From positions 1 to 64,000 of the IMG/VR virus record IMGVR_UViG_3300044987_001050: a stretch of 64,000 nucleotides of DNA; one strand, 5' to 3'. A model generated the notes under the pieces. The model worked only from the letters and a program-made list of their open reading frames with translations, did no database searches and had not been told where the DNA came from. The position numbers and the translations under genes are program-made. This document shows positions 1-64,000 of this stretch, one piece after another; the stretch's first letter is position 1, and each line of letters starts with the position of its first letter. The DNA comes from a virus.

Positions 1-284
1 AGTGTATTAACAGACGCGGGATTCCAGACCGGGTCTCGTTCGATCATGATCTTCACTTCGAGCACATTAGGCATTTCGTCGAGCACACGATGACAACTGG
101 ATACATCGAGTACGCAAACTTCACGGAGAAGACAGGCAAACACTGCGCTGACTTTCTCGTGAACCGAGTCTTCGAGATTGACTACCCAGCTCCGATTTGT
201 TATGTTCACACCGCGAACCACATCGGCCGCAAAGAAATTCGTAAATCCCTGTTTAGAATAGCAGGCAACAACATCACTTCATGA
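1..284 (+). CDS. Cyclic-phosphate-processing receiver-like domain protein (5' partial)
   Basis: Frame is open from position 3 (CINRRGIPDRVSFDHDL...EKTGKHCADFL...YVHTANHIG). The SFDHDL and VHT/SAN motifs match this stand-alone receiver family. Confidence 0.7.
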   Translation, partial: CINRRGIPDRVSFDHDLHFEHIRHFVEHTMTTGYIEYANFTEKTGKHCADFLVNRVFEIDYPAPICYVHTANHIGRKEIRKSLFRIAGNNITS

Positions 285-811
285 TCAACAAGATATTTTT
301 CGATCTCGACGAGACATTGCTTCATACCGAGGTTAACAACGATCCCGGCCAAGAGTGCTTCGTGCATAAATTCGACGGCTCGGACAAAACATACTACACA
401 ATCTTTCGGCCGAGCGCACTGAGTCTTCTCGCGTTCGCGCGCTCGCTCGTGGGCAATGAGAACGTCTATGCCCTAACAACTGGCACACGTGACTATGCTG
501 AACGCCTCAACGAAGCCGGCAAGTTTGGATGGCGCAACGATCAGATCATCGCGCGAGAAGACATTGAAGCTCATCAGTGGTATGGTGCATACGGCCAGGT
601 CAATTGTAACCAACACAAGACGCTTGCAAACAGCAGGAACGTATTGATCGACAATCTACCTTCTCGCGAAAACGAGAAAAAGATGTCTCTGATAGGGATA
701 GGCATCCCGAGATACATCAAAGTGGAATTCTACTGGGGCGTCAATTTCCCCGATGATCCTTTCGAGGAAGAAGTCAAGGAAGCCCTAACACGTCTACACA
801 ATGAAGAATAG
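281..811 (+). CDS. HAD-superfamily phosphatase, NIF/FCP1-like
   Basis: IFFDLDETLLH motif I, then FRP, T/S motif II and LIDN motif IV. Confidence 0.75.
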   Translation: MINKIFFDLDETLLHTEVNNDPGQECFVHKFDGSDKTYYTIFRPSALSLLAFARSLVGNENVYALTTGTRDYAERLNEAGKFGWRNDQIIAREDIEAHQWYGAYGQVNCNQHKTLANSRNVLIDNLPSRENEKKMSLIGIGIPRYIKVEFYWGVNFPDDPFEEEVKEALTRLHNEE

Positions 812-1091
812 AACAATCATCACGTGCATCGTCTATACCGAAATGGAACTGAACGCGGATTCGCGTGTTATCGGCTGGTGGTCTACTATTGAAGACGCTT
901 TGATCGGTCTCGGGCACTTCGGAGACGAATGCAAATGGTCATACGCGCTCTTCGAAGAATTCTACGAGGGCTTTCATCCATGGACTAGGCAAAAGATGTG
1001 GATGAAGTATGACAACACTGATCACGAATGGAAAGTTTATCATCCAGAAGAAAGCGACTTTACTCGCTGCATCAACCACGCCATTGGTTGA
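801..1091 (+). CDS. Hypothetical protein
   Basis: 96-aa ORF overlapping the upstream gene end. Confidence 0.6.
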   Translation: MKNRTIITCIVYTEMELNADSRVIGWWSTIEDALIGLGHFGDECKWSYALFEEFYEGFHPWTRQKMWMKYDNTDHEWKVYHPEESDFTRCINHAIG

Positions 1092-1212
1092 TAAATACTA
1101 CTGATGTATGAGGTAGATGATGAACAACCAATCTATACACGTCTTGATAAGATACTAATCGTAATCGTCGGCTTTCTTTTTAGCTTAATCGTAATTTGCT
1201 GCTTCTGTTCTT

Positions 1213-1770
1213 ATGAACTCTATTCCTTCTTCAACCCCTAAGCGATACTACGCGGGCATCGGTTCTCGTGAGACGCCTCTCGCGGTCCGGAAGCAGATGA
1301 CGAGTCTCGCTGAAATACTCGAAGGATTCTATGGGTTTACGTTGCGGTCGGGTAATGCTGATGGAGCTGACCAAGCATTCGCTCTTGGTGTAGATACTAA
1401 AGCAGATATCTGGTTGCCGTGGCCAACATTCAATAAAGAGTTTCGTAAGGTCAAGCCACTACATAACTACATCGAGATATCTGATTATGACGTGGAAGCA
1501 GAAACTTCTGTTAATGCGTACCATCCCAAGGGACCACTTCTCGGGCCCAAGTCGAGACAGTTCATGGCTCGTAATTATCGGCAAGTGATTGGCCTGAATG
1601 AGCCCAACTCCGAGTTCGTCATCGCATGGACCGAAGGCGGCGCAATGGCAGGCGGAACTGCTCAAGCGATGCGTATCGCTAAGAAGCATAACATCACGGT
1701 CGTCAACATGTTCGGTGATGTTTCGGCACAGCAAGTCATCGACTACCTTTCAATCTGGCATGAGCTCTAA
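1213..1770 (+). CDS. SLOG/DprA-like nucleotide-binding protein
   Basis: YAGIGSRETP, LRSGNADGADQAF, ARNYRQV and GGTAQAMRIA motifs typical of phage SLOG proteins. Confidence 0.8.
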   Translation: MNSIPSSTPKRYYAGIGSRETPLAVRKQMTSLAEILEGFYGFTLRSGNADGADQAFALGVDTKADIWLPWPTFNKEFRKVKPLHNYIEISDYDVEAETSVNAYHPKGPLLGPKSRQFMARNYRQVIGLNEPNSEFVIAWTEGGAMAGGTAQAMRIAKKHNITVVNMFGDVSAQQVIDYLSIWHEL

Positions 1771-2143
1771 ACCCAAGACAAAGCTTTATTGGCTTCACGA
1801 TGTCTCAAAGGAGACTCTGTTAACCATGGGAGTAAGACCCTCTTCTATCTGCGAGAACATTACGGTAGACAGCCTTACTCAGTGCGAGATGACACTGTCT
1901 CAAGCGAAGTCGCTCATCCCTAAAGAGACTCCTTACTGCTACAAAACTATCGGCATGGGCGATGGGAAACCAAAGTTCGTGTACTGCCCTTACTGGGACA
2001 AGATTCAGCAGTTCCCTCATCAAGGAAATGGTTACTGCCACTTCATGGCAAAAGGCGATGATGCAATGGGCGGTCTGCTCTGGGATCAGATCAAGGAGTG
2101 CGGAGTTTCAGACGATCCCGGCCCTGAGCCTGATGACTTTTAG
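1760..2143 (+). CDS. Cys-containing hypothetical phage protein
   Basis: ATG at 1760; YCY...CPYW...YCHF...LLWDQIKECG pattern. Confidence 0.55.
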   Translation: MSSKPKTKLYWLHDVSKETLLTMGVRPSSICENITVDSLTQCEMTLSQAKSLIPKETPYCYKTIGMGDGKPKFVYCPYWDKIQQFPHQGNGYCHFMAKGDDAMGGLLWDQIKECGVSDDPGPEPDDF

Positions 2144-2144
2144 A

Positions 2145-2173
2145 TTTACTTTTCGTCCTTGATTTGATACAAT
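2145..2173 (+). promoter_or_regulatory. Sigma70-type early promoter (TTTACT-N17-TACAAT)
   Basis: -35 at 2145-2150, -10 at 2168-2173, ATG 8 nt downstream. Confidence 0.7.
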
Positions 2174-2181
2174 ACTTCATA

Positions 2182-3276
2182 ATGATACTCCCTGACCAAG
2201 AAACCTTTGACTACAAAGAGTGCACCATTGGCGGTGACCTTTGCTGGCTAATTCAGCCGCAGCGCATGGGTGTAAAGTGGACTGATGAGAATGCGCGGTT
2301 TCGTTCTGCGATAGTTCGTCAGTCAGACAACCTGGTTATCTCTCAGGGGTTCCGCAAGTTTGTTAACTTCCATGAGACTCCATCATTTGAGCCATGGCAA
2401 AATCAATGGCCTGTTGAAGCGCGTCACAAGATCGACGGATCGCTTCTGATTGTCTCCAAGTACAAAGGCGAACTTATCATCCGCACCCGTGGAACCATCG
2501 ATGCTCGCAAGATGCCGAACGGCCATGAGATTGATTTGCTAATCGAGAAGCATCCGGATGCATTTGACAACGGATGGCTTAACCGCGAGATGCATTCATT
2601 CTTGTTTGAGTGGACTACTCCAACAAACATCATCGTGATCCGTGAAGACACGAAGCCCACGCTTCGACTGATCGGTATTGTTGATCATGCGACCGCTTGG
2701 TATGAAAACCAAACTACACTCGACATCGTTGCTGAAAAGCTGAATGTTCTTCGACCGCTTCCGTATGACTTCAAGAATGTCATCGAGTGCCGATCAACAG
2801 TGATGCCTTGGAAGGGCAAGGAAGGTGTCGTGATCTATTCACCATGCGGACAAATCCTCAAGAAGTTTAAGTCTACTGAGTACAACGATATGCACCGTTT
2901 GGCTGCAGGTCTATCAACTATCGGCGGTATCCTCGAGACCTATCTGAATGCCCCTGAGTACTTCGAGACAGTTGATGAGTTCCGAACGTATGTTGAAACT
3001 ACCGCTGACTTTGAAATAGCGGAGCGCAACATGCCTTTCATTGAGAGCGTGATTGATGCTTATGAGCATGTCCTCAATAATATGCAACTAGGTCAGATGT
3101 TTGTTGATAACATGCTAGAGGATGGATGGCCTATAGCCGTTGCTGATCAAGCAAAGCATATCATCAAGCATCTCAGCCAGTATCCACGCGCCTTCGCATT
3201 CAACCATCTTCACAAGCGCCCCGTTGAGAAGCAACTCATCAAGAACGCAATGAAACACCACCTCGGCATCCGATGA
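2182..3276 (+). CDS. RNA ligase, T4 Rnl1-like
   Basis: KFVN, motif I KIDGSL, FLFE, EGVV and motif V KFKS. Confidence 0.8.
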   Translation: MILPDQETFDYKECTIGGDLCWLIQPQRMGVKWTDENARFRSAIVRQSDNLVISQGFRKFVNFHETPSFEPWQNQWPVEARHKIDGSLLIVSKYKGELIIRTRGTIDARKMPNGHEIDLLIEKHPDAFDNGWLNREMHSFLFEWTTPTNIIVIREDTKPTLRLIGIVDHATAWYENQTTLDIVAEKLNVLRPLPYDFKNVIECRSTVMPWKGKEGVVIYSPCGQILKKFKSTEYNDMHRLAAGLSTIGGILETYLNAPEYFETVDEFRTYVETTADFEIAERNMPFIESVIDAYEHVLNNMQLGQMFVDNMLEDGWPIAVADQAKHIIKHLSQYPRAFAFNHLHKRPVEKQLIKNAMKHHLGIR

Positions 3277-3662
3277 AAAAGATAACACACTTTGAGCGAG
3301 ACGATGGTCGTATCTTCGGCAAGAATGAGAATGGAACTTTCTCGCTTCTTCCAGTGGATCCTGACCACCTCAACCATGAGTATACTGAGGAGGCATTGCT
3401 GAGATGCAAGCCCGAGATTCAGCCTGTTTATGAAAAGTGCGGATGCCATTTCTGCACTGAAATAATCCCAAGAGAGCAACGGATTCGTGAAGCGTTGCCG
3501 CCTTCGCTGCACGCAGATCTTGAGTACATCCTATCTGCATACGGAGCAGACTCGCTTGACAAGGATGTCGCCGAAGCGAAACTCGATGGCGAATGGCCAG
3601 GCTGGGAATGGATGAAAGAAGCAAAGGAGAAACAGCATGAAATACTTTCCACTAAACTTTGA
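3273..3662 (+). CDS. Hypothetical protein
   Basis: ATGA-coupled to the ligase. Confidence 0.55.
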   Translation: MKKITHFERDDGRIFGKNENGTFSLLPVDPDHLNHEYTEEALLRCKPEIQPVYEKCGCHFCTEIIPREQRIREALPPSLHADLEYILSAYGADSLDKDVAEAKLDGEWPGWEWMKEAKEKQHEILSTKL

Positions 3663-4179
3663 ATACAACCAAGGCATTCCGATTAACTCCCACCCAGGAG
3701 CATTTGGCGCTGCCCGCAAATTTAACTTCCACGAGGGTGTTGATCTCTACGGAAAGGCCGGAACCTTTGTCTATGCAATCAATCCGGGTGTTGTCATCTC
3801 GAACGAACGATTCACTGGTCCTGATGTAGGCCATCCTTGGTGGCTATCTACTGATGCTGTCACGATCAAATCTGACACTGAGTACTTCGTGTATGGCGAA
3901 CTTAAGTCAGCTCTTAAGGTTGGCCATGTCGTTAGTGCAGGCGACTGCATTGGCGTGCTAGTTCCCGTTCTTCCGCCTGAGAAGATTCGTGCCGACATTC
4001 CTAAGCATTCGAACGTGATGCTTCACCTTGAGAAGTGGAACTTCAAGTATAACGAATCAATTGGGTGGCGAGCATGGACAACTCGCGAGAATAGACCCGA
4101 ATGGCTTGAAGATCCAACTAATGATCTCATCGAAGTCCTACTTTCAAAACACCGCCGTATAGAACTACTTACCGTATGA
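3637..4179 (+). CDS. M23-family metallopeptidase
   Basis: FGAARK..HEGVDL (HxxxD), VKxGD-like VSAGD and MLHLE motifs. Confidence 0.75.
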   Translation: MKYFPLNFEYNQGIPINSHPGAFGAARKFNFHEGVDLYGKAGTFVYAINPGVVISNERFTGPDVGHPWWLSTDAVTIKSDTEYFVYGELKSALKVGHVVSAGDCIGVLVPVLPPEKIRADIPKHSNVMLHLEKWNFKYNESIGWRAWTTRENRPEWLEDPTNDLIEVLLSKHRRIELLTV

Positions 4180-4538
4180 AACGGCCTGAAGGAACATTTA
4201 GATTATGCGATGCTGAGAATTTCGCCGTTCAATCAGCAAAGTTGTTTGTCGGCTTTATGAAATTCTGTTGGATTTCCATAGTAGCAGGCAGTATTTTAGT
4301 CATCATCAGTCAACACACATGAACAGCCAAGAACTATTTGAAGACCGCGTCTTCTGTGATTATTTCATCAAAGGGATTTCCTTTGCTGAGCCCAGACAAT
4401 TTGCGGACACACGTAACGACCTCTTCAAGGACAAGCTCTGTGAGCGAACTCCTAATGGACTAGATTATGTTAGGCCAGAGATCAGCGCGATGTGGAACGG
4501 CTGGAAGCTCGCAATCAAATTTCACGACCGACTAACTC

Positions 4539-4796
4539 ATGAGTAACCATCCGCAATACACGCGCGTCCTGCGCTTGCCTAACAATTCATCAATACTCAA
4601 GACTCGCGAGATTGAACTCGCAGACTTTGTCTACACAGGCGTTGACGAAGAAATGGACACGGCTCTTGTCATAAAGAATCGGTATGGCCCGAGCGGAAGA
4701 ATGAGTCTAGCTCGCGCTCGTGAATGGATGACTCATACTCTTTGGTATGATGTTATTCAAGAGAACCAAAACCCGTGCAATGAAATCCCTCTTTAG
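4539..4796 (+). CDS. Hypothetical protein with a DnaB-C-terminal-like KNRYG motif
   Basis: IELADFV...VIKNRYGPSG resembles the SF4 helicase C-terminal motifs; there is no Walker A. Confidence 0.4.
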   Translation: MSNHPQYTRVLRLPNNSSILKTREIELADFVYTGVDEEMDTALVIKNRYGPSGRMSLARAREWMTHTLWYDVIQENQNPCNEIPL

Positions 4797-4799
4797 TGA

Positions 4800-4828
4800 T
4801 TTACATTCAGCTAAATGTGTGATAAGAT
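4800..4828 (+). promoter_or_regulatory. Early promoter (TTTACA-N17-TAAGAT)
   Basis: 17-nt spacer, intergenic. Confidence 0.6.
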
Positions 4829-4848
4829 TCAACTGAACTAAAACCAAT

Positions 4849-5121
4849 ATGTGGCCATTCAATAAAAAGAAAATCGTGAAGCCTGCTACTCCTCAGCGCA
4901 GACGCTATGACAATGACTCAAACTCCAACGCATCTGCTATGATTGCTGCGGATACATTGCTTGACACTGTTATGCTCGCGTCTGTAATGTCAGACCCAGC
5001 ACCAGTCTATCACAATCACGCCGAGGCTTATGACTGCGGATCGTCATACAGTTCTGGCTCGTCATACGACTCAGGCAGCAGCGATTGCGGTGGGTGTGAC
5101 TGTGGAGGAGGAGGCGACTAA
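4849..5121 (+). CDS. Small protein with Ser/Gly/Asp/Cys-rich tail
   Basis: Ends YDCGSSYSSGSSYDSGSSDCGGCDCGGGGD, a low-complexity tail common in phage ORFs. Confidence 0.6.
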   Translation: MWPFNKKKIVKPATPQRRRYDNDSNSNASAMIAADTLLDTVMLASVMSDPAPVYHNHAEAYDCGSSYSSGSSYDSGSSDCGGCDCGGGGD

Positions 5122-5122
5122 T

Positions 5123-5944
5123 ATGTCAGAACTTTCAGACAGACTCGAAACGGCTGAGATGCTGAACTTTGGTAATCCCGTCAACTACGCCGGGCCTTAT
5201 TACCAAAACACCATCTCTGTTATTCGGAAGTCGGACTTCGACTTTTTCCAGCCATACATCAGAGCGGCTCGGTCCGATCGAAAGAAGGACGCCGCTCTTG
5301 CTGAAGAAGTTCGACAACTTCCAGGCAGACTGTTTGATCGACTATTTTTCTTCGATGCCGGGTATAGTTATGTGCTGCCCGATAAAGTCTTGGAAAGTGC
5401 TGAGCAAATTCATAAGTACTTTGTTTCCAATCACCACATTCTGATTGGGCCGCAGTGCAAATACTCAGGCCAGTACATTCATCGTGATGGTGACGTCTCT
5501 GATAGGAATAACATCTTCAATGAATTGGTAACCACCGCTAACTATAAATTCTTCGGGCGGTCTTCGCTTATCGTTGAAGGAGTAGAGTTCTTTGTTAGGA
5601 TGTTCCGAGTCGAAGGCGAGTATGATCTTCCTTGGCTCACGGTCTATCCGCGGAAAATGCGCGGGATTCTGCTCGGCATTTACAACTCGGATGATGAAGA
5701 CAACGATGAGTATCACGACATTCTTCACTTCTTCGATCAAGAGACAGGCGAGTTTGATTATGAGTCAGGCATCATCTTTGCTAAGGATGTTGACGACGAC
5801 GAAGAAGTTGAACGTGAGATCGAAGACTGGGTTCACGAGTATGTCGACCCTGAAGACGACAACGTAACCATCACAGTTGTCGAAGATGAGCGAGGGTCGC
5901 CTGTCAAACTCGACAACGCTCTCACAGTAACAATTGACTTATGA
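5123..5944 (+). CDS. Hypothetical protein with acidic C-terminus
   Basis: ATG at 5123 follows the upstream stop; ATGA-coupled to coaB. Confidence 0.6.
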   Translation: MSELSDRLETAEMLNFGNPVNYAGPYYQNTISVIRKSDFDFFQPYIRAARSDRKKDAALAEEVRQLPGRLFDRLFFFDAGYSYVLPDKVLESAEQIHKYFVSNHHILIGPQCKYSGQYIHRDGDVSDRNNIFNELVTTANYKFFGRSSLIVEGVEFFVRMFRVEGEYDLPWLTVYPRKMRGILLGIYNSDDEDNDEYHDILHFFDQETGEFDYESGIIFAKDVDDDEEVEREIEDWVHEYVDPEDDNVTITVVEDERGSPVKLDNALTVTIDL

Positions 5945-6606
5945 AGACACTAATCACATCAGGCGGATGCAAGGTTCCGATCGACGATGTTCGCCACATC
6001 GGTAACTTTTCGTCGGGACGCTACGGCATCGAGATCGCAAAGGGATTCACTGATTACACAGATGAAGTAATCTTGTTCCGCGAAAAGGGATCGGCATTCT
6101 TTGATGAGAACTGGTGTGACCTGCATAACGCAGAAGACACTTTCACCAACATGGAGTATCGTGATTACTTCGAGTATCTCGAAGTGAAAAAGATCATCAC
6201 GCAGTGGAGGCCTGATGTCATCATCTCAGCCGCGGCTATTTCCGATTATATCGTGGATAAGACAGAAGGCAAGATCTCATCGGCTGGCGATGAACTTGTG
6301 ATCCGGCTTCGCAAAGGCGAGAAGGTCATTCAGTCGTTCCGTGCGCTTGCTCCGAATGCAATCATCGTCGGATTCAAACTGCTCGTCTCGCCGACTGATG
6401 ACGAGAAGTGGATGGCAATCAACAAAGTCTTTGACTCAGGCGTGAACTACGTCGTCTATAACGACCTAACAGAACTGAGAAAAGGCAATCCTCAGCGATA
6501 CGTTTATCGGCGTGACTCGCTCGGCATCATTCTCGCGGGCGTCTTGCAACGTGGCTGGGAACTCGCGAATATCGTCGAAGACAAATTCAAAGGGAAGATT
6601 CTATGA
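5941..6606 (+). CDS. coaB: Phosphopantothenate-cysteine ligase (CoaB-like)
   Basis: LITSGGCKVPIDDVRHIGNFSSGRYG, AAAISDY and VGFKL are CoaB/DFP signatures. Confidence 0.85.
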   Translation: MKTLITSGGCKVPIDDVRHIGNFSSGRYGIEIAKGFTDYTDEVILFREKGSAFFDENWCDLHNAEDTFTNMEYRDYFEYLEVKKIITQWRPDVIISAAAISDYIVDKTEGKISSAGDELVIRLRKGEKVIQSFRALAPNAIIVGFKLLVSPTDDEKWMAINKVFDSGVNYVVYNDLTELRKGNPQRYVYRRDSLGIILAGVLQRGWELANIVEDKFKGKIL

Positions 6607-7154
6607 AAATTTTGTTAGGAGTCACAGGTTCAATCGCATCAGTCCTAACAGACAAGATGCTTAGCGAGTTGTCGGCTGCAGGCCATACGACGGCACTTGT
6701 AGTAACACTGTCTGCACTAAAGATCGGCGAGAACTATTCGAAGGAAGTCGAAAGCCTTAAGAATTCAGACGCATACTATGATGACACACATGAGTGGTCT
6801 CGGTACAAAACTGATCAAGAGGTACTTCACATCGGGCTGACTAAGTGGGCCGACATTTTCGTCGTTGCTCCATGCTCAGCTAACACGCTCGCAAAGATTG
6901 CAAATGGGCTGTGTGACAATCTCCTAACATGTTGCGCTCGCGCGTGGCCAATCGAGAAGAAGAGAATGATCATCGCTCCTGCAATGAATACCCAAATGTG
7001 GAAGCATCCAATCACTCATGAGCATGTGCATGCCGTGAAGCAATGGGATGTCGAGATCGTCTATCCTCAAACCAAGAAACTTTACTGTGGAGATGAAGGG
7101 CCTGGTGCAATGGCTGATATCTCCGACATCCTCAAACGAATAGACTACCAATGA
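6603..7154 (+). CDS. coaC: Phosphopantothenoylcysteine decarboxylase (CoaC, HFCD flavoprotein)
   Basis: ILLGVTGSIA, LHI, APCSANTLAKIANGLCDNLLT, PAMNTQMW and LYCGDEGPGAM motifs. Confidence 0.9.
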   Translation: MKILLGVTGSIASVLTDKMLSELSAAGHTTALVVTLSALKIGENYSKEVESLKNSDAYYDDTHEWSRYKTDQEVLHIGLTKWADIFVVAPCSANTLAKIANGLCDNLLTCCARAWPIEKKRMIIAPAMNTQMWKHPITHEHVHAVKQWDVEIVYPQTKKLYCGDEGPGAMADISDILKRIDYQ

Positions 7155-7457
7155 GCGTCCACGACGAACACCGCAGAACTTACACTTGCTCTCGATGCAA
7201 GCAAACATTCCGTGCAGGATCTGAATACTTGCACGGCACAGGAATATGCACACCCACACTCGCTGATATGGCACTAGCAGAAGCAAACAAGAAACCCGCG
7301 GCAGTACCAGCTCCGCGACGCAATCTCGCGCTCGAGAATTACATCGCGTTAGGACAGGCTATCGAGGATTCAGGCGGGAGACCGTTTGTCGTTCTCGAAC
7401 AGTTCAAGCCTTTACTCGACATTCTAGCGTCCAACAAGATCTCAATCAAAGCAAAGC

Positions 7458-7838
7458 ATGAATCCGCTCTCCTTCAGAATCCGTGATATTGCAAACAACT
7501 GCTTTGAGTATCATCAAGTAGGATGCCGCCAATTCTTGATAGGTCTCGATGGTATTGTCTATGACGGGCAAGGAAATCCGTATGACGAGAAATACATCAT
7601 CAATCGGTGGTGCGGACTCGTAACATATCTGTCCGACTATATCTATGAAGGCGACATGGTTGAATACTATCAGGGCTCGGGGTTCTCGTCCCGTGGGCCT
7701 TACTTCGCAACAATCGAGTTCTTCAATTACGGCTGGTGCTTTCGAGAGAAGGGCGGCTTCTTTCCAACGCCAATGTACAATGTTGAAGACATTCGCGTGA
7801 TCGGAAACATTTATGACGGACTTAACAAAGATGAATGA
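7458..7838 (+). CDS. YopX-family protein
   Basis: FR at the N-terminus, IYEGD and VIGNIY motifs. Confidence 0.7.
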   Translation: MNPLSFRIRDIANNCFEYHQVGCRQFLIGLDGIVYDGQGNPYDEKYIINRWCGLVTYLSDYIYEGDMVEYYQGSGFSSRGPYFATIEFFNYGWCFREKGGFFPTPMYNVEDIRVIGNIYDGLNKDE

Positions 7839-8072
7839 TAACGCGCTAGAAATACTAAACGCGATTCGACGGCAGCTGCCGGTTGGCTACATTCCTAATC
7901 ACACAAACGAGAACTTGCCAGCGATGGTTGCATATCACGTTGAACGATCCGCAAGGTTAGGCAAGATTGAGGATGAAGCATCCGCCATGCTTGAAGACGA
8001 TGATGGCATCGACATTAAAACAGCGATTCAGTTCCTAGCAGAAATCGTTGATGCGGCTGATTGATTTTCGTA

Positions 8073-8101
8073 TTTACATTCGTGCATTGATTTGATACAA
8101 T
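8073..8101 (+). promoter_or_regulatory. Early promoter (TTTACA-N17-TACAAT)
   Basis: 17-nt spacer; ATG at 8107. Confidence 0.7.
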
Positions 8102-8106
8102 TCGGC

Positions 8107-8421
8107 ATGCCTGAAACGGATTCGCTTAAATATGTTCGAGAGCACATTGCTTTAGGAACTGGCTGGACATTCGTGTTAGCGCACGACTCAAAGTATTGGA
8201 CAGACCCATCAGGTCGCTATGTTGGCGGTGGGACGCATGACCCACTTCCAAAGTACATAGACTCTCTCGAGGACATTCAGGAAGCCGTGAAAAGCTTGAG
8301 TCCTACTCAATTCCGCGAATGGAAATCTGCGCTTTGCAATGTTTGTGCTGCTCTTGGGCATGATCCTATCATTGCTTCCGCGCATTCCCGGACGCTCGCA
8401 CTTTACAAAATTCTCCCTTGA
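8107..8421 (+). CDS. Hypothetical protein (phage ABA-sandwich-like)
   Basis: IA..GW...LPKY..SL pattern. Confidence 0.45.
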   Translation: MPETDSLKYVREHIALGTGWTFVLAHDSKYWTDPSGRYVGGGTHDPLPKYIDSLEDIQEAVKSLSPTQFREWKSALCNVCAALGHDPIIASAHSRTLALYKILP

Positions 8422-8434
8422 ACTATAACACGTA

Positions 8435-9355
8435 ATGAACATCAAATCACAAACATTTCACCCCTACGTCATTAACTTAAGTCCTGGATTTGCGCCGATG
8501 CCGTCAAACCATGACCCGCTTGAGTTCAACCTCTCGACCTTTCCCGGCGGAGAGCCGCACTTCTTTTTCAAGAATGTCCCGTCAAACGCGCGCGATCTTG
8601 TCATCACTCAACGGTATAACACCGTCGCTGACCTGATGCTTATCATCATCGTGAATGATGCCGCCCGCCGAGCCGGATTCACGAACATCGAGCTGGTGCT
8701 ACCTTACTTCCCAGGAGCAAGACAAGACCGTGTTTGCAATCCTGGCGAGGCGTTGACTGTGAAGGTCTTTGCCGACCTCATCAACGGTTGCAACTTCTCG
8801 AAGGTCTATATTTACTCGCCGCACTCCGAGGTTACACCTGCCGTCATCAATAACGTCGAGTTGATTGAGCGTGACGAGAAGTTCTTGCACGAGCTAATCG
8901 TGAAGTGCAATTACCACACATACAAAGAGATCAACATCGTCTGCCCTGACGCAGGCGCAGGTAAGCGAGTGTCCAAACTCGCGAAGAGTGTCGCCACCGA
9001 ATTTCCTAAACTTAAGGTGAACCTCATTCGGTGTGAGAAGGTTCGCGATGTTGTCACGGGCGAACTCAAGGAGTTCTTCGTGCAAGCGGATAACCTTGAT
9101 TTCTATCCGACAATCATTTGTGATGACATCGTTGCATACGGCGGAACCTTCAGGGGACTTGGTTCGGCTCTTCAGAAAAAGAGCGCGGGCGACCTCACCT
9201 TGTTCACATCTCACGCCGATTGCATCGAAGGCCTTGAAGCGATGGCGAAATACTTCACGCATGTCTTCACGTCCAACTCCAAACAAGACTGGACTTTGTC
9301 GCATCTGCCGCCCAACGTATCCGACAGGTTCACGTGCTTCAAGATCTACCTATAA
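8435..9355 (+). CDS. prs: Ribose-phosphate pyrophosphokinase-like protein (possible ADPR-PP synthetase)
   Basis: FPGGE, LPYFPGARQDR, PHS, CPDAGA, KVRD and DDIVAYGGTF PRPP-binding loop. Confidence 0.9.
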   Translation: MNIKSQTFHPYVINLSPGFAPMPSNHDPLEFNLSTFPGGEPHFFFKNVPSNARDLVITQRYNTVADLMLIIIVNDAARRAGFTNIELVLPYFPGARQDRVCNPGEALTVKVFADLINGCNFSKVYIYSPHSEVTPAVINNVELIERDEKFLHELIVKCNYHTYKEINIVCPDAGAGKRVSKLAKSVATEFPKLKVNLIRCEKVRDVVTGELKEFFVQADNLDFYPTIICDDIVAYGGTFRGLGSALQKKSAGDLTLFTSHADCIEGLEAMAKYFTHVFTSNSKQDWTLSHLPPNVSDRFTCFKIYL

Positions 9356-9362
9356 ACACACT

Positions 9363-9641
9363 ATGAAAATAACATTGCTATTAGCTGCCATTGCAGCAAC
9401 TTTATTTACCACATCATGTACTGAAAACGCCCGCGCGAAAGCTTGGGGCGGTACAGCAACCGTCGATCTCGCACCTAACACAAAGCTCATCGGAGCAACG
9501 TGGAAGGAAGCTGATCTTTGGTACCTCACTCGGCCAATGCGCGCCGATGAAGTAGCCGAAACCTCTTCGCTCATCGAGCAATCCAATTTCGGCCTTGTCG
9601 AAGGCAAGGTCGTCTTCAAAGAAAACAAAACAAACAACTAA
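9363..9641 (+). CDS. Lipoprotein
   Basis: MK + hydrophobic stretch + lipobox FTTSC. Confidence 0.65.
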   Translation: MKITLLLAAIAATLFTTSCTENARAKAWGGTATVDLAPNTKLIGATWKEADLWYLTRPMRADEVAETSSLIEQSNFGLVEGKVVFKENKTNN

Positions 9642-9642
9642 T

Positions 9643-10137
9643 ATGGGAGCACCAGAAACACAAGAAGAAGTGCGTAGCACTAAAATCACGGTCAAAGCGG
9701 AAACTGATATTCCTGCCGTATGGCCGCGTTTCGTCGTCCGTAAGAAGACGACTGTCGGCATTCGCGCAAGCAAAGGCGTCGAAGAGTTCAAGGTGTCTTG
9801 GCAAGACGCAACCCTCGTGTCGGATCCTGCTGTGGATCTCATCATCGTTCAGCCTAACGGAACCGAGTATCCATGCAAGAAGGACATCTTCTTCTCGACG
9901 TATACTCCCGTGCCGGCCATCAGCAATGAGGATTTGATCGCAGGCTACAAGTTCGTGAAGAGCGCGACCACGACGATCGTTCCGATTCCGCAACGATTCG
10001 ATGTCACTATCCAAACGCTCGAAGGAGTGCTTCCGGTTGTGACCTATCCTGACTACATCGCTATCGGCGCGGTCGGCGAACTCTACGCCAACACGAAGCA
10101 ATTCGTTGATGACAACCTCGAGTTCGTCAATCAATAA
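9643..10137 (+). CDS. PGDYG-like protein
   Basis: Two similar units: DLII..PNGTEYPCKKDIF..TY and TLEG...DYIAIGAVGELY. Confidence 0.5.
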   Translation: MGAPETQEEVRSTKITVKAETDIPAVWPRFVVRKKTTVGIRASKGVEEFKVSWQDATLVSDPAVDLIIVQPNGTEYPCKKDIFFSTYTPVPAISNEDLIAGYKFVKSATTTIVPIPQRFDVTIQTLEGVLPVVTYPDYIAIGAVGELYANTKQFVDDNLEFVNQ

Positions 10138-10867
10138 CATAAGCGATGTCTAGCCGTAAAGAACATATCCTGATCTGTGATTTATGCGACAAGCAAAAGA
10201 CAGACAACGGTGCAACTTATTACGGCGGGCATCCATTCTCCGGCTGGTTTCACGTAACTATTCACGGAGGATCGACACGATTAGAGGAACTGCAGAAGAA
10301 ACGCGAGTTTGACTTCTGCAGTTCCGATTGTGTCCTAACATATTTCAAACAAGATGAACGCTGACCAACTACAGGAATTCAAAGATAAGTTTGATCATAT
10401 GCTCGCGGAGACAACTGATGAGGAACTCTTCGAGTTCTTCGAGAAAAGTCGGCTTGAGCGTCTTTCCAGAATACGCGTGCCCCAAGGTTACCGCCTTTTG
10501 AAGGACGGTGAAATCACGCAAGTCGGTGATCTATACAACTCAGGAGATGGGTACTGGATTCTTTATGATGACGGCCCTTATGAGTGGACTGATACTGAGG
10601 ACTACCTAATGATTCGACTGCTATGACAACAATTGAAAAGATTCAGAGGGTTGCCACATTGCGCGGCAACAAGTATATGTCGCCTGAGATGATAGCGGAA
10701 GACTCTCGCTTGCTCGATGAACTCGAGAGGGATGGCAGTGTTGTCGATGTAGGAAGGTTTGCGCGTTCGACATTCGTATGTGGCTTTGACTTCCCGGAGG
10801 ACTGTCGCGAAGAATACGAACGCGTGTATCACGAGGCATGGGTCAAACAAATGAGAGGAGCACTGAC

Positions 10868-11278
10868 ATGAAGAAACAATTCCCATTTGATGCCCGCGTC
10901 TTCGATCATGGGACAGGCATCTTTCTGCAGCCTGAGATCAACGGGAACCCGTTTGAGATTTGGCAGGACGGCACTGCATACGTCCTGCGGCTAAATCACC
11001 CCGACTTTCATGTATGCCACTACGCAGGCGTTGATAAGAGAGGCACAAAGGTTTATGAAGGCGACATCGTCGAGTGCAAGTCAACTCTTGATCAGCGGAC
11101 AGTCTCATCTCGCAATAAAATCATGCGTGATCCGGTCACAGGCGAGTTCTATGTGCATGACCGCGCACCATTTCCATGCCGTGTTGATATGAATGCAGTA
11201 GCTAGCTTCTATACCTGTGTCGGCAACTCCTACGAGAAGACAGGCCCACAAGAACCGATATTCGAAAAAGATCAATAG
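10868..11278 (+). CDS. YopX-family protein
   Basis: YAGVDKRGTKVYEGDIV and VGNSYE motifs. Confidence 0.7.
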   Translation: MKKQFPFDARVFDHGTGIFLQPEINGNPFEIWQDGTAYVLRLNHPDFHVCHYAGVDKRGTKVYEGDIVECKSTLDQRTVSSRNKIMRDPVTGEFYVHDRAPFPCRVDMNAVASFYTCVGNSYEKTGPQEPIFEKDQ

Positions 11279-11564
11279 ATACTACTATGAAGATAACATG
11301 TGAATGCCTCGTCACGAGGAACAAAGAAAGTGGATTACTCGAGCCTCTCACGCTTGAGTTCCCGGATGATCGCGTTGAGGAAATGCGACTTATCTCCCGT
11401 GCAGGTTGGGAGTCTGGCCGTCGCTTTAAGCTAGGGCTTGCATCGATGGAAAAGGACATGGGTATTTCGACAAAGGATCCTCTTGCATCGGCCGGAGAGC
11501 GAACCGCGGCCGCTATTGTCCGTCGTGATTTCAAGCAGGAATTCATGGGAAAACCGACGGAGTC

Positions 11565-11660
11565 GTAACTGATTGATTCTCAATAAACACCAGAAAAATG
11601 CACAAATTTCACGATTTGTGCATTTTTCTTGTTTACAAGCCCTGAATAGTTTGTTAGAAT
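11565..11660 (+). promoter_or_regulatory. Early-promoter/stem-loop cassette (PeSL-like), copy 1
   Basis: Perfect 16-bp inverted repeat AGAAAAATGCACAAAT/ATTTGTGCATTTTTCT (11592-11629) abuts TTTACA (11632) -N17- TAGAAT (11655). Related copy at 31831. Confidence 0.8.
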
Positions 11661-11672
11661 TTGCTGTACCCG

Positions 11673-11996
11673 ATGAAAATCACCACCACCACCGCCCTTG
11701 TCCGAGGCCGCACCGAAAAGAAATTTTTCCTCAACGGAATTCTGATCGCCGAACATCAGGTCGGGACTGAACTTTACTGCAAGATCACAAAGGGCACGCG
11801 CTCGAACCTTCGGACCGAACCGAAGAAAACGCACTACTTCCGCTGGGCCCATTCGACCCTCCGCGAAATCCTCGGCGACAAGTACAAGTCCGAAGACTTC
11901 CGGGTTTCATATCCCGACCTCAGCTGGGGCTACACGGGCGGGTATCATACCGCCAAGTCGGTCAAAGAACTTTTCACCGCAATCTTTTCTCGGTAA
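11673..11996 (+). CDS. Hypothetical early protein
   Basis: First ORF after the promoter cassette. Confidence 0.6.
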   Translation: MKITTTTALVRGRTEKKFFLNGILIAEHQVGTELYCKITKGTRSNLRTEPKKTHYFRWAHSTLREILGDKYKSEDFRVSYPDLSWGYTGGYHTAKSVKELFTAIFSR

Positions 11997-12008
11997 CATG
12001 GTGTACAA

Positions 12009-12054
12009 GAGGCGGTCTCCGACCAATGATTTCTGAGATCACGGAGACCGCCTC
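12009..12054 (+). other. Intergenic GC-rich hairpin (terminator or processing site)
   Basis: 13-bp perfect inverted repeat GAGGCGGTCTCCG/CGGAGACCGCCTC with a weak U tail. Confidence 0.55.
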
Positions 12055-12314
12055 ATTCCTTTCCTACAATGAAAACGTTAACTTACACTCGCCTTCCTTC
12101 GGAGTTCGACTCCTGTCCGTACCAAGTCGTCAAAGAATTTAACGGCGGGTGTCAGACAGTCGCAGGCTTCTCCGGTTCGATTGAAGGTGATGCACATTGC
12201 ATGGCCCTCAACGCGGCAAACACCGACCCCAGTTTTTACTATGCACTTGAAATGGGCGGCGACGGCCCTTGGGACGGTTTCACCGACGAAGACTAACAAG
12301 TATCATCCTACATT

Positions 12315-13247
12315 ATGAGCACTCACGCAAAACTGATGAAGACGCTGAAGCGCAAGCCTTCCGTTCACAATCCTGTGAACTTCGAGCCGAGTGATTACAA
12401 GATCATCGGCTACTTCGACAATGTCCCGCCGCAAGCAAGCCCGATGATTGACTGGGCCGATCCTGATTCGGCTCACTACTTTCGTCAGATGCGCATGAAT
12501 TGGGAATCCGACTTCAAGGCGCTCTTCCCGAACGGAAATGCTTACAAGTGCCAACACTGCGGACAAGGCAATGTCCGGTATGTTGTTGCCGCGATTCACG
12601 AGAAGACGGGCGAGCATGTTTGTTTCGGCGACATCTGCTGTGAGCGCCTCAACTTCGAGGACCACAACGCATTCGCGGCCGCGCAAATCCGGTCGAAAGC
12701 GCAAGCTGCTCTGAAACGGCACAAGCTTGAGCAAGACCAAGCAGACTTCCTCAAGGCGAATCAATCATTCGCTGAAGCGCTCAAAGAGGCCCGGTCGAAT
12801 CCCGATGCCCATTCCCGCAATCACTTTGCTTCGGACATCGCGCACAAGTTCCTGACTTACGGGTCCCTCTCCGAAAAGCAGGTTGCCGCATTCATTTCCT
12901 CTATCGCGCGCGACCTCAAGTACATTGCTGACAAAGCGGCTGACGCTGCTGCGGCTCCTACACTTCCTCCGTTCGTCGAAGGCAACAAGATTTCCATGAC
13001 CGGCGAGATCCTCAGCATCAAGACCCAATACGGCGCTTATGGACCCTGCGTGAAGATGCTGGTCAAGTTGCTTGACGGCAACAAGGTTTGGGGTTCCCTG
13101 CCTTCCGGCTTAGGCGATGCAGCTGTGGGCGACAAGGTCACCTTCACGGCAACGGTCACCAAGTCCGACACCGACGAACACTTCGGATTCTTCAAGCGCC
13201 CAACCAAAGCGGGCATCGAGCAGAAGAAGGAACAACTCATCTCATGA
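12315..13247 (+). CDS. Hypothetical protein with Zn-binding Cys pairs and C-terminal OB-like fold
   Basis: CQHCG...GDIC; C-terminal GEILSIK...GDKVTFTATV...FFKRP. Confidence 0.55.
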   Translation: MSTHAKLMKTLKRKPSVHNPVNFEPSDYKIIGYFDNVPPQASPMIDWADPDSAHYFRQMRMNWESDFKALFPNGNAYKCQHCGQGNVRYVVAAIHEKTGEHVCFGDICCERLNFEDHNAFAAAQIRSKAQAALKRHKLEQDQADFLKANQSFAEALKEARSNPDAHSRNHFASDIAHKFLTYGSLSEKQVAAFISSIARDLKYIADKAADAAAAPTLPPFVEGNKISMTGEILSIKTQYGAYGPCVKMLVKLLDGNKVWGSLPSGLGDAAVGDKVTFTATVTKSDTDEHFGFFKRPTKAGIEQKKEQLIS

Positions 13248-13404
13248 AAACATCGTACCCTAACGTCACTGAAATGACCGAGGACGAATTGCTCGATGAA
13301 CTCATCGACCTCATCCGGTCATCGAAGGTCCACAACTTCTACGACCGGAAACGCTTCCGGGTCGTCGCTTCTCAACTCAAGAAACTCGGATTCAAACTAA
13401 CTCC

Positions 13405-13692
13405 ATGAAAGACGCCATTGAAAAATTCCTCGTCGCCTTGAACGCCAAGTTCCCGAAGGGAGACAAACCGTACTCCGAAGGGTTCATGCTTGTGCCTGGC
13501 CGCAAGTACACCAAGGTATGCTGCGAACGAACTGGCACGCCGTGTTCTGCATACGCCTTCATTGATAACACCACAGGCGATCTATTCAAGCCTGCTGGAT
13601 TCAACGCTCCGGCCAAGCATGCACGAGGCAACATCAATGATGAGTCTGGGCTTGGGGCCTGCGGACAATTCGGCGTTGCTTACCGCCGCTAA
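13405..13692 (+). CDS. Conserved T4-like phage hypothetical protein
   Basis: GRKYTKV...AFID..TGDLFKPAGFNAPAKHARGNI signature. Confidence 0.65.
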   Translation: MKDAIEKFLVALNAKFPKGDKPYSEGFMLVPGRKYTKVCCERTGTPCSAYAFIDNTTGDLFKPAGFNAPAKHARGNINDESGLGACGQFGVAYRR

Positions 13693-13701
13693 TAAATTGA
13701 A

Positions 13702-13730
13702 TTTACATTAGGCTATAAACAGTTTACAAT
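13702..13730 (+). promoter_or_regulatory. Early promoter (TTTACA-N17-TACAAT)
   Basis: 17-nt spacer; ATG at 13739. Confidence 0.7.
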
Positions 13731-13738
13731 CATTCGTA

Positions 13739-14060
13739 ATGAATAACTACATTGCTGCATACGCTATCCTGACGATACTTGCACTTTGGTGTGCGATCTA
13801 TCTATGTTTCTATCAACGGCAGGACGACAAAGTGGCCATTCATGCGCATCGCATTCATTTGTCTAGGCATGTCAATTGCGCCCTGCTTCATCGGCGGTAC
13901 CCAAATCGCGCACAAGCGTGATCAAGAATCCTATGCTGCTTGGGTGAAACACACCGAGAATCCCAACAAGCTTTCGCTCGACGAATGGAAAGCTCTCAAC
14001 CGAAACTACGTGCCACGCTCCAAACATGAGCGCCGCACGATGCAACCTGAAACCGACTGA
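13739..14060 (+). pseudogene. Frameshifted membrane-protein gene
   Basis: Removing one ATCT from ATCTATCTAT (13796-13805) joins MNNYIAAYAILTILALWCAIY to VSINGR...QPETD in one frame. Confidence 0.55.
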
Positions 14061-14062
14061 TC

Positions 14063-14269
14063 ATGAAAGTATCTCTATTTACACTGCTGTTAGCCTTACT
14101 ATGTTCATGTGAACCGAAGCGTCCAATCACAGCTGAGGATGAAGCACCTCCAAGATTTGAAATAAGAGAAGACACTAGCGCATACAGTCGCGCTGTCTTT
14201 ATCCTCCGTGATACTAAAACAAACACTGAATACCTATCGTTCGATGAAGCAATCATCAAACTTGACTAA
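14063..14269 (+). CDS. Small lipoprotein
   Basis: MKVSLFTLLLALLCSC lipobox. Confidence 0.65.
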   Translation: MKVSLFTLLLALLCSCEPKRPITAEDEAPPRFEIREDTSAYSRAVFILRDTKTNTEYLSFDEAIIKLD

Positions 14270-14301
14270 TCTCATATAACACCACACCACATAAACACAT
14301 A

Positions 14302-16164
14302 ATGAAATTGTTTGCACCACTGCTTGTGGACGGTTACAAGACCGGACACAAAGACCAATACCCCGCTAATGCTCGCGTCGTGTTCTCGAACATGACTCCG
14401 CGCGGATCCCGCACAGGACTTGCCTCTGTCATCTTCTTCGGCCTCCAATACTTCCTCAAGGAGTATGTGATCAAGAACTGGAACGACTCGTTCTTCTCCC
14501 AACCGATTGAGTCCGTCGTGAAACGATATGCTCGTCGCCTCAACGGTTACCTCGGCCCGAACGGCATCGGTGACCAACATATTCGCGACCTGCACAAGCT
14601 GGGATATCTCCCGCTTGAGTTCTGGGCATTGCCCGAGGGATCGAACGTACCGCTTCGTGTTCCGATGTATGTCGTGTTCAACACACGGCCTGACGTCATG
14701 CCTGACGCCGTCTTTGCTTGGATCACCAACTCCATCGAGACGATTGCTTCCACCACGATTTGGTTGCCTACTACTTCGGCTACTACTGCGCTCGCGTATC
14801 GCAAGTTGCTCAACCGTTGGGCTAACGACACGAATCCCGAGATGATCGACTTCGTGCCATGGCAAGGACACGACTTCAGTTTCCGCGGCCACACCTCTTG
14901 CGAATCTGCAATCACGTCTGCCGCAGGCCACTTGCTGTCCTTCACCGGCACCGACACGGTCCCAGTGATCGACTTCCTCGAGGAATACTACAACGCGGAT
15001 TCCGACAAGGAACTCGTGGGTGGTTCGGTTGCTGCAACGGAGCACAGCGTCATGTGCATGGGCATGGCTAACGCCAAGGACACCGTGATTCCTGCTCGTG
15101 CAGGCCATCCTCTTCAGGGCGCGCTTGATACATTCAAGGATAAAGCACCGAATCTTTATGATCTTGCTAGCCAAGTTGACGAGACCTTTGACGCTAGTAA
15201 GTCATATAGCTCAACTGACACTGATGGGCATCCGTGGGACTCGTGCTATTACTTCAACGTGTCTGATGGGAAGATCGTTTCTGTTGGAGAAAATACCCCA
15301 CGTGGTGGAGGCAGTTTTTGGACTGAAGGAATGCAATACGATACTCCTGAGCAGATCATCAAGTCTGAAGGCACCGACGAAGTTGAAACCTTCCGCCGCT
15401 TGATCGAAGACCTCTATCCTGCTGGGTTCGTCTCCATCGTGTCCGACACGTGGGACTTCTGGAATGTGGTCGACCCTGAGAACGGCATCTGCGTTCAACT
15501 CAAGGATAAGATCATGGCCCGTGAAGGCAAGGTTGTCATCCGTCCTGACTCCGGAGATCCGGTGAAGATCGTGTCGGGTTATATGCACGACGAGCTCGAT
15601 GTCGACATCCTCGGCAACTACTTCGACCGCGAAACGAAACGGCCGCTGACCGAGAATGAAGTCAAAGGCATGGTCGTCTGCTTGTATGAAATCTTCGGCG
15701 GTTCAGAAACCACGACGGGTTACATCCAACTCGATCCACACATCGGCGCTATCTATGGTGACTCGATCACGCTTGACCGCGCGCAGCAAATCTGTGAACG
15801 TCTCGCGAAGAAAGGGTTTGCCTCGACCAACGTCGTCTTCGGTATCGGTTCATACACCTATCAGTACGTCACACGCGACACCTACGGGTTCGCCGTGAAG
15901 TCCACCTACGGTGAAGTTGAAGATGAAGACGGAACTGTCCGCGGCATCGAGATCTTCAAGGATCCCAAGACCGACGACGGTTTGAAGAAATCTGCGAAGG
16001 GCCTCACCGCCGTCTTCGAGCAGGACGGAACCTTCGTAATGAAGGATCAAGCCACCTGGGATGAAGTCAAGAACTGCGCGTTCGTGAAGGTCTTCTCGAA
16101 TGGTAAGATCACGCGTGACTGGACTCTCGCTGAAGTCCGCGCCACCGTCGCGAAGAACCTGTAA
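14302..16164 (+). CDS. nadV: Nicotinamide phosphoribosyltransferase-like protein (Nampt/Namat)
   Basis: DGYKTGH..QYP, HDFSFRG, GTDT, ATEHSVM, SIVSDTWD, VIRPDSGDP, IYGDSIT, KDPKTD and KKSAKG motifs. Confidence 0.92.
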   Translation: MKLFAPLLVDGYKTGHKDQYPANARVVFSNMTPRGSRTGLASVIFFGLQYFLKEYVIKNWNDSFFSQPIESVVKRYARRLNGYLGPNGIGDQHIRDLHKLGYLPLEFWALPEGSNVPLRVPMYVVFNTRPDVMPDAVFAWITNSIETIASTTIWLPTTSATTALAYRKLLNRWANDTNPEMIDFVPWQGHDFSFRGHTSCESAITSAAGHLLSFTGTDTVPVIDFLEEYYNADSDKELVGGSVAATEHSVMCMGMANAKDTVIPARAGHPLQGALDTFKDKAPNLYDLASQVDETFDASKSYSSTDTDGHPWDSCYYFNVSDGKIVSVGENTPRGGGSFWTEGMQYDTPEQIIKSEGTDEVETFRRLIEDLYPAGFVSIVSDTWDFWNVVDPENGICVQLKDKIMAREGKVVIRPDSGDPVKIVSGYMHDELDVDILGNYFDRETKRPLTENEVKGMVVCLYEIFGGSETTTGYIQLDPHIGAIYGDSITLDRAQQICERLAKKGFASTNVVFGIGSYTYQYVTRDTYGFAVKSTYGEVEDEDGTVRGIEIFKDPKTDDGLKKSAKGLTAVFEQDGTFVMKDQATWDEVKNCAFVKVFSNGKITRDWTLAEVRATVAKNL

Positions 16165-16183
16165 GTATCGTTGCCAACAAATT

Positions 16184-16228
16184 GGAGAGGGCGCCAATCC
16201 CTTGTCGGGCGCCCTCTCCTTCTCCTTT
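16184..16228 (+). terminator. Probable intrinsic terminator after nadV
   Basis: 12-bp inverted repeat GGAGAGGGCGCC/GGCGCCCTCTCC followed by a pyrimidine tract. Confidence 0.6.
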
Positions 16229-16383
16229 ATGAAAAACAAAAACACCAACACTGTTTTAGGAATCGCAGCCGTTGCAACGGTCGCTTACTTTGTAGCCGAT
16301 TTCATTCGCACGAAGTATGACCGCATTTACCGCATCGCTGCAGGCGAATCCTTCTACGAGAAAACGCATCACAAGAAACACAA

Positions 16384-16701
16384 ATGAATCGAAAATCATA
16401 CGCTCACCTTGCTTCGGTATTTACCGTCATCGCAACACTTTTTCTGTTCGGCGCCTGCTCTAGCCGAGAAGATGGTTCGGCTAGCCCGACCGCGCTCGCC
16501 TCTCGTCAGCTGGTTGTTGAGAACTTCGGCAAGGAAGTATATGCACTCAACAGCAAAGGTACAGACTTCATTTCTCGCTGCCCTGATGGTTCTGTTTGGC
16601 ACGTCGTTGTCTGCTGGAGCTATAATGACAAGAAGCTTGAGGTATTTGCACGGACTCAAATCTTCCCCGAGACTGTGCCTATGCCAGCCGAAGAGCCATG
16701 A
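16384..16701 (+). CDS. Lipoprotein
   Basis: Signal peptide with LFGAC lipobox. Confidence 0.6.
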   Translation: MNRKSYAHLASVFTVIATLFLFGACSSREDGSASPTALASRQLVVENFGKEVYALNSKGTDFISRCPDGSVWHVVVCWSYNDKKLEVFARTQIFPETVPMPAEEP

Positions 16702-18799
16702 CACTCGACGTGACAACTTATCCTGACGAGCCGCATCCTGACAACGAGCGTGAATGGAAGAAGTGGTGGGTTGCCAAGATGTTTCGTCCGGATGAGCCAT
16801 TCTCCGATTGGGAATGGGTTCATCGCTGCTGGAGAGAAACCAAAGCAAGACTGCCCAAAGAACAAACACCATGAAGATCACGGCGACATTACATTCCTAC
16901 GCTTACGCCTCCGACCTCCATCAGTTCATTCCATTCTATAATCGGCAGGTCATACTCGAACGTAACAAGCATGGGAATCTGAATGTCACGCACATGACAA
17001 ATCCTTACGCACGAGACAAGACATACCTCTTCAAGTGGGACGCGCAGAACAAGTTGACATTCAACAAGAGAGGCGAATGCATTTGCTTTACCGAGCCTAA
17101 GCAAAGATTTAGTCAATGTCCATATCCGAAACTTTCTAACATCACGACCACATATAATGAAAACGCTACAGATTGAAATGTTCGACGACAACTTCCCGTT
17201 CCTCGCAACCCATGCTAAACGCGAGTATGAGGCAGCACAGAATCCAATTCCTGAGAGAGGCCGGAGAGTACTCAATGATGTTCTTAGCGTCATCAAGAAG
17301 AATGCGACCGCGGGTTACATCAGCGTGTATGCGCATCGGTATCACGCGAATTCAATCTCATACACTGCCAAGCCTATCAATTTCCGCGAGAGGTGGGCTG
17401 CCTATTGGAATGAGAGCGACTACGGTCCATCCGGCGTCCGCATTGAGCTGAATGATGCTGACATCACCTTCGTTGTTGACACTCTCGGAGATTGCGGTTA
17501 CAATGTATCTGAGGTTAAGGAGGTCGGTTTTACGATATCCTTCACCGTTTCATGGAACTCTTAATTATGATCAACCTCATTACACAAGCAGTCACGGCAG
17601 CGCTTCCTGAGAATAACATTACGTTCATTCGTGACGACGAGAAGTCAACACAATTCAATCCGGTCTTCCAGATCTGTGTTGATGAAAAGCCTGCCATTCT
17701 ATTCAACACCGCGATCATTAACAAGATCGAAAAACCTATAAGCGAGGTCGTAATGTCAATCATCAACGGCATCGTTGCCCAACTCGTTCAAAGAATTTCA
17801 CCACCTACACCATGATCAACACACTCACCAAAGTCCTGAAAGATTACTTTCGGCAGGACGGCGTCTTCCTAGAAGTTAACCATGACCGCGAGAAGAGCGA
17901 GCAACGGAATGGGATGTACTACACAATCACAAATCAGGACGAGTATGTCATGGACTTCGACTTGGTCGAGATGACTGATGACTATCGTGCTTCGACCATC
18001 AGCTATGATCAGATGTGCGCTGAGGTTCTCGAAGTGCTTATAGATATAATTGAAGCAAAACTCGAAGCATGAAATTTCCCGAGGGATTCTTTCAGTTAAC
18101 ATTTCCTGGCTACTTCTGGCATCCAGAATCGCATCAACTATTCTCGATTAAGTCGGGCGTGTTGAAGCCTCTTAAGTTGCAAAAGTGGCGACACGAATTT
18201 CGGTATGGTCATGGCCGCCTCGTGAAAGAGTTCAACTACTCAATCTCTCATCAAGGCAAGGCAATCACATTGCCGATAAAAGACTTGGTGAATAACATGC
18301 ACATATCTGACAAACAAGAAATCTTAATAGCGCCATGCCAGTAAGAATAGTTGATCCCACTCCAGATCCTAAGGTCGAGAAGCAGATAAGCTGCAAACAA
18401 TGCGGAGCGCGTCTCGCGTATGTCCCGCTTGATATTCTCAGGAGTACTTCACGTGACATCTCAGGGTGTTCCGAAACCATTAAATACATCGTGTGTCCTA
18501 ACTGTGGCTCGCACGTAACGATCTCATCATACTAATGCATAACATCATACCCGCCGTAATTGAAGCCTCTGTAGCCGAATGGGCTGAAGGCGACTTCGAC
18601 ATTCGCTTTGAACGTGAAGTTGATCCAATTGACTTTAGCGCTAGACACCGTCTGTATGTCGCAGGAGTTAAGACCGAGTCTTATATTCCAGGCGACATTG
18701 CCTATGATATTGATTACGGCATGAGAATGTCTGGCAAGCCGTTGTCAGGAGAAGAGCTCTACCACGAAGTCCACACGATCGTCAACAACGTAATCTGCA

Positions 18800-19291
18800 A
18801 TGAAGTCCATCCAGTCATTCCCGCCTAACAGATCTGACGTCTACTCATCACGTACTCGCGGCCACGTCTCTGTATTCCTCGCAGGCTCGATCGAGATGGG
18901 TCTCGCTGATGAGTGGCAACAGCGAGTAGTCGATGCATTTCCTGAAGACGTCACCTTTCTGAATCCTCGCCGCAAGGACTGGGACTCTTCGTGGGATGAC
19001 AATTCTCCTGAGCTCGACGAACAAATCAATTGGGAGCTCGAAAATCTCGCGGAAGCGGACATCATCTTCATGTATTTCGATCCTAACACAAAGGCACCTA
19101 TCACGCTGCTCGAACTCGGCATTCATCTCGAGAAGAGATCGAACCTTGTAGTGTGTTGTCCCGACGGCTATTGGAAGAAAGCCAATGTCAAGTCTACTAG
19201 CAAGCGGTATGCCTCTCCGGTCTTTAACACCTTCGAAGAAGCACTTAAGATGTTAGGCGAGTACATCGACTACAGAATCAGATTCCAATGA
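18800..19291 (+). CDS. Nucleoside 2-deoxyribosyltransferase-like protein
   Basis: VFLAGSIEMG, NPRR..WD, QINWE and PITLLELG motifs. Confidence 0.8.
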   Translation: MKSIQSFPPNRSDVYSSRTRGHVSVFLAGSIEMGLADEWQQRVVDAFPEDVTFLNPRRKDWDSSWDDNSPELDEQINWELENLAEADIIFMYFDPNTKAPITLLELGIHLEKRSNLVVCCPDGYWKKANVKSTSKRYASPVFNTFEEALKMLGEYIDYRIRFQ

Positions 19292-20514
19292 GTCTATTCA
19301 CGTCCAAATTTGAACGCGCCCGTCTTTGGGATTCGATCAGAGCTTACTTCAATCCCAGGCAGAAGTGGTTGACTGATCGAATTCCCAACACGTGGTGTGA
19401 CAAGACTGAGCTCATCCCGGATCTGTTATTCACGTGTCTCATCGACTTCGTTGAAAGCGAGAAGGGCACTGATCAGCTCAATGTGGATTGGAGTGATGAC
19501 TTAGCGGCTGGTTACATCACGCAAGAGTATGTGGATTCTATCAACACGATTTATAGCGAGATCCAATCAGCTTATGAATATGCTAAGAATGAACGGCCTC
19601 TGTTAATCAAAGCACATGAGGATTCTTATCCTGATGTTGTCATCGATGACAACGGTATCCGCACCTCACTTCCATACGAGGAAGCTTATCGCGAGAATAA
19701 CAGACTTGAAGCATTGCTCGAGAAGCGTGACTACGAAACAATGCACACAATCATCAAACACGTCGGAGTATTTTGGACATGAAACACACACTCGAACTAC
19801 ACTACTACATTCAGAACTGCGGAGACGGATCCGCGTCAGTAACATTTTGTGAATCGGAACAGCTAGCTGACTTCGATCAAGATGAAGACAACGGATGGGG
19901 AGAACCTTGCACGGGTTCAATCACATTCGAATCGGACTCGCCCATCACTGTCAAAGAAGACATCATGACTCATGCGAAGTATCTGCTTGAGCTGATTGAT
20001 GCCGAGAACGATGATAAGATCGTTAAGTTCATCGAAGAGTTCTATCCTGACGGGGCGCCTGGTTGGACTGTCGAGATTGATGACACTTACAAAGACAAGA
20101 CTTACTGCTGCAACAAGGTTTATGCTAACGGAGTTTTCGTTGATACGCTACTCCGCCGCAAGGAAGAATCTGGAGCAGTACTTCACGAATTCCTGAACAT
20201 TCCCGTACTATGATCAAGCCAGGATATATCTTCGGTGAGTACCTGCCGATCATGGTTGGTAAGACTGATGTCGGTAAGAGCAAGATCGGTGAGACTTACA
20301 TTAAGCCATCGACTTGGCTACCAACACCTCCTCACCCACGCGAAGCCTATTACGATAAACGCAAGCGCTGCCCGTGCTGTTATGGAACTTGGCTGAGCCA
20401 AACGCTCGTCGGCTATACATTTGATATGTCGAAGCCTGAAGAATTTGAAGACAGAAATGAAGCGAGATGCCAAGCATGCGGCTGGGTTGGTCTCGTTCAC
20501 GACATGACACCACT

Positions 20515-20829
20515 ATGAAAGATTCAGTTTTTGATAAGCTCGTCATCATGGACTGGTGCAAGCTCTGGTCTGAGATCAATACTATGGAAGCTTACTCAGC
20601 CGATTGTGATGACGCCCAAGGAATCATCACTGTTATATGCGCGCCCGACGGAGACGTTCATCTGATGATGGATGATCACGAGAGAATGGACTTTAAAGGA
20701 GACCCAGGATTCCGAGCAAGAACATATTTTGGAGGCGGCAACCAATAACGTGTCCGCCGAGCGCTTCTGCTTCTCGCGCTTGCAATGAAAGAAGACGCTG
20801 ACCCTAACATAAATGACACACCACCATGA
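20515..20829 (+). pseudogene. Gene interrupted by an in-frame TAA (20746-20748)
   Basis: The frame continues RVRRALLLLALAMKED...PP to a TGA at 20827 that overlaps the next gene's ATG (ATGA coupling). Confidence 0.55.
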
Positions 20830-21515
20830 ACTTCACAGAAAAGAAAGAATCATTAGAATCATTTGAGGACAGGATGATGTCCTTGTATCCATCGCTGTTT
20901 CCAAAGGATGAGAACGGAATCACGGTCCCACCCTCGTGTGGCATGTGGTGTCCTCCTGGTTGGCAACACCTCGTCGAACGGTTATGTTCTGCGCTTGATT
21001 ACCAAGTAAAGACGCCTCGGCAACTTCAGAAGTGGGCGCTGTTATTTGAGGTGCATAACTTCATATTCAAGAAGATGTTTGCGCCTATCAACAACTGGAT
21101 CTACCGTCGTGTTGATCCGTTCGAGAGTATGCATTGGAGAGACGGCAAGCGTGAAAACTGGACAATGATTCATCCTGAAACACGGACACGAATCGAAGCT
21201 GAACATCCTAAACGAGTCGCGATTTGTTCGCTCCTGCGAAAAGTTTCTCTCGCGCTCCGGCCGAAGATGCGGTGGAATTATGTCAAGGTTCCGCCTATTA
21301 CGATTGACCAAGTCAAAGAAAAGTTCGGCACGCTCCGTTTCTATTATGAGGGCGGCGATGAACGTACCGCTGCCATGATCTCGATGGTCGAGCGTATCTC
21401 GGAAGTCACGTGCGAGGAATCCGGTGCGCCTGGAACATCATGTGTTCGTGGCGGATGGTGGAAGACTTTGAGCCCTGAGGTTGCCAAGAACCTCGGGTAT
21501 ACTCCTGCCAAGTAA
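20826..21515 (+). CDS. Conserved phage hypothetical protein
   Basis: CPPGW...QVKEKFGTLRFYY...CEESGAPG signature. Confidence 0.65.
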   Translation: MNFTEKKESLESFEDRMMSLYPSLFPKDENGITVPPSCGMWCPPGWQHLVERLCSALDYQVKTPRQLQKWALLFEVHNFIFKKMFAPINNWIYRRVDPFESMHWRDGKRENWTMIHPETRTRIEAEHPKRVAICSLLRKVSLALRPKMRWNYVKVPPITIDQVKEKFGTLRFYYEGGDERTAAMISMVERISEVTCEESGAPGTSCVRGGWWKTLSPEVAKNLGYTPAK

Positions 21516-21531
21516 CATCATCTCTGCTAGG

Positions 21532-21562
21532 AAGAGCGGCCGTCATTGGCCGCTCTTTTTTT
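21532..21562 (+). terminator. Rho-independent terminator
   Basis: AAGAGCGGCC-GTCATT-GGCCGCTCTT followed by a T run. Confidence 0.85.
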
Positions 21563-21572
21563 CACTTTAGAA

Positions 21573-21601
21573 TTGACACTCGTTTTCATCTATGTTAAAA
21601 T
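21573..21601 (+). promoter_or_regulatory. Near-consensus sigma70 promoter (TTGACA-N17-TAAAAT, extended -10 TG)
   Basis: Directly after a terminator; no sizeable ORF follows before the next promoter. Confidence 0.7.
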
Positions 21602-21626
21602 ACATACCAATCCAATCCTCAATTGT

Positions 21627-21653
21627 TGCTCAATCTGCTCAATCTGCTCAATC
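21627..21653 (+). repeat. Tandem repeat (TGCTCAATC)x3
   Basis: Three perfect 9-bp copies with additional CAAT(C) motifs on either side. Confidence 0.85.
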
Positions 21654-21794
21654 TCGACAATGTTGCATATATGATTCAATAACATCCTTTATGTACAATC
21701 TATCGAACATTATGAAGGCAATGAAATCATCCGAAGGATGGCACAAAGGTACTCCGAAGAGAGGTTAGAGTCTAAAATCCGGGTCACAATTTGA

Positions 21795-21823
21795 TTTACA
21801 AACCAAGAATAGTTTGTTAGAAT
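21795..21823 (+). promoter_or_regulatory. Early promoter (TTTACA-N17-TAGAAT)
   Basis: Shares GAATAGTTTGTTAGAATTTG with the 11.6-kb cassette. Confidence 0.75.
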
Positions 21824-22221
21824 TTGTCATACCGATGGAACTGCCACCACTGCTTGAAACCAATGAATTCGGCGAAGTCCAATATATGTTTGCTATGAAA
21901 CCACAAAAGACCTCGCAAGAGCTTGAGATCGAAAGAGTCGAGCGGAACGCGGCAAAGTGGGCTAAACGTAAACAACGTGCTGCTGAATACAAAAAGAAGA
22001 AAATCTGATGTCTGAAAAAGTGCTCAACAACGGTCTATACTTCCTTTGTGGAATCATGTGTATGACCATGATCTCTCGAATCTTTGAGACGCATACTAAA
22101 GCGTATGCTCGTGGTGTTGATGACACAATGCAAGAAGCTTTGGAGAATGGTGTTGCTCAAAAAGAACTCACCGCTGAAAATCAAATCGTGATCCGCTGGA
22201 TCGAAACTCACAAACTCGGAT

Positions 22222-22560
22222 ATGAAAACTAAATTGCTACTGCTCGCATCAACTTTGATCTCATTAACACTCACCTCTTGTGAGTCTCCAAATGATCCCG
22301 GCCCGATTTCTCGCACTAAGGATAACATCGAGTCTCCTCAGACAATTGGAACACTTCCTGATGGTCGTGTTATTAAGATGTTTGAGCGTGATCGCGGCGG
22401 TATGCATAATCACTTCATCTATTTCGTTGAGAATGGTGATGGCAAGTCCCTAACAATTTCGACCAACACAGAAGTATCTGCTGGTAAATCCACTCGCAAT
22501 GAAACAACCGTTCTTATCGACGGAGTGAAATATGCCCCACTTGAAAAGAATGAAAACTAA
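22222..22560 (+). CDS. Lipoprotein
   Basis: MKTKLLLLASTLISLTLTSC lipobox. Confidence 0.65.
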   Translation: MKTKLLLLASTLISLTLTSCESPNDPGPISRTKDNIESPQTIGTLPDGRVIKMFERDRGGMHNHFIYFVENGDGKSLTISTNTEVSAGKSTRNETTVLIDGVKYAPLEKNEN

Positions 22561-22774
22561 AGTCAACATCAATATCGGCATACTTGGTTTCATATTCATT
22601 GCACTCAAGCTATTTGGAATTGTTTCCTGGCCGTGGATTTGGGTACTCGCCCCTTTCTGGATTGGAATAGTTCTGCTGCTCGCAATCTGGGGCTTTGTTG
22701 CAATCGTTGCATTTCTCGCTCTCATTGCATTCAACACAGGTAACGTCACAATCACCAAACGCACAAAACCATGA
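22550..22774 (+). CDS. Small membrane protein
   Basis: IFIALKLFGIVSWPWIWVLAPFW, a common phage transmembrane family pattern. Confidence 0.65.
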   Translation: MKTKVNINIGILGFIFIALKLFGIVSWPWIWVLAPFWIGIVLLLAIWGFVAIVAFLALIAFNTGNVTITKRTKP

Positions 22775-23458
22775 AAGCACACAATATACTATTCTTCATA
22801 GGGCTACCATTCTTCATAGCATCAGGATTCGCAGGAGACCTCTTGATGGTCGGAGTTGCTTGGGGTCTTGCTATCTCCGGCGTCTGCATTGAGATTGCGG
22901 CAATTGTGAAGTACAACGAATAATTATGAAACTGTCAAAACTTGTCAACGAAACGATTGAAGCGAACTGGGAAACCATGATGATTCGCGCATGCAAGAAG
23001 AACAAGTACTCACCGTATGCGCTTCGCCGCATCTACGCCGTGTCTCGTGCTCTTCCTCTTTCATACACTCCAGTTGAGTATGCGACCTATGGTCTGATGG
23101 AAATCATCACGAAGCACAATTTGGTCCGTGATTGGCATGAGTTCATCATCGAGATCGACCAGAAGCGGACTGCTTATTGGTATCGGTTCTGGTCGAATCA
23201 CGAAAGCCGCGAAATGCCTTTTCCTGAAGCATTTCTCATGCAGTGCACCAACTTGATTGCCCGCACCGAGGTTTCAAAACTTCCTGCTTACCGCTCACCC
23301 GCTTGGTTTCGGAATCGGTATCCGCACGATGAAGAAAATGATTCTCTGCCGATGTCGAACTGTTGCGGTGCTTATGCTGAAGGTGCTGAGGATATCGGCA
23401 TGTGTCCTGATTGTCACGAGCACTGTGAGTTTGAACAAGCCGAGGCGTGATTATTTGA

Positions 23459-23487
23459 TTTACTTCTTCCTCATTACTTGATAGAAT
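23459..23487 (+). promoter_or_regulatory. Early promoter (TTTACT-N17-TAGAAT)
   Basis: 17-nt spacer upstream of the HD hydrolase. Confidence 0.65.
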
Positions 23488-23498
23488 ATCGTATACCG

Positions 23499-24005
23499 AT
23501 GAAAGATATCCTTGATGATTTCCAAACGCAGACGAAGCTTGTCAAGCTCGCGCATGACATTGCATCAAAAGCGCACGCTGGGCAAAAGCGCAAAGAGGGC
23601 GTTCCTTACATCACGCATCCCGAAGCAGTTGCACAGATTGTTGACACGGAGTTCTACACCCTGATGCCTACCTCCGAGGCAGCCCGCAACATTTGGGCGC
23701 CGATGAAAAATTACATCATCATGGCAGCTCTCCTGCACGACACCATCGAGGATACATACGTCACGTCTGAACTTCTTCGTCAGGCGGGTTTCCCTATCAT
23801 GGTCATCGAGATGGTTCAGATCGTCACGAAACGGCCGAACGAGAACTACTTCGACTTCGTCATGCGCATTCAAGAGTCCGGCCATGTCGGAGCGAAGATG
23901 GTAAAGCTTGCTGACCTTCGCCATAACATGTCTGATTTAGGAGAAGGTTCAATGAAGGATAAATATCGTCTTGCTGAACATATCCTCGCATTCTTCAACA
24001 AATGA
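23499..24005 (+). CDS. Stand-alone HD-domain RelA/SpoT-type (small alarmone/Mesh1-like) hydrolase
   Basis: AHAGQKRK..PYITHP..VA, AALLHDTIED and VKLADLRHN motifs. Confidence 0.85.
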   Translation: MKDILDDFQTQTKLVKLAHDIASKAHAGQKRKEGVPYITHPEAVAQIVDTEFYTLMPTSEAARNIWAPMKNYIIMAALLHDTIEDTYVTSELLRQAGFPIMVIEMVQIVTKRPNENYFDFVMRIQESGHVGAKMVKLADLRHNMSDLGEGSMKDKYRLAEHILAFFNK

Positions 24006-24200
24006 AAACACCTACAAAGAAAGTTGTGAACAAAGCCAAGAAGGACATCGTTGAGATCGACGGCACGCTGGGTCTCCTCCGCGAGAACTGGATGGTGTGT
24101 TCCGAAAAGAATAAATCGAAGTACATGGGCTTGATTGATCGCATGCTTGACGAGCGTTTGCTTTGCATGGCGACTCGTGATGGGAAAGAAATTACAACGG

Positions 24201-24920
24201 ATGTCTGATTCAATTCCAGTCTATATCGTCGGCGATGTGCACGGCAGGTTTGATCTTTTGCAACAAGAGATCAAGCGGTTCGACATTCGCAACTGCATAA
24301 TCATTTGTGTAGGCGATCTTGGTTTGGGTTTTCATTGGAAGACTGATCCTAAGAAGGAACAGCGCATTCATGCTCAGCAAAATCAGTGGTTCGGCCGTCG
24401 TAACATTAAGTTCTATTCGATTCGCGGCAATCACGATGATCCTCAATTCTTTACGGGCAAGACACGTATTGCCTACAAGAACTTCGAGATGATCGAGGAT
24501 TACACGACATTCAATATCAACGGCGAACGATTCTTATTCATCGGCGGAGCAATCTCTGTCGACCGCTCGGGCAATCACCGCAAGGAGGGATTCAGTTACT
24601 GGAAAGATGAACCGCTCGTATTCAAGCCTTGGCTCATCAAGGAATGCGATGTGTTGATCACGCACTCCGCCCCGACTTGGAATGGTCCGCTTTCCAAAGA
24701 TGGGTTACGCGAATTCGCGGATTGGGAAAATTGTGACAAGAGTCTTTGGGATGAGTGCTTACAAGAACGCAAGGATATAAGTCACATCGTTCGTGAATCG
24801 AAAGCAAAGATGCATTACTGCGGTCACTTCCATTCATATCATTGGGTTGAACAATGCAACTGCTATTCAACGATCCTCGCCATTCTCCAATTCAAAGAAC
24901 ATAGAATGCTTATATCATGA
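24201..24920 (+). CDS. Calcineurin-like metallophosphoesterase
   Basis: GDVHG, GDLG, RGNHD, ITH and GHFH motifs. Confidence 0.88.
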   Translation: MSDSIPVYIVGDVHGRFDLLQQEIKRFDIRNCIIICVGDLGLGFHWKTDPKKEQRIHAQQNQWFGRRNIKFYSIRGNHDDPQFFTGKTRIAYKNFEMIEDYTTFNINGERFLFIGGAISVDRSGNHRKEGFSYWKDEPLVFKPWLIKECDVLITHSAPTWNGPLSKDGLREFADWENCDKSLWDECLQERKDISHIVRESKAKMHYCGHFHSYHWVEQCNCYSTILAILQFKEHRMLIS

Positions 24921-25168
24921 AACTGTTTACATTCCTAACACTCGCGGTTTGCGTCGCGACTAATCAATCGTGCATGACCACTTATTCTGCAAAGGGATAT
25001 CCTGTGCAATCAGTCGATCCTGGCGTGGCGACGGCCGCAATCATCGGCGCAGGTGCTGTCGGGTTCGTACTCGGTTCTGCTAATTACGGATGTGAACCTT
25101 ATTACGGTGCTTATGGACAAGTCGGCTACTTTCGCCCATACTCTCACGGACACTACTCTTGCTACTAA
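24917..25168 (+). CDS. Putative small lipoprotein
   Basis: Signal peptide ending QSC, then a glycine-rich hydrophobic segment. Confidence 0.5.
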   Translation: MKLFTFLTLAVCVATNQSCMTTYSAKGYPVQSVDPGVATAAIIGAGAVGFVLGSANYGCEPYYGAYGQVGYFRPYSHGHYSCY

Positions 25169-25169
25169 C

Positions 25170-25547
25170 ATGATTACATTTACCACTATCGCCATTTTCG
25201 GATTCGTTCACTGGCTCTTCGACTTCTTTCTTCAGACCGACGAGCAGTCAAAAGGAAAGTCTCACAGTTACAAGATGTTGTCACAACACGTCGGTGTTTA
25301 TACACTCGGCTTGCTCGTGATGGCTATATTCACTCCGGCGCTGAATGTAGCGCCGCATATCTTCTTTGGCTGGGTTGCATTCAACGGTCTCGCTCACTTC
25401 TTTACTGACTACATCACGTCACGCGCGACGTCTCTGTTATGGAAAGATGGCGCAGTTCATGACTTCTTCGTAACCGTCGGCATTGACCAATACATTCACA
25501 GCTTCACGCTGTTTGGTTCACTCACATACGTACTGAAATATCTATGA
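25170..25547 (+). CDS. DUF3307-like membrane protein
   Basis: HWLFDFFLQ, HVGVY, HFFTD and GIDQYIH motifs. Confidence 0.75.
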   Translation: MITFTTIAIFGFVHWLFDFFLQTDEQSKGKSHSYKMLSQHVGVYTLGLLVMAIFTPALNVAPHIFFGWVAFNGLAHFFTDYITSRATSLLWKDGAVHDFFVTVGIDQYIHSFTLFGSLTYVLKYL

Positions 25548-26812
25548 AAACTGCAATAGGCGAAGAGCCGCAAACACCGATGGATGTCGTGAACATCCTT
25601 AACTCAAACTACTTCGACATCAATGAAGATTGTATGCTCGTTCCGTTCTCGTTCTCATCGAACGGATTCTGCGACCTCATTCTTTTCATGGAGTATCCTC
25701 TTTGGTCATCCGAGGCTGACGGCTGGGATTACGATGATGAGGACGAAGGCATGGGCGATCCGCTGCCGTTGATCGACACTGTTAAGAAGCTCTACGTCGA
25801 GCTTCATAGCCGCATCGCTGGAGCGACTCCAGACAAACTTTTCATTACTGAGGACTAATCAGATGGGACTAGGACTTGGATTTAGTTGCAGCCGCAGTAA
25901 TGAATCACGTGTTGAGTATGTCTCAACTGAGCGTGAAATCGCTCCGAAAGATGTTGACACAGGCGTGAACCCGAATCCCTACAACTTCAAGGTTAGGTGG
26001 GCGTCGGCCGTGAATGGAAACACTATCATGAAGGTGAACTATCCGAACTGCACGACGTTCGGTGGTGATAAGCTTCTGCTGCTTCGTGGTATTTGGCCTA
26101 TGACTATGCACAAACTTGACCCACACTTCTTTGAAGGAGATCATCCTGTCATCGCTAGATTCAAACCTGATGCTGCTGGCGAAAAGCTTGCGGATATCTG
26201 CGCACGATCATTATGAAAAGAGTAACACGAAACGAAGCAGACTTCTCGGACGTATTTGAGTTCGCGAAAGAAACGCTAGGTCATGAATGGAATCGGTGCT
26301 GTGATCTATTTCACGGGTCGGAATTCTTCAGTTATCAAAGGTACGATGACTTCGAACTTGAGGAACTTGAGGCAGAGGAAAAGGAAATGACCGCGGATCC
26401 CGATGACTTCGACTTCCTCTGTGATTTGGGCTTGGCTCGCCGCATCATGATTGCTTATATGAAAGCGAAGAAAGTAAAAACCTGCCGCATCTACTCATGA
26501 ACGCACACAAAGAAGAAGTAAAGGTCGCGGATTTGATTCTCGAGAGCGTGGTCAAGACATTGTCCGAAGCGTTAGCCGCTGATGGATATGCGCTTGAGCG
26601 ATTGTTCCGAAATCGAGTTGAGTGCAATGATGCAATGGGAGACCATCCGCATATCGTCACCGGGAAGATCGGACAAACCACAACACTTAGCACGCTAGGT
26701 CTTATCAACGGGATCGTCGGCGCTCTCACAGGTCATCGTGTTGCTATGATGGTGCCCGACGATTCGGACTCTCCTATCGGCTTTACGAGATATATGCCCC
26801 CTAAAAATTGAA

Positions 26813-26841
26813 TTTACATTCCCAAGAATCTGATATAGAAT
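26813..26841 (+). promoter_or_regulatory. Early promoter (TTTACA-N17-TAGAAT)
   Basis: 17-nt spacer, intergenic. Confidence 0.7.
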
Positions 26842-26860
26842 CATACATCGCAATAACACA

Positions 26861-27814
26861 ATGAACACAACTGAAATTGAAAGAAAGAAGGAGAAGAAAC
26901 TTGATCGGTCGCACTGGATGTGTCGCATTCAAAAGTTTGCTTTTAACATCGACGCGCCAACATACTACATGGGCTACTGCCCGTTCTTCTGGATGACGTG
27001 GCTAGCTCTGCTTGTCTCGCCGTTCGTCGCGCTTTTCAATCTAGTGACTATCCCGGCAACATGGGCATGGGTTAACACTGCCGAGCCTGTGAAGGAGTAT
27101 CGGCGAACTACCCGTGAAGCGCTTGAATCGACTCCGCTTCAGCCGTCATTCGCACAAATGCTACAGATGCAATATATGCGTGACGACGAACTCACTGGCT
27201 GGGATTTGTGGTCGCCTCGGGCTGAACTATTCTCGAACCTTACAGAATGTAAGCGCATCGAAGTTTGGCTGAAGCAGAATCCTAACTGGAAAAAGGAATG
27301 GCTTGCGAAGGCTAAGGCATGGGATGTTGCACACATCGAAGCAGTTCATGCTTACAACAAACTCAAGAAGGTCCGTGCCGCTCGCCTATCAAAGGTTAAC
27401 CGACTCGCCTCAACATGCGGATCAGCTATCTTCAAGGTTCTCATCCCGCTCTCTATCTTTCTTGCGGTATCAGGCGGTGGCTATGGCGTATACACAATTG
27501 CTATCGAGATTAGTCTCGCGAGTTACGTCTTGGCTCTCTGCATACTTACATTAGCAGCTGCTGCGGCCGTCTTAGCCAACATCCTTTGGGACGCGCTCAA
27601 AACCATTCTTGACATTCGAGCGAAGAACAAGATGGCTGTTGAGGACGACAAGATCCCGACCCTAACATGGTGGGACAAGTTCTGCTCCAAGTTCTCGGCG
27701 GTCACTGAATTCATTCACGACACAGTCGCGATTACTTACAAGCAGGAATGTCCGCTCATCATCTGGGGCGACGAAACCGGTCCTATCCAAAAACGAAACA
27801 AGAATACACAATGA
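26861..27814 (+). CDS. Multi-pass membrane protein
   Basis: CPFFW plus several hydrophobic segments and a C-terminal CPLI.W. Confidence 0.6.
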   Translation: MNTTEIERKKEKKLDRSHWMCRIQKFAFNIDAPTYYMGYCPFFWMTWLALLVSPFVALFNLVTIPATWAWVNTAEPVKEYRRTTREALESTPLQPSFAQMLQMQYMRDDELTGWDLWSPRAELFSNLTECKRIEVWLKQNPNWKKEWLAKAKAWDVAHIEAVHAYNKLKKVRAARLSKVNRLASTCGSAIFKVLIPLSIFLAVSGGGYGVYTIAIEISLASYVLALCILTLAAAAAVLANILWDALKTILDIRAKNKMAVEDDKIPTLTWWDKFCSKFSAVTEFIHDTVAITYKQECPLIIWGDETGPIQKRNKNTQ

Positions 27815-28013
27815 TCATCAAGTTCAAAAGCAAGAAAGATTTCAACACCGCGGTAACATATCTAATCAATCAGACGTTCTGCTTCGATCAACACGACACC
27901 TCGAACTCGCTGCGGTTCTTCATCGAATCATCGGCGGAACGAGCAATGTCGGAACTGAGCACCGTTCATAACATCACGTCTGTATTCGAAGAAGATCTGC
28001 TTCCAGCTATTGC

Positions 28014-28427
28014 ATGAATACCAAGCAGGTCATCGTGGTCCGCAAGGACCTCAATATGAGGAAGGGCAAGATGTGTGCGCAGGCATCGCATGCCTCTATG
28101 TCCTTCCTCACTAAGGCTGGCGGAGTAGTTGACGTGCCGCACTCGATGTACGGAATGAAGTTCCAAACCGGAGACCTGTTAGGCCATGCCGATGAAATGG
28201 ATCACTGGCTCAACAACTCCTTCAAGAAGATTGTCTGTTCCGTGAACTCTGAAGCTGAACTCATTGATCTGCACGTGAAGGCGATAAGCTTAGGCTTGGT
28301 ATCACATCTTATCACGGACAACGGCGCAACCGAGTTCAATGGAATTCCAACAAAGACTTGCTTGGCAATCGGCCCACACTGGGATGAAAAGTTCGAGAAC
28401 CTAACATCTCATCTTCCGCTGCTATGA
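28014..28427 (+). CDS. pth2: Peptidyl-tRNA hydrolase, Pth2 type
   Basis: KQVIVVRKDLNMRKGKMCAQASHA, KKIV, DNGATEF and TCLAIGP motifs. Confidence 0.92.
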   Translation: MNTKQVIVVRKDLNMRKGKMCAQASHASMSFLTKAGGVVDVPHSMYGMKFQTGDLLGHADEMDHWLNNSFKKIVCSVNSEAELIDLHVKAISLGLVSHLITDNGATEFNGIPTKTCLAIGPHWDEKFENLTSHLPLL

Positions 28428-28756
28428 ACGCTGCTCAATGGACATTTCTAATCATTATCGTCGCACTCATTGTGATCGAGCTCGGTCTATCCTTTTACTT
28501 TGACAAGAAAGACAACCAATAACATGGTCATTCCTGAAGATCCTCCTGAAGCATACGAAGACTACTTCGTCACTGATCTTGACGTGTGTGCAAACAAAGC
28601 AGACTTTTTGGCAAATGCTCTTGACTCGCTTCGTCATACTCATCCTAACTTATCGGATTCAGACAAAGAAGAAATTTGGCAAATGGTTCTTACTCTCACG
28701 GGTTTCTCTGCTGCACTCTGGCGTATCCGCGTTTTAACCGAACCTGAAGATTGATA

Positions 28757-28785
28757 TTTACAAGTGCCTCTAAATTTGTTACTAT
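28757..28785 (+). promoter_or_regulatory. Early promoter (TTTACA-N17-TACTAT)
   Basis: 17-nt spacer upstream of the PEP-CTERM gene. Confidence 0.65.
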
Positions 28786-28816
28786 TTGTTCCTACCACAA
28801 CCACATAAACCAAAAT

Positions 28817-29404
28817 ATGAAATTGACAACACTATTCGCTATGGCTTGCTTACTCGTGACTCCGCTTACGGGTGCAACGATTACTGCCACGCTTGACAGC
28901 ATCAACCCAACCACAACCACTCAGGGCACCTACACTGGCAAGCCCTTCACTGATATCTACTCAGGCGCGTTGACATTCACGGTCGGCTCCGGCGACTCGT
29001 TTCTTGCCTTTTGTGCTGAGCCTGCGTCCACAATCTCACTTGGCGAAACCGTAACATACACGCTCACGCCGCTAACACGGACTGACCTCGCACAGATCAT
29101 GTCGGTGTACTATGCTTCTCCGCGGGATACACTGAATGCTCAAGGAGCGCAATGGGCAATCTGGGAACTGTTGACGGACAACAAACCCGACCTCGAGAAA
29201 GGCAAGGTGATGCTGCCCGAGGGTGCAGTTCGAGACAAGGCTGATGAATATCTTGATGCTTATGAGGACGCAGTCCCGGCATCAAACATCGTGTGGTTGT
29301 CATCGTCGGATCGGCAGGATATGATTGCCTGCATTCCTGAGCCGCAACCTGCTCTGCTCGTCGGCACATTTGGTATCATTGCACTTCTTCGCCGCCGCAA
29401 ATGA
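28817..29404 (+). CDS. Secreted PEP-CTERM protein with thioester-domain-like motifs
   Basis: Signal peptide; AFCAEP and AQWAIWE motifs; C-terminal IPEP + hydrophobic helix + RRRK. Confidence 0.8.
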   Translation: MKLTTLFAMACLLVTPLTGATITATLDSINPTTTTQGTYTGKPFTDIYSGALTFTVGSGDSFLAFCAEPASTISLGETVTYTLTPLTRTDLAQIMSVYYASPRDTLNAQGAQWAIWELLTDNKPDLEKGKVMLPEGAVRDKADEYLDAYEDAVPASNIVWLSSSDRQDMIACIPEPQPALLVGTFGIIALLRRRK

Positions 29405-30776
29405 AACTCCTTCTGCTCAATCTTCTGTTATGGTTCAGCGGCAATCAAGATAAGCCTGACTGCGTTGCTGACATCTCGGACTCTGCTAAGGCGGTGATCG
29501 AGTCATATTCAGCGAAGGACTCGAAAGGCGAGGAGATCATTGCCCCGCCTCTGAATCTGCCTGACCTTTTGATGGAGCCGCTGCGCATGCCAGTTCTTCC
29601 TCCTCTCCCAATCATTCCAATCAACCCCAAGCCAGTAACAGACGTTAATCCATGAACCGTGTTAAGTTAACAGTATCCGACGAATCAGGAAAAACATTAT
29701 GTAAGATCGGCACGTCAATCGACGATCCAGCCGGTCTCGAATATACTGATGCGGAACTAGCAGACGCACTCACTGGGATGGCTTACACTTTGAATGAAGC
29801 GCACAAGCATCGGTCTGATGCGCTTACCGCTAAATGGGCAGCGGTGTTAGGAGCTGAATCGAGTACCAACAAAACTGCTATGCTTCTCGAAGCTCAGGAA
29901 ACTCCGTTCTTCCCACCTGGCAACTGCTAATACATTATGATCACCATCTTTGCATCTGTGGCCGAAGGGCCTGAACGCAACTACTCGCGCATCGGTAACA
30001 TCTATCAGATGATACTCAATCCTGCTAATATCTCTTACATCATTGTGACTGAACATATCATCGCAATGAACAATGGAACATTCTTGAGTGTTGCTGCTGC
30101 TGAGCTTAAGAGGATCACTCTACGAATCGCACCTGAACTAGCATAAACATGAACGACCTATCACGAGCCTGGAAAGGCGAGATCGAAGAAATCGAGCGCC
30201 GCAAGGCAGCAATCGTTGCAAAGGCTAAAGAGGTTGAACGTGTTCAAGCATTCACGAAATGCGTTGTTGAACTGGCCTCTCAAGGTTGGATATTTAGGAA
30301 GGTTGATCAGTGGCACCCGCATAACAACGACACTTGGATTGAGCATGTCTTCAAGTCGCCTCGTATGAAGTCGTTTGCGCCTTACTCAACAAAGGATGAC
30401 CTGATAACTCTCGAGGCAAGGATCATGGGAGCCTATGTTATGTCTGATGTAGGTAACGCTCGCTATCCACTGATTGATGATGCCCGCCGAGTTCTCGCGG
30501 AGTTCTTCCTAACAAACCCAAGCGCATCTATCGAAGATGCACCAAAACTCACTGTCTCATGCAGTATCTCGTAATCAACAACAGCAAGAACGGGCTTTAT
30601 TCAATTGTCGAGCAGTACCAACTGTTCGATGATCGAGAGGAAGCATCACGGCATTACTTCGAAATCGGCGGAGATTCTGGATGGATTTCATTGTCTGATA
30701 AACCTGGCATGGCTTCAATGACTCGGTCTGGCTTGATCGATGTTCTATTCATTCCAATCGTTTCTGAAACTAACTA

Positions 30777-31313
30777 ATGAGAATCAATCTATACGCCGGG
30801 CCTGGAGCTGGCAAGTCAACTACAGCAGCTATGTTATTCGCAAAGCTGAAAATCGCAGGCTATTCAATTGAGCTTGTCTCGGAATACGTCAAGGCTTGGG
30901 CAATCGCTAAGCGAGCACCGGTCGGATTCGATCAAGTTTATCTGATGGGCAAGCAACTTCAGTATGAGTATCGCTTCCTCTCGAATGGAATTAAGAACGT
31001 GATCACTGACTCGCCTGTGTTGCTTTCAGCATGTTACACTCGCGCGAATTATCCTGACCTCATCAATGTAGCTGATCACATGGACGGCATCGTGATGGAA
31101 TATGAACGGCAACATCCTGCGATTAACATCTTTCTCGATCGCGGAGATAAGGAATACAAGACCGAAGGCCGATTCCAAAGCAAGGAAGGCGCGCAACGGA
31201 TTGACAACGTTGTCCGCGATACGCTCAACAGGCTAGGTTTGGTCTACACAACATTCTCATTCTACGACAACGATGCAATCTTCGAGTTCATCAAAGCAAA
31301 TGCAACCTCATGA
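30777..31313 (+). CDS. P-loop NTPase/kinase (NadR/AAA_28-like)
   Basis: INLYAGPGAGKST, EYVK, ITDSP and GRFQ motifs. Confidence 0.75.
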   Translation: MRINLYAGPGAGKSTTAAMLFAKLKIAGYSIELVSEYVKAWAIAKRAPVGFDQVYLMGKQLQYEYRFLSNGIKNVITDSPVLLSACYTRANYPDLINVADHMDGIVMEYERQHPAINIFLDRGDKEYKTEGRFQSKEGAQRIDNVVRDTLNRLGLVYTTFSFYDNDAIFEFIKANATS

Positions 31314-31834
31314 AATCTCCTAAGGATTACGGATACGTCCTACACAAGAACCTCTGCCTCTTTCAGAAGGGACCGCTGTCTCAATGGTGGGGTGGCTACC
31401 CAGGACAGAACTCAAGCTTCGTTCCTGAAGGCGGAGGCGAAACATATAACTGTGCTGAACAATGGATGATGACTGTGAAGGCTGTGTTGATGGGCGATGA
31501 AGAAACCGCTCAGCTTATCCTAGCTGAAAAGAATCCTGCCAATCATAAGGCGCTGGGACGGCAGATCAAAAACTTCGACTCCGCACTTTGGGACAAACAT
31601 AAGGAGAAGGCGGTGTATCTTGGCAACCTCTTCAAGTTCAGACAGAACGCCGACATCCGAGAATTCCTTATCTCCTTTCCGCGCAACACGATCTTTGCTG
31701 AAGCCGCACCTTGGGATAATGTCTGGGGAATCGGACTTGGACCGACTGATCCGGCTGCGCTCGATCAGTCGAAATGGAAGGGTCAAAATCTGCTCGGAAA
31801 GGCGATTCAGAAGGTCCACCGAGAATTGCTGTAA
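31310..31834 (+). CDS. NADAR (YbiA-like) ADP-ribosylhydrolase
   Basis: LSQW, AEQWMM..KA, KALGRQIKNF, KFRQN, EAAPWDNVWGIG and GQNLLG motifs. Confidence 0.9.
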   Translation: MKSPKDYGYVLHKNLCLFQKGPLSQWWGGYPGQNSSFVPEGGGETYNCAEQWMMTVKAVLMGDEETAQLILAEKNPANHKALGRQIKNFDSALWDKHKEKAVYLGNLFKFRQNADIREFLISFPRNTIFAEAAPWDNVWGIGLGPTDPAALDQSKWKGQNLLGKAIQKVHRELL

Positions 31835-31916
31835 CTGATTGATTCTTAACAAATTCACAAAATTCATCATTTTGTGCATTTTTCTTGTTTACAAGCCGAG
31901 AATTGTTTGTTAGAAT
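31831..31916 (+). promoter_or_regulatory. Early-promoter/stem-loop cassette (PeSL-like), copy 2
   Basis: Identical blocks GTAACTGATTGATTCT (16 nt) and TTTGTGCATTTTTCTTGTTTACAAGCC (27 nt) shared with copy 1; TTTACA 31888 -N17- TAGAAT 31911; shorter 8-bp stem. Confidence 0.8.
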
Positions 31917-31930
31917 CTGGTGTACCCACC

Positions 31931-32032
31931 ATGAAAACGCTCGCCAACACACCGGCCTACCTCGTAGTCGAACTTGCGATTTATACCTTCGCCGCCATCG
32001 CGATTCAAACCTTCGTGATGTTCGTCAAATAA
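31931..32032 (+). CDS. 33-aa hydrophobic peptide (not in the ORF track)
   Basis: MKTLANTPAYLVVELAIYTFAAIAIQTFVMFVK directly after the promoter. Confidence 0.5.
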   Translation: MKTLANTPAYLVVELAIYTFAAIAIQTFVMFVK

Positions 32033-32668
32033 CGTTCACCACCTTTCGTCATGAAAACAAACATTCTCGTCAAAAACAAAACCCGCATTGTCGCGCTTGA
32101 CAAAGCAACCCAGCGTGAACTGCTTGAAGCCAAGTCGAACACGCTCGCGACAATCAAGAAATGGGAAGACCGCGTTGCTGCTGGCATGACCCTCGGAACC
32201 GCTGGAGTCATCGCGACAATGAAAAATCATTTGAGTTCGATCGTCGTCGAGATCGCTTCCCGTGTTGGTAAGAAAGCAAAAGCATGAATTTTGAACCGCT
32301 CAACTACTACTCGGCGAAGCGCATTCGCGAGGACAAGGCATTCACGATTGAATTGCCGGTCACGCCTCAATCCGCGCCTGACGGCAAGCGCGAGAAAGAT
32401 GCTTGTGAATCGCTCGTCGCCCGTGGCTTCCTCGTCGAAGTCAACCGCAACATCTTCGTCAAGAATTACCGCGCCCCGAAATGAGACAACGCCTATTCAC
32501 GAATGAATACAAAGTCGGTGATGAAGTCGCGATCATTCGTGCTCGGCACGGCTGGCATGACGGCCAAACCGAAGGAAAGATCATTCGCCTCTCTACTCAT
32601 GAAGCGATTGTCATGACCGAAGACCACTCACAATACGAAATCGAACATCCCCGAGACATCAGAAAATT

Positions 32669-33562
32669 ATGAAAGGCAACAAATACGACAACCTCTTCGG
32701 AGACGACCGCGATTGGATCGAAGACGCTTTGCGCGACTATGAAGTCCCGGACGGCGTGATCAACGAGATCGGCGCACACTTCATCGTACTGCAAACCAAG
32801 CTCGACAAGCTCGAGGCTGAGAAGGTGAACAAGCGAGACATCTTTGCTGAGATCGCGGCAGATTATGATGGTGATGATGATTTCAGAAGATACTTCAAGA
32901 AGATCGCAGATGAAGATGTGTTTTCACACCTCACGCCCAAGAATGCAACGCCAACAGTATCTGAGATCATGGACTTGTGGCCTGCCGGAACTGAAGTGAA
33001 GTACAACACATTCATCGAAGCCACTCGTCTCAAGGTCGCAGTAACTGTGACTCATGATGGAGCGCTCGCTTTCTTCAAGTATGATTGGAAGACCGCTGAG
33101 CCATACAGTTCTAACGGACGAGACAACCTGATCGACTGGCTTGGAAACCTTGGCCATGCTCAACTCGTCGCGCTCAAGAAGAAGCTGAAGAAGAACATCC
33201 AACGGACGGTCGATATTGCAAAGGCTCGAAAGCCGGTCAAGATCATCAAGCGCGAGCCACACATTCAGTCGCTCAAGACTGGCAAATTCTTTTCACTCAC
33301 TCCGAATACAATCGCCGATCTGTGGCCTATCGGCATGAGTGTTAAGTATACGCACAAGCGCACTCAAACCGAACGTAATTTTCTCAGGACTGGTCACGAT
33401 ACCCTGCGTGTGACTGATTATCAACTTGAGTCTGGGCGGAATATCCCTCAGGGAACTCGCCCACTATTCGCATTCCTCCGTGAACTCAACCGCGAGAAAA
33501 AGCGCAAACTGCTCAAGCGGATCTTCAAGAACCGTCAAAGAAAGCGTGATTCTATCCACTGA
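32669..33562 (+). CDS. Hypothetical protein with an internally duplicated domain
   Basis: LTP..I.DLWP.G..VKY occurs twice, each followed by a basic helix. Confidence 0.6.
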   Translation: MKGNKYDNLFGDDRDWIEDALRDYEVPDGVINEIGAHFIVLQTKLDKLEAEKVNKRDIFAEIAADYDGDDDFRRYFKKIADEDVFSHLTPKNATPTVSEIMDLWPAGTEVKYNTFIEATRLKVAVTVTHDGALAFFKYDWKTAEPYSSNGRDNLIDWLGNLGHAQLVALKKKLKKNIQRTVDIAKARKPVKIIKREPHIQSLKTGKFFSLTPNTIADLWPIGMSVKYTHKRTQTERNFLRTGHDTLRVTDYQLESGRNIPQGTRPLFAFLRELNREKKRKLLKRIFKNRQRKRDSIH

Positions 33563-33573
33563 AAATAATTTTG

Positions 33574-33602
33574 TTTACAAGTCGGCTAAAATTTATTAGA
33601 AT
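33574..33602 (+). promoter_or_regulatory. Early promoter (GTTTACA-N17-TAGAAT)
   Basis: 17-nt spacer, AT-rich upstream. Confidence 0.7.
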
Positions 33603-33627
33603 TAACCGTACCCCAAACCACTACATT

Positions 33628-34062
33628 ATGAAAAAGACTGCTGAAATCACTTCGATCCGTCCACGGCTTCACTCCAATCGTGAACGGTACTTGCCTTCAG
33701 GTTGTGTTGTGCATGTTGATTGCAACGCGACAAACCTCATCGATTCCTTCTTTTCCGAAAACGAAATTTACTTGCTTGGCTTCAAGTGTAAGACTTGGGG
33801 CAAGGTTTCCAGGCTTGGAACGAAGGCGACGATTGTTTCACTCCGCGAAATCTTTGGCGACGACACGTCAATCAAGTGGAGCCGCACGGCAGGTTGTGCA
33901 TGCGGTTGCTCGCCAGGATATCGTGTTGGGAACCTGCCGTATGGCTCGCCCTACACTAACAAGAATATGAGCGTGAAGGTCGTGACCGACGTCTCCGCTA
34001 TCAAAGGCGCTCTCCCAGGATTCAAGATTGATCTTGACAAAGAAATCGCGAAGAACTCATGA
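33628..34062 (+). CDS. Conserved phage hypothetical protein
   Basis: WSRTAGCACGCSPGY motif. Confidence 0.6.
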   Translation: MKKTAEITSIRPRLHSNRERYLPSGCVVHVDCNATNLIDSFFSENEIYLLGFKCKTWGKVSRLGTKATIVSLREIFGDDTSIKWSRTAGCACGCSPGYRVGNLPYGSPYTNKNMSVKVVTDVSAIKGALPGFKIDLDKEIAKNS

Positions 34063-34715
34063 GTCTGACTTACAAGAGATTCCTCAACATGTTAGCCGTG
34101 ATCTCGGTCGCGGCTTACTTTGTTGAAGTAGGATTGGAAATGGAAGGCGACCTCCGCTTCCTAATCCTCGAGCGATGCGTTGCCATCATCTTCACAATCG
34201 AACTGTTCATTCAGCTCAAACGGGAGACCGCTTATTGGAAGACAGGCGAGTTTATCGTTGACATCCTCTCGATCCTACCGTTCTATGTCGGCTTCTTTGT
34301 TCCTGCTCAATACCTCGGAATCATTCGAACACTCCGAGTCTTTCGACTGCTCAAACTCTTCTGGCATAATGATTCATTCACGGTCATGAAGAATGCCTTT
34401 GCGCTTGCTTGGCCATCAGTGAGGAACGTCGGCTTCTGCTTGATATGTCTCGCCCTCTTCTGTTCCGCCATCCTCTTCCAAGTTGAGCCGACTACATTCG
34501 GGTCAATCGGCAACACGCTCTACTTCGTATTGACAACTATCACGACCATCGGCTTCGGTGACTACTCGCCTAAGACCGGACTCGGAAAGGCAATCACGAT
34601 CTTCCTACTGTATGGTCCGTCGCTGATGGTCTGCGGATCCTTAATAGGCGTCGTCTGCTCCTCATATCAAACCTCTCTTGAACAATTCAACAAAACCAAA
34701 CATGAATCCGATTGA
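34059..34715 (+). CDS. 6-TM voltage-gated-type potassium channel
   Basis: S2 IFTIE, S3 VDILSILPFY, S4 IRTLRVFRLLK and selectivity filter TTIGFGD. Confidence 0.9.
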   Translation: MSLTYKRFLNMLAVISVAAYFVEVGLEMEGDLRFLILERCVAIIFTIELFIQLKRETAYWKTGEFIVDILSILPFYVGFFVPAQYLGIIRTLRVFRLLKLFWHNDSFTVMKNAFALAWPSVRNVGFCLICLALFCSAILFQVEPTTFGSIGNTLYFVLTTITTIGFGDYSPKTGLGKAITIFLLYGPSLMVCGSLIGVVCSSYQTSLEQFNKTKHESD

Positions 34716-35067
34716 ACTAACCCGCGAAATGATCGAAGACTGCATTCTCAACTCGAAGGTATTTCGAGATGCGATCATCGACAACATTATGCTTGCTCAG
34801 AAGCCGAACCTCCACGAGGAACTGCTGAAAGCCATGCATGATTCGGTTCAGCCCAACCACATCGGCGGCGGTACCACGATGAACAAGATCGCTTTCATCA
34901 AGGCAATCCGCGAACTCTCACAGAAACGCGCCCGCGAGTTCGTTGAACAGTATCCGTCGATCATCTCAGGTTCTGAATACTTTGGTCCTGGCGGCGCGTC
35001 GACCTTGGGCCTCGCTGATTCGAAGCACCTCGCCGAATCCTACATCTCGCTCCATTACCGCCCATGA
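34702..35067 (+). CDS. Protein with a ribosomal L7/L12 C-terminal-like domain
   Basis: NKIAFIKAIREL...LGLADSKHLAE resembles KI..IK..RE...GL.EAK..VE with an insertion. Confidence 0.5.
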   Translation: MNPIELTREMIEDCILNSKVFRDAIIDNIMLAQKPNLHEELLKAMHDSVQPNHIGGGTTMNKIAFIKAIRELSQKRAREFVEQYPSIISGSEYFGPGGASTLGLADSKHLAESYISLHYRP

Positions 35068-35906
35068 TGGCCAACGTTTTCATTACACGCACTAAGGGTA
35101 CCCGCCGTCCTTCGCGCTACGCTGCCTTTGAGGCAAAGATGCGCGAGGAACAACACAAGCGGATGAAGGAGATCGGCACGCCCACGATGTCTGAACTCAA
35201 AGAACGGGTCGAGGCGGCTGGCTATCACTTCGGTACCGCTATCAGGAACGAGTTTGTCAATATGTACCCAGCTGGGTATGTCGACAAAGCGGGTGAGAAC
35301 CGCAAGTGTTGGGTGACATGGCATCCCACTAAAACCGAGAAGGCAACCCACATCTCGAAGAACTTCGACACACTAACCTACCGCCCGTTGCTCGACGACG
35401 ATTTCTGCTTACCCCTACACATGCGATGATACCTCTATTCCAAACGATTGACGTGCACGAAGTGCTTGACCTCCCGATTGTCTTGCGTGACATGACGAAG
35501 ACCCTTCGGTATTCATACATAGATCTATACGACCGCTATGAAGAAGCGGTCTTCTATGCCTCGAGTTCAACCGCGGATCAGCATATGCTCGATAGTTTTC
35601 GGACTAACCCTCCCAAGCCGCCGACATGCGACGATGTTAGGAGTTACGACTTCACCGCTTTAGGCAACACCCTTTTCGTTTACGGAATCATATGAAAGCA
35701 CCAATCACAGTAACAATCACCGGCTTCGTTTCAATGGAACACGCAGAGGCTTGGGCCGCATGGTATGATGGCTCAGGCGAGCAACAGTCAGACGACTGGC
35801 TCGAGGAATGTGATGTTCCATCTGCATACCTCAAAGGCCCGCCGATCATCGAAGAAAACAACATCACGCTGGCCCTTCACGATCTCCCGCGTGGATGAAA
35901 ATCTGA

Positions 35907-35935
35907 TTTACATCCTCACCAAAATTTGATATAAT
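35907..35935 (+). promoter_or_regulatory. Promoter (TTTACA-N17-TATAAT), likely leaderless mRNA
   Basis: ATG exactly 7 nt after the -10 hexamer. Confidence 0.75.
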
Positions 35936-35942
35936 AACACAA

Positions 35943-37010
35943 ATGAAAATCGCTTCTGTAGAAAAACTAATTTCTGTTGAACCGCATCCAAATGCGGACC
36001 GTCTTGATCTCGTCAAGGTGTTGGGTTACCAATGCGTGACCGAAAAGGGCCTGCATTCCGCTGGCGACCTCATCATCTACATTCAGCCTGACTCTGTCTT
36101 GCCTGAAGATGCAGCATGGGCTGAGGGCTATCGCAAGTACTCTCCTGGTCGTATCAAGGCCGTGAAGCTCCGCGGTGAATTCTCGGAAGGCATCATCGTG
36201 AAGTTCGAGCAAGTTGGTTTGGCTAATTCCTACGGGACTGAAGGATTTGATGTTGCTGAATTGCTTGGCGTCAAACACTACGAGCCACCGCTTCCCCAAG
36301 ATCTTTCTGCAAAGGGTGCCCTTCCTTTCGGCATCCCGAAGACCGACGAAGAGCGTTGGGAGAACATCACGGGCCGCTTGCCTTTCGGTGAGAAGGTTGA
36401 TGTGTCTCTGAAGATCGACGGCCAATCATGGTCTGCATATTACAATGTCAAGACAAAGGAGTTCGGCGTGCTGGGCCGCACGATGGAATACAAGGAAGAG
36501 TGCTCCAACCGTTACACAGCACAGATCGAACGGTATGACATCAAGAACAAGCTTGTTCAATACTGCACTGAGCTTGGCATGTCGCTTTGTATCCGAGGCG
36601 AGTCTTATGGCGATGGCCTTCAAGCGCACTCATTCAATCCGCATGCGAAGGAAAAGGCAGGTCTTGCTATCTTCTCCGTATATCTCATCGATGAACGCCG
36701 CTACGCTCGTAAAGGTCATCCGTTCTATTACCCGCTTGTTGCTGAACAACTCGGCCTTCCAACTGTGCCAATCCTCGAGCGTGACGTGGTGCTTACACAG
36801 GAACTCATCGACAAGTACTCCGTTGGTCTCAAGAAGATTGACGGCAAGCCATTCGAAGGCGTCGTGATCAACCACGGTGACTACGTCATCGAGCGCGAGT
36901 CGAACATCATGGTTTGCCCTGACGGAGTTGAACGCGATGTTGGCGGCGCAAAGACATACGTTGCTCATTCCTTCAAGGTCATCTCGAAGCACTACGATTC
37001 ACAGAAGTGA
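35943..37010 (+). CDS. RNA ligase, DRB0094 family (N-terminal OB/tRNA-binding-like domain)
   Basis: HPNADRLD, KLRGEFSEG, PKTDEER, KIDG, RGE, EGVV and SFKVI motifs. Confidence 0.88.
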   Translation: MKIASVEKLISVEPHPNADRLDLVKVLGYQCVTEKGLHSAGDLIIYIQPDSVLPEDAAWAEGYRKYSPGRIKAVKLRGEFSEGIIVKFEQVGLANSYGTEGFDVAELLGVKHYEPPLPQDLSAKGALPFGIPKTDEERWENITGRLPFGEKVDVSLKIDGQSWSAYYNVKTKEFGVLGRTMEYKEECSNRYTAQIERYDIKNKLVQYCTELGMSLCIRGESYGDGLQAHSFNPHAKEKAGLAIFSVYLIDERRYARKGHPFYYPLVAEQLGLPTVPILERDVVLTQELIDKYSVGLKKIDGKPFEGVVINHGDYVIERESNIMVCPDGVERDVGGAKTYVAHSFKVISKHYDSQK

Positions 37011-37601
37011 TCCGTGTTTGAGCAAAAGATAACGCGATACTCCGGTAAGCTGCTCTGCTTCAATAATGCTAGAGAAGGTCTTGCCGGAGTATTCAATCTT
37101 CTTTGATGTATGCCGCTTTGAACTTATAGACATTTTTCTACGAGTAGCATCGGAAGCAGAAGATCCCAATTTAGCAATAGACAAATTTTTCCTATGCTCG
37201 TCTGAGAATGTCATTCCTTTCTTAGCAACAGATATTCGTCTGCGTGATTCATCAGATCGCTTGCATGATGCCGGATGCTCTTTCCCAAATTTGCCAACAA
37301 GCCGCTGACCATTCTCTCTAGTAAATCCACCAAGCCCGCCTGGTTTTAAGTTATACACATTTCCACTTGAGATGAATTCATCTGTTACTAATTCACGTTC
37401 TTTAGCATATGCTTCAGTCGCGTTGTCAAACTCATGAAGCGTAACTCTTTTGAATTTTGATCTTCCGTGTTTCTTGATTGCTCTAGAGATTAGAGTGCCT
37501 GAACCAAGATAGTCATCATGATCTCCGCCATTTCTATGAACACCAATGTAAATTTTGCCAGTCTCTAAATTAGTAGTTTCATACACGATGTACATAACCA
37601 T
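36999..37601 (-). mobile_element. Free-standing GIY-YIG (Seg-like) homing endonuclease with NUMOD3 repeats
   Basis: IVYETTN..GKIYIG..YLGSG..AIKKHG..F, YNLKPGG and repeated SDE.R..IS motifs. It is the only convincing minus-strand gene, is AT-richer, and has a late-like AATAAATA just upstream. Confidence 0.9.
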
Positions 37602-38316
37602 ATTTATTTCCAAATGAGTGACACTTCAAGAGGCGGAGACGCCTACATCCCGTCTATGACGTGGGCCTACGCAGCTGAAGAGTTGCGTAGGCTCGCCTCG
37701 CAATTTACAATAGAGCGTAAGCAAGATCTTGAGAACAAGTTCATGTTTCGTATTGTGAGCGTTCAAAAGAAGCGGACTGATAAACCCGCCATCCCAGTGC
37801 ATATAAATTTTGATATGCACACGAAAACGATGCAACAGCAAGAGACCCAAGCGATTCTTTCGACGTTCGATCAACTCGATGCGCTCGTCGAGAAATGCGA
37901 CCGGCTCGAGCATGAGCGCGATCTTTGGAAAGCCGAAGCAGAACGTTGGCGGGAAATCGCCATGACGAAAGAAGACTAATGTGTTTCATCCCGCCGCCTG
38001 CGCCACCTGCACCTCCGTCGCCTCGCAATATAGTTCACTGCCGAGGTTGCAACTCTCTAGTTGATGCTAGCGTCTGGGGAGACCTTTGCTCAATTTGTGT
38101 TGTCACTGGAGGAAAAAGTCCTCCGGCTGTAGAAGAGACTGTCTCACCTGGGTGGCATCCAACATCAATTCAAATAAAAGGTTGGGAACCTACATTACGT
38201 CCACAACGACCACTCCGAACGTCTCGTGAAGTTGTTTGTGAATCGCCTAAGGCGCCGATGTCATTCCAAGAGGAGATGGACGCAGCTCTTGCCTTTAATC
38301 CATTACAAGATTTGAT

Positions 38317-38345
38317 TTTACAACGCACGAAGAATGTGATATAAT
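38317..38345 (+). promoter_or_regulatory. Promoter (TTTACA-N17-TATAAT), likely leaderless mRNA
   Basis: ATG 7 nt after the -10 hexamer. Confidence 0.75.
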
Positions 38346-38352
38346 TACTAAT

Positions 38353-39102
38353 ATGCTACCAATCTATAAAGTTGCCGACATTCGGCAAGCATTCGTTGAA
38401 AAATACCTAAGAGGAGATATCGTAACAAATGACACAGGTTCGTTGTCCGGTGCTGATACAGTCGAGATCCTCGGCGCTTCATTCATTGCTGACGAGTCTG
38501 CAATCTTTGGTGTACCCAACTATCCTTACATCCAAAACGAGATTGATTGGTACATCTCGAAGTCGCTCAACGTGAATGACATTCCTGGCGAGGTGCCTAA
38601 GATCTGGAAGGCGGTTGCTTCTCCTGATGGTCTCATCAACTCGAACTACGGGTACCTCATCTTCTCCAAAGAAAACGGTGCACAGGTTTGCAATGTCATC
38701 GACACGCTATTGCAGTCGCCGTCGTCTCGACGTGCAACAATGATCTACACGCGGCCGACAATGCATGTTGATTTCAACACGAATGGCATGCAAGATTTCG
38801 TTTGCACGAACGCCGTGCAGTACATCATTCGCAACAATCGACTGCACGTGATCGTTCAGATGCGCTCTAACGACGCATGGGCAGGCTTCCGCAATGACCT
38901 GGCTTGGCAACTCTTCGTTCAGAAGTTTGTGCTTTATGCTTTGAATGCGCCACGTTTCAACAGCTTATATGAGCTAGGTGATGTTCATTGGCAGGTGTCA
39001 TCGTTGCACGTCTACCAACGCCAATTCTATTTGCTCGATCACTTCGCGAAGACGGGCGAACACCACATCACGCTCGAAAACTATAACAAGCTTTACAAAT
39101 GA
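38353..39102 (+). CDS. 42: dCMP hydroxymethylase-like protein (T4 gp42 family, thymidylate synthase fold)
   Basis: TVEILGASFIADE, EIDWY, INSNYG, SRRA.MIYTRP.M, DFVCT and MRSND..GFRND (Asp specificity residue as in gp42), SLHVY. Confidence 0.85.
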   Translation: MLPIYKVADIRQAFVEKYLRGDIVTNDTGSLSGADTVEILGASFIADESAIFGVPNYPYIQNEIDWYISKSLNVNDIPGEVPKIWKAVASPDGLINSNYGYLIFSKENGAQVCNVIDTLLQSPSSRRATMIYTRPTMHVDFNTNGMQDFVCTNAVQYIIRNNRLHVIVQMRSNDAWAGFRNDLAWQLFVQKFVLYALNAPRFNSLYELGDVHWQVSSLHVYQRQFYLLDHFAKTGEHHITLENYNKLYK

Positions 39103-39355
39103 ACATGGCTGAACAACATCGTGAAGACATCATCACCAAGGCAGAGGTTGAGGCTGAGCTTGATCAGCTATTAGGCAAGATCAGAAGCGAGCGCCAGCCT
39201 AACACACGCGGAGTTATGCTCCTAACACAATTCCTCGCAGGCCTGATGTTACAGTATGGAAATATTGATCAGTCCAAGCTTGACGCTCACGAGTTTATGT
39301 TTTGGCTTACTCATAATGGCGACGGAACTCTAATCACCCCGGCAATCAAAAACGC

Positions 39356-39625
39356 ATGACAACATATCAAACAATTCAGGAAGTACTTGAGAAGGTAATC
39401 GGCGAAGCTAATACGCCTGAGCTGCGCGCAAAGGTTACGAAAGAACTTGAGGATCGTCTGAAGGAGTGTGTTCGTATCAAAGTCATTTGCGACGAGACTA
39501 CTAATCCGCCGTCAGTGATTTATATGAATGAGTTGCGCGGGATTGTCATTAAGGGAGATGCTAAGAAACCTGAAGAGACACAGTACCGATTCAGGATTAG
39601 TTCAACCGGAATAAATGTTGTATGA
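39356..39625 (+). CDS. Stand-alone tail-sheath C-terminal-like fragment
   Basis: IGEANTPELR...VICDETTNPPSVIYMNEL resembles gp18 FE.N....R...V.CDETNN.P.VI..NE. Confidence 0.55.
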   Translation: MTTYQTIQEVLEKVIGEANTPELRAKVTKELEDRLKECVRIKVICDETTNPPSVIYMNELRGIVIKGDAKKPEETQYRFRISSTGINVV

Positions 39626-40110
39626 TAACACTTGAAAACATTAACAAGCAAGACGCGTGTAAGAACCTGCTCGAGTCTCCAGCACCTATCGTTGTTGGCC
39701 GCCTAATCGATGATATCCGCGCGTACATTTCGTTCGTGGACGCGCTTACTAAGCAAGTAAGGATTCATCCTATTGATGAAGACGATCTGAACGAACTAAT
39801 CGACAAACACATACCTTCATGAAGATGGCATCCTTAATAGAAACTCGCGAGCAGAAAAAGATCTGCTCATTGATAAACGAACTCGAAGAAATCCTTTTCA
39901 AGCATGTTGATTCGCCTGGCGTAGACATAACAGACCTCGAGATACCAAATCAACTTGTAAGACATGTAGCTCGTCAGATGTTGTTTCATACAAAGGCTTT
40001 TCCTGGCGTTCATGATCTCGACTATTCTCGTCTTGGCGTGCTAGCAATAACTCCGCCCAACTTCTCGATCAACTATTACACCACCTGGGCCTTCCAAGAA
40101 ATTTACGACA

Positions 40111-40497
40111 ATGCTGTTTAAGAAAGGTGATCCTATTGCGGTTGACTTCGATGGAACTTGCGTAACACACGAATATCCGAAGGTCGGTCGATTCATCGGT
40201 GCACAGAAAGTGTTGCATCGTATTGTTGCTGAGGGCGGTAAGCTTATCTTATGGACAATGCGAAGCGGCGAACATCTCGATGATGCGCTTGCTTGGTTTG
40301 ACGAGAATGATATTCCGCTCTACGGTATTCAGGTAAACCCAGGCCAGTACACATGGACGACTAGTCCTAAGGCGTATGCAAAGATTTACATCGATGATGC
40401 CGCGCTTGGTTGTCCCATGAAGCCAGGCTTTAAAGATGAACGTCCTTTCGTTGACTGGGACGCAGTAGAACTCTTACTATTCGGAAACAATGCATAA
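40111..40497 (+). CDS. HAD phosphatase (BT0820-like)
   Basis: IAVDFDGT, LILWTMR and K.YA.IYIDD motifs. Confidence 0.82.
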   Translation: MLFKKGDPIAVDFDGTCVTHEYPKVGRFIGAQKVLHRIVAEGGKLILWTMRSGEHLDDALAWFDENDIPLYGIQVNPGQYTWTTSPKAYAKIYIDDAALGCPMKPGFKDERPFVDWDAVELLLFGNNA

Positions 40498-40825
40498 AGA
40501 AGACCTCCAAGAAATCGTTGACTTGTCCGATATGTTAACGACCGACATCGAAAGTTTCATCGGCGAGTTCAACGATGAACTAACGAGAAGTCGACTCACG
40601 GAAATCATGCGAATGTACTTCGTTAGAGTTCGCGCGATAACACGTCTTCCGATTGACATCAACAAGATTGGGTTGTGCAACATCAGTAAGATAGCGCCAA
40701 CTATTGGATCTGACTTTGGTTTACCTACAGACAGATCTGAAAACGAAATAAGAGCTAATGCATACACCCAAAGTGCCTTTCGAGATATCTCCCGCATTAT
40801 TGAAGACAATCAAGTTTCGTCCTGA
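40490..40825 (+). CDS. Hypothetical protein
   Basis: Contains FIGEFNDELTR, weakly sheath-like. Confidence 0.45.
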   Translation: MHKEDLQEIVDLSDMLTTDIESFIGEFNDELTRSRLTEIMRMYFVRVRAITRLPIDINKIGLCNISKIAPTIGSDFGLPTDRSENEIRANAYTQSAFRDISRIIEDNQVSS

Positions 40826-41285
40826 TGGGTACGTGGACAATTGGTTCTCGAACATGTTACCATTCGATCACCCGCTTGTCGTTGACGGAATAACATACTT
40901 CTCGGTCGAGAATTTTTACCAAGCTTCAAAGATTGAGGCATACCGGCGCGAGTTGCGCGTCGAGATTGCAAGCATGAGCCCGCCTAAGTCGAAGGCATGC
41001 TTCCGGAGGGAACCTGACAAGTTTGTCGTGATGCAGGATTGGACGACGGGCCGCAAGCTCCGAACAATGCAGTATGCGCTCAACTGGAAGTTCTTGCCAG
41101 GCACGTCATGGCACGAGAAGCTTATGCAAACCCAAGCCGATCCTATCATTGAGTTCAACAACTGGAACGACACGTTCTGGGGCTGGGACATCAGGAAGGA
41201 GACAGGCTCAAATCATTTAGGCAGACTACTGATGGAAATGCGCGCGCGGTTTGCTCAAAGCACGCTCGACTCTTTCATGTCATAA
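40758..41285 (+). CDS. Second NADAR-family protein (start may be TTG at 40800)
   Basis: WFSN, SVENFYQASK, KF, E.NNWNDTFWG and G.NHLGRLLM motifs; ends STLDSFMS. Confidence 0.85.
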   Translation: MHTPKVPFEISPALLKTIKFRPDGYVDNWFSNMLPFDHPLVVDGITYFSVENFYQASKIEAYRRELRVEIASMSPPKSKACFRREPDKFVVMQDWTTGRKLRTMQYALNWKFLPGTSWHEKLMQTQADPIIEFNNWNDTFWGWDIRKETGSNHLGRLLMEMRARFAQSTLDSFMS

Positions 41286-41290
41286 TGTTA

Positions 41291-41319
41291 TTTACATATG
41301 ACGTCCAATAGTGTATAAT
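41291..41319 (+). promoter_or_regulatory. Promoter (TTTACA-N17-TATAAT) heading the modification operon
   Basis: ATG 7 nt after the -10 hexamer. Confidence 0.75.
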
Positions 41320-41326
41320 CATAAAA

Positions 41327-41695
41327 ATGGAAATACTCAGCGTTAACACAGTAAAAGAAACCGAAGCGATGCGCGTCCTTGACGAGTGCCGTGCAACGAT
41401 GGAAAAGAAGGGGAACGATTATCAGAATCCGCACTCGCGTATTCGACAAGCGGACTATTATCCTGCAGGCGTTGCGACGATACTTGACATCGTGCATGCC
41501 AAGGTTCTCCGCATGAGGTCCGTCATCGAAGCGATGGAGAACGATCCTAACTACGTCCCCAACTTCGAATCGTTCGAAGACTCATGCAAGGATGCAATCA
41601 ATTACCTTGCCTTCGGTGTCTCATACTCTCGCGGCAAGATTGATGGCCAAGATCCTTCGCGAGATTTTCTTAACCGCATGACACGCAAAGCATGA
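41327..41695 (+). CDS. Nucleotide-modification-associated all-alpha protein (DUF1599-like, possible dNTP pyrophosphatase)
   Basis: KKGNDYQ...KVLR...EDSCKDAINY pattern. Confidence 0.65.
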   Translation: MEILSVNTVKETEAMRVLDECRATMEKKGNDYQNPHSRIRQADYYPAGVATILDIVHAKVLRMRSVIEAMENDPNYVPNFESFEDSCKDAINYLAFGVSYSRGKIDGQDPSRDFLNRMTRKA

Positions 41696-42204
41696 ACATA
41701 ACATGTCCTTTCAGGCACGTCGTCACCGACGTTGATGGTGTCCTCACGGACGGTTCATTTCATTATTCCCCTGACGGTAAAACGCACAAGGTCTTTGGGC
41801 CGCATGATTCTGACGGTGTCAAGATCTTTCGTCGTTTGGGAATTGCTGTCTATGCGATCTCGGCGGATAAGCGTGGGTTTCCAATCACGCTAGCGAGGAT
41901 GAATGACATGAATGTCCCCATTGAATATGTTACTGAGAACAACCGATATCGGTTTGTCGCAGATAAGTTTGTGTTAGGCGATACATGCTTCATCGGTGAT
42001 GGCATTTTCGACGCGGCCCTCCTCGCGGATTGTTCATTCTCGTTCTCTCCATCGAACGCGCCTGACTTCGTTCGACAATATGCTAAGCACAACTGCAAAG
42101 CCCGCGGCGGTAACGGTGTCCTTCTTGAAGCAGCACTATATACTATCAGCACCTGGTTCCCCAATGAACTTGATGCCCTACTTAAAGACCTAAGACTACT
42201 ATGA
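41692..42204 (+). CDS. KdsC-like HAD sugar-phosphate phosphatase
   Basis: DVDGVLTDG, KVF..HD, FIGDGIFD and GGNG motifs. Confidence 0.85.
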   Translation: MNITCPFRHVVTDVDGVLTDGSFHYSPDGKTHKVFGPHDSDGVKIFRRLGIAVYAISADKRGFPITLARMNDMNVPIEYVTENNRYRFVADKFVLGDTCFIGDGIFDAALLADCSFSFSPSNAPDFVRQYAKHNCKARGGNGVLLEAALYTISTWFPNELDALLKDLRLL

Positions 42205-42725
42205 AGATCATCCTCGACGAAATGACTCGAATGGGCGACGCCCTCGACACAAAAGAAGTTCAGACATACGTTAACTCTCTCGCGTATAGGTTAATATCCA
42301 AGCCAGCTATCGTAGGTCTCGCGGCGGGTCGTATGGGATACGCGTTGCGAGCATTCATCATGCGCCTCAATCACATGGGTTTCAACGCAAGCATGATAGG
42401 CGACACGAACGTCCCTCTTATCACCGCGAATGATATCGTGCTCGTGAACAGTTCATCAGGTGAAACTCCGTCGATCCTTTTGTATGTTAAGCAAGCCCGT
42501 GACGCAGGTTCGCGTGTTTACACGACGACGTGCAACCCGATGTCGTCCATCGGCAGACTATCACATGAAGTTATTCCTCTCCCGAAAATCAATTCGGTTC
42601 AGCTGATGAAGTCGGCTTACGAACAATTCTCGATGCTGTTATATGATCACATCGTCATGGAGCTTTCATCAAAACTAAACCTAGACCCTGAGTTCACGAC
42701 TCATAATCACTCAATCCTCGAATAA
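42201..42725 (+). CDS. SIS-domain sugar-phosphate isomerase (HxlB/PHI-like)
   Basis: AGRMG...F.MRL.H.G, SSSGET, EQ and terminal HSILE motifs. Confidence 0.85.
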   Translation: MKIILDEMTRMGDALDTKEVQTYVNSLAYRLISKPAIVGLAAGRMGYALRAFIMRLNHMGFNASMIGDTNVPLITANDIVLVNSSSGETPSILLYVKQARDAGSRVYTTTCNPMSSIGRLSHEVIPLPKINSVQLMKSAYEQFSMLLYDHIVMELSSKLNLDPEFTTHNHSILE

Positions 42726-43417
42726 TGAAACCTATCTTCGGCGCATCAGTTATATGCATGGATCACCTCAACCTCGAACGCGATGTTCGGTTGTGTGCTG
42801 AACTCGGAGTCGACTACCTCCACCTCGACGCAATGGACGGCCATGCCGTTCCTCGTTATGGTGTCTATCCTGAGCAGGTTGCACGCATCGCGACCATCAC
42901 TGACCTCCCGCTTGACCTTCACCTCATGGTGTCGGATGTCGAGTTCGCGATTAGTCAGTTCGATATCTCGAAGGTCAGGACAGTAACATTCCACTTGAAC
43001 GGTAATGAAGGGCGAGCGCTTTACCTCATGGACAAGATTCGTGAAAAAGGAGCACGGCCAGGCCTTGTCATGAACCTTGACATGCCGCTCTACGCGTTGC
43101 ACCGCTTGATTGACAACGGAGAACTTGACCTCGTGATGTTCATGGGTATTCATCCTGGTGTACTCGTTCAAACGGCACGTCCTGAAACAGTTACTGATGA
43201 CATATTCGGCTTCCTCTCGGTTTATCCTAACGTCGAGATCCAAATCGACGGCGCTCTTAACTTCGACACCTTCGAACAATTTAGGAACGACGGCGTTGAT
43301 TCATTCGTCGGCGGGACGGGCACTATATATAAGAACGTAGATCGCAACACAAACTGGGAAACCCAAGAAGCGATCATCCGCACGAACATGCAACGCATCA
43401 AATCATTTCTCCAGTAA
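42725..43417 (+). CDS. rpe: Ribulose-phosphate 3-epimerase family protein (Rpe/AlsE-like)
   Basis: SVICMD, HLDAMDGHAVP, DLHLMV, TFH, MGIHPG, IQIDG and VGGT motifs. Confidence 0.85.
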   Translation: MKPIFGASVICMDHLNLERDVRLCAELGVDYLHLDAMDGHAVPRYGVYPEQVARIATITDLPLDLHLMVSDVEFAISQFDISKVRTVTFHLNGNEGRALYLMDKIREKGARPGLVMNLDMPLYALHRLIDNGELDLVMFMGIHPGVLVQTARPETVTDDIFGFLSVYPNVEIQIDGALNFDTFEQFRNDGVDSFVGGTGTIYKNVDRNTNWETQEAIIRTNMQRIKSFLQ

Positions 43418-45000
43418 TGTATAAAGTCGTAATCCCATCTGCCGGGTTAGGTTCACGCGTCGCCGCGCATTCGCCTAACATCAACAAAGCACTAATCACG
43501 ATTGGCAACAAGCCTGTCATCTCGCACGTCATCGACAAGTTCAAGAAGGACGTCGAGATCGTTGTGTTATTAGGTCATCACGGATCTTACGTAAGGCAAT
43601 CGCTCGAGGCGATCTATCCTGACCGTAAGATCTCTTTCGTTGACGTCGAGCTTTATCAAGGTGAAGGATCCGGACTTGGTCTTACGTTAGGATGCGCCGA
43701 ACATCTGTTGCAGTGCCCATTCATATTCATCTCGAACGACACAATCATTCCTGATGAAGTCATTGATCTTGACCCTAACATCACGGGCAATTGGATGGCT
43801 TACTATACCGCGACAAAAGCTGACTCGTTTAACACGTCGGTCTACCGCACCGTCGAGATTGACAACGGTGTTGTGACAAACATCAACCCGAAGGGAATCG
43901 TATGCCCTAACATTTATGTTGGTCTATGCGGTGTCAAAGATTATGACGGTTTCTGGAAGAGCATGGACAACCCGCGTGCGATTCCTGTCGGCGAATCATA
44001 CGGGCTTAAGTTTCTCAATAACATCAAAGCGATTCCTGTCCCATCATGGTGCGACACCGGGAACGTCGAATCACTTCTTAAGACGCGTGAACTGCTAGAG
44101 ACTCACGAGTTCAACATCGTTCACAAGAATGATGAGGCTATCTGGTTTTACGATAACCGCGTGATCAAGTTCAGTGTTGACGATAAGTTCATTGCTGATC
44201 GAGTCAAGCGCCTTCAAGGATTGGGCAATCAAATCTTTCCTTCACTGATCCACGTTGACAAGAACCTCTACGTCTATAACCGAATCGTCGGCGATGTTGT
44301 AAGCAAGACACTCAATGGGACTAACGTCATCGACATCCTCGACTTCGCGAAGAAGGAGATGTGGGATAACACTTCGAATGCTACGCCTGAACTCGTCGAG
44401 GCGTGTTATTCGTTCTACCGTGATAAGACGTTCAAGCGTGTCCAACAATTCTTCGACGTCTTTGAGTGTGTTGACACGGTGGACACGATTAACGGCGTGA
44501 CGATTCCGCCAATGTATGTGCTGCTTAATCGCGTTGATTGGCGCGACCTATGTGATCATCCGCATGCCTCGAAGTATCATGGCGACTTCCACAACGAAAA
44601 CATTCTAGTCACGCCGTCCGGCAATCCAATGCTGATCGACTGGCGCCAAAACTTTGGGTATGATAACCTAGACATCGGCGATGCATACTATGACTTCGCT
44701 AAGTTCATGCACGGGCTCATTGTTTCTCACCATCAGATTTTGTGCAACCACTTTACGGTCGAGCGAGATTCCTCGAATAACATCACGATAGATATTTTAC
44801 GGCCACACCGTTTAGTCGAAGCTGAGGAGACGTTCGTGAAGTGGCTGAAGGAGAATAATTATGACGCATCGCGCGTGAGATTGCTTACCGCACTAATCTT
44901 CCTGAACATCGCAGCGCTTCATGAGTATCCTTACTCGCTATACCTATTCTATCTTGGCAAACATCTACTGAACAAATACCTAGTCTCGACACTATCATGA
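43417..45000 (+). CDS. Sugar-phosphate nucleotidyltransferase fused to an APH/choline-kinase-like kinase
   Basis: N-terminal VIPSAGLGSR..NKAL and WCDTG; C-terminal HGDFHNENI, LIDWRQ and GDAYYDFAK. Confidence 0.85.
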   Translation: MYKVVIPSAGLGSRVAAHSPNINKALITIGNKPVISHVIDKFKKDVEIVVLLGHHGSYVRQSLEAIYPDRKISFVDVELYQGEGSGLGLTLGCAEHLLQCPFIFISNDTIIPDEVIDLDPNITGNWMAYYTATKADSFNTSVYRTVEIDNGVVTNINPKGIVCPNIYVGLCGVKDYDGFWKSMDNPRAIPVGESYGLKFLNNIKAIPVPSWCDTGNVESLLKTRELLETHEFNIVHKNDEAIWFYDNRVIKFSVDDKFIADRVKRLQGLGNQIFPSLIHVDKNLYVYNRIVGDVVSKTLNGTNVIDILDFAKKEMWDNTSNATPELVEACYSFYRDKTFKRVQQFFDVFECVDTVDTINGVTIPPMYVLLNRVDWRDLCDHPHASKYHGDFHNENILVTPSGNPMLIDWRQNFGYDNLDIGDAYYDFAKFMHGLIVSHHQILCNHFTVERDSSNNITIDILRPHRLVEAEETFVKWLKENNYDASRVRLLTALIFLNIAALHEYPYSLYLFYLGKHLLNKYLVSTLS

Positions 45001-46238
45001 ATATTCTAATCGGCAAAACAGGCCGCTCTATTTACTTCAACTCGAACAGTCGTGGGTTCACGGCCGGTGATGAAGAGGCGCCTATGTTATATCGGCTCCT
45101 CGCGAAAAGAAATCCCGAGCATACGTTCTATCTTATCGGCAGGTCCGACATTACACGGATGCGTGACAAGGAGACGACGGGTTCGCTATCATCCTTCTTC
45201 GATGAAGTTGAGGAGGAAGAAATCGACGAAGGTTTGCCGCCTAACATAATCAACCTCTTCGACGACTGGACGAACAAGGTTACGATTGATGATCATGTTT
45301 GGCTCGAGGAAAAGATTCGTCGACTGGACCTGAAGTTCGATGCAGGTGTTATTTTCATCGGACCTACGCCAGCCGTGGGAATTCCTAATGTAGGCATTGA
45401 ACGCCTTGACGGAAAAGGAAAGGCGAAGACACTGGAGATGTTTCAAAAGTACTATGCTGGCATTGTGCATACGCTCAATTGGACGAACACGCCGTTCATC
45501 TCAATATGTTCAGACCCTAAGTATGCTCCGCAATACGCACGCGATATCATCAATGATGAACGGGTAGTGCTTAGTCAAATCAACCAAACATACGCGCGCA
45601 AACGAATCAAGTCATACGAGGAGTCGTTGACGTTGCGTGACGTCAAGCTGAAGTACATTTACTCCGGAATCGAAACTGTCTTCCTGCTTGGCGAGAAAAA
45701 GATTGAATGGCTTGACCGTCCAAAGACGAACAAGTTTGTCATTGGCCTTAATGGCGGTCTATCTCGTGATGAGTTCATCAAGGATTGGATTCTCAAGGGT
45801 GATACGACGGGCATTAAGGTTTATGGCGAATGGGCGGACGAGTTCACGACGGGTTGGCCCGATGTCTTTGAGAACAAGAGTATCCGGTCGGTCGAGGACG
45901 TGTTCCTCAATTCGCGTTACACGATCATTGCGCCTCCGCATAAACCAACAGGAAACTTCGTAACTCAAAAGTTCTGGAAGATGATTTACTATGGCATCAT
46001 CCCGTTCTTCCATCCAAATTACGATACCGACAACATCTTCAACGTGCCAGCTATCCTTCGAGTTAAGACACCCAAGGATATGTGGGAACGAATCAAATTC
46101 CTTGACGAGAATCCCGAGACATATAAGCTCGTGCAGAAGCGGCTGTATGACATGCTTGACGACAGCTACTTCAACGGAGACTTCCTTTACAACGTCGTCA
46201 AGACGAACCTCGAGCAGTACACCGGCGTCGTTCTATAA
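44997..46238 (+). CDS. Putative DNA glycosyltransferase (GT-B, beta-glucosyltransferase-like)
   Basis: Directly follows the NDP-sugar genes; DP motif, VYGEW and T.KFW..I..GIIPF..P.YD GT-B C-terminal pattern. Confidence 0.6.
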   Translation: MNILIGKTGRSIYFNSNSRGFTAGDEEAPMLYRLLAKRNPEHTFYLIGRSDITRMRDKETTGSLSSFFDEVEEEEIDEGLPPNIINLFDDWTNKVTIDDHVWLEEKIRRLDLKFDAGVIFIGPTPAVGIPNVGIERLDGKGKAKTLEMFQKYYAGIVHTLNWTNTPFISICSDPKYAPQYARDIINDERVVLSQINQTYARKRIKSYEESLTLRDVKLKYIYSGIETVFLLGEKKIEWLDRPKTNKFVIGLNGGLSRDEFIKDWILKGDTTGIKVYGEWADEFTTGWPDVFENKSIRSVEDVFLNSRYTIIAPPHKPTGNFVTQKFWKMIYYGIIPFFHPNYDTDNIFNVPAILRVKTPKDMWERIKFLDENPETYKLVQKRLYDMLDDSYFNGDFLYNVVKTNLEQYTGVVL

Positions 46239-46258
46239 CCTATAAATCAAATCAGCCA

Positions 46259-47509
46259 ATGAATAAACAAACCAAAATTACATACGCGCCAATCATCCCG
46301 CTAATCGGTGGTGAACCTCTGGGTGTTATGACAGCACTCAATGGGCAACTGCCTGAGTATGTGTTATCATATTCGCCTTTCGCCGACAACGATTCGCACT
46401 ACATCAAATATCTCCGTGATGTTAAGGGATTCACGGGTGACTATGCTGTCATCGATGATCCTGCATTCGAGAACTATGTTCCAAAGCAGGTTGATGTTGT
46501 CATGAGCACTTGCCCGTGTGCAGGCTTGTCGTCGTTGTCCGTTGCATCGTCAGCTGATTCGCCCGTGAACGAATGGCTTTACACCTCGGCTGAGTATGTG
46601 TTATCTACCGTGAAGCCCAAGGTCTTCTGGGGAGAAAACGCGCCGCGTCTATTCTCATCGTTCGGTAAGCCCGTTGCTGATAAGCTTCATGCAATCGGTA
46701 AGAAGTACGGATATTCGCTCAACCTTTACTACACGGAGTCTAAGCTGCATGGCCTTTGCCAGAAGCGTCCGCGTACATTCTACTTCTTCACACAATCCGA
46801 AGTTGCTCCTATCTTCAAAACCTGGAGACGCGATCTCAATCCTGTTGAGGACATCCTCAAGAAGAAGACACTCAAGAAGGATCCAATGAATGTTCTCATC
46901 AACAAAGCGGACCCAATGGATAACCCATGGGTTGCATACGCGGTTGAGAAGGTCGGCGGCGGAACACTCAAAGGTGTTTATGATTACATCGAAGAAACGC
47001 AGAACCTCATCAACGGTGCGGACGGCGACTTCGGTCAGTCACTCCCAGAGGTTGCTGATTGGATGGACGCACAGGACAAACCTACGTTCTCGCATGTCGC
47101 GAAGCGCGCACGCGCAATGCAAGGCAAGCTTGATGACGGCAAAGGTTATTGGTCGCACGGCGTCACGATGTCGAAGGGTGCTATCCCATCGTTGATCGGC
47201 GCAATGCCAGGTTCGTTAATCAATCCATTCACAGGGACATTCCTAACACTTCGTGATTGTCTTCGAATCATGGGTATGCCCGAGGACTTCAATCTCGCGT
47301 CCGAGAATCCTGTTTCGAAGTCTAACCACATTTGTCAGAACGTGCCGGTGACAACTGCGCGTGACATGATGGACGGCATTCTTCAATACTTGAACGACGA
47401 TTGCGAGTTCTCTAACTCCGATTACATCAAGCAGTCTAACCGAAACTTCTCGGTCATCTCAGTCAACGCCCAAAAGGAAACTACGGCGTCCCTTGATTCC
47501 TTCTTCTAA
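46259..47509 (+). CDS. Atypical C5-cytosine methyltransferase-like protein
   Basis: Motif IV CPCAGLS, motif VI GENAP and motif VIII QKRPRTF. Motif I is divergent (IPLIGG). Ends SLDSFF. Confidence 0.7.
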   Translation: MNKQTKITYAPIIPLIGGEPLGVMTALNGQLPEYVLSYSPFADNDSHYIKYLRDVKGFTGDYAVIDDPAFENYVPKQVDVVMSTCPCAGLSSLSVASSADSPVNEWLYTSAEYVLSTVKPKVFWGENAPRLFSSFGKPVADKLHAIGKKYGYSLNLYYTESKLHGLCQKRPRTFYFFTQSEVAPIFKTWRRDLNPVEDILKKKTLKKDPMNVLINKADPMDNPWVAYAVEKVGGGTLKGVYDYIEETQNLINGADGDFGQSLPEVADWMDAQDKPTFSHVAKRARAMQGKLDDGKGYWSHGVTMSKGAIPSLIGAMPGSLINPFTGTFLTLRDCLRIMGMPEDFNLASENPVSKSNHICQNVPVTTARDMMDGILQYLNDDCEFSNSDYIKQSNRNFSVISVNAQKETTASLDSFF

Positions 47510-47531
47510 TACACACACCACACAATAACAT

Positions 47532-48608
47532 ATGTCAGCAATACTCGACAAACTCAAGAAGAACTCCCGCGTCAAATCCGCGGAGATCCTATGTGACTCA
47601 CCTTTCTTTGGAAAGGTTGAGTTGACGACAACGCCAGTGCCGATGATCAACGTCGCGCTCTCAGGCTCACTTAACGGTGGTCTCGCTTCAGGCCTTACTG
47701 TTCTTGCAGGTCCATCCAAACACTTCAAGACAAGCTATGCGTTGCTTATGGCCGCGGCATATCTGAACAAGCACAAGGACGCATGTCTGATGTTCTATGA
47801 TTCGGAATTCGGTTCGCCTCAAGCATACTTCGAATCGTTCGGGATTGATCCTGCGCGTGTTCTACACATTCCTATCAAGGATGTCGAGGAGCTGAAGTTC
47901 GACCTTGTCAACCAACTTGAAAACCTTGATCGGAAAGACAAGGTCATTATCATCATCGACTCAATTGGTAACCTTGCATCGAAGAAGGAGTTGGAGGACG
48001 CAATCGACGCGAAGTCGGTCACGGACATGTCGCGTGCAAAGTCGATCAAAGGCTTGTTCCGTATGGTCACGCCGTTCCTCACGATCAAGGATGTTCCTTG
48101 CTTGGCCGTGAACCACACATATCAAGAGATGGGCTTGTTCCCGAAAGCAGTCGTCTCAGGTGGTACTGGCATCTATTACTCCGCATCCAACATTTGGATC
48201 GTCGGTCGTCAACAAGACAAGGTAGGTACTGAGGTTCAAGGTTATCACTTCGTCATCAATGTCGAGAAGAGCCGGTTCGTCAAGGAGAAGTCCAAGATTC
48301 CGATTTCGGTTTCATGGGACGGCGGCATCGACAAGTACTCAGGTTTGCTTGACCTTGCGTTGGAAGCAGGTTTCATTCAGAAGCCATCCGCCCAATTCTG
48401 TCAGTTGCTTGACTTTGCGACCGGAGAGTTTGGTACTGCGAAGGTTCGTCCTAAGGCAATCCCTGATTCGTACTTTGCTGAACTGGTCAACTATCAACCC
48501 TTCGCGGACTACATCACGAACAAGTACACGATCGGACTTCGTCAAATGATCTCAGACGACTCAGACGAAGTTGGTCCTGACACGGATGAGGAGGACGAAG
48601 ATGCCTAA
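47532..48608 (+). CDS. uvsX: UvsX RecA-like recombinase
   Basis: NVALSG, AGPSKHFKT, YDSEFG, IDSIGNLASKKE and GGTGIYYSA motifs. Confidence 0.95.
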   Translation: MSAILDKLKKNSRVKSAEILCDSPFFGKVELTTTPVPMINVALSGSLNGGLASGLTVLAGPSKHFKTSYALLMAAAYLNKHKDACLMFYDSEFGSPQAYFESFGIDPARVLHIPIKDVEELKFDLVNQLENLDRKDKVIIIIDSIGNLASKKELEDAIDAKSVTDMSRAKSIKGLFRMVTPFLTIKDVPCLAVNHTYQEMGLFPKAVVSGGTGIYYSASNIWIVGRQQDKVGTEVQGYHFVINVEKSRFVKEKSKIPISVSWDGGIDKYSGLLDLALEAGFIQKPSAQFCQLLDFATGEFGTAKVRPKAIPDSYFAELVNYQPFADYITNKYTIGLRQMISDDSDEVGPDTDEEDEDA

Positions 48609-48891
48609 CACCAAGATAGTCCAAGTCGACATCGAATTCTCGCGTGTCAGATGGTTAGGCGAACGCACTAATGAAGTTCATCAACTTATCCGAGATGAAC
48701 TTATCAAGTACAGTGCTGAGCGTGGTAGGCAAGCGCCTACCCAGGTCATGGTTGAGGTGTCGCCTAACCTAGCAAACGAGTTGAGCTTTGGTGACGCAAC
48801 CAACTTCAACTGTAGCCTGCTAGGCGTGCCTGTTAGGTTCTCCGTGAATTGGACACTCATCAGGAATTTCATTCGACTAACCATTTCTTGA
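48601..48891 (+). CDS. Hypothetical protein (weak capsid A-domain-like pattern)
   Basis: VSP.LA.EL...LLGVPV. Confidence 0.4.
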   Translation: MPNTKIVQVDIEFSRVRWLGERTNEVHQLIRDELIKYSAERGRQAPTQVMVEVSPNLANELSFGDATNFNCSLLGVPVRFSVNWTLIRNFIRLTIS

Positions 48892-48896
48892 TTTAC

Positions 48897-49232
48897 ATGG
48901 AAGAGGAAATAGATTACAATTTTGTAGAACACGCCGATTCGACTCTTTACTCGATTCGATTGATGACCGGCAATTGGGCTGGTGTTATTTACACTTATGG
49001 GCGTGTTTCTATTAGGGAGGATCGGCGCAACGACACTGCAGTCCTCTCATTTGATTACCGCATCGAAGATGTAGGTGACACCTCATTCGCACCAGAAGAT
49101 CTGGAGACGAGTGATGCGTTTAGAAATATGATAGGTGATATCCTTGCCGATATCCTATCAAGTGAAGAAATACATATAGGCAAAGATGCAACCAAATTTA
49201 CAGACGATAATCGTAAAGGGACTACTCCATGA
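48897..49232 (+). CDS. gp40-like protein between uvsX and gene 41
   Basis: Syntenic position; IRL..G...GVIYTYG.V...LSFDY...IGDIL pattern. Confidence 0.55.
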   Translation: MEEEIDYNFVEHADSTLYSIRLMTGNWAGVIYTYGRVSIREDRRNDTAVLSFDYRIEDVGDTSFAPEDLETSDAFRNMIGDILADILSSEEIHIGKDATKFTDDNRKGTTP

Positions 49233-50577
49233 TGAGACATTCTGCCGTAAGGCGTTACCACACATAAAGCCTGAATACTTTGAGGGCGAGCATCGAGTTG
49301 TTTATGATCTGATTCTTAAGTTCATTTCCAAGTATAACAAGCTGCCTAACTCTGCAGTACTTGACATTGAATTCCGCGCATCAAATCATAACGTAGGCGC
49401 TGACACGATCAACGTCGCGAAACTAATCTCCGACGTTGATACGCCAGAGATTGTTGAGTATGATTGGTTAGTTGACTCGACCGAGAAGTGGTGTAAGGAC
49501 CGTGCAGTCTACATCGCAATCATGGAGTCGATTCAGATCATCGACGGCAAGGCTGAAGGTAAGGCGGAGGGGATGATTCCTGACATCCTCTCGAAGGCGC
49601 TTGCAGTAACATTCGACACTAACGTAGGCCACGACTACCTCGAGGACGCGGAGAAGCGGTATGATTACTATCACCGCGTCGAGGATAAGATTGCGTTCGA
49701 CATCGACATGTTGAACAAGATCACGAACGGCGGTGTATCGCGCAAGACATTGAACATCATTCTTGCAGGTACTGCCGTGGGTAAGTCGCTCGCTATGTGT
49801 CACCTCGCGGCTGCGGCGATGGCCCAAGGTCGTAGTGTGTTATACATCACGATGGAAATGGCGGAGGAAAAGATCGCTGAACGTAATGATGCTAACCTCT
49901 TCGACATCAACATTGATCAGATCACGAACCTCTCGAAGGAGATGTTCAATCACAAGATCAAAGGCATTGCTGCAAAGACACACGGCAAGCTGATCATCAA
50001 GGAATATCCAACAGGAGCTGCTCATGCCGGACACTTCCGGGCGCTCCTGATGGAACTGAAGCTGAAGAAGAACTTCGTTCCTGACATCATCTTCATCGAC
50101 TACCTGAACATTTGTGCATCGTCTCGAATCAAAGGTGGAGCTGAAGGCGGTACATACTCGCTCATCAAGTCGATTGCTGAAGAGCTTCGCGGTTTGGCGG
50201 TCGAGTTCAATGTTCCGATTTGGTCAGCCACGCAGGTCACTCGATCCGGGTATGCCTCGTCCGACGTTGAAATCACGGACACGTCTGAATCATTCGGTCT
50301 TCCTGCAACAGCGGACTTGATGATCGCCTTGATGTCAACTGAACAACTCGAGAAGATGGGTCAGATCATGATTAAGCAACTCAAGAATCGTTACAATGAT
50401 GTAGGCAAGTACAAGCGATTCACGGTCGGTGTTGATCGAGCTAAGATGCGGTTGTATGACATTGCTGACCCAATGGCTAACATCGCGAACGAGTCGTCCT
50501 CGCAATCAAATGTCGTGCAGACACCGTTCAGCGCAGGTAAGCCCGAACGAAAACAGTTCACTGGATTCAAGACATGA
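49186..50577 (+). CDS. 41: Replicative DNA helicase (T4 gp41, DnaB-like)
   Basis: LAGTAVGKS, MEMAEEKIAER, IDYLNIC, AEELRGLAVE, SESFGLPATAD and LKNRY motifs. Confidence 0.95.
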   Translation: MQPNLQTIIVKGLLHDETFCRKALPHIKPEYFEGEHRVVYDLILKFISKYNKLPNSAVLDIEFRASNHNVGADTINVAKLISDVDTPEIVEYDWLVDSTEKWCKDRAVYIAIMESIQIIDGKAEGKAEGMIPDILSKALAVTFDTNVGHDYLEDAEKRYDYYHRVEDKIAFDIDMLNKITNGGVSRKTLNIILAGTAVGKSLAMCHLAAAAMAQGRSVLYITMEMAEEKIAERNDANLFDINIDQITNLSKEMFNHKIKGIAAKTHGKLIIKEYPTGAAHAGHFRALLMELKLKKNFVPDIIFIDYLNICASSRIKGGAEGGTYSLIKSIAEELRGLAVEFNVPIWSATQVTRSGYASSDVEITDTSESFGLPATADLMIALMSTEQLEKMGQIMIKQLKNRYNDVGKYKRFTVGVDRAKMRLYDIADPMANIANESSSQSNVVQTPFSAGKPERKQFTGFKT

Positions 50578-50685
50578 GCGAAATAGTTATCATACATGGA
50601 CGTAAGTGGGTGATGACGGATATCCCAGCGCCTGACTATTCGAAGACTATCTTCCGCCCGCATCCATTCAAATTCAAATACAGAT

Positions 50686-51030
50686 ATGCAAGTAAAACTA
50701 ATGACACTGAACGAGCCGAACCTAAATGGGCTGACCTACTCAACGGATGTCGTAAAGAAGGCGATTGATGAATACATCGCAAGAGGCAAGCCTATGCTAA
50801 TTCAGCGTGCATTCAGCAGGGAAGCAGGCGTGAATCTTGAGAACGTATGCGGCGAAGTCAAAGACATTCAGTTCAACGACTTCGAAATGTCTGGCACGGT
50901 CCATCTGTTTCCAAATGATGAGGCCCTTCGCGCTTTACATGTTAGGCCCGCCTTTGTTGGTCGTATAGAAGAAGGCATGGTAAAAGACATCGAACTACTC
51001 TCATTCAACTTTACAGCTGACCCGGCATGA
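50686..51030 (+). CDS. Degenerate prohead-protease (gp21)-like protein
   Basis: NLNG..Y, VNLENV and LLSF.FTADPA match gp21; the catalytic-region SH and SSRG are replaced by CG and RPAF. Confidence 0.55.
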   Translation: MQVKLMTLNEPNLNGLTYSTDVVKKAIDEYIARGKPMLIQRAFSREAGVNLENVCGEVKDIQFNDFEMSGTVHLFPNDEALRALHVRPAFVGRIEEGMVKDIELLSFNFTADPA

Positions 51031-51568
51031 AGAAGATAAGACGATGGGTAATCGGCCCCTGCTCAATATGTGGAAACGAGTTTGAGCGGTACGAGCCGAG
51101 ACGCGAATGTAGTTACTGTAACCCCTTTGCCCAAACCAATGAGCCTGTCATACAACCGCCACAAAGATCAGGTCGCGCTCGAGCGCGCGCGAACACGCGT
51201 TAAGACCGAAAACAATAAGTGGGAACAAGGATCATCTCCTAATATAGAACGCATCGAGAAGCGGGCACGACATCTCAAGGATACTCCGACACCATGCTCA
51301 TGCGAGATGTGTCGTAACCCAAGACGATCACGTTGGGCAAACGGAACAAGCAAGCTCACGATGCAAGAAAGAAAAGCTCTTAGTAACATAAACCAAACAG
51401 AACAATGAACGAAAAAGAACAAGCAATCGCCGATAAGTTTCTAAACTCAATTGATTTTGCGAATGTCAATGAAAGGCAGGAGGCAATCTATGTGTATCAG
51501 TCATTCCTCGGTGCTGTCCAAACGCGCCTTCAGATTGAGGCACAAAATATTGAAAACAGAAAGCAAGC

Positions 51569-52396
51569 ATGATCACAACAAAAATCATCGCTGACTCGAT
51601 CTCAACATCAGGCAAACGCATCACGACGTTTGAACTTGAGTATCCTCGGTTCATTCATTCGGAGTTCATGACTCACCGAATGATCTCGAAGAACGCCGCA
51701 TCATCGCGCGCAATTCCTATCGAGACCATGATCAAGCAGGTCACGGAGAATCCAGCATGGCCTGTCTTCTGGGGCAAGAACCAAGCAGGCATGGCTGCAA
51801 CAGAAGAGCTTACTGGAGCTGCTCTGTATAACGCCAAACAGATTTGGATTGAAGCTCGTGATTCAGCGATCTATAACGTAAAAGAAATGGTCAAGCAGGG
51901 TCTGCACAAACAGATTGCTAACCGCATGCTCGAGCCGTGGGCGCACATCAAGGTTGTGGCTACTGCCACTGACTGGGATAACTTCTTCCATCTACGCCGA
52001 CATCCTGCAGCTCAGCCTGAGATTCATGCGCTCGCGGATTCGATGTGGGACCTTTATTCAATCAACACGCCTGACTTGAAGTATGTTGACGAGTACCATC
52101 TTCCGTATGTGTCTGACGAAGACAAGAAGCGGTACACACTTGACGAGTGCATCAAATTGTCTGCATCGTTGTGCGCTCAGGTTTCATACCGTAAGACTGA
52201 TGAGTCACTTGAGAAAGCGCTGTTGATCTATGATCGTTTAGTCGCATCGACGCCAGTCCATGCTTCTCCGTTCGAGCATCAAGCTTCGCCATCATTGCTT
52301 TCGTCTGAGAGATCAGGGAACTTCAATGGTTGGGTTCAGTATCGGCAGTCTCTACCAAAGAATGTATGTAATGTCTACAACGGAATAACTGAATGA
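51569..52396 (+). CDS. thyX: Flavin-dependent thymidylate synthase-like protein
   Basis: PRFIHSEFMTHR..SKNAASSRAIP, HKQIANR.LEP, FFHLR..AQPEI and HASPFEH motifs. Confidence 0.8.
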   Translation: MITTKIIADSISTSGKRITTFELEYPRFIHSEFMTHRMISKNAASSRAIPIETMIKQVTENPAWPVFWGKNQAGMAATEELTGAALYNAKQIWIEARDSAIYNVKEMVKQGLHKQIANRMLEPWAHIKVVATATDWDNFFHLRRHPAAQPEIHALADSMWDLYSINTPDLKYVDEYHLPYVSDEDKKRYTLDECIKLSASLCAQVSYRKTDESLEKALLIYDRLVASTPVHASPFEHQASPSLLSSERSGNFNGWVQYRQSLPKNVCNVYNGITE

Positions 52397-52656
52397 AAAC
52401 ATTTAGAGAATTCGTAAATACGCCGTTGCCTAACAAGATAGTTGTGCCGAAGGAGCCTGACACTACTTTTAGAGATGGCGGCTCGTTGGGTTACTATGTG
52501 AAGAACAAGGATGAATGCGGCTTTCAGTTAGTTGTGCAGGACTTCTCGATAGGAGCAAAGCGAAATAACACGGAAGGAACGTGGTATGCGAGACAACCAT
52601 CGCCTGATCACTTAGAAAAGCATCCGATTGATATGCAGCAGCTTCAGTTCGTATAA
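52393..52656 (+). CDS. Small protein with a capsid-targeting-like N-terminus (internal-protein-like)
   Basis: MKTFREFV resembles the T4 internal-protein N-termini MKTFKEF and MKTYQEF. Confidence 0.55.
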   Translation: MKTFREFVNTPLPNKIVVPKEPDTTFRDGGSLGYYVKNKDECGFQLVVQDFSIGAKRNNTEGTWYARQPSPDHLEKHPIDMQQLQFV

Positions 52657-52659
52657 ATA
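52652..52659 (+). promoter_or_regulatory. T4-type late promoter TATAAATA
   Basis: Perfect consensus, 27 nt upstream of the ATPase ATG. Confidence 0.8.
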
Positions 52660-52686
52660 ACCGCAATAGCCACAACATCTAATCAT

Positions 52687-54234
52687 ATGCTAAGTTTCAA
52701 ATCATTTCTAGAAGAAGGCTTTGCTCCGGCCTCGCTCGACAAAGTTGGTGACGTTATCACCAAGTATCTCAAAAGACAGACAGGAATGAGAATGTTCCGT
52801 CTACACGGCGTTGAACAATTCGAGGGCGGCGGTAAGCATCGCGGTTACGGCATTCGTTGGATGTTTCCTCAGAAGAATCAATCACTTCGTCTTAACTGGA
52901 AGCAACCAACAGGCGTTGGCATTGCTGAGTTAAACTCAATCACGTATTGGAACGGTAAAGAATCTCGCCCATACGTTATTACGTTCAACAATCCTGTGTC
53001 TATTGTCAAGGCTCTTCCTATCGTAGCTGACATCCTCAAGACATCGACTGTTCCTAATGAGATCATCACGATGCCTGACGGCGTACCGCTCAACGAATCT
53101 TTTATTGAAGGTTCGTCAGTCATATCAGAAGCTGGTGCGCCGGCGTCATTTGGCATGCCTGAAATTTTCGATGGTGTTCTCGATCTAATTCAAGAGCCTA
53201 ACTTTACAAAGGGAAAGATTCACGGTCGTTACAAAGGTGCTGGCGTAAAAATCTTTGATGAACTTGAACGCCGGTATCCCGAGCTTATTGCAAAACAAGG
53301 TACCGCTTACGCATGGTGGGGCAAGGCTCGCGACATCAGCGCGATGAAGAAGCAACGCGATGATGTTCTCAAGGCTATCGGTGCTGAAACTGCAACTGTT
53401 ACACGTGGCAATGCTAAGGAAGATTACCCTGAGCAAGATGCTCAAGCTGATAAGCTCGAAGATCAGCGCGAACGCCTAACATACGAGCAGCAACAGAAGG
53501 ACCTAGTCAATCTCGTCAAGTGGATGGTTTCTGGCGCAACAAATGCAATCTTCGTCGCAGGACGCGGTGGTGTCGGTAAGACGGTACCTGTTATGCGCAC
53601 GCTTGCTGGCATGGGATATGTTGACGGAAAGAACATGTTCGTCAACAAAGGCTCTATCTCAGCATCAGGTCTATACAGCCTTCTCTACCGTTACCAAAAT
53701 GAACTCGTTGTATTCGATGACTCGGATGCTGTGTTCGGTGACCAAGAAGGTCGTAACGTTCTCAAGGCAGCGACCGACACTCAGAAATTCCGTAAGCTCG
53801 TTTGGAGTAAGCGTGGCGCGAGTGTCATGAACCCGGACGACTATACGAAAGACGAAATCCTTGATGCTGGTGCAGTCCCTCAATGGTTTGAGTTCACGGG
53901 TCGTATCGTTTTCATCTCGAACCTTAAGATGGATAAACTTGATCCTGACGGAGCTCTCCGCACGCGTGGTTATATGATCACGATTGACCCGACCGATCAA
54001 GAGTTGTTCGACTTTATGAAGATCATTGCACCTGATACCGAACTTGAAGAAGGTCTTACACTCGATCTAAAATCTCGTTTGCACGTCGCGGATCTTATTG
54101 CTAAAACTACTTCGAAGGAGCCACCAAGTCTTCGAATGCTTGTCCGCGGTCTAAATACATACGCGTCTGCAATCAAATCAGGCAGCTCATTGACCGATGC
54201 TGAAATGGCCCGCATGATTTCTACCTACGCATAA
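52687..54234 (+). CDS. P-loop (AAA+-like) ATPase with a capsid-targeting-like N-terminus
   Basis: MLSFKSFLEE; Walker A GRGGVGKT; Walker B VVFDD; sensor FISN; ALRTR. Confidence 0.75.
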   Translation: MLSFKSFLEEGFAPASLDKVGDVITKYLKRQTGMRMFRLHGVEQFEGGGKHRGYGIRWMFPQKNQSLRLNWKQPTGVGIAELNSITYWNGKESRPYVITFNNPVSIVKALPIVADILKTSTVPNEIITMPDGVPLNESFIEGSSVISEAGAPASFGMPEIFDGVLDLIQEPNFTKGKIHGRYKGAGVKIFDELERRYPELIAKQGTAYAWWGKARDISAMKKQRDDVLKAIGAETATVTRGNAKEDYPEQDAQADKLEDQRERLTYEQQQKDLVNLVKWMVSGATNAIFVAGRGGVGKTVPVMRTLAGMGYVDGKNMFVNKGSISASGLYSLLYRYQNELVVFDDSDAVFGDQEGRNVLKAATDTQKFRKLVWSKRGASVMNPDDYTKDEILDAGAVPQWFEFTGRIVFISNLKMDKLDPDGALRTRGYMITIDPTDQELFDFMKIIAPDTELEEGLTLDLKSRLHVADLIAKTTSKEPPSLRMLVRGLNTYASAIKSGSSLTDAEMARMISTYA

Positions 54235-54261
54235 CCAACACCTCCCACACGCACCCCTACC

Positions 54262-54723
54262 GTGATTCGCGTCCGCGTTTATAGATGTAAAGATTCTTTA
54301 ACGCGGGCGCGTTTTCGTAAGGCTATCTTTTATTGCCTTGCTAAGCTGTTGCCTAACAAGAAACGGTTAGACCTTAAGATCACGTTCGTCGATGGCTTGA
54401 ATGCAGAAGAAGGCATGGCTGGTTCATGTCAGGTTTGTGATTCGCCATCATCACATAAGCACTCAACCTTTGAGGTGTCGATTGACTCCGCTCTTTCATT
54501 CGAGGATAAGCTGTCAATTCTTTCGCATGAATTGACTCATGTCAAGCAATACGCAAAAGGCGAACTATCATACAATTACAAGAATGCTGATCAAGCGATC
54601 TGGAAAGGTAAATATGTTATGGAGGATACGTATCCATATGAAAAACAACCATGGGAGATTGATGCAGCTAAAGGAGAACTTAAGTTGCTCGATGAACTCC
54701 TGAAAAACAAAATTTGTGACTGA
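54262..54723 (+). CDS. HExxH zincin-like metalloprotease
   Basis: LSHELTHVKQY...QPWEIDA. Confidence 0.75.
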   Translation: MIRVRVYRCKDSLTRARFRKAIFYCLAKLLPNKKRLDLKITFVDGLNAEEGMAGSCQVCDSPSSHKHSTFEVSIDSALSFEDKLSILSHELTHVKQYAKGELSYNYKNADQAIWKGKYVMEDTYPYEKQPWEIDAAKGELKLLDELLKNKICD

Positions 54724-54725
54724 TC

Positions 54726-55760
54726 ATGGCTAACCTTGCACTAAAAGGAGCGGACGGAAAAATCTTTTGGGAAAAGTACGTTAAGAACAATCCTCACTTC
54801 AAGACCAACGAGTTTGAGATTGAGGAAGGAAAGTCAACGCCTCTCTTCACTAAGGAAGGTAACACGCTTAAGGCAACGATCAAGGTTTACAAAGCAGGAA
54901 CGAAACTAAACATCCTTGATTCAAAGCTGGTTATCTTTGGTGATAAGAAGCTTGCATCCGTTAAAATGTCGGGACGCAAAGGATTCGTGCCTATCACGCG
55001 GATCAAGAATCCCACAGAAGGCAACGGCACTCAGTACGAGGCAGACGTTGTCGAACTCATCAATTCAACGATCGAGAGGGTCGGCCCAATCAGCATTAAG
55101 ATCAAAGGTGATTCAAAGATCTATGACGACATATCCTATGCTGTCAAGGTAACGAAGCAACACAAGCAAGCCGCTGGAATTAAGTTCGATCCTAAGTGCG
55201 ATATTATCTTGTGTAAGGATATCAAGAACCCCACCGCACGAGGATCAATTTACATCTCGCATAAGATGGAGGGGGGTGCGGAAGCATTCCAACAATTTTG
55301 CGGACTATCGGAATCAGCGGCAGGCCCTCTCATTAACAGAAATCGTCTTGTTCAAAAATTCTTGTCGATCGTCGCCGAGAATCTTGAAGAGGCTGACCGT
55401 CTTGAGGCGCCGATCATCGCATCGTTCAACGATCCTAAGCTTGCGAACATGGGAATCTTCGGTCCTGAGTACGGCCAGGCATTTTCACTAGCTAATGTGC
55501 AATGCATTGGCCAGGGAAAGGCCGTTCTAAAACTTGGCGGCAATAAGAAGTATTACGAACTGTCTTTTACAAACCACATCAGTTTGAACGGCGACATTCG
55601 ATTATTCTCAGGTCCTTATGTTCCTGTCTTAGGTGCACGATATGGAGGTGACCGATCATTCATTTACAAAGGCATCACCTATAACAAGACACGTGTTGGC
55701 ATTTGGACTTTCAAGAAAATTTTCTCAAATAACGAGAAAACTTTGTTCTACGAACTATAA
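54726..55760 (+). CDS. Putative PD-(D/E)xK-like nuclease
   Basis: G..YE...PKCDIIL...YISHK pattern. Confidence 0.45.
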   Translation: MANLALKGADGKIFWEKYVKNNPHFKTNEFEIEEGKSTPLFTKEGNTLKATIKVYKAGTKLNILDSKLVIFGDKKLASVKMSGRKGFVPITRIKNPTEGNGTQYEADVVELINSTIERVGPISIKIKGDSKIYDDISYAVKVTKQHKQAAGIKFDPKCDIILCKDIKNPTARGSIYISHKMEGGAEAFQQFCGLSESAAGPLINRNRLVQKFLSIVAENLEEADRLEAPIIASFNDPKLANMGIFGPEYGQAFSLANVQCIGQGKAVLKLGGNKKYYELSFTNHISLNGDIRLFSGPYVPVLGARYGGDRSFIYKGITYNKTRVGIWTFKKIFSNNEKTLFYEL

Positions 55761-55768
55761 ATGGTTTT

Positions 55769-57067
55769 ATGAAATCGTCTTCTAACCTCGCACCTCGCGA
55801 GCTTTATCGTTATGACTGGAGAGTTGAGATGTTCCTCTCCAAGTTTCGGAATCAGGTTCCGTTAACGCTGGTGAATGGCGATGAGTCAGTAACACTTGTG
55901 TTCGATGACAGGATCGAGACACTTATCATGAACCGTTCACGCGATCGGATCGTGCTGCAAGGAACTGACGGCAAGTCATACTCTCTTTCAAGCTTTGCCA
56001 AGACTGCTGAATTTGGCGGTGGGTCAGGTTCAGGCGGCGGTGTCGTCATGACCAAATTGACTGAGGCTGCACAGGCAGTCTATGCACAGTCGCGAATGCT
56101 GCATCGGTATTCGATGGCGCCTGAATACGTTGCCGTGCCGGCAAACCTGTCCGTAGCTTATTCACTTGCTAAAGTCGACGAGACACTTGACGCGATTCTC
56201 AATGATCTCCCATCAGATTGGAAACAATCATGCCTCATTGGTGCTAAGGCATTAAATGACAGTTTTAATGATCACTTCTATCAATTCCATCGTGGATCCG
56301 ATTGGGTAAACTCTCTGGAAGCTCTCTTCAAGAAACTTAACGCAAAAGAGGAGATTTTCTCGAACCTCAACAAGTGGTCGCCCGCTGATATCTACATGAT
56401 CTCTAATTTTGGGATGACGATTGACTTCTCGAGTGTTGAAAGCATCGCTGAATTGAACAAAGTGTTGGTTGACGCAATGGAATCTCGCGACATATTGGGC
56501 GTTTCACTCAAGTATTTGAACCGGGATCCCAAGATCACTTTTCACAATGTCGGTAAAGTCCAAAAAGAGTATCAGCTCGACCGAGTAAGCACTGGTTTGA
56601 CTGGATTCTTTTCAAGCAAGGACGCTCTTATCTATTTCGGCGAGAAGGACAAGATTCAGTTTAGAACATTCCCTGAAACATTCCAAGGCGAGATCAAAGG
56701 CAGGAACGCAAATCATGGCAAGATCTCTTACGGGCCGCTTCAAACGATTCTGAGGTCATTGTCATTGCCACCTTTGTCGGATCAAAAGCAATTGCGGAAA
56801 CGTATTGCCATGAATGATTCTGCTATGCTTGATGAGTTCTACTTCACGTATCGGACGAACGTCAAGAACGAGACGATTGTTTCTATTGACACGTTTACCG
56901 AGACTTGTTTGGCAAAGGGACCTGCTTGGATGTTCTCTAAATTTCTTAGTTTACAATTGGTCAATAACATTGTAAAATTTGGCAACGGAAACGAATTCAT
57001 TACTGCTTGTATTCGGTATGCGTCTTCCTCAAGCGAGCTATCCGCTCCTTTTGTCAAACTTGAATAA
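55769..57067 (+). CDS. Putative PD-(D/E)xK-like nuclease
   Basis: KTAEFGGG...TE, KWSPADIY and GVSLK motifs. Confidence 0.5.
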   Translation: MKSSSNLAPRELYRYDWRVEMFLSKFRNQVPLTLVNGDESVTLVFDDRIETLIMNRSRDRIVLQGTDGKSYSLSSFAKTAEFGGGSGSGGGVVMTKLTEAAQAVYAQSRMLHRYSMAPEYVAVPANLSVAYSLAKVDETLDAILNDLPSDWKQSCLIGAKALNDSFNDHFYQFHRGSDWVNSLEALFKKLNAKEEIFSNLNKWSPADIYMISNFGMTIDFSSVESIAELNKVLVDAMESRDILGVSLKYLNRDPKITFHNVGKVQKEYQLDRVSTGLTGFFSSKDALIYFGEKDKIQFRTFPETFQGEIKGRNANHGKISYGPLQTILRSLSLPPLSDQKQLRKRIAMNDSAMLDEFYFTYRTNVKNETIVSIDTFTETCLAKGPAWMFSKFLSLQLVNNIVKFGNGNEFITACIRYASSSSELSAPFVKLE

Positions 57068-57999
57068 TGAAACAGACACAGAAGGTTTATATCAATCATC
57101 TTGATCAGATGAAGCCACTTGCATTTCTATCTCTCATGAAAATGATTGAGACAGAGTTCGACTGCTTCTTAAGGCAATACGACCCATTCGAGTCAAGCGT
57201 CAGAATAACCGAAAAGGTTGACGGATCTGCCCTACGCTTCGGGCTTAACAAACAAGGCGACTTATTTCTTGAGTCCGCCACTTCGCCTCCGATGTTTTCC
57301 GTTGGCGACTTCGAAGCACGTGATAAGTCGAAAGGTTATGACGGCTCAATCGGGAGAAACTTTGACTTCCTACTTCAGGCAATTAGCCGAGACACAAAAT
57401 TGATGGAAGTCCTTCGTAAGTTTTCCAATGACGGGATCAAGATCATTGGTGAAATCATGTTCATGCCGATGGCGCGTGCCCAATCGGACACTATGGCCCG
57501 GTTCATTCGCATTCCGTATTTCAAAGTCGACTTAGGTTACTTGTGGACATTCGTTCCTATCATGGTTCTTGATGGAAAAGGCAACCGCAGCTCCGACGAG
57601 TTCGCGGTGTTCCATGATTTGGTTGGAATCTCTACGTCTGAACGTAAGTATGTTTTGCCTAACACGCACATACGAGAAATTGATTTGACTTCGGAGATCG
57701 AGAATATCAACCGTGATCTTTACGAGTTGAATGATGTGCGTAACTTTGGCTTAATTGAAATCTTGAGCTCACGCAAGAAGGCTGATAAAGTAGCAAAGGC
57801 TGCTCTTAAGTGTGAAGTTCATAAACACCAAGTCATCATACGTGACAAGATACTATCATACATGGACCGAGGCTTGTTCGGTCCATTTATTGAAGGACTC
57901 GTCATTGAATTCCCTGACCGAACTCTACTGAAAGTGATCACTGATAAATTCATCAAAGAAGGACTACAATATGGAAACGACGTTCTCAAAACTAGCTGA
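57067..57999 (+). CDS. ATP-dependent ligase/capping-fold nucleotidyltransferase (DUF6267-like)
   Basis: TEKVDG motif I, IGE, EGLV motif IV and LKV motif V. Confidence 0.65.
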   Translation: MKQTQKVYINHLDQMKPLAFLSLMKMIETEFDCFLRQYDPFESSVRITEKVDGSALRFGLNKQGDLFLESATSPPMFSVGDFEARDKSKGYDGSIGRNFDFLLQAISRDTKLMEVLRKFSNDGIKIIGEIMFMPMARAQSDTMARFIRIPYFKVDLGYLWTFVPIMVLDGKGNRSSDEFAVFHDLVGISTSERKYVLPNTHIREIDLTSEIENINRDLYELNDVRNFGLIEILSSRKKADKVAKAALKCEVHKHQVIIRDKILSYMDRGLFGPFIEGLVIEFPDRTLLKVITDKFIKEGLQYGNDVLKTS

Positions 58000-58846
58000 T
58001 GCAGTAAAGCCTAACGGAGGCAATGCTGTCGAAGGCGTGACTCGAATCAATCAAGCGAACGTGTCTTGGACATACACGAACTTTCGCGAGATGCTCGGTG
58101 GGCCGCTATGCTTCAACTCAAGTAATACCGCTATCATCGGCTCAGCAGGTAAGAAGGCTTGGAATGAAACCTCGGGCGATATTGACATTGCGGTCGAAGT
58201 GTATAACAGAGACATGTTGAAGTTCAACATTTTTGATCTATACGTCGAGGAGCTAACGCGCCTAGGTTATGCATTCAAAGACATGAGACAAATCGGCATC
58301 ATCTCTATTGCTTATCCGATCATGAATTACGATGATAAGCAAGAAGGACAACTTGTGCAGATCGACCTCATGGTGGTTGGCTCGCTTGATTATGCAATGT
58401 GGAGTTACTACTCACCACAACATTTGCATTCGGAATACAAAGGTCTTTACCGCAATGAACTGAACTTCTTCATTGCTAAGCATGCTGAACTGCGTCCGAC
58501 TGTCGTTCAAGACGGTATCGTAACTGAGTGGGAACGGTACTGGTTCTCGACAAGCGAAGGGTTGCTTCACGGTAAGCAAACACTGTTATCCGCGAAGACT
58601 GGCAAGATCACGAAGACGCCGCGAGTGCATTACAAGCGGGTTGTCACGAATGATCCTGACGAGGTTGCTCGATTCCTTTATGGACCTGATGTTGACTCAG
58701 ACGGGATCCTAACATTCGAGGACGCGTTGCGAGCAATGAATGGTCCGACGTTTCCTTACAAGGATCGAATCAATGACATCATTGCAGATACTATTAAGGG
58801 CATTGAGAAGAAGGGATATCCTGTCCCTGACCTGCTCCGTATTTGA
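57971..58846 (+). CDS. Pol-beta-superfamily nucleotidyltransferase
   Basis: GGNA, IGSAGKK...SGDIDIAV and VQIDLM third Asp. Confidence 0.75.
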   Translation: METTFSKLADAVKPNGGNAVEGVTRINQANVSWTYTNFREMLGGPLCFNSSNTAIIGSAGKKAWNETSGDIDIAVEVYNRDMLKFNIFDLYVEELTRLGYAFKDMRQIGIISIAYPIMNYDDKQEGQLVQIDLMVVGSLDYAMWSYYSPQHLHSEYKGLYRNELNFFIAKHAELRPTVVQDGIVTEWERYWFSTSEGLLHGKQTLLSAKTGKITKTPRVHYKRVVTNDPDEVARFLYGPDVDSDGILTFEDALRAMNGPTFPYKDRINDIIADTIKGIEKKGYPVPDLLRI

Positions 58847-58858
58847 TAGCAAGGTATG

Positions 58859-58866
58859 TATAAATA
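58859..58866 (+). promoter_or_regulatory. T4-type late promoter TATAAATA
   Basis: Perfect consensus, 6 nt before the ATG at 58873. Confidence 0.8.
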
Positions 58867-58872
58867 CGGAAT

Positions 58873-59724
58873 ATGGACACCCGTGTTTACGATTTCCGCG
58901 ACCTCATCAGCATTGACCCTGTGATGTGGGGACAAATTGACCCGATTGGGCTGATGACATATCACGCATATAAGCGCCGTCAGAATTATTGTGAGGCTAC
59001 TGATTATTGGGCTGCTCTTGAAAAGGGTTTAGCTGCAACTGACCTTGCAATTCTAAAGCATATCAAGGCTGTTGGGAAGGTGTCGAATAGCGCTAAGAAG
59101 GCGCTGAGTCATATCCTCGACAAAGCGATTAAGTATGACGTAAGCAACAGCAGTGGGTCTTATGATGGTGCTCCGACTGCGATGGCTGTTAAGTTGTTCA
59201 TGCGGTCGATGAATGAAGACGTTGATATGTTAGGCGAGGCCCTAACACCTCAACAACGCATGCATCGCAAAATGGTCATGCGTCGTATTGCTCCTAAGCT
59301 TGCTCGTGCCCGTGCCATTGCAATGAAACGCCGAGGCGGTACCGATGTTCTTAAGCGTCGTGCTCGTGGCCTTGCTCGAACAATGATGGCTCGCAAGTTG
59401 TTGGGCGGTCGTAATAAAGCAGATGTATCTGTCGGTGAACGCGCTCGTATCGAGAAAATCCTTGCCACACGTAAGAAGGGCATTGAGCGACTTGCGACTC
59501 GTTTAGTTCCTACTGTTCGTAAAAAGCAATCCGCTAGATTTGCGCATAAACAAGTTCGTCCTGGGACTGTTACAAAGCCTAAGCATACTCCTGCTACGAA
59601 ACCTGCATCATCAGCTAAGCCGCATCCTTCTAATAAGCCTGCTAAGCATGTGCCTGCACCAGTACCGCCAAAACACATAGCAGCGCCGCCTCCAACAAAG
59701 AACCAATACGCGGATAAATTATAG
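58873..59724 (+). CDS. Arg/Lys-rich late protein with Pro/Lys/His tail
   Basis: EALTPQQR...LKRRAR basic domain; PAKH-like repeats. Confidence 0.65.
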   Translation: MDTRVYDFRDLISIDPVMWGQIDPIGLMTYHAYKRRQNYCEATDYWAALEKGLAATDLAILKHIKAVGKVSNSAKKALSHILDKAIKYDVSNSSGSYDGAPTAMAVKLFMRSMNEDVDMLGEALTPQQRMHRKMVMRRIAPKLARARAIAMKRRGGTDVLKRRARGLARTMMARKLLGGRNKADVSVGERARIEKILATRKKGIERLATRLVPTVRKKQSARFAHKQVRPGTVTKPKHTPATKPASSAKPHPSNKPAKHVPAPVPPKHIAAPPPTKNQYADKL

Positions 59725-59725
59725 T

Positions 59726-60553
59726 ATGCCCAAGTTGAAATCATTTAGGTCTTTCACGGAAGAACGCGTAAAATCAATCGTTCTTACGTTCGGCCGCTTT
59801 CAGCCTCCTACCATAGGGCATGAAAAGGTGATTACCAAAATGGCATCACTTGCAAAAGGTAATGCCTACCGTGTCTATACATCCCAGACACAAGACGCAA
59901 AGAAAAATCCATTAACATATTCCGATAAGATCAAGTTCATGCGGAAGATGTTTCCTAAGCATGGCCGTAACATAATCGAGGATGAGTCAATTCGTGATAT
60001 CTTCGGAGCATTAACCAAACTATTCAAGCAAGGATTCACGAAAGCGATTGTTGTCGTAGGGTCTGACCGAATCGACGAGTTCAACCGAATGTTGAATAAG
60101 TACAACGGCGTTGAGGCAAAGCATGGCTTCTATAATTTCAAAGATGGTTTGCAAATCATATCAAGCGGGGAACGTGATCCTGACTCCGATGATGTTGATG
60201 GTATGTCCGCATCAAAGATGAGGGCTGCTGCTGCAGATAACAACATCGAAACTTTCAACAAAGGTGTTCCTAAGGACTTCTCAGAATCTCCTGCGTTGTT
60301 CAATGCTGTGAGGACTGGCATGGGCCTTAAGGAAGCATGGGTACACCGCCAACACATTCAACTCGATCCTGTCTCGGAACAGCGCGAAGAGTTTATCAAA
60401 GGGTCCTTATTTGAAGTAGGCGACCAAGTCAGAATCATTGAATCAAAGGTAGAGGGCGTGATTACTGAGTTGGGTCCTAACTTTGTCGTTGTGCAATCAC
60501 CAGCAGGAACCCAACGTAAGTGGATTACATCAGTCGAGAAACTAAATAAATAA
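59726..60553 (+). CDS. HIGH-superfamily (cytidylyl/adenylyl-transferase-like) nucleotidyltransferase
   Basis: TFGRFQPPTIGH, KNPL, VVGSDR, GERDPD and MSASKMR motifs; N-terminal LKSFRSFTEE. Confidence 0.85.
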   Translation: MPKLKSFRSFTEERVKSIVLTFGRFQPPTIGHEKVITKMASLAKGNAYRVYTSQTQDAKKNPLTYSDKIKFMRKMFPKHGRNIIEDESIRDIFGALTKLFKQGFTKAIVVVGSDRIDEFNRMLNKYNGVEAKHGFYNFKDGLQIISSGERDPDSDDVDGMSASKMRAAAADNNIETFNKGVPKDFSESPALFNAVRTGMGLKEAWVHRQHIQLDPVSEQREEFIKGSLFEVGDQVRIIESKVEGVITELGPNFVVVQSPAGTQRKWITSVEKLNK

Positions 60554-60559
60554 AGCAGT

Positions 60560-61105
60560 ATGGAAAATCTAAACGAAGTACTATCACCATCCGATCCTGT
60601 CGAAACATGGATCACCGACTTCGTGAAGTCGACCAATCCAAAATTCGAAGGAAAGAGTAAGAAGGAAAGAATCAAGATGGCTCTTGGCGCGCATTACGCG
60701 GCACAAAACAAGAATGAGTCCGTTTCTGATCTTCGTGATAACCGCATCATTGAACTTACGGTTGGTGCACAACATCCAGGCGTTGTGCGTCACTTCATTG
60801 ATTTGAATGAAGGCATCGCGTCGAAGTCAATGCTGACAATCAAGGACGCGTGGGAACAATTTGATTCAACCCTCGTTGAATCGGAAGGCATCACGCCTGG
60901 TTCGGAAGGCAAAGTCAAATGCATTGCTCGTCTCGGGGCATGCCGTGTCGGCGATACGTTCAAAGGTACGTGGAAGCAAGCAGCGTTCAAACATCAGTTG
61001 CGTCTCGACCTTGACGGACTACCAGGTGCTACACAGCACCCAACAATTTTCTTTGATAAGAACACCAAGAAACTAGACATCCCTAAGAGCTTCGAACTAC
61101 TATGA
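60560..61105 (+). CDS. Conserved T4-like late hypothetical protein
   Basis: WITDFVKSTNPKFEGKSKKERIKMALGAHY motif; upstream AATAAATA. Confidence 0.65.
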   Translation: MENLNEVLSPSDPVETWITDFVKSTNPKFEGKSKKERIKMALGAHYAAQNKNESVSDLRDNRIIELTVGAQHPGVVRHFIDLNEGIASKSMLTIKDAWEQFDSTLVESEGITPGSEGKVKCIARLGACRVGDTFKGTWKQAAFKHQLRLDLDGLPGATQHPTIFFDKNTKKLDIPKSFELL

Positions 61106-62934
61106 AATCACTACGAGAAATGCGCGCAAGCGACATACCAAATGTACCTGCTGCGGCCGAGGTCGTAGATAACGGAACCCCTGCTATTTATGATAACGAT
61201 GGCGAGGCGGATGCAACTGGACATACTCTAATCGCGCTCAATCATATCGCGACTATGGCTGATGACCTCTATACCGCGGTCGGCGATGAAGGCATCGAAC
61301 TGTTGCCTGAAGAGATTGATGCAATCCTGAATTCATTCGATCTCATCTCTAGCATTCATGATAAGCACTCCGAGTTGTATGATATGCCAAGTCAATCATA
61401 CGACGAAGAAGATCTTGCGGGTGCGATGGATGAAGAAAACCAACTTCAGAAAGAAGAGCTTGAACTCGCGGAATCGCTTGCGTGGCAGACGATGGTCAAA
61501 TCATTGGGTGTTGCAGGCTTTAAGATGATGCCGCCCGAGAAGTTTGCGTCCGGATGGAAACCTTCTAGTGGACAGGTTCATCATATGTTCGGCATCCAAA
61601 TGCGTGCTGGTAAGTTTGCTGACACTTACTTCGCGATCACGGACAACGAGGCAAAGCCATACACCATCGTTAATGTTGAAGGTACTACCTCATACGCTGA
61701 ACTCGGCCAGGCACTCGCTGCTATCAAGAAGTTGACGAAGACAGGCACGGTTCAAGAAGGTGTATCTGACGAAGAACATGCGATCTCGGATAAGTTCGTT
61801 CCTACTCCATGGGACATCATCGAAGCATTGGGCGATGAAGAAACGATCCGCCGCATGAATCGAATCAAGGAGTTTGGTGTCGGTCTTGCCCAGGATGTTA
61901 TCGTTGAACACATGATCGAGGAAATTAAGACAGTTGACCTCAATCTCAGTAAGGCTATCGGCGACTTCTATTCTGAACTCAAGGAGGCGTCTAACCCCGC
62001 TCATGGGTTTGCAGTTAGGTACTCCGTCTTCTCTAAGAAGGGCGATGGCCCGATCGTTCACAAGGAGATGTCGTTCCCTACCGCCGAGAAAATGGAGAAA
62101 TGGATGGACACCGCTGAAGACAAGGTTCCTTACTTCCACGAAATCCAATCAACGTCATACCCTCGAAAGAATGAAGATCTTGATGAAATGGTTGACATCG
62201 CTGAAGAGAACGTCGCTCCAGCATTGTGGAAAAAGGTGAAAGAGTTTATTGGTCAAGGCTGGGAACTCCAAGGCTATAAGGGATATCAAATGAGTGCTGA
62301 CGTTGCTCATATGAGAAAAGGAAAGCTTGCAAAACACATCACCGCAAAGGGTGAAATCCAATGGCCACCTGTGAAGAAGGAGTCAGCTGACCTTGTTGAG
62401 AACAAGACTAACTCCGTTCTAACATGGGATGGCGCCAAGGGTCAAATGGATCCTTTCCGTCTCGAGGTTATTGGTCAAGATGGTTCTGTCGTTGCACGCC
62501 TACTCGACAAAGTTCTTCCTGCTGGAAAGGGCAACGTCTATGACGACCAAATCGGATTCAAGTCCACTAAAGAACGCGAAGCCGCTGCGAAGGCGCTTAC
62601 ACAATACTTCAAGGCTGTCAAGGAACAAGACCTAACCATCATTGACCTCGGCGATCTCAACGAAGCATTCGATGAAACGAAGTTCAAGAGACTCGCTATG
62701 ACAGGTCTTGTTCCTGCCGAGGAAGTCAATGGAGTCGTTAGAGCAATGAAGGCACTTGAAGCTGGTAAGACACTTACTCCTGCTCAAAAGGATTTGATCT
62801 CAGGCACCTTCCTAACACTTATTGGACTCGTCACAGGCGACACATCTGTCTTCTCCAAAATTCAAGGAGCTGCTAAGAAGGCGGTATCTGAGGAAGCAAC
62901 TCAGGATTTGGATCGGAAACAATCAAACGCGTAA
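61102..62934 (+). CDS. Large acidic, probably head-internal protein
   Basis: MKSLRE start; domains separated by LAE/VQE/LKE/LVE/LNE gp21-type sites. Confidence 0.55.
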   Translation: MKSLREMRASDIPNVPAAAEVVDNGTPAIYDNDGEADATGHTLIALNHIATMADDLYTAVGDEGIELLPEEIDAILNSFDLISSIHDKHSELYDMPSQSYDEEDLAGAMDEENQLQKEELELAESLAWQTMVKSLGVAGFKMMPPEKFASGWKPSSGQVHHMFGIQMRAGKFADTYFAITDNEAKPYTIVNVEGTTSYAELGQALAAIKKLTKTGTVQEGVSDEEHAISDKFVPTPWDIIEALGDEETIRRMNRIKEFGVGLAQDVIVEHMIEEIKTVDLNLSKAIGDFYSELKEASNPAHGFAVRYSVFSKKGDGPIVHKEMSFPTAEKMEKWMDTAEDKVPYFHEIQSTSYPRKNEDLDEMVDIAEENVAPALWKKVKEFIGQGWELQGYKGYQMSADVAHMRKGKLAKHITAKGEIQWPPVKKESADLVENKTNSVLTWDGAKGQMDPFRLEVIGQDGSVVARLLDKVLPAGKGNVYDDQIGFKSTKEREAAAKALTQYFKAVKEQDLTIIDLGDLNEAFDETKFKRLAMTGLVPAEEVNGVVRAMKALEAGKTLTPAQKDLISGTFLTLIGLVTGDTSVFSKIQGAAKKAVSEEATQDLDRKQSNA

Positions 62935-63123
62935 GATAATGAAACTACCTTTTCGTATTCCTACCTATCCCTTCGGGATCCGTTGGAGATCTATTAAGAT
63001 TCCAACATGCAACATTTATGTCGTGTTAAATACAATCAGTAGGTGCTTAATCAATATCTGAATCAATTTGGATTCGCATTGTTCGGCGCAGATTCTAATT
63101 TATTTTAACACTTCCGGATTCAC

Positions 63124-63528
63124 ATGTCAATTCAAAACCTTCGTAACCCGAATATTCTAATCAAGCCTAAGGTTGATCTCAACGAGAAGAACTTTGTTCT
63201 GTTTGCGGCAAAGAATTACATAAACCCGCGCGTTCTTGACCAAGAAGAGTTCGAGGAAGATCTGATTCGCTTCAAATACTTAAAGCGGTTGTTCAATCGT
63301 TACAAGGAAAAGAACGAATTGCAGGAGCGCTTGATTCTGAATCACTTGACTGTCATTCACAACGTGTTCAGTTTACAAGCAGCAACTGAAATGTGTTTCT
63401 TCAAAATTGATTCTGTCATGTGGCCAACCTTGAAAACATTTCTGCTATATCTTAACCTTTTACATCCTGACGAATACAAGACAATCCCATCCGATATGTT
63501 TGTCGTCAAAAAACTTCAGCGACTATGA
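63124..63528 (+). CDS. Conserved T4-like phage protein
   Basis: LNE.NF.LFA.K.Y.NP...EF.EDL.RFKY.KRL...RLILNH signature. Confidence 0.75.
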   Translation: MSIQNLRNPNILIKPKVDLNEKNFVLFAAKNYINPRVLDQEEFEEDLIRFKYLKRLFNRYKEKNELQERLILNHLTVIHNVFSLQAATEMCFFKIDSVMWPTLKTFLLYLNLLHPDEYKTIPSDMFVVKKLQRL

Positions 63529-64000
63529 GTTTACTTTCACGCGGTGCCGACACTTTCTATGCCTTCCGATTCCTTCGACTGTTAACCACAGCATGGGAGG
63601 ACACTGGCGCGTTCAAAGCAGGATTGCTTGATAAGGACGGCAAGGTATTGCGGCAACCTGCGAACCCAGACGAAAGGTCGGTCTATAACATTTTTCACAA
63701 GCTCGTCTTCAATGTAAAGCGATTGGTCAACAAGGTTCCTTTCGGGAAGACGACCATTGCTTCATATCTAACCGCGCTTTACCTAATCAAAGAACACACG
63801 TCAATGACTGACGCTGAGATCCAAGCAGTTCTTTCTGAGGCAACTAACGTTGAATTTCCTGCCCTAACTGAATCAGCTGAGAATGGTTTGATGCCAGGTC
63901 TATTCAGTCTTAGCCGTGATCTGCTGCATCCAGCAACCGCTTCGCCAATCATTCGGCGCGGTTCTCTTGTCGAAGTAGCTGACTCAGTTGAGCCATGCGG
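63525..64000 (+). CDS. Conserved T4-like phage protein (3' partial; not in the ORF track)
   Basis: MSLLSRGADTFYAFRFLRLLTTAWEDTGAFKAGLLDKDG...FHKLVFNVKRL...ALYLIKE, open toward the window end. Confidence 0.7.
   Translation, partial: MSLLSRGADTFYAFRFLRLLTTAWEDTGAFKAGLLDKDGKVLRQPANPDERSVYNIFHKLVFNVKRLVNKVPFGKTTIASYLTALYLIKEHTSMTDAEIQAVLSEATNVEFPALTESAENGLMPGLFSLSRDLLHPATASPIIRRGSLVEVADSVEPC

Follow-up and report, generated by a model that had tools for sequence, protein, structure and literature searches.

RB69-type phages arabinosylate 5-hydroxycytosine (5hoC), not 5-hydroxymethylcytosine (hmC); the base is made by a thymidylate-synthase (TS) homologue carrying the D169N substitution, the hallmark of 5hodCMP synthases (PMC13326640). 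The original prediction for the DNA studied here had cited these phages for arabinosylation of a modified cytosine; that part stands, and the base in question is now 5hoC. The prediction concerned a 64-kb stretch of phage DNA (the window), and proposed in it a cytosine hypermodification locus encoding its own NDP-sugar route. On balance, we read this locus as an early-expressed island for hmC glycosylation in a T4-like lake phage, in which a four-gene cassette would make a rare C3-epimeric NDP-sugar. It is likely that the island glycosylates hmC and encodes an NDP-sugar pathway of its own, and fairly likely that the DNA sugar is neither glucose nor arabinose, whereas the assignment of that sugar specifically to the C3-epimeric hexoses is tentative.

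Every gene named in the original prediction is present where it was placed in the ORF list, and all features given below with coordinates lie on the plus strand. The tight packing it described is confirmed, with adjacent genes between 41327 and 46238 overlapping by 1-4 nt, and so is the single promoter ahead of this run. The latter is a sigma-70-like promoter, TTTACA-17-TATAAT (11/12), at 41291..41319 in the 41-nt gap upstream of the sugar genes, with 7 nt from its end to the ATG and without a Shine-Dalgarno sequence. A promoter of the same type, at 38317..38345, is separated by 7 nt from the start codon of the TS gene. This exact pattern occurs three times in the window (0.02 expected), and no TATAAATA late promoter was found within the locus. 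The strong, early-type promoters ahead of both operons suggest that the island is expressed early. In three lake metagenome runs that were not flagged as the source, contigs map to positions 38000-48700; the long pieces listed span the gene junctions and are identical except for one G>A at 43016 (one X18 contig). These matching contigs rule out an assembly artefact as the origin of the locus.

The first gene of the island (38353..39102) encodes a TS homologue (PF00303, E 9e-13; phrog_160) that shares 54% identity with T2 gp42 across 88% of its length. When T2 gp42 and RB69 ORF048 are aligned with it in a three-way comparison, the identity is 51% to the former and 24% to the latter, and the window and T2 proteins have MRSND...GFRND where RB69 has MRSQN. 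In particular, it retains Cys151, Asp174 (the D169 equivalent), and Asp182 (the N177 equivalent), and Asp fills both positions in all 22 TS ORFs examined beside this glycosyltransferase (GT) family. By these residues and identities the protein is a true gp42-type dCMP hydroxymethylase, in agreement with the original prediction. Since it keeps the Asp of the D169 position, the base should be hmC; 5hoC was rejected as the base, as RB69-type 5-hydroxy-dCMP synthases have Asn there. Judging from family membership and active-site residues, the enzyme would convert dCMP to 5-hydroxymethyl-dCMP, which would then enter phage DNA. The 83-kb viral record, with a CheckV completeness of about 47%, shows no dCTPase/MazG, dUTPase_2, dCMP deaminase, or thymidylate-kinase-like gene; given the lack of these, replacement of all C by hmC stays putative. 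Four small overlapping ORFs of 86, 89, 66, and 100 aa (39099..40121) follow in the TS operon; none has an assigned function or a match above cut-off in the Pfam scan.

The sugar route is represented by four genes, whose products all score below the curated (equivalog) cut-offs of every characterised family. The KdsC-like HAD phosphatase (41692..42204) has a DVDGVLTDG motif and matches NF058599 and TIGR01670 with 78.4 and 60.3 bits, under the cut-off in each case. The single-domain SIS isomerase (42201..42725) belongs to the HxlB/PHI family (TIGR03127 HxlB, 116.7 bits vs a cut-off of 160); among solved structures its best matches are YckF, MJ1247, and an HPS-PHI fusion, and it is 60% identical to the copy in the SAR86 cassette. 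The Rpe/AlsE-family ketose-phosphate 3-epimerase (42725..43417; PF00834, E 1e-34) retains H33, D35, H66, and D175, scores 115.9 bits with the rpe model and 111.2 bits with the AlsE model (both below cut-offs), and has as its best solved match the allulose-6-P 3-epimerase AlsE (3ct7, 88.3 bits). Its motifs VPRYG.YPE and HPGVL are specific to the cassette, as is its subfamily. The AlsE-like SVICMD sequence noted in the original prediction is correct for the window protein and is not diagnostic, as this position varies among the cassette homologues (SLITMD, SVVCTD, SLICGN, and others). The fourth protein (43417..45000) is bifunctional, with an N-terminal sugar-1-phosphate nucleotidyltransferase and a C-terminal APH-fold sugar kinase. 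It matches phrog_4098, the family of RB69 ORF052/053 (AfhE-type), over its full length (E 1.9e-20), is about 24% identical to these two proteins (E 2e-4 and 0.013), and conserves the invariant kinase motifs HGDxHxEN and D408 as well as GxGxR of the nucleotidyltransferase, suggesting a distant relative of AfhE. Together, the isomerase, kinase, phosphatase, and nucleotidyltransferase matches bear out the proposed NDP-sugar route, whose logic is that of the ADP-heptose pathway and also of the Afh pathway.

The KdsC-SIS-Rpe-fusion cassette is not phage-specific and is widespread in bacteria. Genomes of SAR86, Ignavibacteriae, and Clostridia share this gene order, and we found no published characterisation of it in the literature. 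In 61 of 80 bacterial loci the fusion gene has a KdsC-like homologue nearby, and 12 of 80 viral loci also hold one. The cassette is present in eight of the 80 viral loci holding the GT and the C5-methyltransferase-like gene described below; locus L165 carries it in a different order, and L129 is without a KdsC match. The SIS and Rpe genes occur together in all loci holding either (7/7 complete bacterial and 10/10 viral loci, leaving aside one contig that ends inside the Rpe gene). All five bacterial carriers encode a canonical Rpe (247-289 bits) at another site, the cassette epimerase being a second, divergent copy. As it is invariably accompanied by the SIS gene and duplicates the housekeeping Rpe in these carriers, the epimerase is, by its distribution, a dedicated pathway step and not a spare Rpe, which sustains the role originally proposed for it. 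A commoner bacterial version of the cassette has a GatZ/KbaZ-like protein and a cupin isomerase in place of SIS and Rpe. GatZ/KbaZ is a family of hexose-6-P enzymes.

We infer every enzymatic step of the sugar route from sequence, and the order and substrates of the steps from the analogous AfhE/AfhF and heptose pathways. The epimerase would invert C3 of a ketose phosphate of central metabolism, most likely converting fructose-6-P to allulose-6-P. The SIS enzyme would then form an aldose phosphate (allose-6-P or altrose-6-P); this aldose product is only an assumption, since PHI, the nearest SIS family, interconverts two ketoses. The APH-fold half of the fusion would phosphorylate the anomeric hydroxyl, the KdsC-like phosphatase would remove the terminal phosphate from the sugar bisphosphate, and the N-terminal half of the fusion would couple the sugar-1-P to an NMP. 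From the enzyme families involved, the most likely product is a C3-epimeric NDP-sugar. We tentatively prefer a hexose of the allose/altrose type to a pentose (xylose/lyxose) because the best solved relative of the epimerase acts on allulose-6-P, the SIS family acts on hexulose-6-P, and the commoner bacterial cassette uses a GatZ/KbaZ-like protein instead of SIS and Rpe.

A C3-epimeric pentose is an unlikely alternative, in which the dedicated epimerase would form xylulose-5-P, the SIS enzyme would convert this to xylose-5-P or lyxose-5-P, and the derived NDP-xylofuranose or NDP-lyxofuranose transferred onto hmC. The epimerase indeed scores as high with Rpe as with AlsE, and the phage Afh route uses a pentose-5-P (PMC13326640). 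However, xylulose-5-P is a central metabolite, presumably already abundant, so that such a route would need no epimerase of its own, yet this gene is always found beside SIS; the best solved relatives, AlsE and PHI, are hexose-phosphate enzymes, and the sister cassette has GatZ/KbaZ-like proteins. An enzyme of Shewanella phage Thanatos has UDP-xylose pyrophosphorylase activity (PMC12838424), but this protein, TH1_063, is a different one of 300 aa, and the sugar of Thanatos DNA is now read as arabinose on 5hoC in the available text of PMC13326640.

D-arabinose as the sugar is rather improbable. The SIS protein would then be an arabinose-5-P isomerase, Rpe would only top up ribulose-5-P from xylulose-5-P, and UDP-arabinofuranose would be transferred onto hmC instead of 5hoC. 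Auxiliary pentose-phosphate-pathway genes are frequent in phages, which agrees with such a role for Rpe; a mere flux booster, however, would require neither the strict coupling of the epimerase to SIS nor a second, divergent copy in bacteria that possess Rpe already. Single-domain SIS arabinose-5-P isomerases are known, e.g. 3etn (PMC13326640), but the window protein scores only 21.5 bits with KpsF/GutQ and is not significantly similar to the arabinose-5-P isomerase of RB69 (E 0.1). The fusion shares its PHROG with RB69 ORF052/053; the GT has no sequence relationship to phrog_3891, the RB69 arabinosyltransferase family. A small HAD phosphatase with a DxDGT motif (40111..40497; phrog_1238, E 3.8e-29; NF046079, 75.1 bits, below cut-off) is of the AfhF type, as RB69 gp51, the AfhF analogue, also falls in phrog_1238 (E 1.9e-42), yet no homologue turned up in any of the 80 related viral loci. 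Either phosphatase, the KdsC-like or the small HAD, may act in the C3-epimeric route preferred here.

The last step would be performed by a putative GT-B DNA glycosyltransferase (44997..46238), which has no Pfam match and is T4 beta-GT-like by predicted fold. Its AF2 model (pLDDT 91.3) has a GT-B fold, and its six best PDB matches are all T4 beta-glucosyltransferase (E 6e-8 to 6e-7; TM 0.46-0.63, 10-11% identity), GT4 enzymes such as BshA scoring almost equally; DNA beta-glucosyltransferase is also the name given to the second BFVD match. From its fold, position, and neighbours, it would transfer the sugar onto the hydroxymethyl group of hmC in DNA. Relatives of this GT are encoded in 167 IMG/VR loci, and a DNA cytosine-directed enzyme follows it in 73 of 80 viral loci. 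In the window, this enzyme is a C5-cytosine-methyltransferase-like protein (46259..47509; PF00145, 53.6 bits vs a cut-off of 22) with every catalytic motif intact, separated by 20 nt from the packed run and forming the conserved downstream edge of the island. Related phages exchange the sugar genes and the GT family, yet retain this gene. Where related loci have the same methyltransferase-like gene without this GT family, the interval is occupied by genes for T4 alpha-GT-like (PF11440) or TET-associated GTs, by sugar-nucleotide genes, and by dCMP deaminase, with UvsX next where scanned. The gp42-type enzyme, the beta-GT-like GT between gene 42 and uvsX, and the bona fide DNA alpha-GT homologues of these related islands together support the predicted cytosine hypermodification. 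The C5-methyltransferase-like enzyme has no obvious substrate on fully hmC DNA; its intactness may mean either that hmC replacement is partial or that the picture of an hmC island is incomplete.

Action of the cassette and GT off DNA, on host surface polysaccharide or on virion or host proteins as proposed for some jumbo phages, would fit the surface-glycan setting of the bacterial cassette (in SAR86 beside Wzz, UDP-glucose dehydrogenase, and an epimerase) and the jumbo cyanophage sugar clusters read as capsule modification systems in the available text of PMC7824862, but is very improbable given the position and modelled fold of the GT, its cytosine-directed neighbour, the dCMP-type TS homologues nearby or elsewhere in genomes carrying GT relatives, the alpha-GT homologues in the same slot of sister islands, and the scanned locus genes, none of which showed a Wzx/Wzy, lipid-carrier, or signal-peptide function.

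Two further genes lie in the proposed hmC glycosylation island. A NADAR-domain protein (40758..41285; PF08719, E 2e-16; NF053876, 56.9 bits, below cut-off) is probably outside the sugar pathway; its gene and that of the small HAD, both absent from the original prediction, sit between the TS gene and the sugar run. The run opens with a 122-aa DUF1599-like protein (41327..41695; Nucleotide modification associated domain 1), which has no direct Pfam match. Its original assignment is supported by an L097 homologue (50-51% identical) that matches PF07659 DUF1599 (E 2e-7), and PF07659 is found in 48% of its Atlas neighbour cluster. It has 801 homologues, the best 120 of them 67-97% identical, and its gene adjoins TS homologues in related loci. 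For its AF2 model (pLDDT 88.8), the top Foldseek matches are dCTPase/MazG-like, yet with E about 1.

The above analysis suggests that the phage DNA probably carries a sugar so far unseen on DNA; if so, it would withstand restriction and CRISPR nucleases, as the DNA of T4 and RB69 does. The gene order in the window is TS...cassette-GT-MTase-uvsX, the UvsX recombinase (47532..48608; PF00154 and PF21134) marking the boundary outside the system and being followed by a gp41-like DnaB-type helicase. In T2 the order is 43-imm-42-beta-gt-uvsX, and the window GT likewise lies between gene 42 and uvsX, but here the C5-methyltransferase-like gene separates it from uvsX. In RB69, the same slot is occupied by the arabinosylation genes.

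The locus at 38353-47509 belongs to a T4-like phage represented by an 83-kb IMG/VR record (CheckV completeness approximately 47%), of which the window covers the first 64 kb. It consists of two operon-like runs on the plus strand. The first run (38353-41285) encodes a thymidylate synthase (TS) homologue, four small ORFs, a small HAD phosphatase, one ORF without assignment, and a NADAR-domain protein. The second run (41327-47509) encodes a DUF1599-like protein, a KdsC-like phosphatase, a SIS isomerase, an Rpe/AlsE-like 3-epimerase, a nucleotidyltransferase-kinase fusion (43417-45000), a GT-B glycosyltransferase (GT, 44997-46238), and a C5-MTase-like protein. Downstream of the locus lie the genes for UvsX (47532-48608) and a gp41-like helicase of the DnaB type (49186-50577). 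Family matches on both runs confirmed the gene inventory and architecture of the original prediction, and the five small ORFs of the TS operon (39099-40121 and 40490-40825) had no family match above any cut-off. The NADAR gene (40758-41285; PF08719, E 2e-16) is situated between the TS and sugar operons, overlaps the preceding ORF by 68 nt, and may be involved in counter-defence rather than be a member of the pathway. Just upstream of the locus, a GIY-YIG/NUMOD3 homing-endonuclease-like gene (36999-37613, minus strand) abuts the RNA ligase gene (35943-37010).

Each operon-like run is preceded by the promoter TTTACA-17-TATAAT, exact matches to which occur three times in the window versus 0.02 expected. 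The intervals from promoter to start codon are 35907-35943, 38317-38353, and 41291-41327, leading to the ATG of the RNA ligase, TS homologue, and DUF1599-like genes, respectively, and all three promoters end exactly 7 nt upstream of the ATG. No Shine-Dalgarno sequence was found between promoter and ATG at 38317 and 41291, the two cases inspected; these features suggest leaderless or near-leaderless early mRNAs. No TATAAATA late promoter was detected within the locus.

Twenty metagenome runs of lake water or freshwater, generated by 19 studies, contain this second stretch (41327-47509); 17 of them are flagged as possible sources, and no RNA runs are listed among them. Contigs of the three unflagged runs lie on 38000-48700, the listed long pieces being identical save for one G>A at 43016 in a single contig, and span the gene junctions; an artefact of assembly can therefore be dismissed as the origin of the gene order. 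In contigs of four runs no joint falls inside the locus, and the sole contig joint and the loose ends fall in uvsX and resemble uvsX of other phages. The 9.2-kb locus had no megablast match among 50,697 phage records.

The TS homologue (PF00303, 48.4 bits against a cut-off of 24.3) matches 1028 phage records, of which the top ones are gp42-type enzymes. It is 54.1% identical to T2 gp42 across 88% of the protein and, in a three-way alignment, 51% identical to T2 gp42 and 24% to RB69 ORF048; its Cys151 aligns with the Cys of T2 gp42. Asp174 occupies the position of ThyA Asp169 (mapped through RB69 and T2), and another Asp is found at the position of ThyA Asn177, as in T2 gp42 (GFRND). The three-way alignment reads MRSND...GFRND in the window and T2, and MRSQN...MQLD in RB69. 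The T4 literature assigns to the Asp at the Asn177 position a role in cytosine specificity. The same role is given to this replacement in the available text of Lee et al. (PMC13326640), according to which RB69 and DLP3 make 5-hydroxy-dCMP and Asn at the ThyA Asp169 position is proposed to be diagnostic, all tested D169N homologues having yielded 5hodC. Asp was observed at both diagnostic positions in all 22 TS ORFs adjoining relatives of the window GT (24 matches, from which two truncated by contig ends were dropped). Since Asp is kept at the Asp169 and Asn177 positions, the TS homologue is predicted to form hydroxymethyl-dCMP. The alternative base, 5-hydroxycytosine (5hoC), is rejected on the Asp at the Asp169-equivalent position, which is Asn in RB69. 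The label 'gp42-type' was thus correct, given the kinship with T2 gp42 and the Asp residues, and the comparison with RB69 made in the original prediction needs updating as to the RB69 base, which is 5hoC. No match at E <= 0.1 to MazG, dCMP deaminase, dUTPase_2, thymidylate kinase, or AGT was found in the 83-kb record, which tells little because the record is about 47% complete.

The GT (413 aa) has 109 homologues in a set of 5.8 billion proteins and no Pfam, PHROG, or NCBIfam match, so by sequence it lies outside the named DNA-GT families; PF11440 (AGT) is absent from the 83-kb record. Its AlphaFold2 model, built on 42 sequences (pLDDT 91.3, pTM 0.88), was compared with PDB using Foldseek. The top six matches were T4 beta-glucosyltransferase (BGT; E from 6.1e-8 to 5.9e-7), followed by GT4 enzymes such as BshA; the TM scores to T4 BGT are 0.46-0.53 when query-normalised and 0.55-0.63 when target-normalised, with 10-11% identity in the structural alignment. 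Among viral models, the second match is named DNA beta-glucosyltransferase. The window GT occupies the same place as the T2 enzyme in the order 43-imm-42-beta-gt-uvsX, and the RB69 arabinosylation genes are also located between 43 and uvsX. The GT is predicted to transfer a sugar onto hydroxymethylcytosine (hmC) of duplex DNA, for which its position and neighbours speak.

The donor of this sugar would be made by the cassette upstream of the GT. The fusion protein consists of an N-terminal nucleotidyltransferase (PF12804/PF00483) and a C-terminal kinase of the APH fold (PF01636), and matches phrog_4098, defined by RB69 ORF052/053 (AfhE-type), over its full length (residues 1-522, E 1.9e-20). 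The relation to RB69 is distant, with 24% identity to the RB69 halves in BLASTP (E 2e-4 and 0.013). A search for fusion homologues yielded 666 proteins (42-54% identity) and, with one genome per species scanned, 220 confirmed bacterial loci. In 61 of the best 80 of these 220 loci a KdsC-like gene is found near the fusion. Within the same 80, the phage order KdsC-SIS-Rpe-fusion recurs in a SAR86 single-cell genome, an Ignavibacteriae MAG, and a Clostridia MAG, and the cassette genes are present in a different order in four Lachnospiraceae-type MAGs. The SAR86 cassette is flanked upstream by phosphoglucose isomerase, UvrC, and CDP-alcohol phosphatidyltransferase, and downstream by Wzz, UDP-glucose dehydrogenase, and an NAD-dependent epimerase. 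The commoner version, scanned in two loci (Campylobacter concisus and Chlorobium ferrooxidans), separates KdsC from the fusion by a GatZ/KbaZ-like gene and a small cupin resembling mannose-6-P isomerases, with C-methyltransferases after them. Overall, a constant core of kinase, phosphatase, and nucleotidyltransferase appears to be combined with exchangeable front ends, in which the epimerase is Rpe- or GatZ-like and the isomerase is a SIS protein or a cupin.

The phosphatase encoded in the cassette itself is of the KdsC type. Its HAD motif I, DVDGVLTDG, is readable in the sequence, and its scores fall below the cut-offs of both TIGR01670 (60.3 bits versus 106.95) and NF007019 (45.2 versus 208). 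The small HAD phosphatase (40111-40497), a member of phrog_1238 like RB69 gp51, is encoded 3 kb upstream of the fusion in a separate operon and was found in none of 80 related viral loci. It gave no BLASTP alignment with RB69 gp51, though both belong to phrog_1238, and the MAFFT identities of 27-33% are no test of their kinship. The steps would proceed from kinase to phosphatase to nucleotidyltransferase, by analogy with AfhE/AfhF as described in the available text of PMC13326640. A literature search, covering few of the subscription journals, found no paper characterising the bacterial cassette and none describing the phage donor pathway. The type of system, which combines a pre-replicative modified cytosine, a phage-made NDP-sugar, and a DNA GT, is known; it is the donor pathway for which no description was found.

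The two front-end enzymes bear on the identity of the sugar. The Rpe/AlsE-like protein (PF00834, 119.8 bits) retains H33, D35, H66, and D175, residues that do not vary in an alignment including Rpe and AlsE of E. coli and that we take to be the metal and catalytic ones. It scores below the equivalog cut-offs of both rpe (115.9 versus 212.6) and AlsE (111.2 versus 271). Its identity is 46% with the cassette copy of SAR86, 30% with AlsE of E. coli, and 24% with Rpe of E. coli, and it has cassette-specific motifs in common with the cassette homologues. Its best solved relative is an allulose-6-P 3-epimerase, at 88.3 bits versus 81.3 for the best Rpe. The string SVICMD, previously read as an AlsE signature, was discarded as such, being not conserved among the cassette homologues. 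Every complete bacterial locus (seven) and every viral locus (ten) that contains a SIS or an Rpe gene contains both (an eighth bacterial-bin contig, L006, breaks off in the Rpe gene). Moreover, all five bacterial cassette genomes encode a canonical Rpe elsewhere (247-289 bits), the cassette copy scoring lower (141-211 bits). This co-occurrence and the extra copy support the pathway role originally predicted for the epimerase. The SIS protein matches TIGR03127 (HxlB) over its full length at 116.7 bits, below the cut-off of 160; it scores 21.5 bits as kpsF (cut-off 203.7) and E 0.1 against RB69 gp55 in BLASTP. Its best solved relatives are YckF and MJ1247, and its best relatives are 6-phospho-3-hexuloisomerases (PHI), enzymes that interconvert two ketoses.

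We infer from these sequence comparisons that the epimerase is a pathway step and that its substrate is a ketose phosphate with no existing supply of the 3-epimer. Such a substrate favours the hexose route, from fructose-6-P through allulose-6-P to allose-6-P or altrose-6-P, over a pentose route, with all enzyme scores lying below the equivalog cut-offs. The complete reading, possible and yet on balance somewhat doubtful, is that virion DNA would carry hmC O-glycosylated with a C3-epimeric hexose of the D-allose or D-altrose type, made from fructose-6-P by a four-enzyme mutase-free route, and that the C5-MTase-like enzyme would act on or alongside the modified DNA.

The C5-MTase-like gene (46259-47509; PF00145, 53.6 bits versus a cut-off of 22) encodes a putative C5-cytosine-directed enzyme in phages that are predicted to replace C by hmC. 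Residues G17, G18, C87, E126, N127, Q168, R170, R172, and Q360-P363 are invariant in 30 sequences and conserved in 59. The protein has what we take to be motifs I, IV (PC), VI (ENV), VIII (QxRxR), and X (GNxVP), with the variants PCA for PCQ, ENA for ENV, and QNVPV for GNAVP, and is weakly similar to M.HaeIII in a direct comparison (E 5.6e-4). As the gp42 route is expected to supply hmC before replication, this enzyme would not be needed to make the acceptor. The DUF1599-like protein has 801 homologues, the best 120 of which are 67-97% identical to it. Its ten best Foldseek matches are dCTPase/DCTPP1/MazG-like, but with E of about 1 and TM of 0.36-0.48; VIA-align against 48,161 chains returned only unspecific helical hairpins (Z up to 7.2), and phmmer against PDB nothing meaningful. 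A gp56-type dCTPase is a lead only for this protein, the modelled resemblance being not significant.

A search of viral contigs with the single fusion protein gave 61 pattern stretches, none of which was confirmed, and an alignment of the GT succeeded instead, retrieving 167 IMG/VR loci. In the best 80 of these 167 loci, tblastn placed a C5-MTase-like gene after the GT in 73; the counts for the other genes were 24 (TS), 23 (fusion), 12 (KdsC), and 10 (SIS and Rpe, both in the same loci). Three records lacking a TS gene near the GT have a divergent TS homologue elsewhere. Other GT loci contain alternative sugar genes: in some an Afh-like fusion is accompanied by a small HAD, and in others a nucleotidyltransferase is combined with a HAD and an NAD-dependent epimerase/dehydratase. 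Single loci show further arrangements: in L165 (1234-9996) two GT/MTase-like pairs flank SIS-Rpe-fusion-KdsC, and L097 (10834-13259) has two tandem MTase-like paralogues. In Enterococcus phage 9183 (MT939241, Denvervirus), the region 4257-9209 combines a TS homologue that has both diagnostic Asp residues with a thymidylate kinase, a dUTPase, a small HAD of phrog_1238, a nucleotidyltransferase-kinase fusion, and a GT 26% identical to that of the window (L001); from these genes, the DNA of this Enterococcus phage is predicted to contain glycosylated hydroxymethyl-pyrimidines.

The MTase-like gene is far commoner than the window GT family, with at least 581 IMG/VR loci confirmed in an alignment search. 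Among the best 80 of these, a TS homologue is found within 6 kb upstream in 42 and a DUF1599-like gene in 37, and the window GT family is present in only 18 of the 60 that have upstream room. In four loci without a tblastn match to the window GT family, the gap contains a T4 alpha-GT-like gene (PF11440), in one case together with the TET-associated PF20691, and some of these gaps hold dCMP deaminase, NAD-dependent epimerase, or nucleotidyltransferase genes. In the only one of these four loci that was scanned at this position, the gene after the MTase-like one encodes UvsX. The closest relatives by MTase-like identity (56-60%, among the matches listed) have GTs that are 30-33% identical to that of the window, and different sugar genes. 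By gene content, the C5-MTase-like gene would be the conserved downstream edge of hmC-glycosylation islands with T4 alpha-GT-like, BGT-like, or TET-associated GTs. As the GT and sugar genes vary between related loci, TS, DUF1599, MTase-like, and UvsX can be regarded as a frame with a swapped glycosylation module.

The history of the cassette was traced in a fusion tree of 96 sequences, from which matches under 30% identity and ORFs under 430 aa had been dropped. One split separates all 18 from the 78 bacterial sequences, with support of only 0.48. The 16 GT-linked fusions (the window, 14 viral loci, and L006) form a clade of their own with support of 0.987, and a recent capture of the cassette from bacteria is therefore rejected. 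L006, a 2.7-kb contig binned in a Planctomycetota MAG, carries Rpe, fusion (53% identity), and GT (49%) genes; its fusion groups with those of phages, and the contig probably derives from a phage and was binned with bacterial DNA.

Sugars on phage DNA decide which restriction, CRISPR, and glycosylase defences work, and to our knowledge few phage-encoded sugar-donor pathways have been found so far. Those named in the accessible parts of the literature include UDP-arabinofuranose synthesis (RB69-type) and NDP-sugar epimerases or mutases. The locus would link hmC formation of the classical gp42 type with a donor pathway that is complete and of a different kind. If an allose- or altrose-type hexose is attached to hmC, it would be a sugar never reported on DNA, and its identification there would at once assign a product to this cassette across hundreds of lineages of bacteria. 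The phage system offers the most direct route to the cassette product, since a DNA nucleoside is a simpler analyte than a surface polysaccharide. Action of the C5-MTase-like protein on or alongside modified DNA would, if true, be a mode without earlier description. More generally, the loci outline a glycodiversification island in aquatic T4-like phages, with TS and DUF1599 on one side, the conserved C5-MTase-like gene and then UvsX on the other, and swappable sugar genes and GTs from three different families in the middle.

Among known systems, glucosylation of hmC in T4 and T2 has in common with the locus a gp42 orthologue (51-54% identity), a GT between gene 42 and uvsX, and, for the modelled window GT, T4 beta-GT as the best solved structural match. 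However, T4 takes UDP-glucose from the host and has no sugar pathway, whereas the window encodes a four-enzyme donor pathway and a GT that lacks a Pfam match and is only 10-11% identical to BGT. In the NDP-D-glycero-D-manno-heptose pathway (GmhA, HldE/HddA, GmhB, HddC), a SIS isomerase, an anomeric kinase, a HAD phosphatase acting on the terminal phosphate, and a nucleotidyltransferase perform the same sequence of chemistry as proposed for the window cassette. The proteins differ, the window kinase being of the APH fold and not PfkB or GHMP, the SIS protein of the PHI type, and the phosphatase KdsC-like with no GmhB model among its NCBIfam matches, and the 3-epimerase has no counterpart. The bacterial surface-glycan cassette has orthologous genes in the same order, SAR86 identities being 36% for KdsC, 60% for SIS, 46% for Rpe, and 43% for the fusion. 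The bacterial product is directed to a polysaccharide locus, whereas that of the phage goes to a predicted DNA GT, and in most bacterial versions the places of Rpe and SIS are taken by genes of the GatZ-like and cupin types.

The route via C5-MT, TET (5mYOX), and GT resembles the locus in that a C5-MTase-family gene adjoins a DNA GT (available text of PMC8256090 and bioRxiv 10.1101/2023.12.21.572611), and the available text of the latter describes phage GT-B-type GTs beside thymidylate-synthase homologues, methyltransferases, epimerases, and APH phosphotransferases. This post-replicative route was rejected for the window, as no dioxygenase is found among the locus genes, the set that was scanned, and hmC is expected pre-replicatively via gp42. 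The arabinosyl-5hoC (Afh) pathway is known from RB69 (gp55, gp52:53, gp51, gp46:47), DLP3 (gp79-83), and HY126 (AfhE/AfhF; He et al., cited via the available text of PMC13326640). According to the same text, a TS homologue modifies dCMP, and an isomerase, a bifunctional kinase/nucleotidyltransferase, and a HAD phosphatase supply an NDP-sugar to a GT-B DNA GT, a scheme resembling that of the window. The likeness to arabinosylation loci stands for the genomic slot near uvsX and for the presence of phrog_4098 (fusion) and phrog_1238 (small HAD) in both. It does not extend to the TS homologue (hmC type with Asp169 kept, versus 5hoC type), the isomerase (PHI- versus KdsD-type), the GT, which is of a different sequence family, or closely to the fusion, which is approximately 24% identical. 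To the common plan the window adds a dedicated 3-epimerase, a KdsC-type phosphatase, and the C5-MTase-like gene.

Follow-up and report, generated by a model that had tools for sequence, protein, structure and literature searches.

Why would a phage keep, among its genes for replication and DNA modification, short ORFs that resemble parts of virion proteins? The question is raised by a T4-like phage from lake water, of which we analysed a window of 64,000 nt (positions 1 to 64,000 of an 83 kb source record in IMG/VR that is 47% complete). Many bacterial defences are now known to sense virion proteins and the prohead protease, and free, inactive copies of such proteins that several unrelated phages keep in their early gene clusters are candidate counter-defence or assembly-control factors. 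A sequence-only reading of the window had singled out four ORFs as stand-alone, degenerate copies of structural proteins and possible immune decoys. All four were found on the + strand where that reading had placed them (Table 1), and the annotation of the neighbouring genes bore out the setting amid replication and modification genes. As mini-paralogs of structural proteins, P0001 and P0004 stand, P0002 perhaps does, and P0003 does not.

Table 1 Positions of the ORFs, context genes and promoter-like matches at the locus
Feature	Position	Strand	Evidence or remark
Sigma-70-like promoter match TTTACA-17 nt-TATAAT, 11/12	38317..38345	+	Consensus match only; directly upstream of operon 38353-41285
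Thymidylate-synthase-family gene	38353..39102	+	Context; operon gene no. 1
P0001, 89 aa, free tail-sheath C-terminal domain copy	39356..39625	+	PHROG 23, tblastn, gp18 profile, self-excluded HMM
P0002, 111 aa, possible second degenerate sheath-domain paralog	40490..40825	+	Self-excluded sheath HMM, hhalign
NADAR-domain gene	40758..41285	+	Context; final operon gene
Second sigma-70-like promoter match, 11/12	41291..41319	+	Consensus match only; in the gap closing the P0001/P0002 operon
UvsX-like recombinase	47532..48608	+	Context
P0003, 96 aa, ORFan	48601..48891	+	Tightly packed, with uvsX on one side and a small conserved gene on the other
gp41-type replicative helicase	49186..50577	+	Context
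P0004, 114 aa, truncated pseudo-protease of the T4 gp21 (Peptidase S77) family	50686..51030	+	Profiles, alignment, Atlas model; starts 108 nt downstream of the helicase gene

Genomic setting and promoter matches

P0001 and P0002 share one operon, which also includes DNA-modification-type genes and the NADAR gene. The early-type setting that had been proposed for the mini-paralogs agrees with the promoter matches, as sigma-70-like matches head the operons and the only two TATAAATA late-promoter matches both lie away from them. These promoter-like consensus matches suggest early expression of the mini-paralogs; sigma-70-like sites are not enriched in the region (27 observed vs 21.6 ± 5.0 expected). 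The gene arrangement is bridged by contigs from other runs, the four runs being nearly clonal.

As to full-length copies elsewhere in the genome, neither the phage's own full-length sheath nor its protease is on the 83-kb record with its 47% completeness; two phages that carry relatives of the small proteins do have a sheath or a protease.

The sheath-domain protein P0001 and its relatives

The sequence-only reading had called P0001 similar to the C-terminus of the tail sheath, and several independent searches agree. It matched the PHROG 23 'tail sheath' profile at E 4.5e-5 (profile positions 380-467 of 496), a sheath HMM built without P0001 returned it at E 2.2e-22 with 673 ORFs scored, and the profile of its family matched T4 gp18 residues 563-636 in the PDB at E 5.5e-8. 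A tblastn search against phages matched 35 records; among the 30 matches listed, 26 fell in annotated tail-sheath genes and the other four in unannotated records. The family profile also matched the sheath gene in five of five complete phage records. The Pfam model Phage_sheath_1C (PF17482) gave no match to P0001 at E<=10; at its cut-off of 26.9 bits the stand-alone ORF L188 (32.9 bits) and a megaphage ORF (32.5 bits) pass, while ORF L230 (22.8 bits) fails.

In the alignment, the P0001 family is colinear with the final ~90 residues of 17 full-length sheaths, with N19, C45 and N50 invariant and D46, E47 and T48 nearly so. P0001 has the layout of the T4 gp18 C-terminal domain (residues 548-631; Pfam Phage_sheath_1C; PHROG 23), that is, two helices, a beta-hairpin with the motif CDETTNPP, a form of the CDETNN(P/T)P turn, and antiparallel terminal strands. 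In gp18 this domain is described as two helices and two antiparallel strands that share a sheet with the terminator gp15 and contact gp3 (PMC12929629), and gp18 1-510 is reported to be unable to polymerise (PMC3004832). Unlike gp18, P0001 stands alone without domains I-III and the N-terminal arm, and its loop ahead of the first strand is shorter than in sheath ends. That P0001 might be a full-length sheath is ruled out by its 89 aa between stops and its place in an early-type nucleotide-metabolism operon, where it shares ATGA overlaps with the ORFs on either side, and not in a tail module. Judged from these profiles and alignments, P0001 is a free-standing tail-sheath C-terminal domain and a true remote paralog of a virion protein.

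Six small homologs of 84-111 aa were found, and contigs of 5-180 kb carry five of these. Four complete small sheath-domain ORFs lie on IMG/VR contigs, and a megaphage has another. Within the family identity is 30-51%, with similar lengths, fixed ends and invariant columns. In all three contigs that were annotated, the neighbours of the small ORF are genes for replication or nucleotide metabolism (primase/ThyX/RNR; SbcCD-like; gp32/UvsX). No flanking genes common to the small sheath-domain ORFs were found, so there is no conserved functional neighbourhood that would hint at a partner. One phage with a small sheath domain also has a normal full-length sheath, the two being 37% identical. In the tree the small domains evolve several times faster than sheath ends and sit on long branches, which makes a common origin uncertain. 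The domain also occurs with N- and C-terminal extensions (L188, L230) or an HTH_37 domain (L275), and the megaphage ORF has a shared acidic C-terminal tail. Our literature search found no published description of this stand-alone family.

T4 Cd.3 (Pfam DUF7355), a 91-aa early protein encoded next to the dCMP deaminase gene, resembles the small sheath domains in size, nucleotide-metabolism setting and a helix / FE-x-D / helix start, and DUF7355 weakly matched two of seven small sheath-domain proteins and the L188 ORF (E 0.0028 and 0.0065). We do not group them, as the profile comparison is not significant (hhalign probability 3.5-4.1%; 5 bits) and Cd.3 has no CDETNN motif.

The pseudo-protease P0004

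P0004 is colinear with gp21 residues 40-174 and ends in a conserved DPSAP-type motif. It has five small relatives (32-84% identity, 23 invariant columns), which lie among replication or nucleotide-metabolism genes in each case examined. The family profile matched the protease in five of five complete records (E 1.5e-12 to 4.4e-5), one relative matched prohead-protease genes in 177 phage records, and one family member matched Pfam S77 at E 1.2e-4; P0004 alone gave no Pfam S77 match. PDB 5jbl, the T4 gp21 prohead protease, was the top match of the family (E 0.014), and its Atlas model aligned to S77 clusters at TM 0.84.

The catalytic residues of T4 gp21 include His85 and Ser140; Asp168 as the triad Asp is our assignment from the alignment. 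The corresponding columns hold His, Ser and Asp in all four proteases and are substituted in all six small proteins, P0004 having Phe43, Arg87 and Asn108. The substituted residues are themselves conserved among the small proteins (Arg 6/6, Phe 5/6, Asn 5/6). His-Ser-Asp is given as the triad type of the prohead protease (PMC5694885), and since all three columns are replaced, P0004 cannot be catalytic. The suggestion of a gp21-like protein without catalytic context was therefore right: on the evidence of profiles and alignment, P0004 is a truncated prohead protease of the gp21 type with all catalytic-triad positions substituted. Compared with gp21 it is ~40 residues short at either end, and unlike the gp21 gene, which lies between the portal and capsid genes, it adjoins the gp41 helicase. 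In one relative (G004) a pseudo-protease of 134 aa is encoded ~13 kb from a normal protease of 220 aa, to which it is 23% identical.

Shortened protease copies are not new as such: in giant phages related to phiKZ, truncated 'cryptic' prohead-protease paralogs are described for SPN3US (gp117), 201phi2-1 (gp206, 145 aa) and PhiPA3 (gp143, 136 aa) (PMC5694885). The members of the P0004 family are likewise short protease copies presumed inactive (114-145 aa over both groups), and in the relative G004 such a copy accompanies a real protease. The giant-phage proteins belong to the S80/phiKZ lineage and reportedly keep Ser and Asp (PMC5694885), whereas the P0004 family is nearest to T4-type S77 and has the triad fully substituted.

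P0002 and P0003

P0002, which shares its last 68 nt with the NADAR gene, had been read as a weaker sheath-like helix, and this was weakly supported for the two-helix part only. It ranked no. 2 of 673 ORFs with the sheath HMM (E 4.8e-4; the following ORF 0.75), with only residues 12-47 aligning, which correspond to the two helices of the domain; hhalign gave a probability of 52%. P0002 is thus a possible paralog that would retain the helical half only; no relatives beyond near-identical copies were found.

The claim that P0003 is weakly capsid-like had to be dropped. Neither Pfam nor PHROG capsid profiles matched it, Pfam Gp23 found nothing in the whole record at E<=10 (controls: T4 gp23 1.6e-122, gp24 9.6e-99), and a search with PHROG 138, run without a positive control, gave no match. 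A pairwise alignment to gp23 337-408 reached 3.6 bits and had no counterpart in the homologous region of gp24. By these comparisons P0003 is unrelated to capsid proteins, and its only relatives are near-identical copies.

Possible functions

As far as sequences can tell, P0001 and P0004 are old accessory paralogs, neither fresh duplicates nor debris, because relatives with unbroken ORFs are present on contigs of other phages, two of which keep a full-length sheath or protease. Retained ORFs and invariant columns argue for purifying selection on both families. The best overall explanation, to which we give about an even chance, is that these old accessory paralogs are early-made interface mimics unable to assemble or cut. 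In the parent protein the C-terminal domain links one sheath subunit to the next, and to the tail terminator, by beta-sheet augmentation; a free copy would attach to the same partner strands as a competitor of sheath polymerisation, and the pseudo-protease would bind substrate loops or partners of gp21 without cleavage. The phage may benefit by controlling how its own particles are assembled, by hiding signals that host sensors read, or by hampering a competitor.

That the ORFs have no function and are what decay has left of structural genes gained by duplication or transfer is very improbable. Such decay would fit P0002, with part of the domain only, and the lack of relatives of P0002 and P0003 beyond near-identical copies, but it is at odds with the fact that both families have kept intact ORFs, similar lengths, fixed ends and invariant columns at identities of 30-51% (P0001) and 32-84% (P0004), with the near-invariance of the substituted triad residues (Arg 6/6; Phe, Asn 5/6) and with tight gene packing by ATGA overlaps. 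A role as regulators of the phage's own assembly, with the sheath domain capping or chaperoning monomers against polysheath formation and the pseudo-protease tempering or timing the prohead protease, seems rather unlikely to us. Recombinant full-length gp18 is reported to form polysheaths spontaneously, the C-terminal part being needed (PMC3004832), and the terminator caps the sheath via the same sheet (PMC12929629); T4 is annotated with a separate protease inhibitor, inh, so gp21 does have to be kept in check. However, the operons are of early type and far from late-promoter matches, and T4 and three more of the five complete phage records covered by the search are without both small paralogs, which are thus not a general need of assembly. 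We also assign a low probability to exaptation, by which only the parent fold was kept for a new, unrelated job, such as a protein-binding module in the DNA-modification or replication machinery. The long branches, the recurrence of the sheath domain with other parts (L188, L230, L275 with HTH_37, the acidic tail in the megaphage) and the placement in replication or nucleotide modules in all three annotated cases would suit this, but the CDETNNPP turn, the most conserved sheath motif, has changed little or not at all in the small proteins, which argues that the original contact was kept.

The sequence-only reading had itself proposed immune decoys, early dead mini-paralogs that occupy host sensors of virion proteins so that the late proteins fail to trigger defence; we regard this as distinctly unlikely. 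DNA-modification-type and NADAR genes have counter-defence-type functions, and such genes accompany P0001 and P0002 in their operon; moreover, the small genes are fast-evolving and patchy in distribution. The other small sheath-domain ORFs, however, adjoin plain replication genes and not known anti-defence genes. A sheath sensor is hypothetical, since a 2026 Nature paper names the tail sheath as a possible STAND target only (PMC13581612); no trigger decoy of this kind appears in the excerpted text of a November 2026 review of phage countermeasures (PMC13728456) or was turned up by our literature search. For the pseudo-protease, the link between prohead protease and CBASS drawn by that reading agrees with a report that T4 gp21 alone can switch on CBASS, for which its active site is required (PMC12991175), so that a dead look-alike would bind without triggering. 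The corresponding variant, in which P0004 would cover the activation loop, sensitive to proteases, of the CBASS cyclases, is in our estimate quite improbable as well. Speculatively, and quite probably wrongly, tailed phages might keep a whole class of early 'trigger mimics', dead non-assembling mini-paralogs (sheath end domain, prohead protease core, another phage's mini major-capsid protein) that pre-load or shield host sensors; the clearest case would then be the pseudo-protease guarding that loop.

The pseudo-protease lends itself to a direct test in the gp21-CBASS system already described. Should assembly control prove to be the function, the stand-alone sheath 'handshake' domain would still be a natural tool to study or block the polymerisation of contractile sheaths.

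Results

Gene arrangement and genomic setting

The phage of the window is T4-like. The four open reading frames (ORFs) P0001 to P0004, which the sequence-only reading had singled out as degenerate fragments of structural proteins, are all present (see the table) and are packed in the manner of real genes. P0001 shares an ATGA overlap with each of its two neighbours, P0002 starts 8 nt within the preceding gene and ends 68 nt into a NADAR gene, and P0003 occupies the gap from uvsX to the next conserved gene, with a GAGGAGG-type ribosome site ahead. The surroundings described as replication and modification genes were likewise found: besides the UvsX recombinase and a gp41-type helicase, the window encodes thymidylate-synthase-family, NADAR, sugar-nucleotide-type and C5-methylase-like enzymes. 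The nearest IMG/VR relatives show 73% identity in the helicase. The record, of which the window forms the first 64 kb, comprises 83,186 bases and is rated 47% complete; no full-length sheath or protease of the phage's own was seen in it, and its remaining ORFs had no matches to the genes of the fetched structural loci. A contig of 113.5 kb encodes the same proteins in identical form.

Coordinates and context of the ORFs discussed (L-numbers denote loci of other phages)
Feature	Location	Length	Context
P0001	window 39356-39625 (+)	89 aa	
P0002	window 40490-40825 (+)	111 aa	
UvsX recombinase	window 47532-48608		
P0003	window 48601-48891 (+)	96 aa	
Small conserved gene	window 48849-49232		before helicase
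gp41-type helicase	window 49186-50577		
ORF coupled to helicase	window 50574-50768	64 aa	ATGA-coupled to helicase stop
P0004	window 50686-51030 (+)	114 aa	
Small sheath-domain ORF	L223	100 aa	between ThyX-type gene and ribonucleotide reductase, after primase
Small sheath-domain ORF	L230	145 aa	immediately after SbcCD-like genes
Mini-gp23	L188:73-750	225 aa	directly ahead of 202-aa sheath-domain ORF
Sheath-domain ORF	L188:728-1336 (also L267)	202 aa	in L188 immediately before gp32- and UvsX-like genes
Sheath-hairpin ORF	L275:9989-10387	132 aa	
Sheath-domain ORF, fifth case	LR756501 (735-kb phage)	146 aa	
Array of small ORFs	L322:4100-8030 (LR756501)		about nine adjacent ORFs
T4 cd.3	NC_000866 133334-133609 (L332:1835-2110)		

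The stretch was present in 20 DNA runs from 19 lake or freshwater studies, 16 of the 20 being possibly its source; no RNA run was listed as containing it. Positions 38272-40722 and 48776-51768 were spanned without differences by contigs of other runs; hence, the gene order is not an artefact of a single assembly. The four DNA runs compared over the stretch were nearly free of differences, which made a pN/pS analysis impossible. A cluster of changes at 48714-48744 was not trusted because it adjoins the contig end of one run.

Matches to the late-promoter motif TATAAATA were confined to positions 52652 and 58859. The operon 38353-41285 is flanked by two intergenic gaps, each with one sigma-70-like match (11/12). 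This distribution suggests early expression; the sigma-70-like sites are matches to the consensus only, of a kind that the region does not have in excess.

Three further observations concern the neighbouring genes. Contigs of two runs (X20 and X17) omit 155 nt within uvsX (47986-48142), the shorter side comprising just 40 letters, at 85% likeness; other recombinase genes of the metagenomes are a possible source. For the small conserved gene ahead of the helicase, the probable start is ATG 48898 and not TTG 48849; tblastn gave 30 matches to this gene in the 80 related loci, and it corresponds to PHROG 3998 (unknown function) and takes the same place as T4 gene 40. The 64-aa ORF extends 83 nt into P0004, across its start. 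Homologs back this start; either the 64-aa ORF or one of the two overlaps therefore does not represent a gene.

A stand-alone tail-sheath C-terminal domain

The resemblance of P0001 to the C-terminus of the tail sheath was borne out by several searches. Its residues 5-86 matched PHROG 23 'tail sheath' (E 4.5e-5), and of 50,697 phage records searched by tblastn, 35 gave a match; among the 30 matches listed, 26 lay in annotated sheath genes and four in unannotated records. When 1.84 billion representatives were searched exhaustively, six small proteins (84-111 aa) emerged in addition to P0001. Three long proteins from the same search (P0006, P0007 and P0010), each with 6-14 matched stretches, were set aside as repeat-driven on that ground alone. 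The seven small proteins share 30-51% identity with N19, R24, C45, N50 and V64 invariant, and their profile matched T4 gp18 residues 563-636 (E 5.5e-8) and the sheath gene in five of five complete phage records. In an alignment with the terminal 105 residues of 17 full-length sheaths, they proved colinear up to a few residues from the sheath end. When all 673 ORFs of the record were scored with an HMM built from this alignment without P0001, P0001 obtained an E of 2.2e-22. Single protein sequences gave chance-level matches only against the PDB, and the homologs of P0001 and P0002 retrieved by word-based searches were near-identical copies throughout.

The sequence-only reading had pointed to a weaker sheath-like helix in P0002. 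With the sheath-end HMM, P0002 was indeed the second-best of the 673 ORFs (E 4.8e-4; the following ORF, 0.75). The alignment is limited to residues 12-47, that is, two helices; hhalign gave a probability of 52%, no Pfam or PHROG family matched, and the relatives consist of one 99% copy. From these alignments, P0002 is a possible degenerate sheath-domain paralog.

Sheath-domain ORFs in the replication modules of other phages

Five of the six database homologs of P0001 lie on contigs of 5-180 kb and thus are not fragments from contig ends. Among the fetched IMG/VR loci there were 217 distinct matched ORFs, 15 of them <250 aa; ten of the 15 were cut by contig ends, and the five complete rows represent four distinct ORFs (L223, L230, L188/L267 and L275), to which LR756501 adds a fifth case. 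The L188 and LR756501 ORFs passed the Pfam Phage_sheath_1C cut-off. The L223 record (91% complete) also carries a 710-aa sheath 55 kb off that is 37% identical over the common domain. Other loci fetched by sheath-type patterns held only full-length or contig-cut sheath genes (52/52 in one set, 33/33 in another); in a further set, 77 of 79 matched ORFs had at least 200 aa and the remaining two were cut by contig ends.

A tree was calculated from ten small and 27 sheath rows, leaving out the L275 ORF (hairpin only) and the LR756501 ORF. Eight of the ten small proteins clustered, on long branches. A single clade of all ten was not rejected (p-AU 0.556), nor was it shown, and the tree does not separate one origin from several.

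In L188, the sheath-domain ORF is accompanied by a mini-gp23 (Pfam Gp23, 51.9 bits), whose match to T4 gp23, the major capsid protein, is restricted to the N-arm and the spine helix. L188 is a second instance of structural-protein fragments within a replication module. In the L275 ORF, a sheath beta-hairpin motif of the ITICDETNNPP type is combined with a DNA-binding domain, HTH_37 (38.4 bits).

A prohead protease homolog lacking the catalytic residues

P0004 had been described as gp21-like without catalytic residues, and both parts of this description hold. On its own it gave weak signals: PHROG 207 (E 0.086) and one tblastn match within a prohead protease gene. Its family includes five small relatives, 109-145 aa long, with 32-84% identity and 23 invariant columns. 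One of these, a 134-aa protein whose ORF closely precedes uvsX in the phage locus L016, matched 177 phage records; the 30 matches listed comprise 25 prohead protease, core or scaffold genes, four 'hypothetical' genes and one unannotated record. Some 13 kb off, the L016 record also has a protease of normal type (220 aa), 23% identical to the pseudo-protease.

The family profile had 5jbl (T4 gp21) as its best PDB match (E 0.014) and matched the protease gene in five of five complete records (E 1.5e-12 to 4.4e-5). All 114 residues of the P0004 Atlas model (pLDDT 0.72) align to S77 clusters with a TM of 0.84. Alignment with four proteases placed P0004 at gp21 residues 40-174, with the conserved DPSAP-type motif at the end. 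The columns of His85, Ser140 and Asp168, invariant in the four proteases, are occupied in P0004 by Phe43, Arg87 and Asn108, and the catalytic columns are substituted in all six small proteins of the family.

No capsid signal in P0003

The proposed likeness of P0003 to a capsid A-domain was not substantiated. Neither Pfam nor PHROG gave a capsid signal, Pfam Gp23 did not match whereas the T4 controls did, and no homologs occurred in 80 related loci. The pairwise alignment to gp23 337-408 scored 3.6 bits and the equivalent part of gp24 does not match. The low-confidence Atlas model has mixed neighbours.

Discussion

In T4, the region corresponding to P0001 is the C-terminal domain of gp18 (548-631), which consists of two helices and two antiparallel strands, forms a common sheet with the terminator gp15 and contacts gp3 (PMC12929629); gp18 without residues 511-659 loses polymerisation (PMC3004832). 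P0001 and P0004 would keep an interaction surface and lack the means of polymerising or cutting; therefore, they may be read as interface mimics. As to the proposed role as immune decoys, T4 gp21 alone suffices for CBASS activation and its active site is required (PMC12991175). These findings make a shielding pseudo-protease a testable idea. The tail sheath is no more than a conjectured sensor target (PMC13581612). Truncated, presumably inactive prohead-protease paralogs are known from phiKZ-related giant phages (PMC5694885). In the main texts searched, we found neither decoys nor an earlier description of the stand-alone sheath-domain family or of its recurrent placement in replication modules.

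T4 Cd.3, the type of Pfam DUF7355 and conserved in 892 phage records, resembles the small sheath-domain proteins in size, early setting and helix pattern; kinship was not supported, there being no significant profile match. In the megaphage LR756501, the ORFs of the array have unrelated bodies and a common acidic tail of the DPYGEE(N/D)W type at their ends; one of them bears the sheath C-terminal domain. The tail resembles a peptide for docking or targeting.
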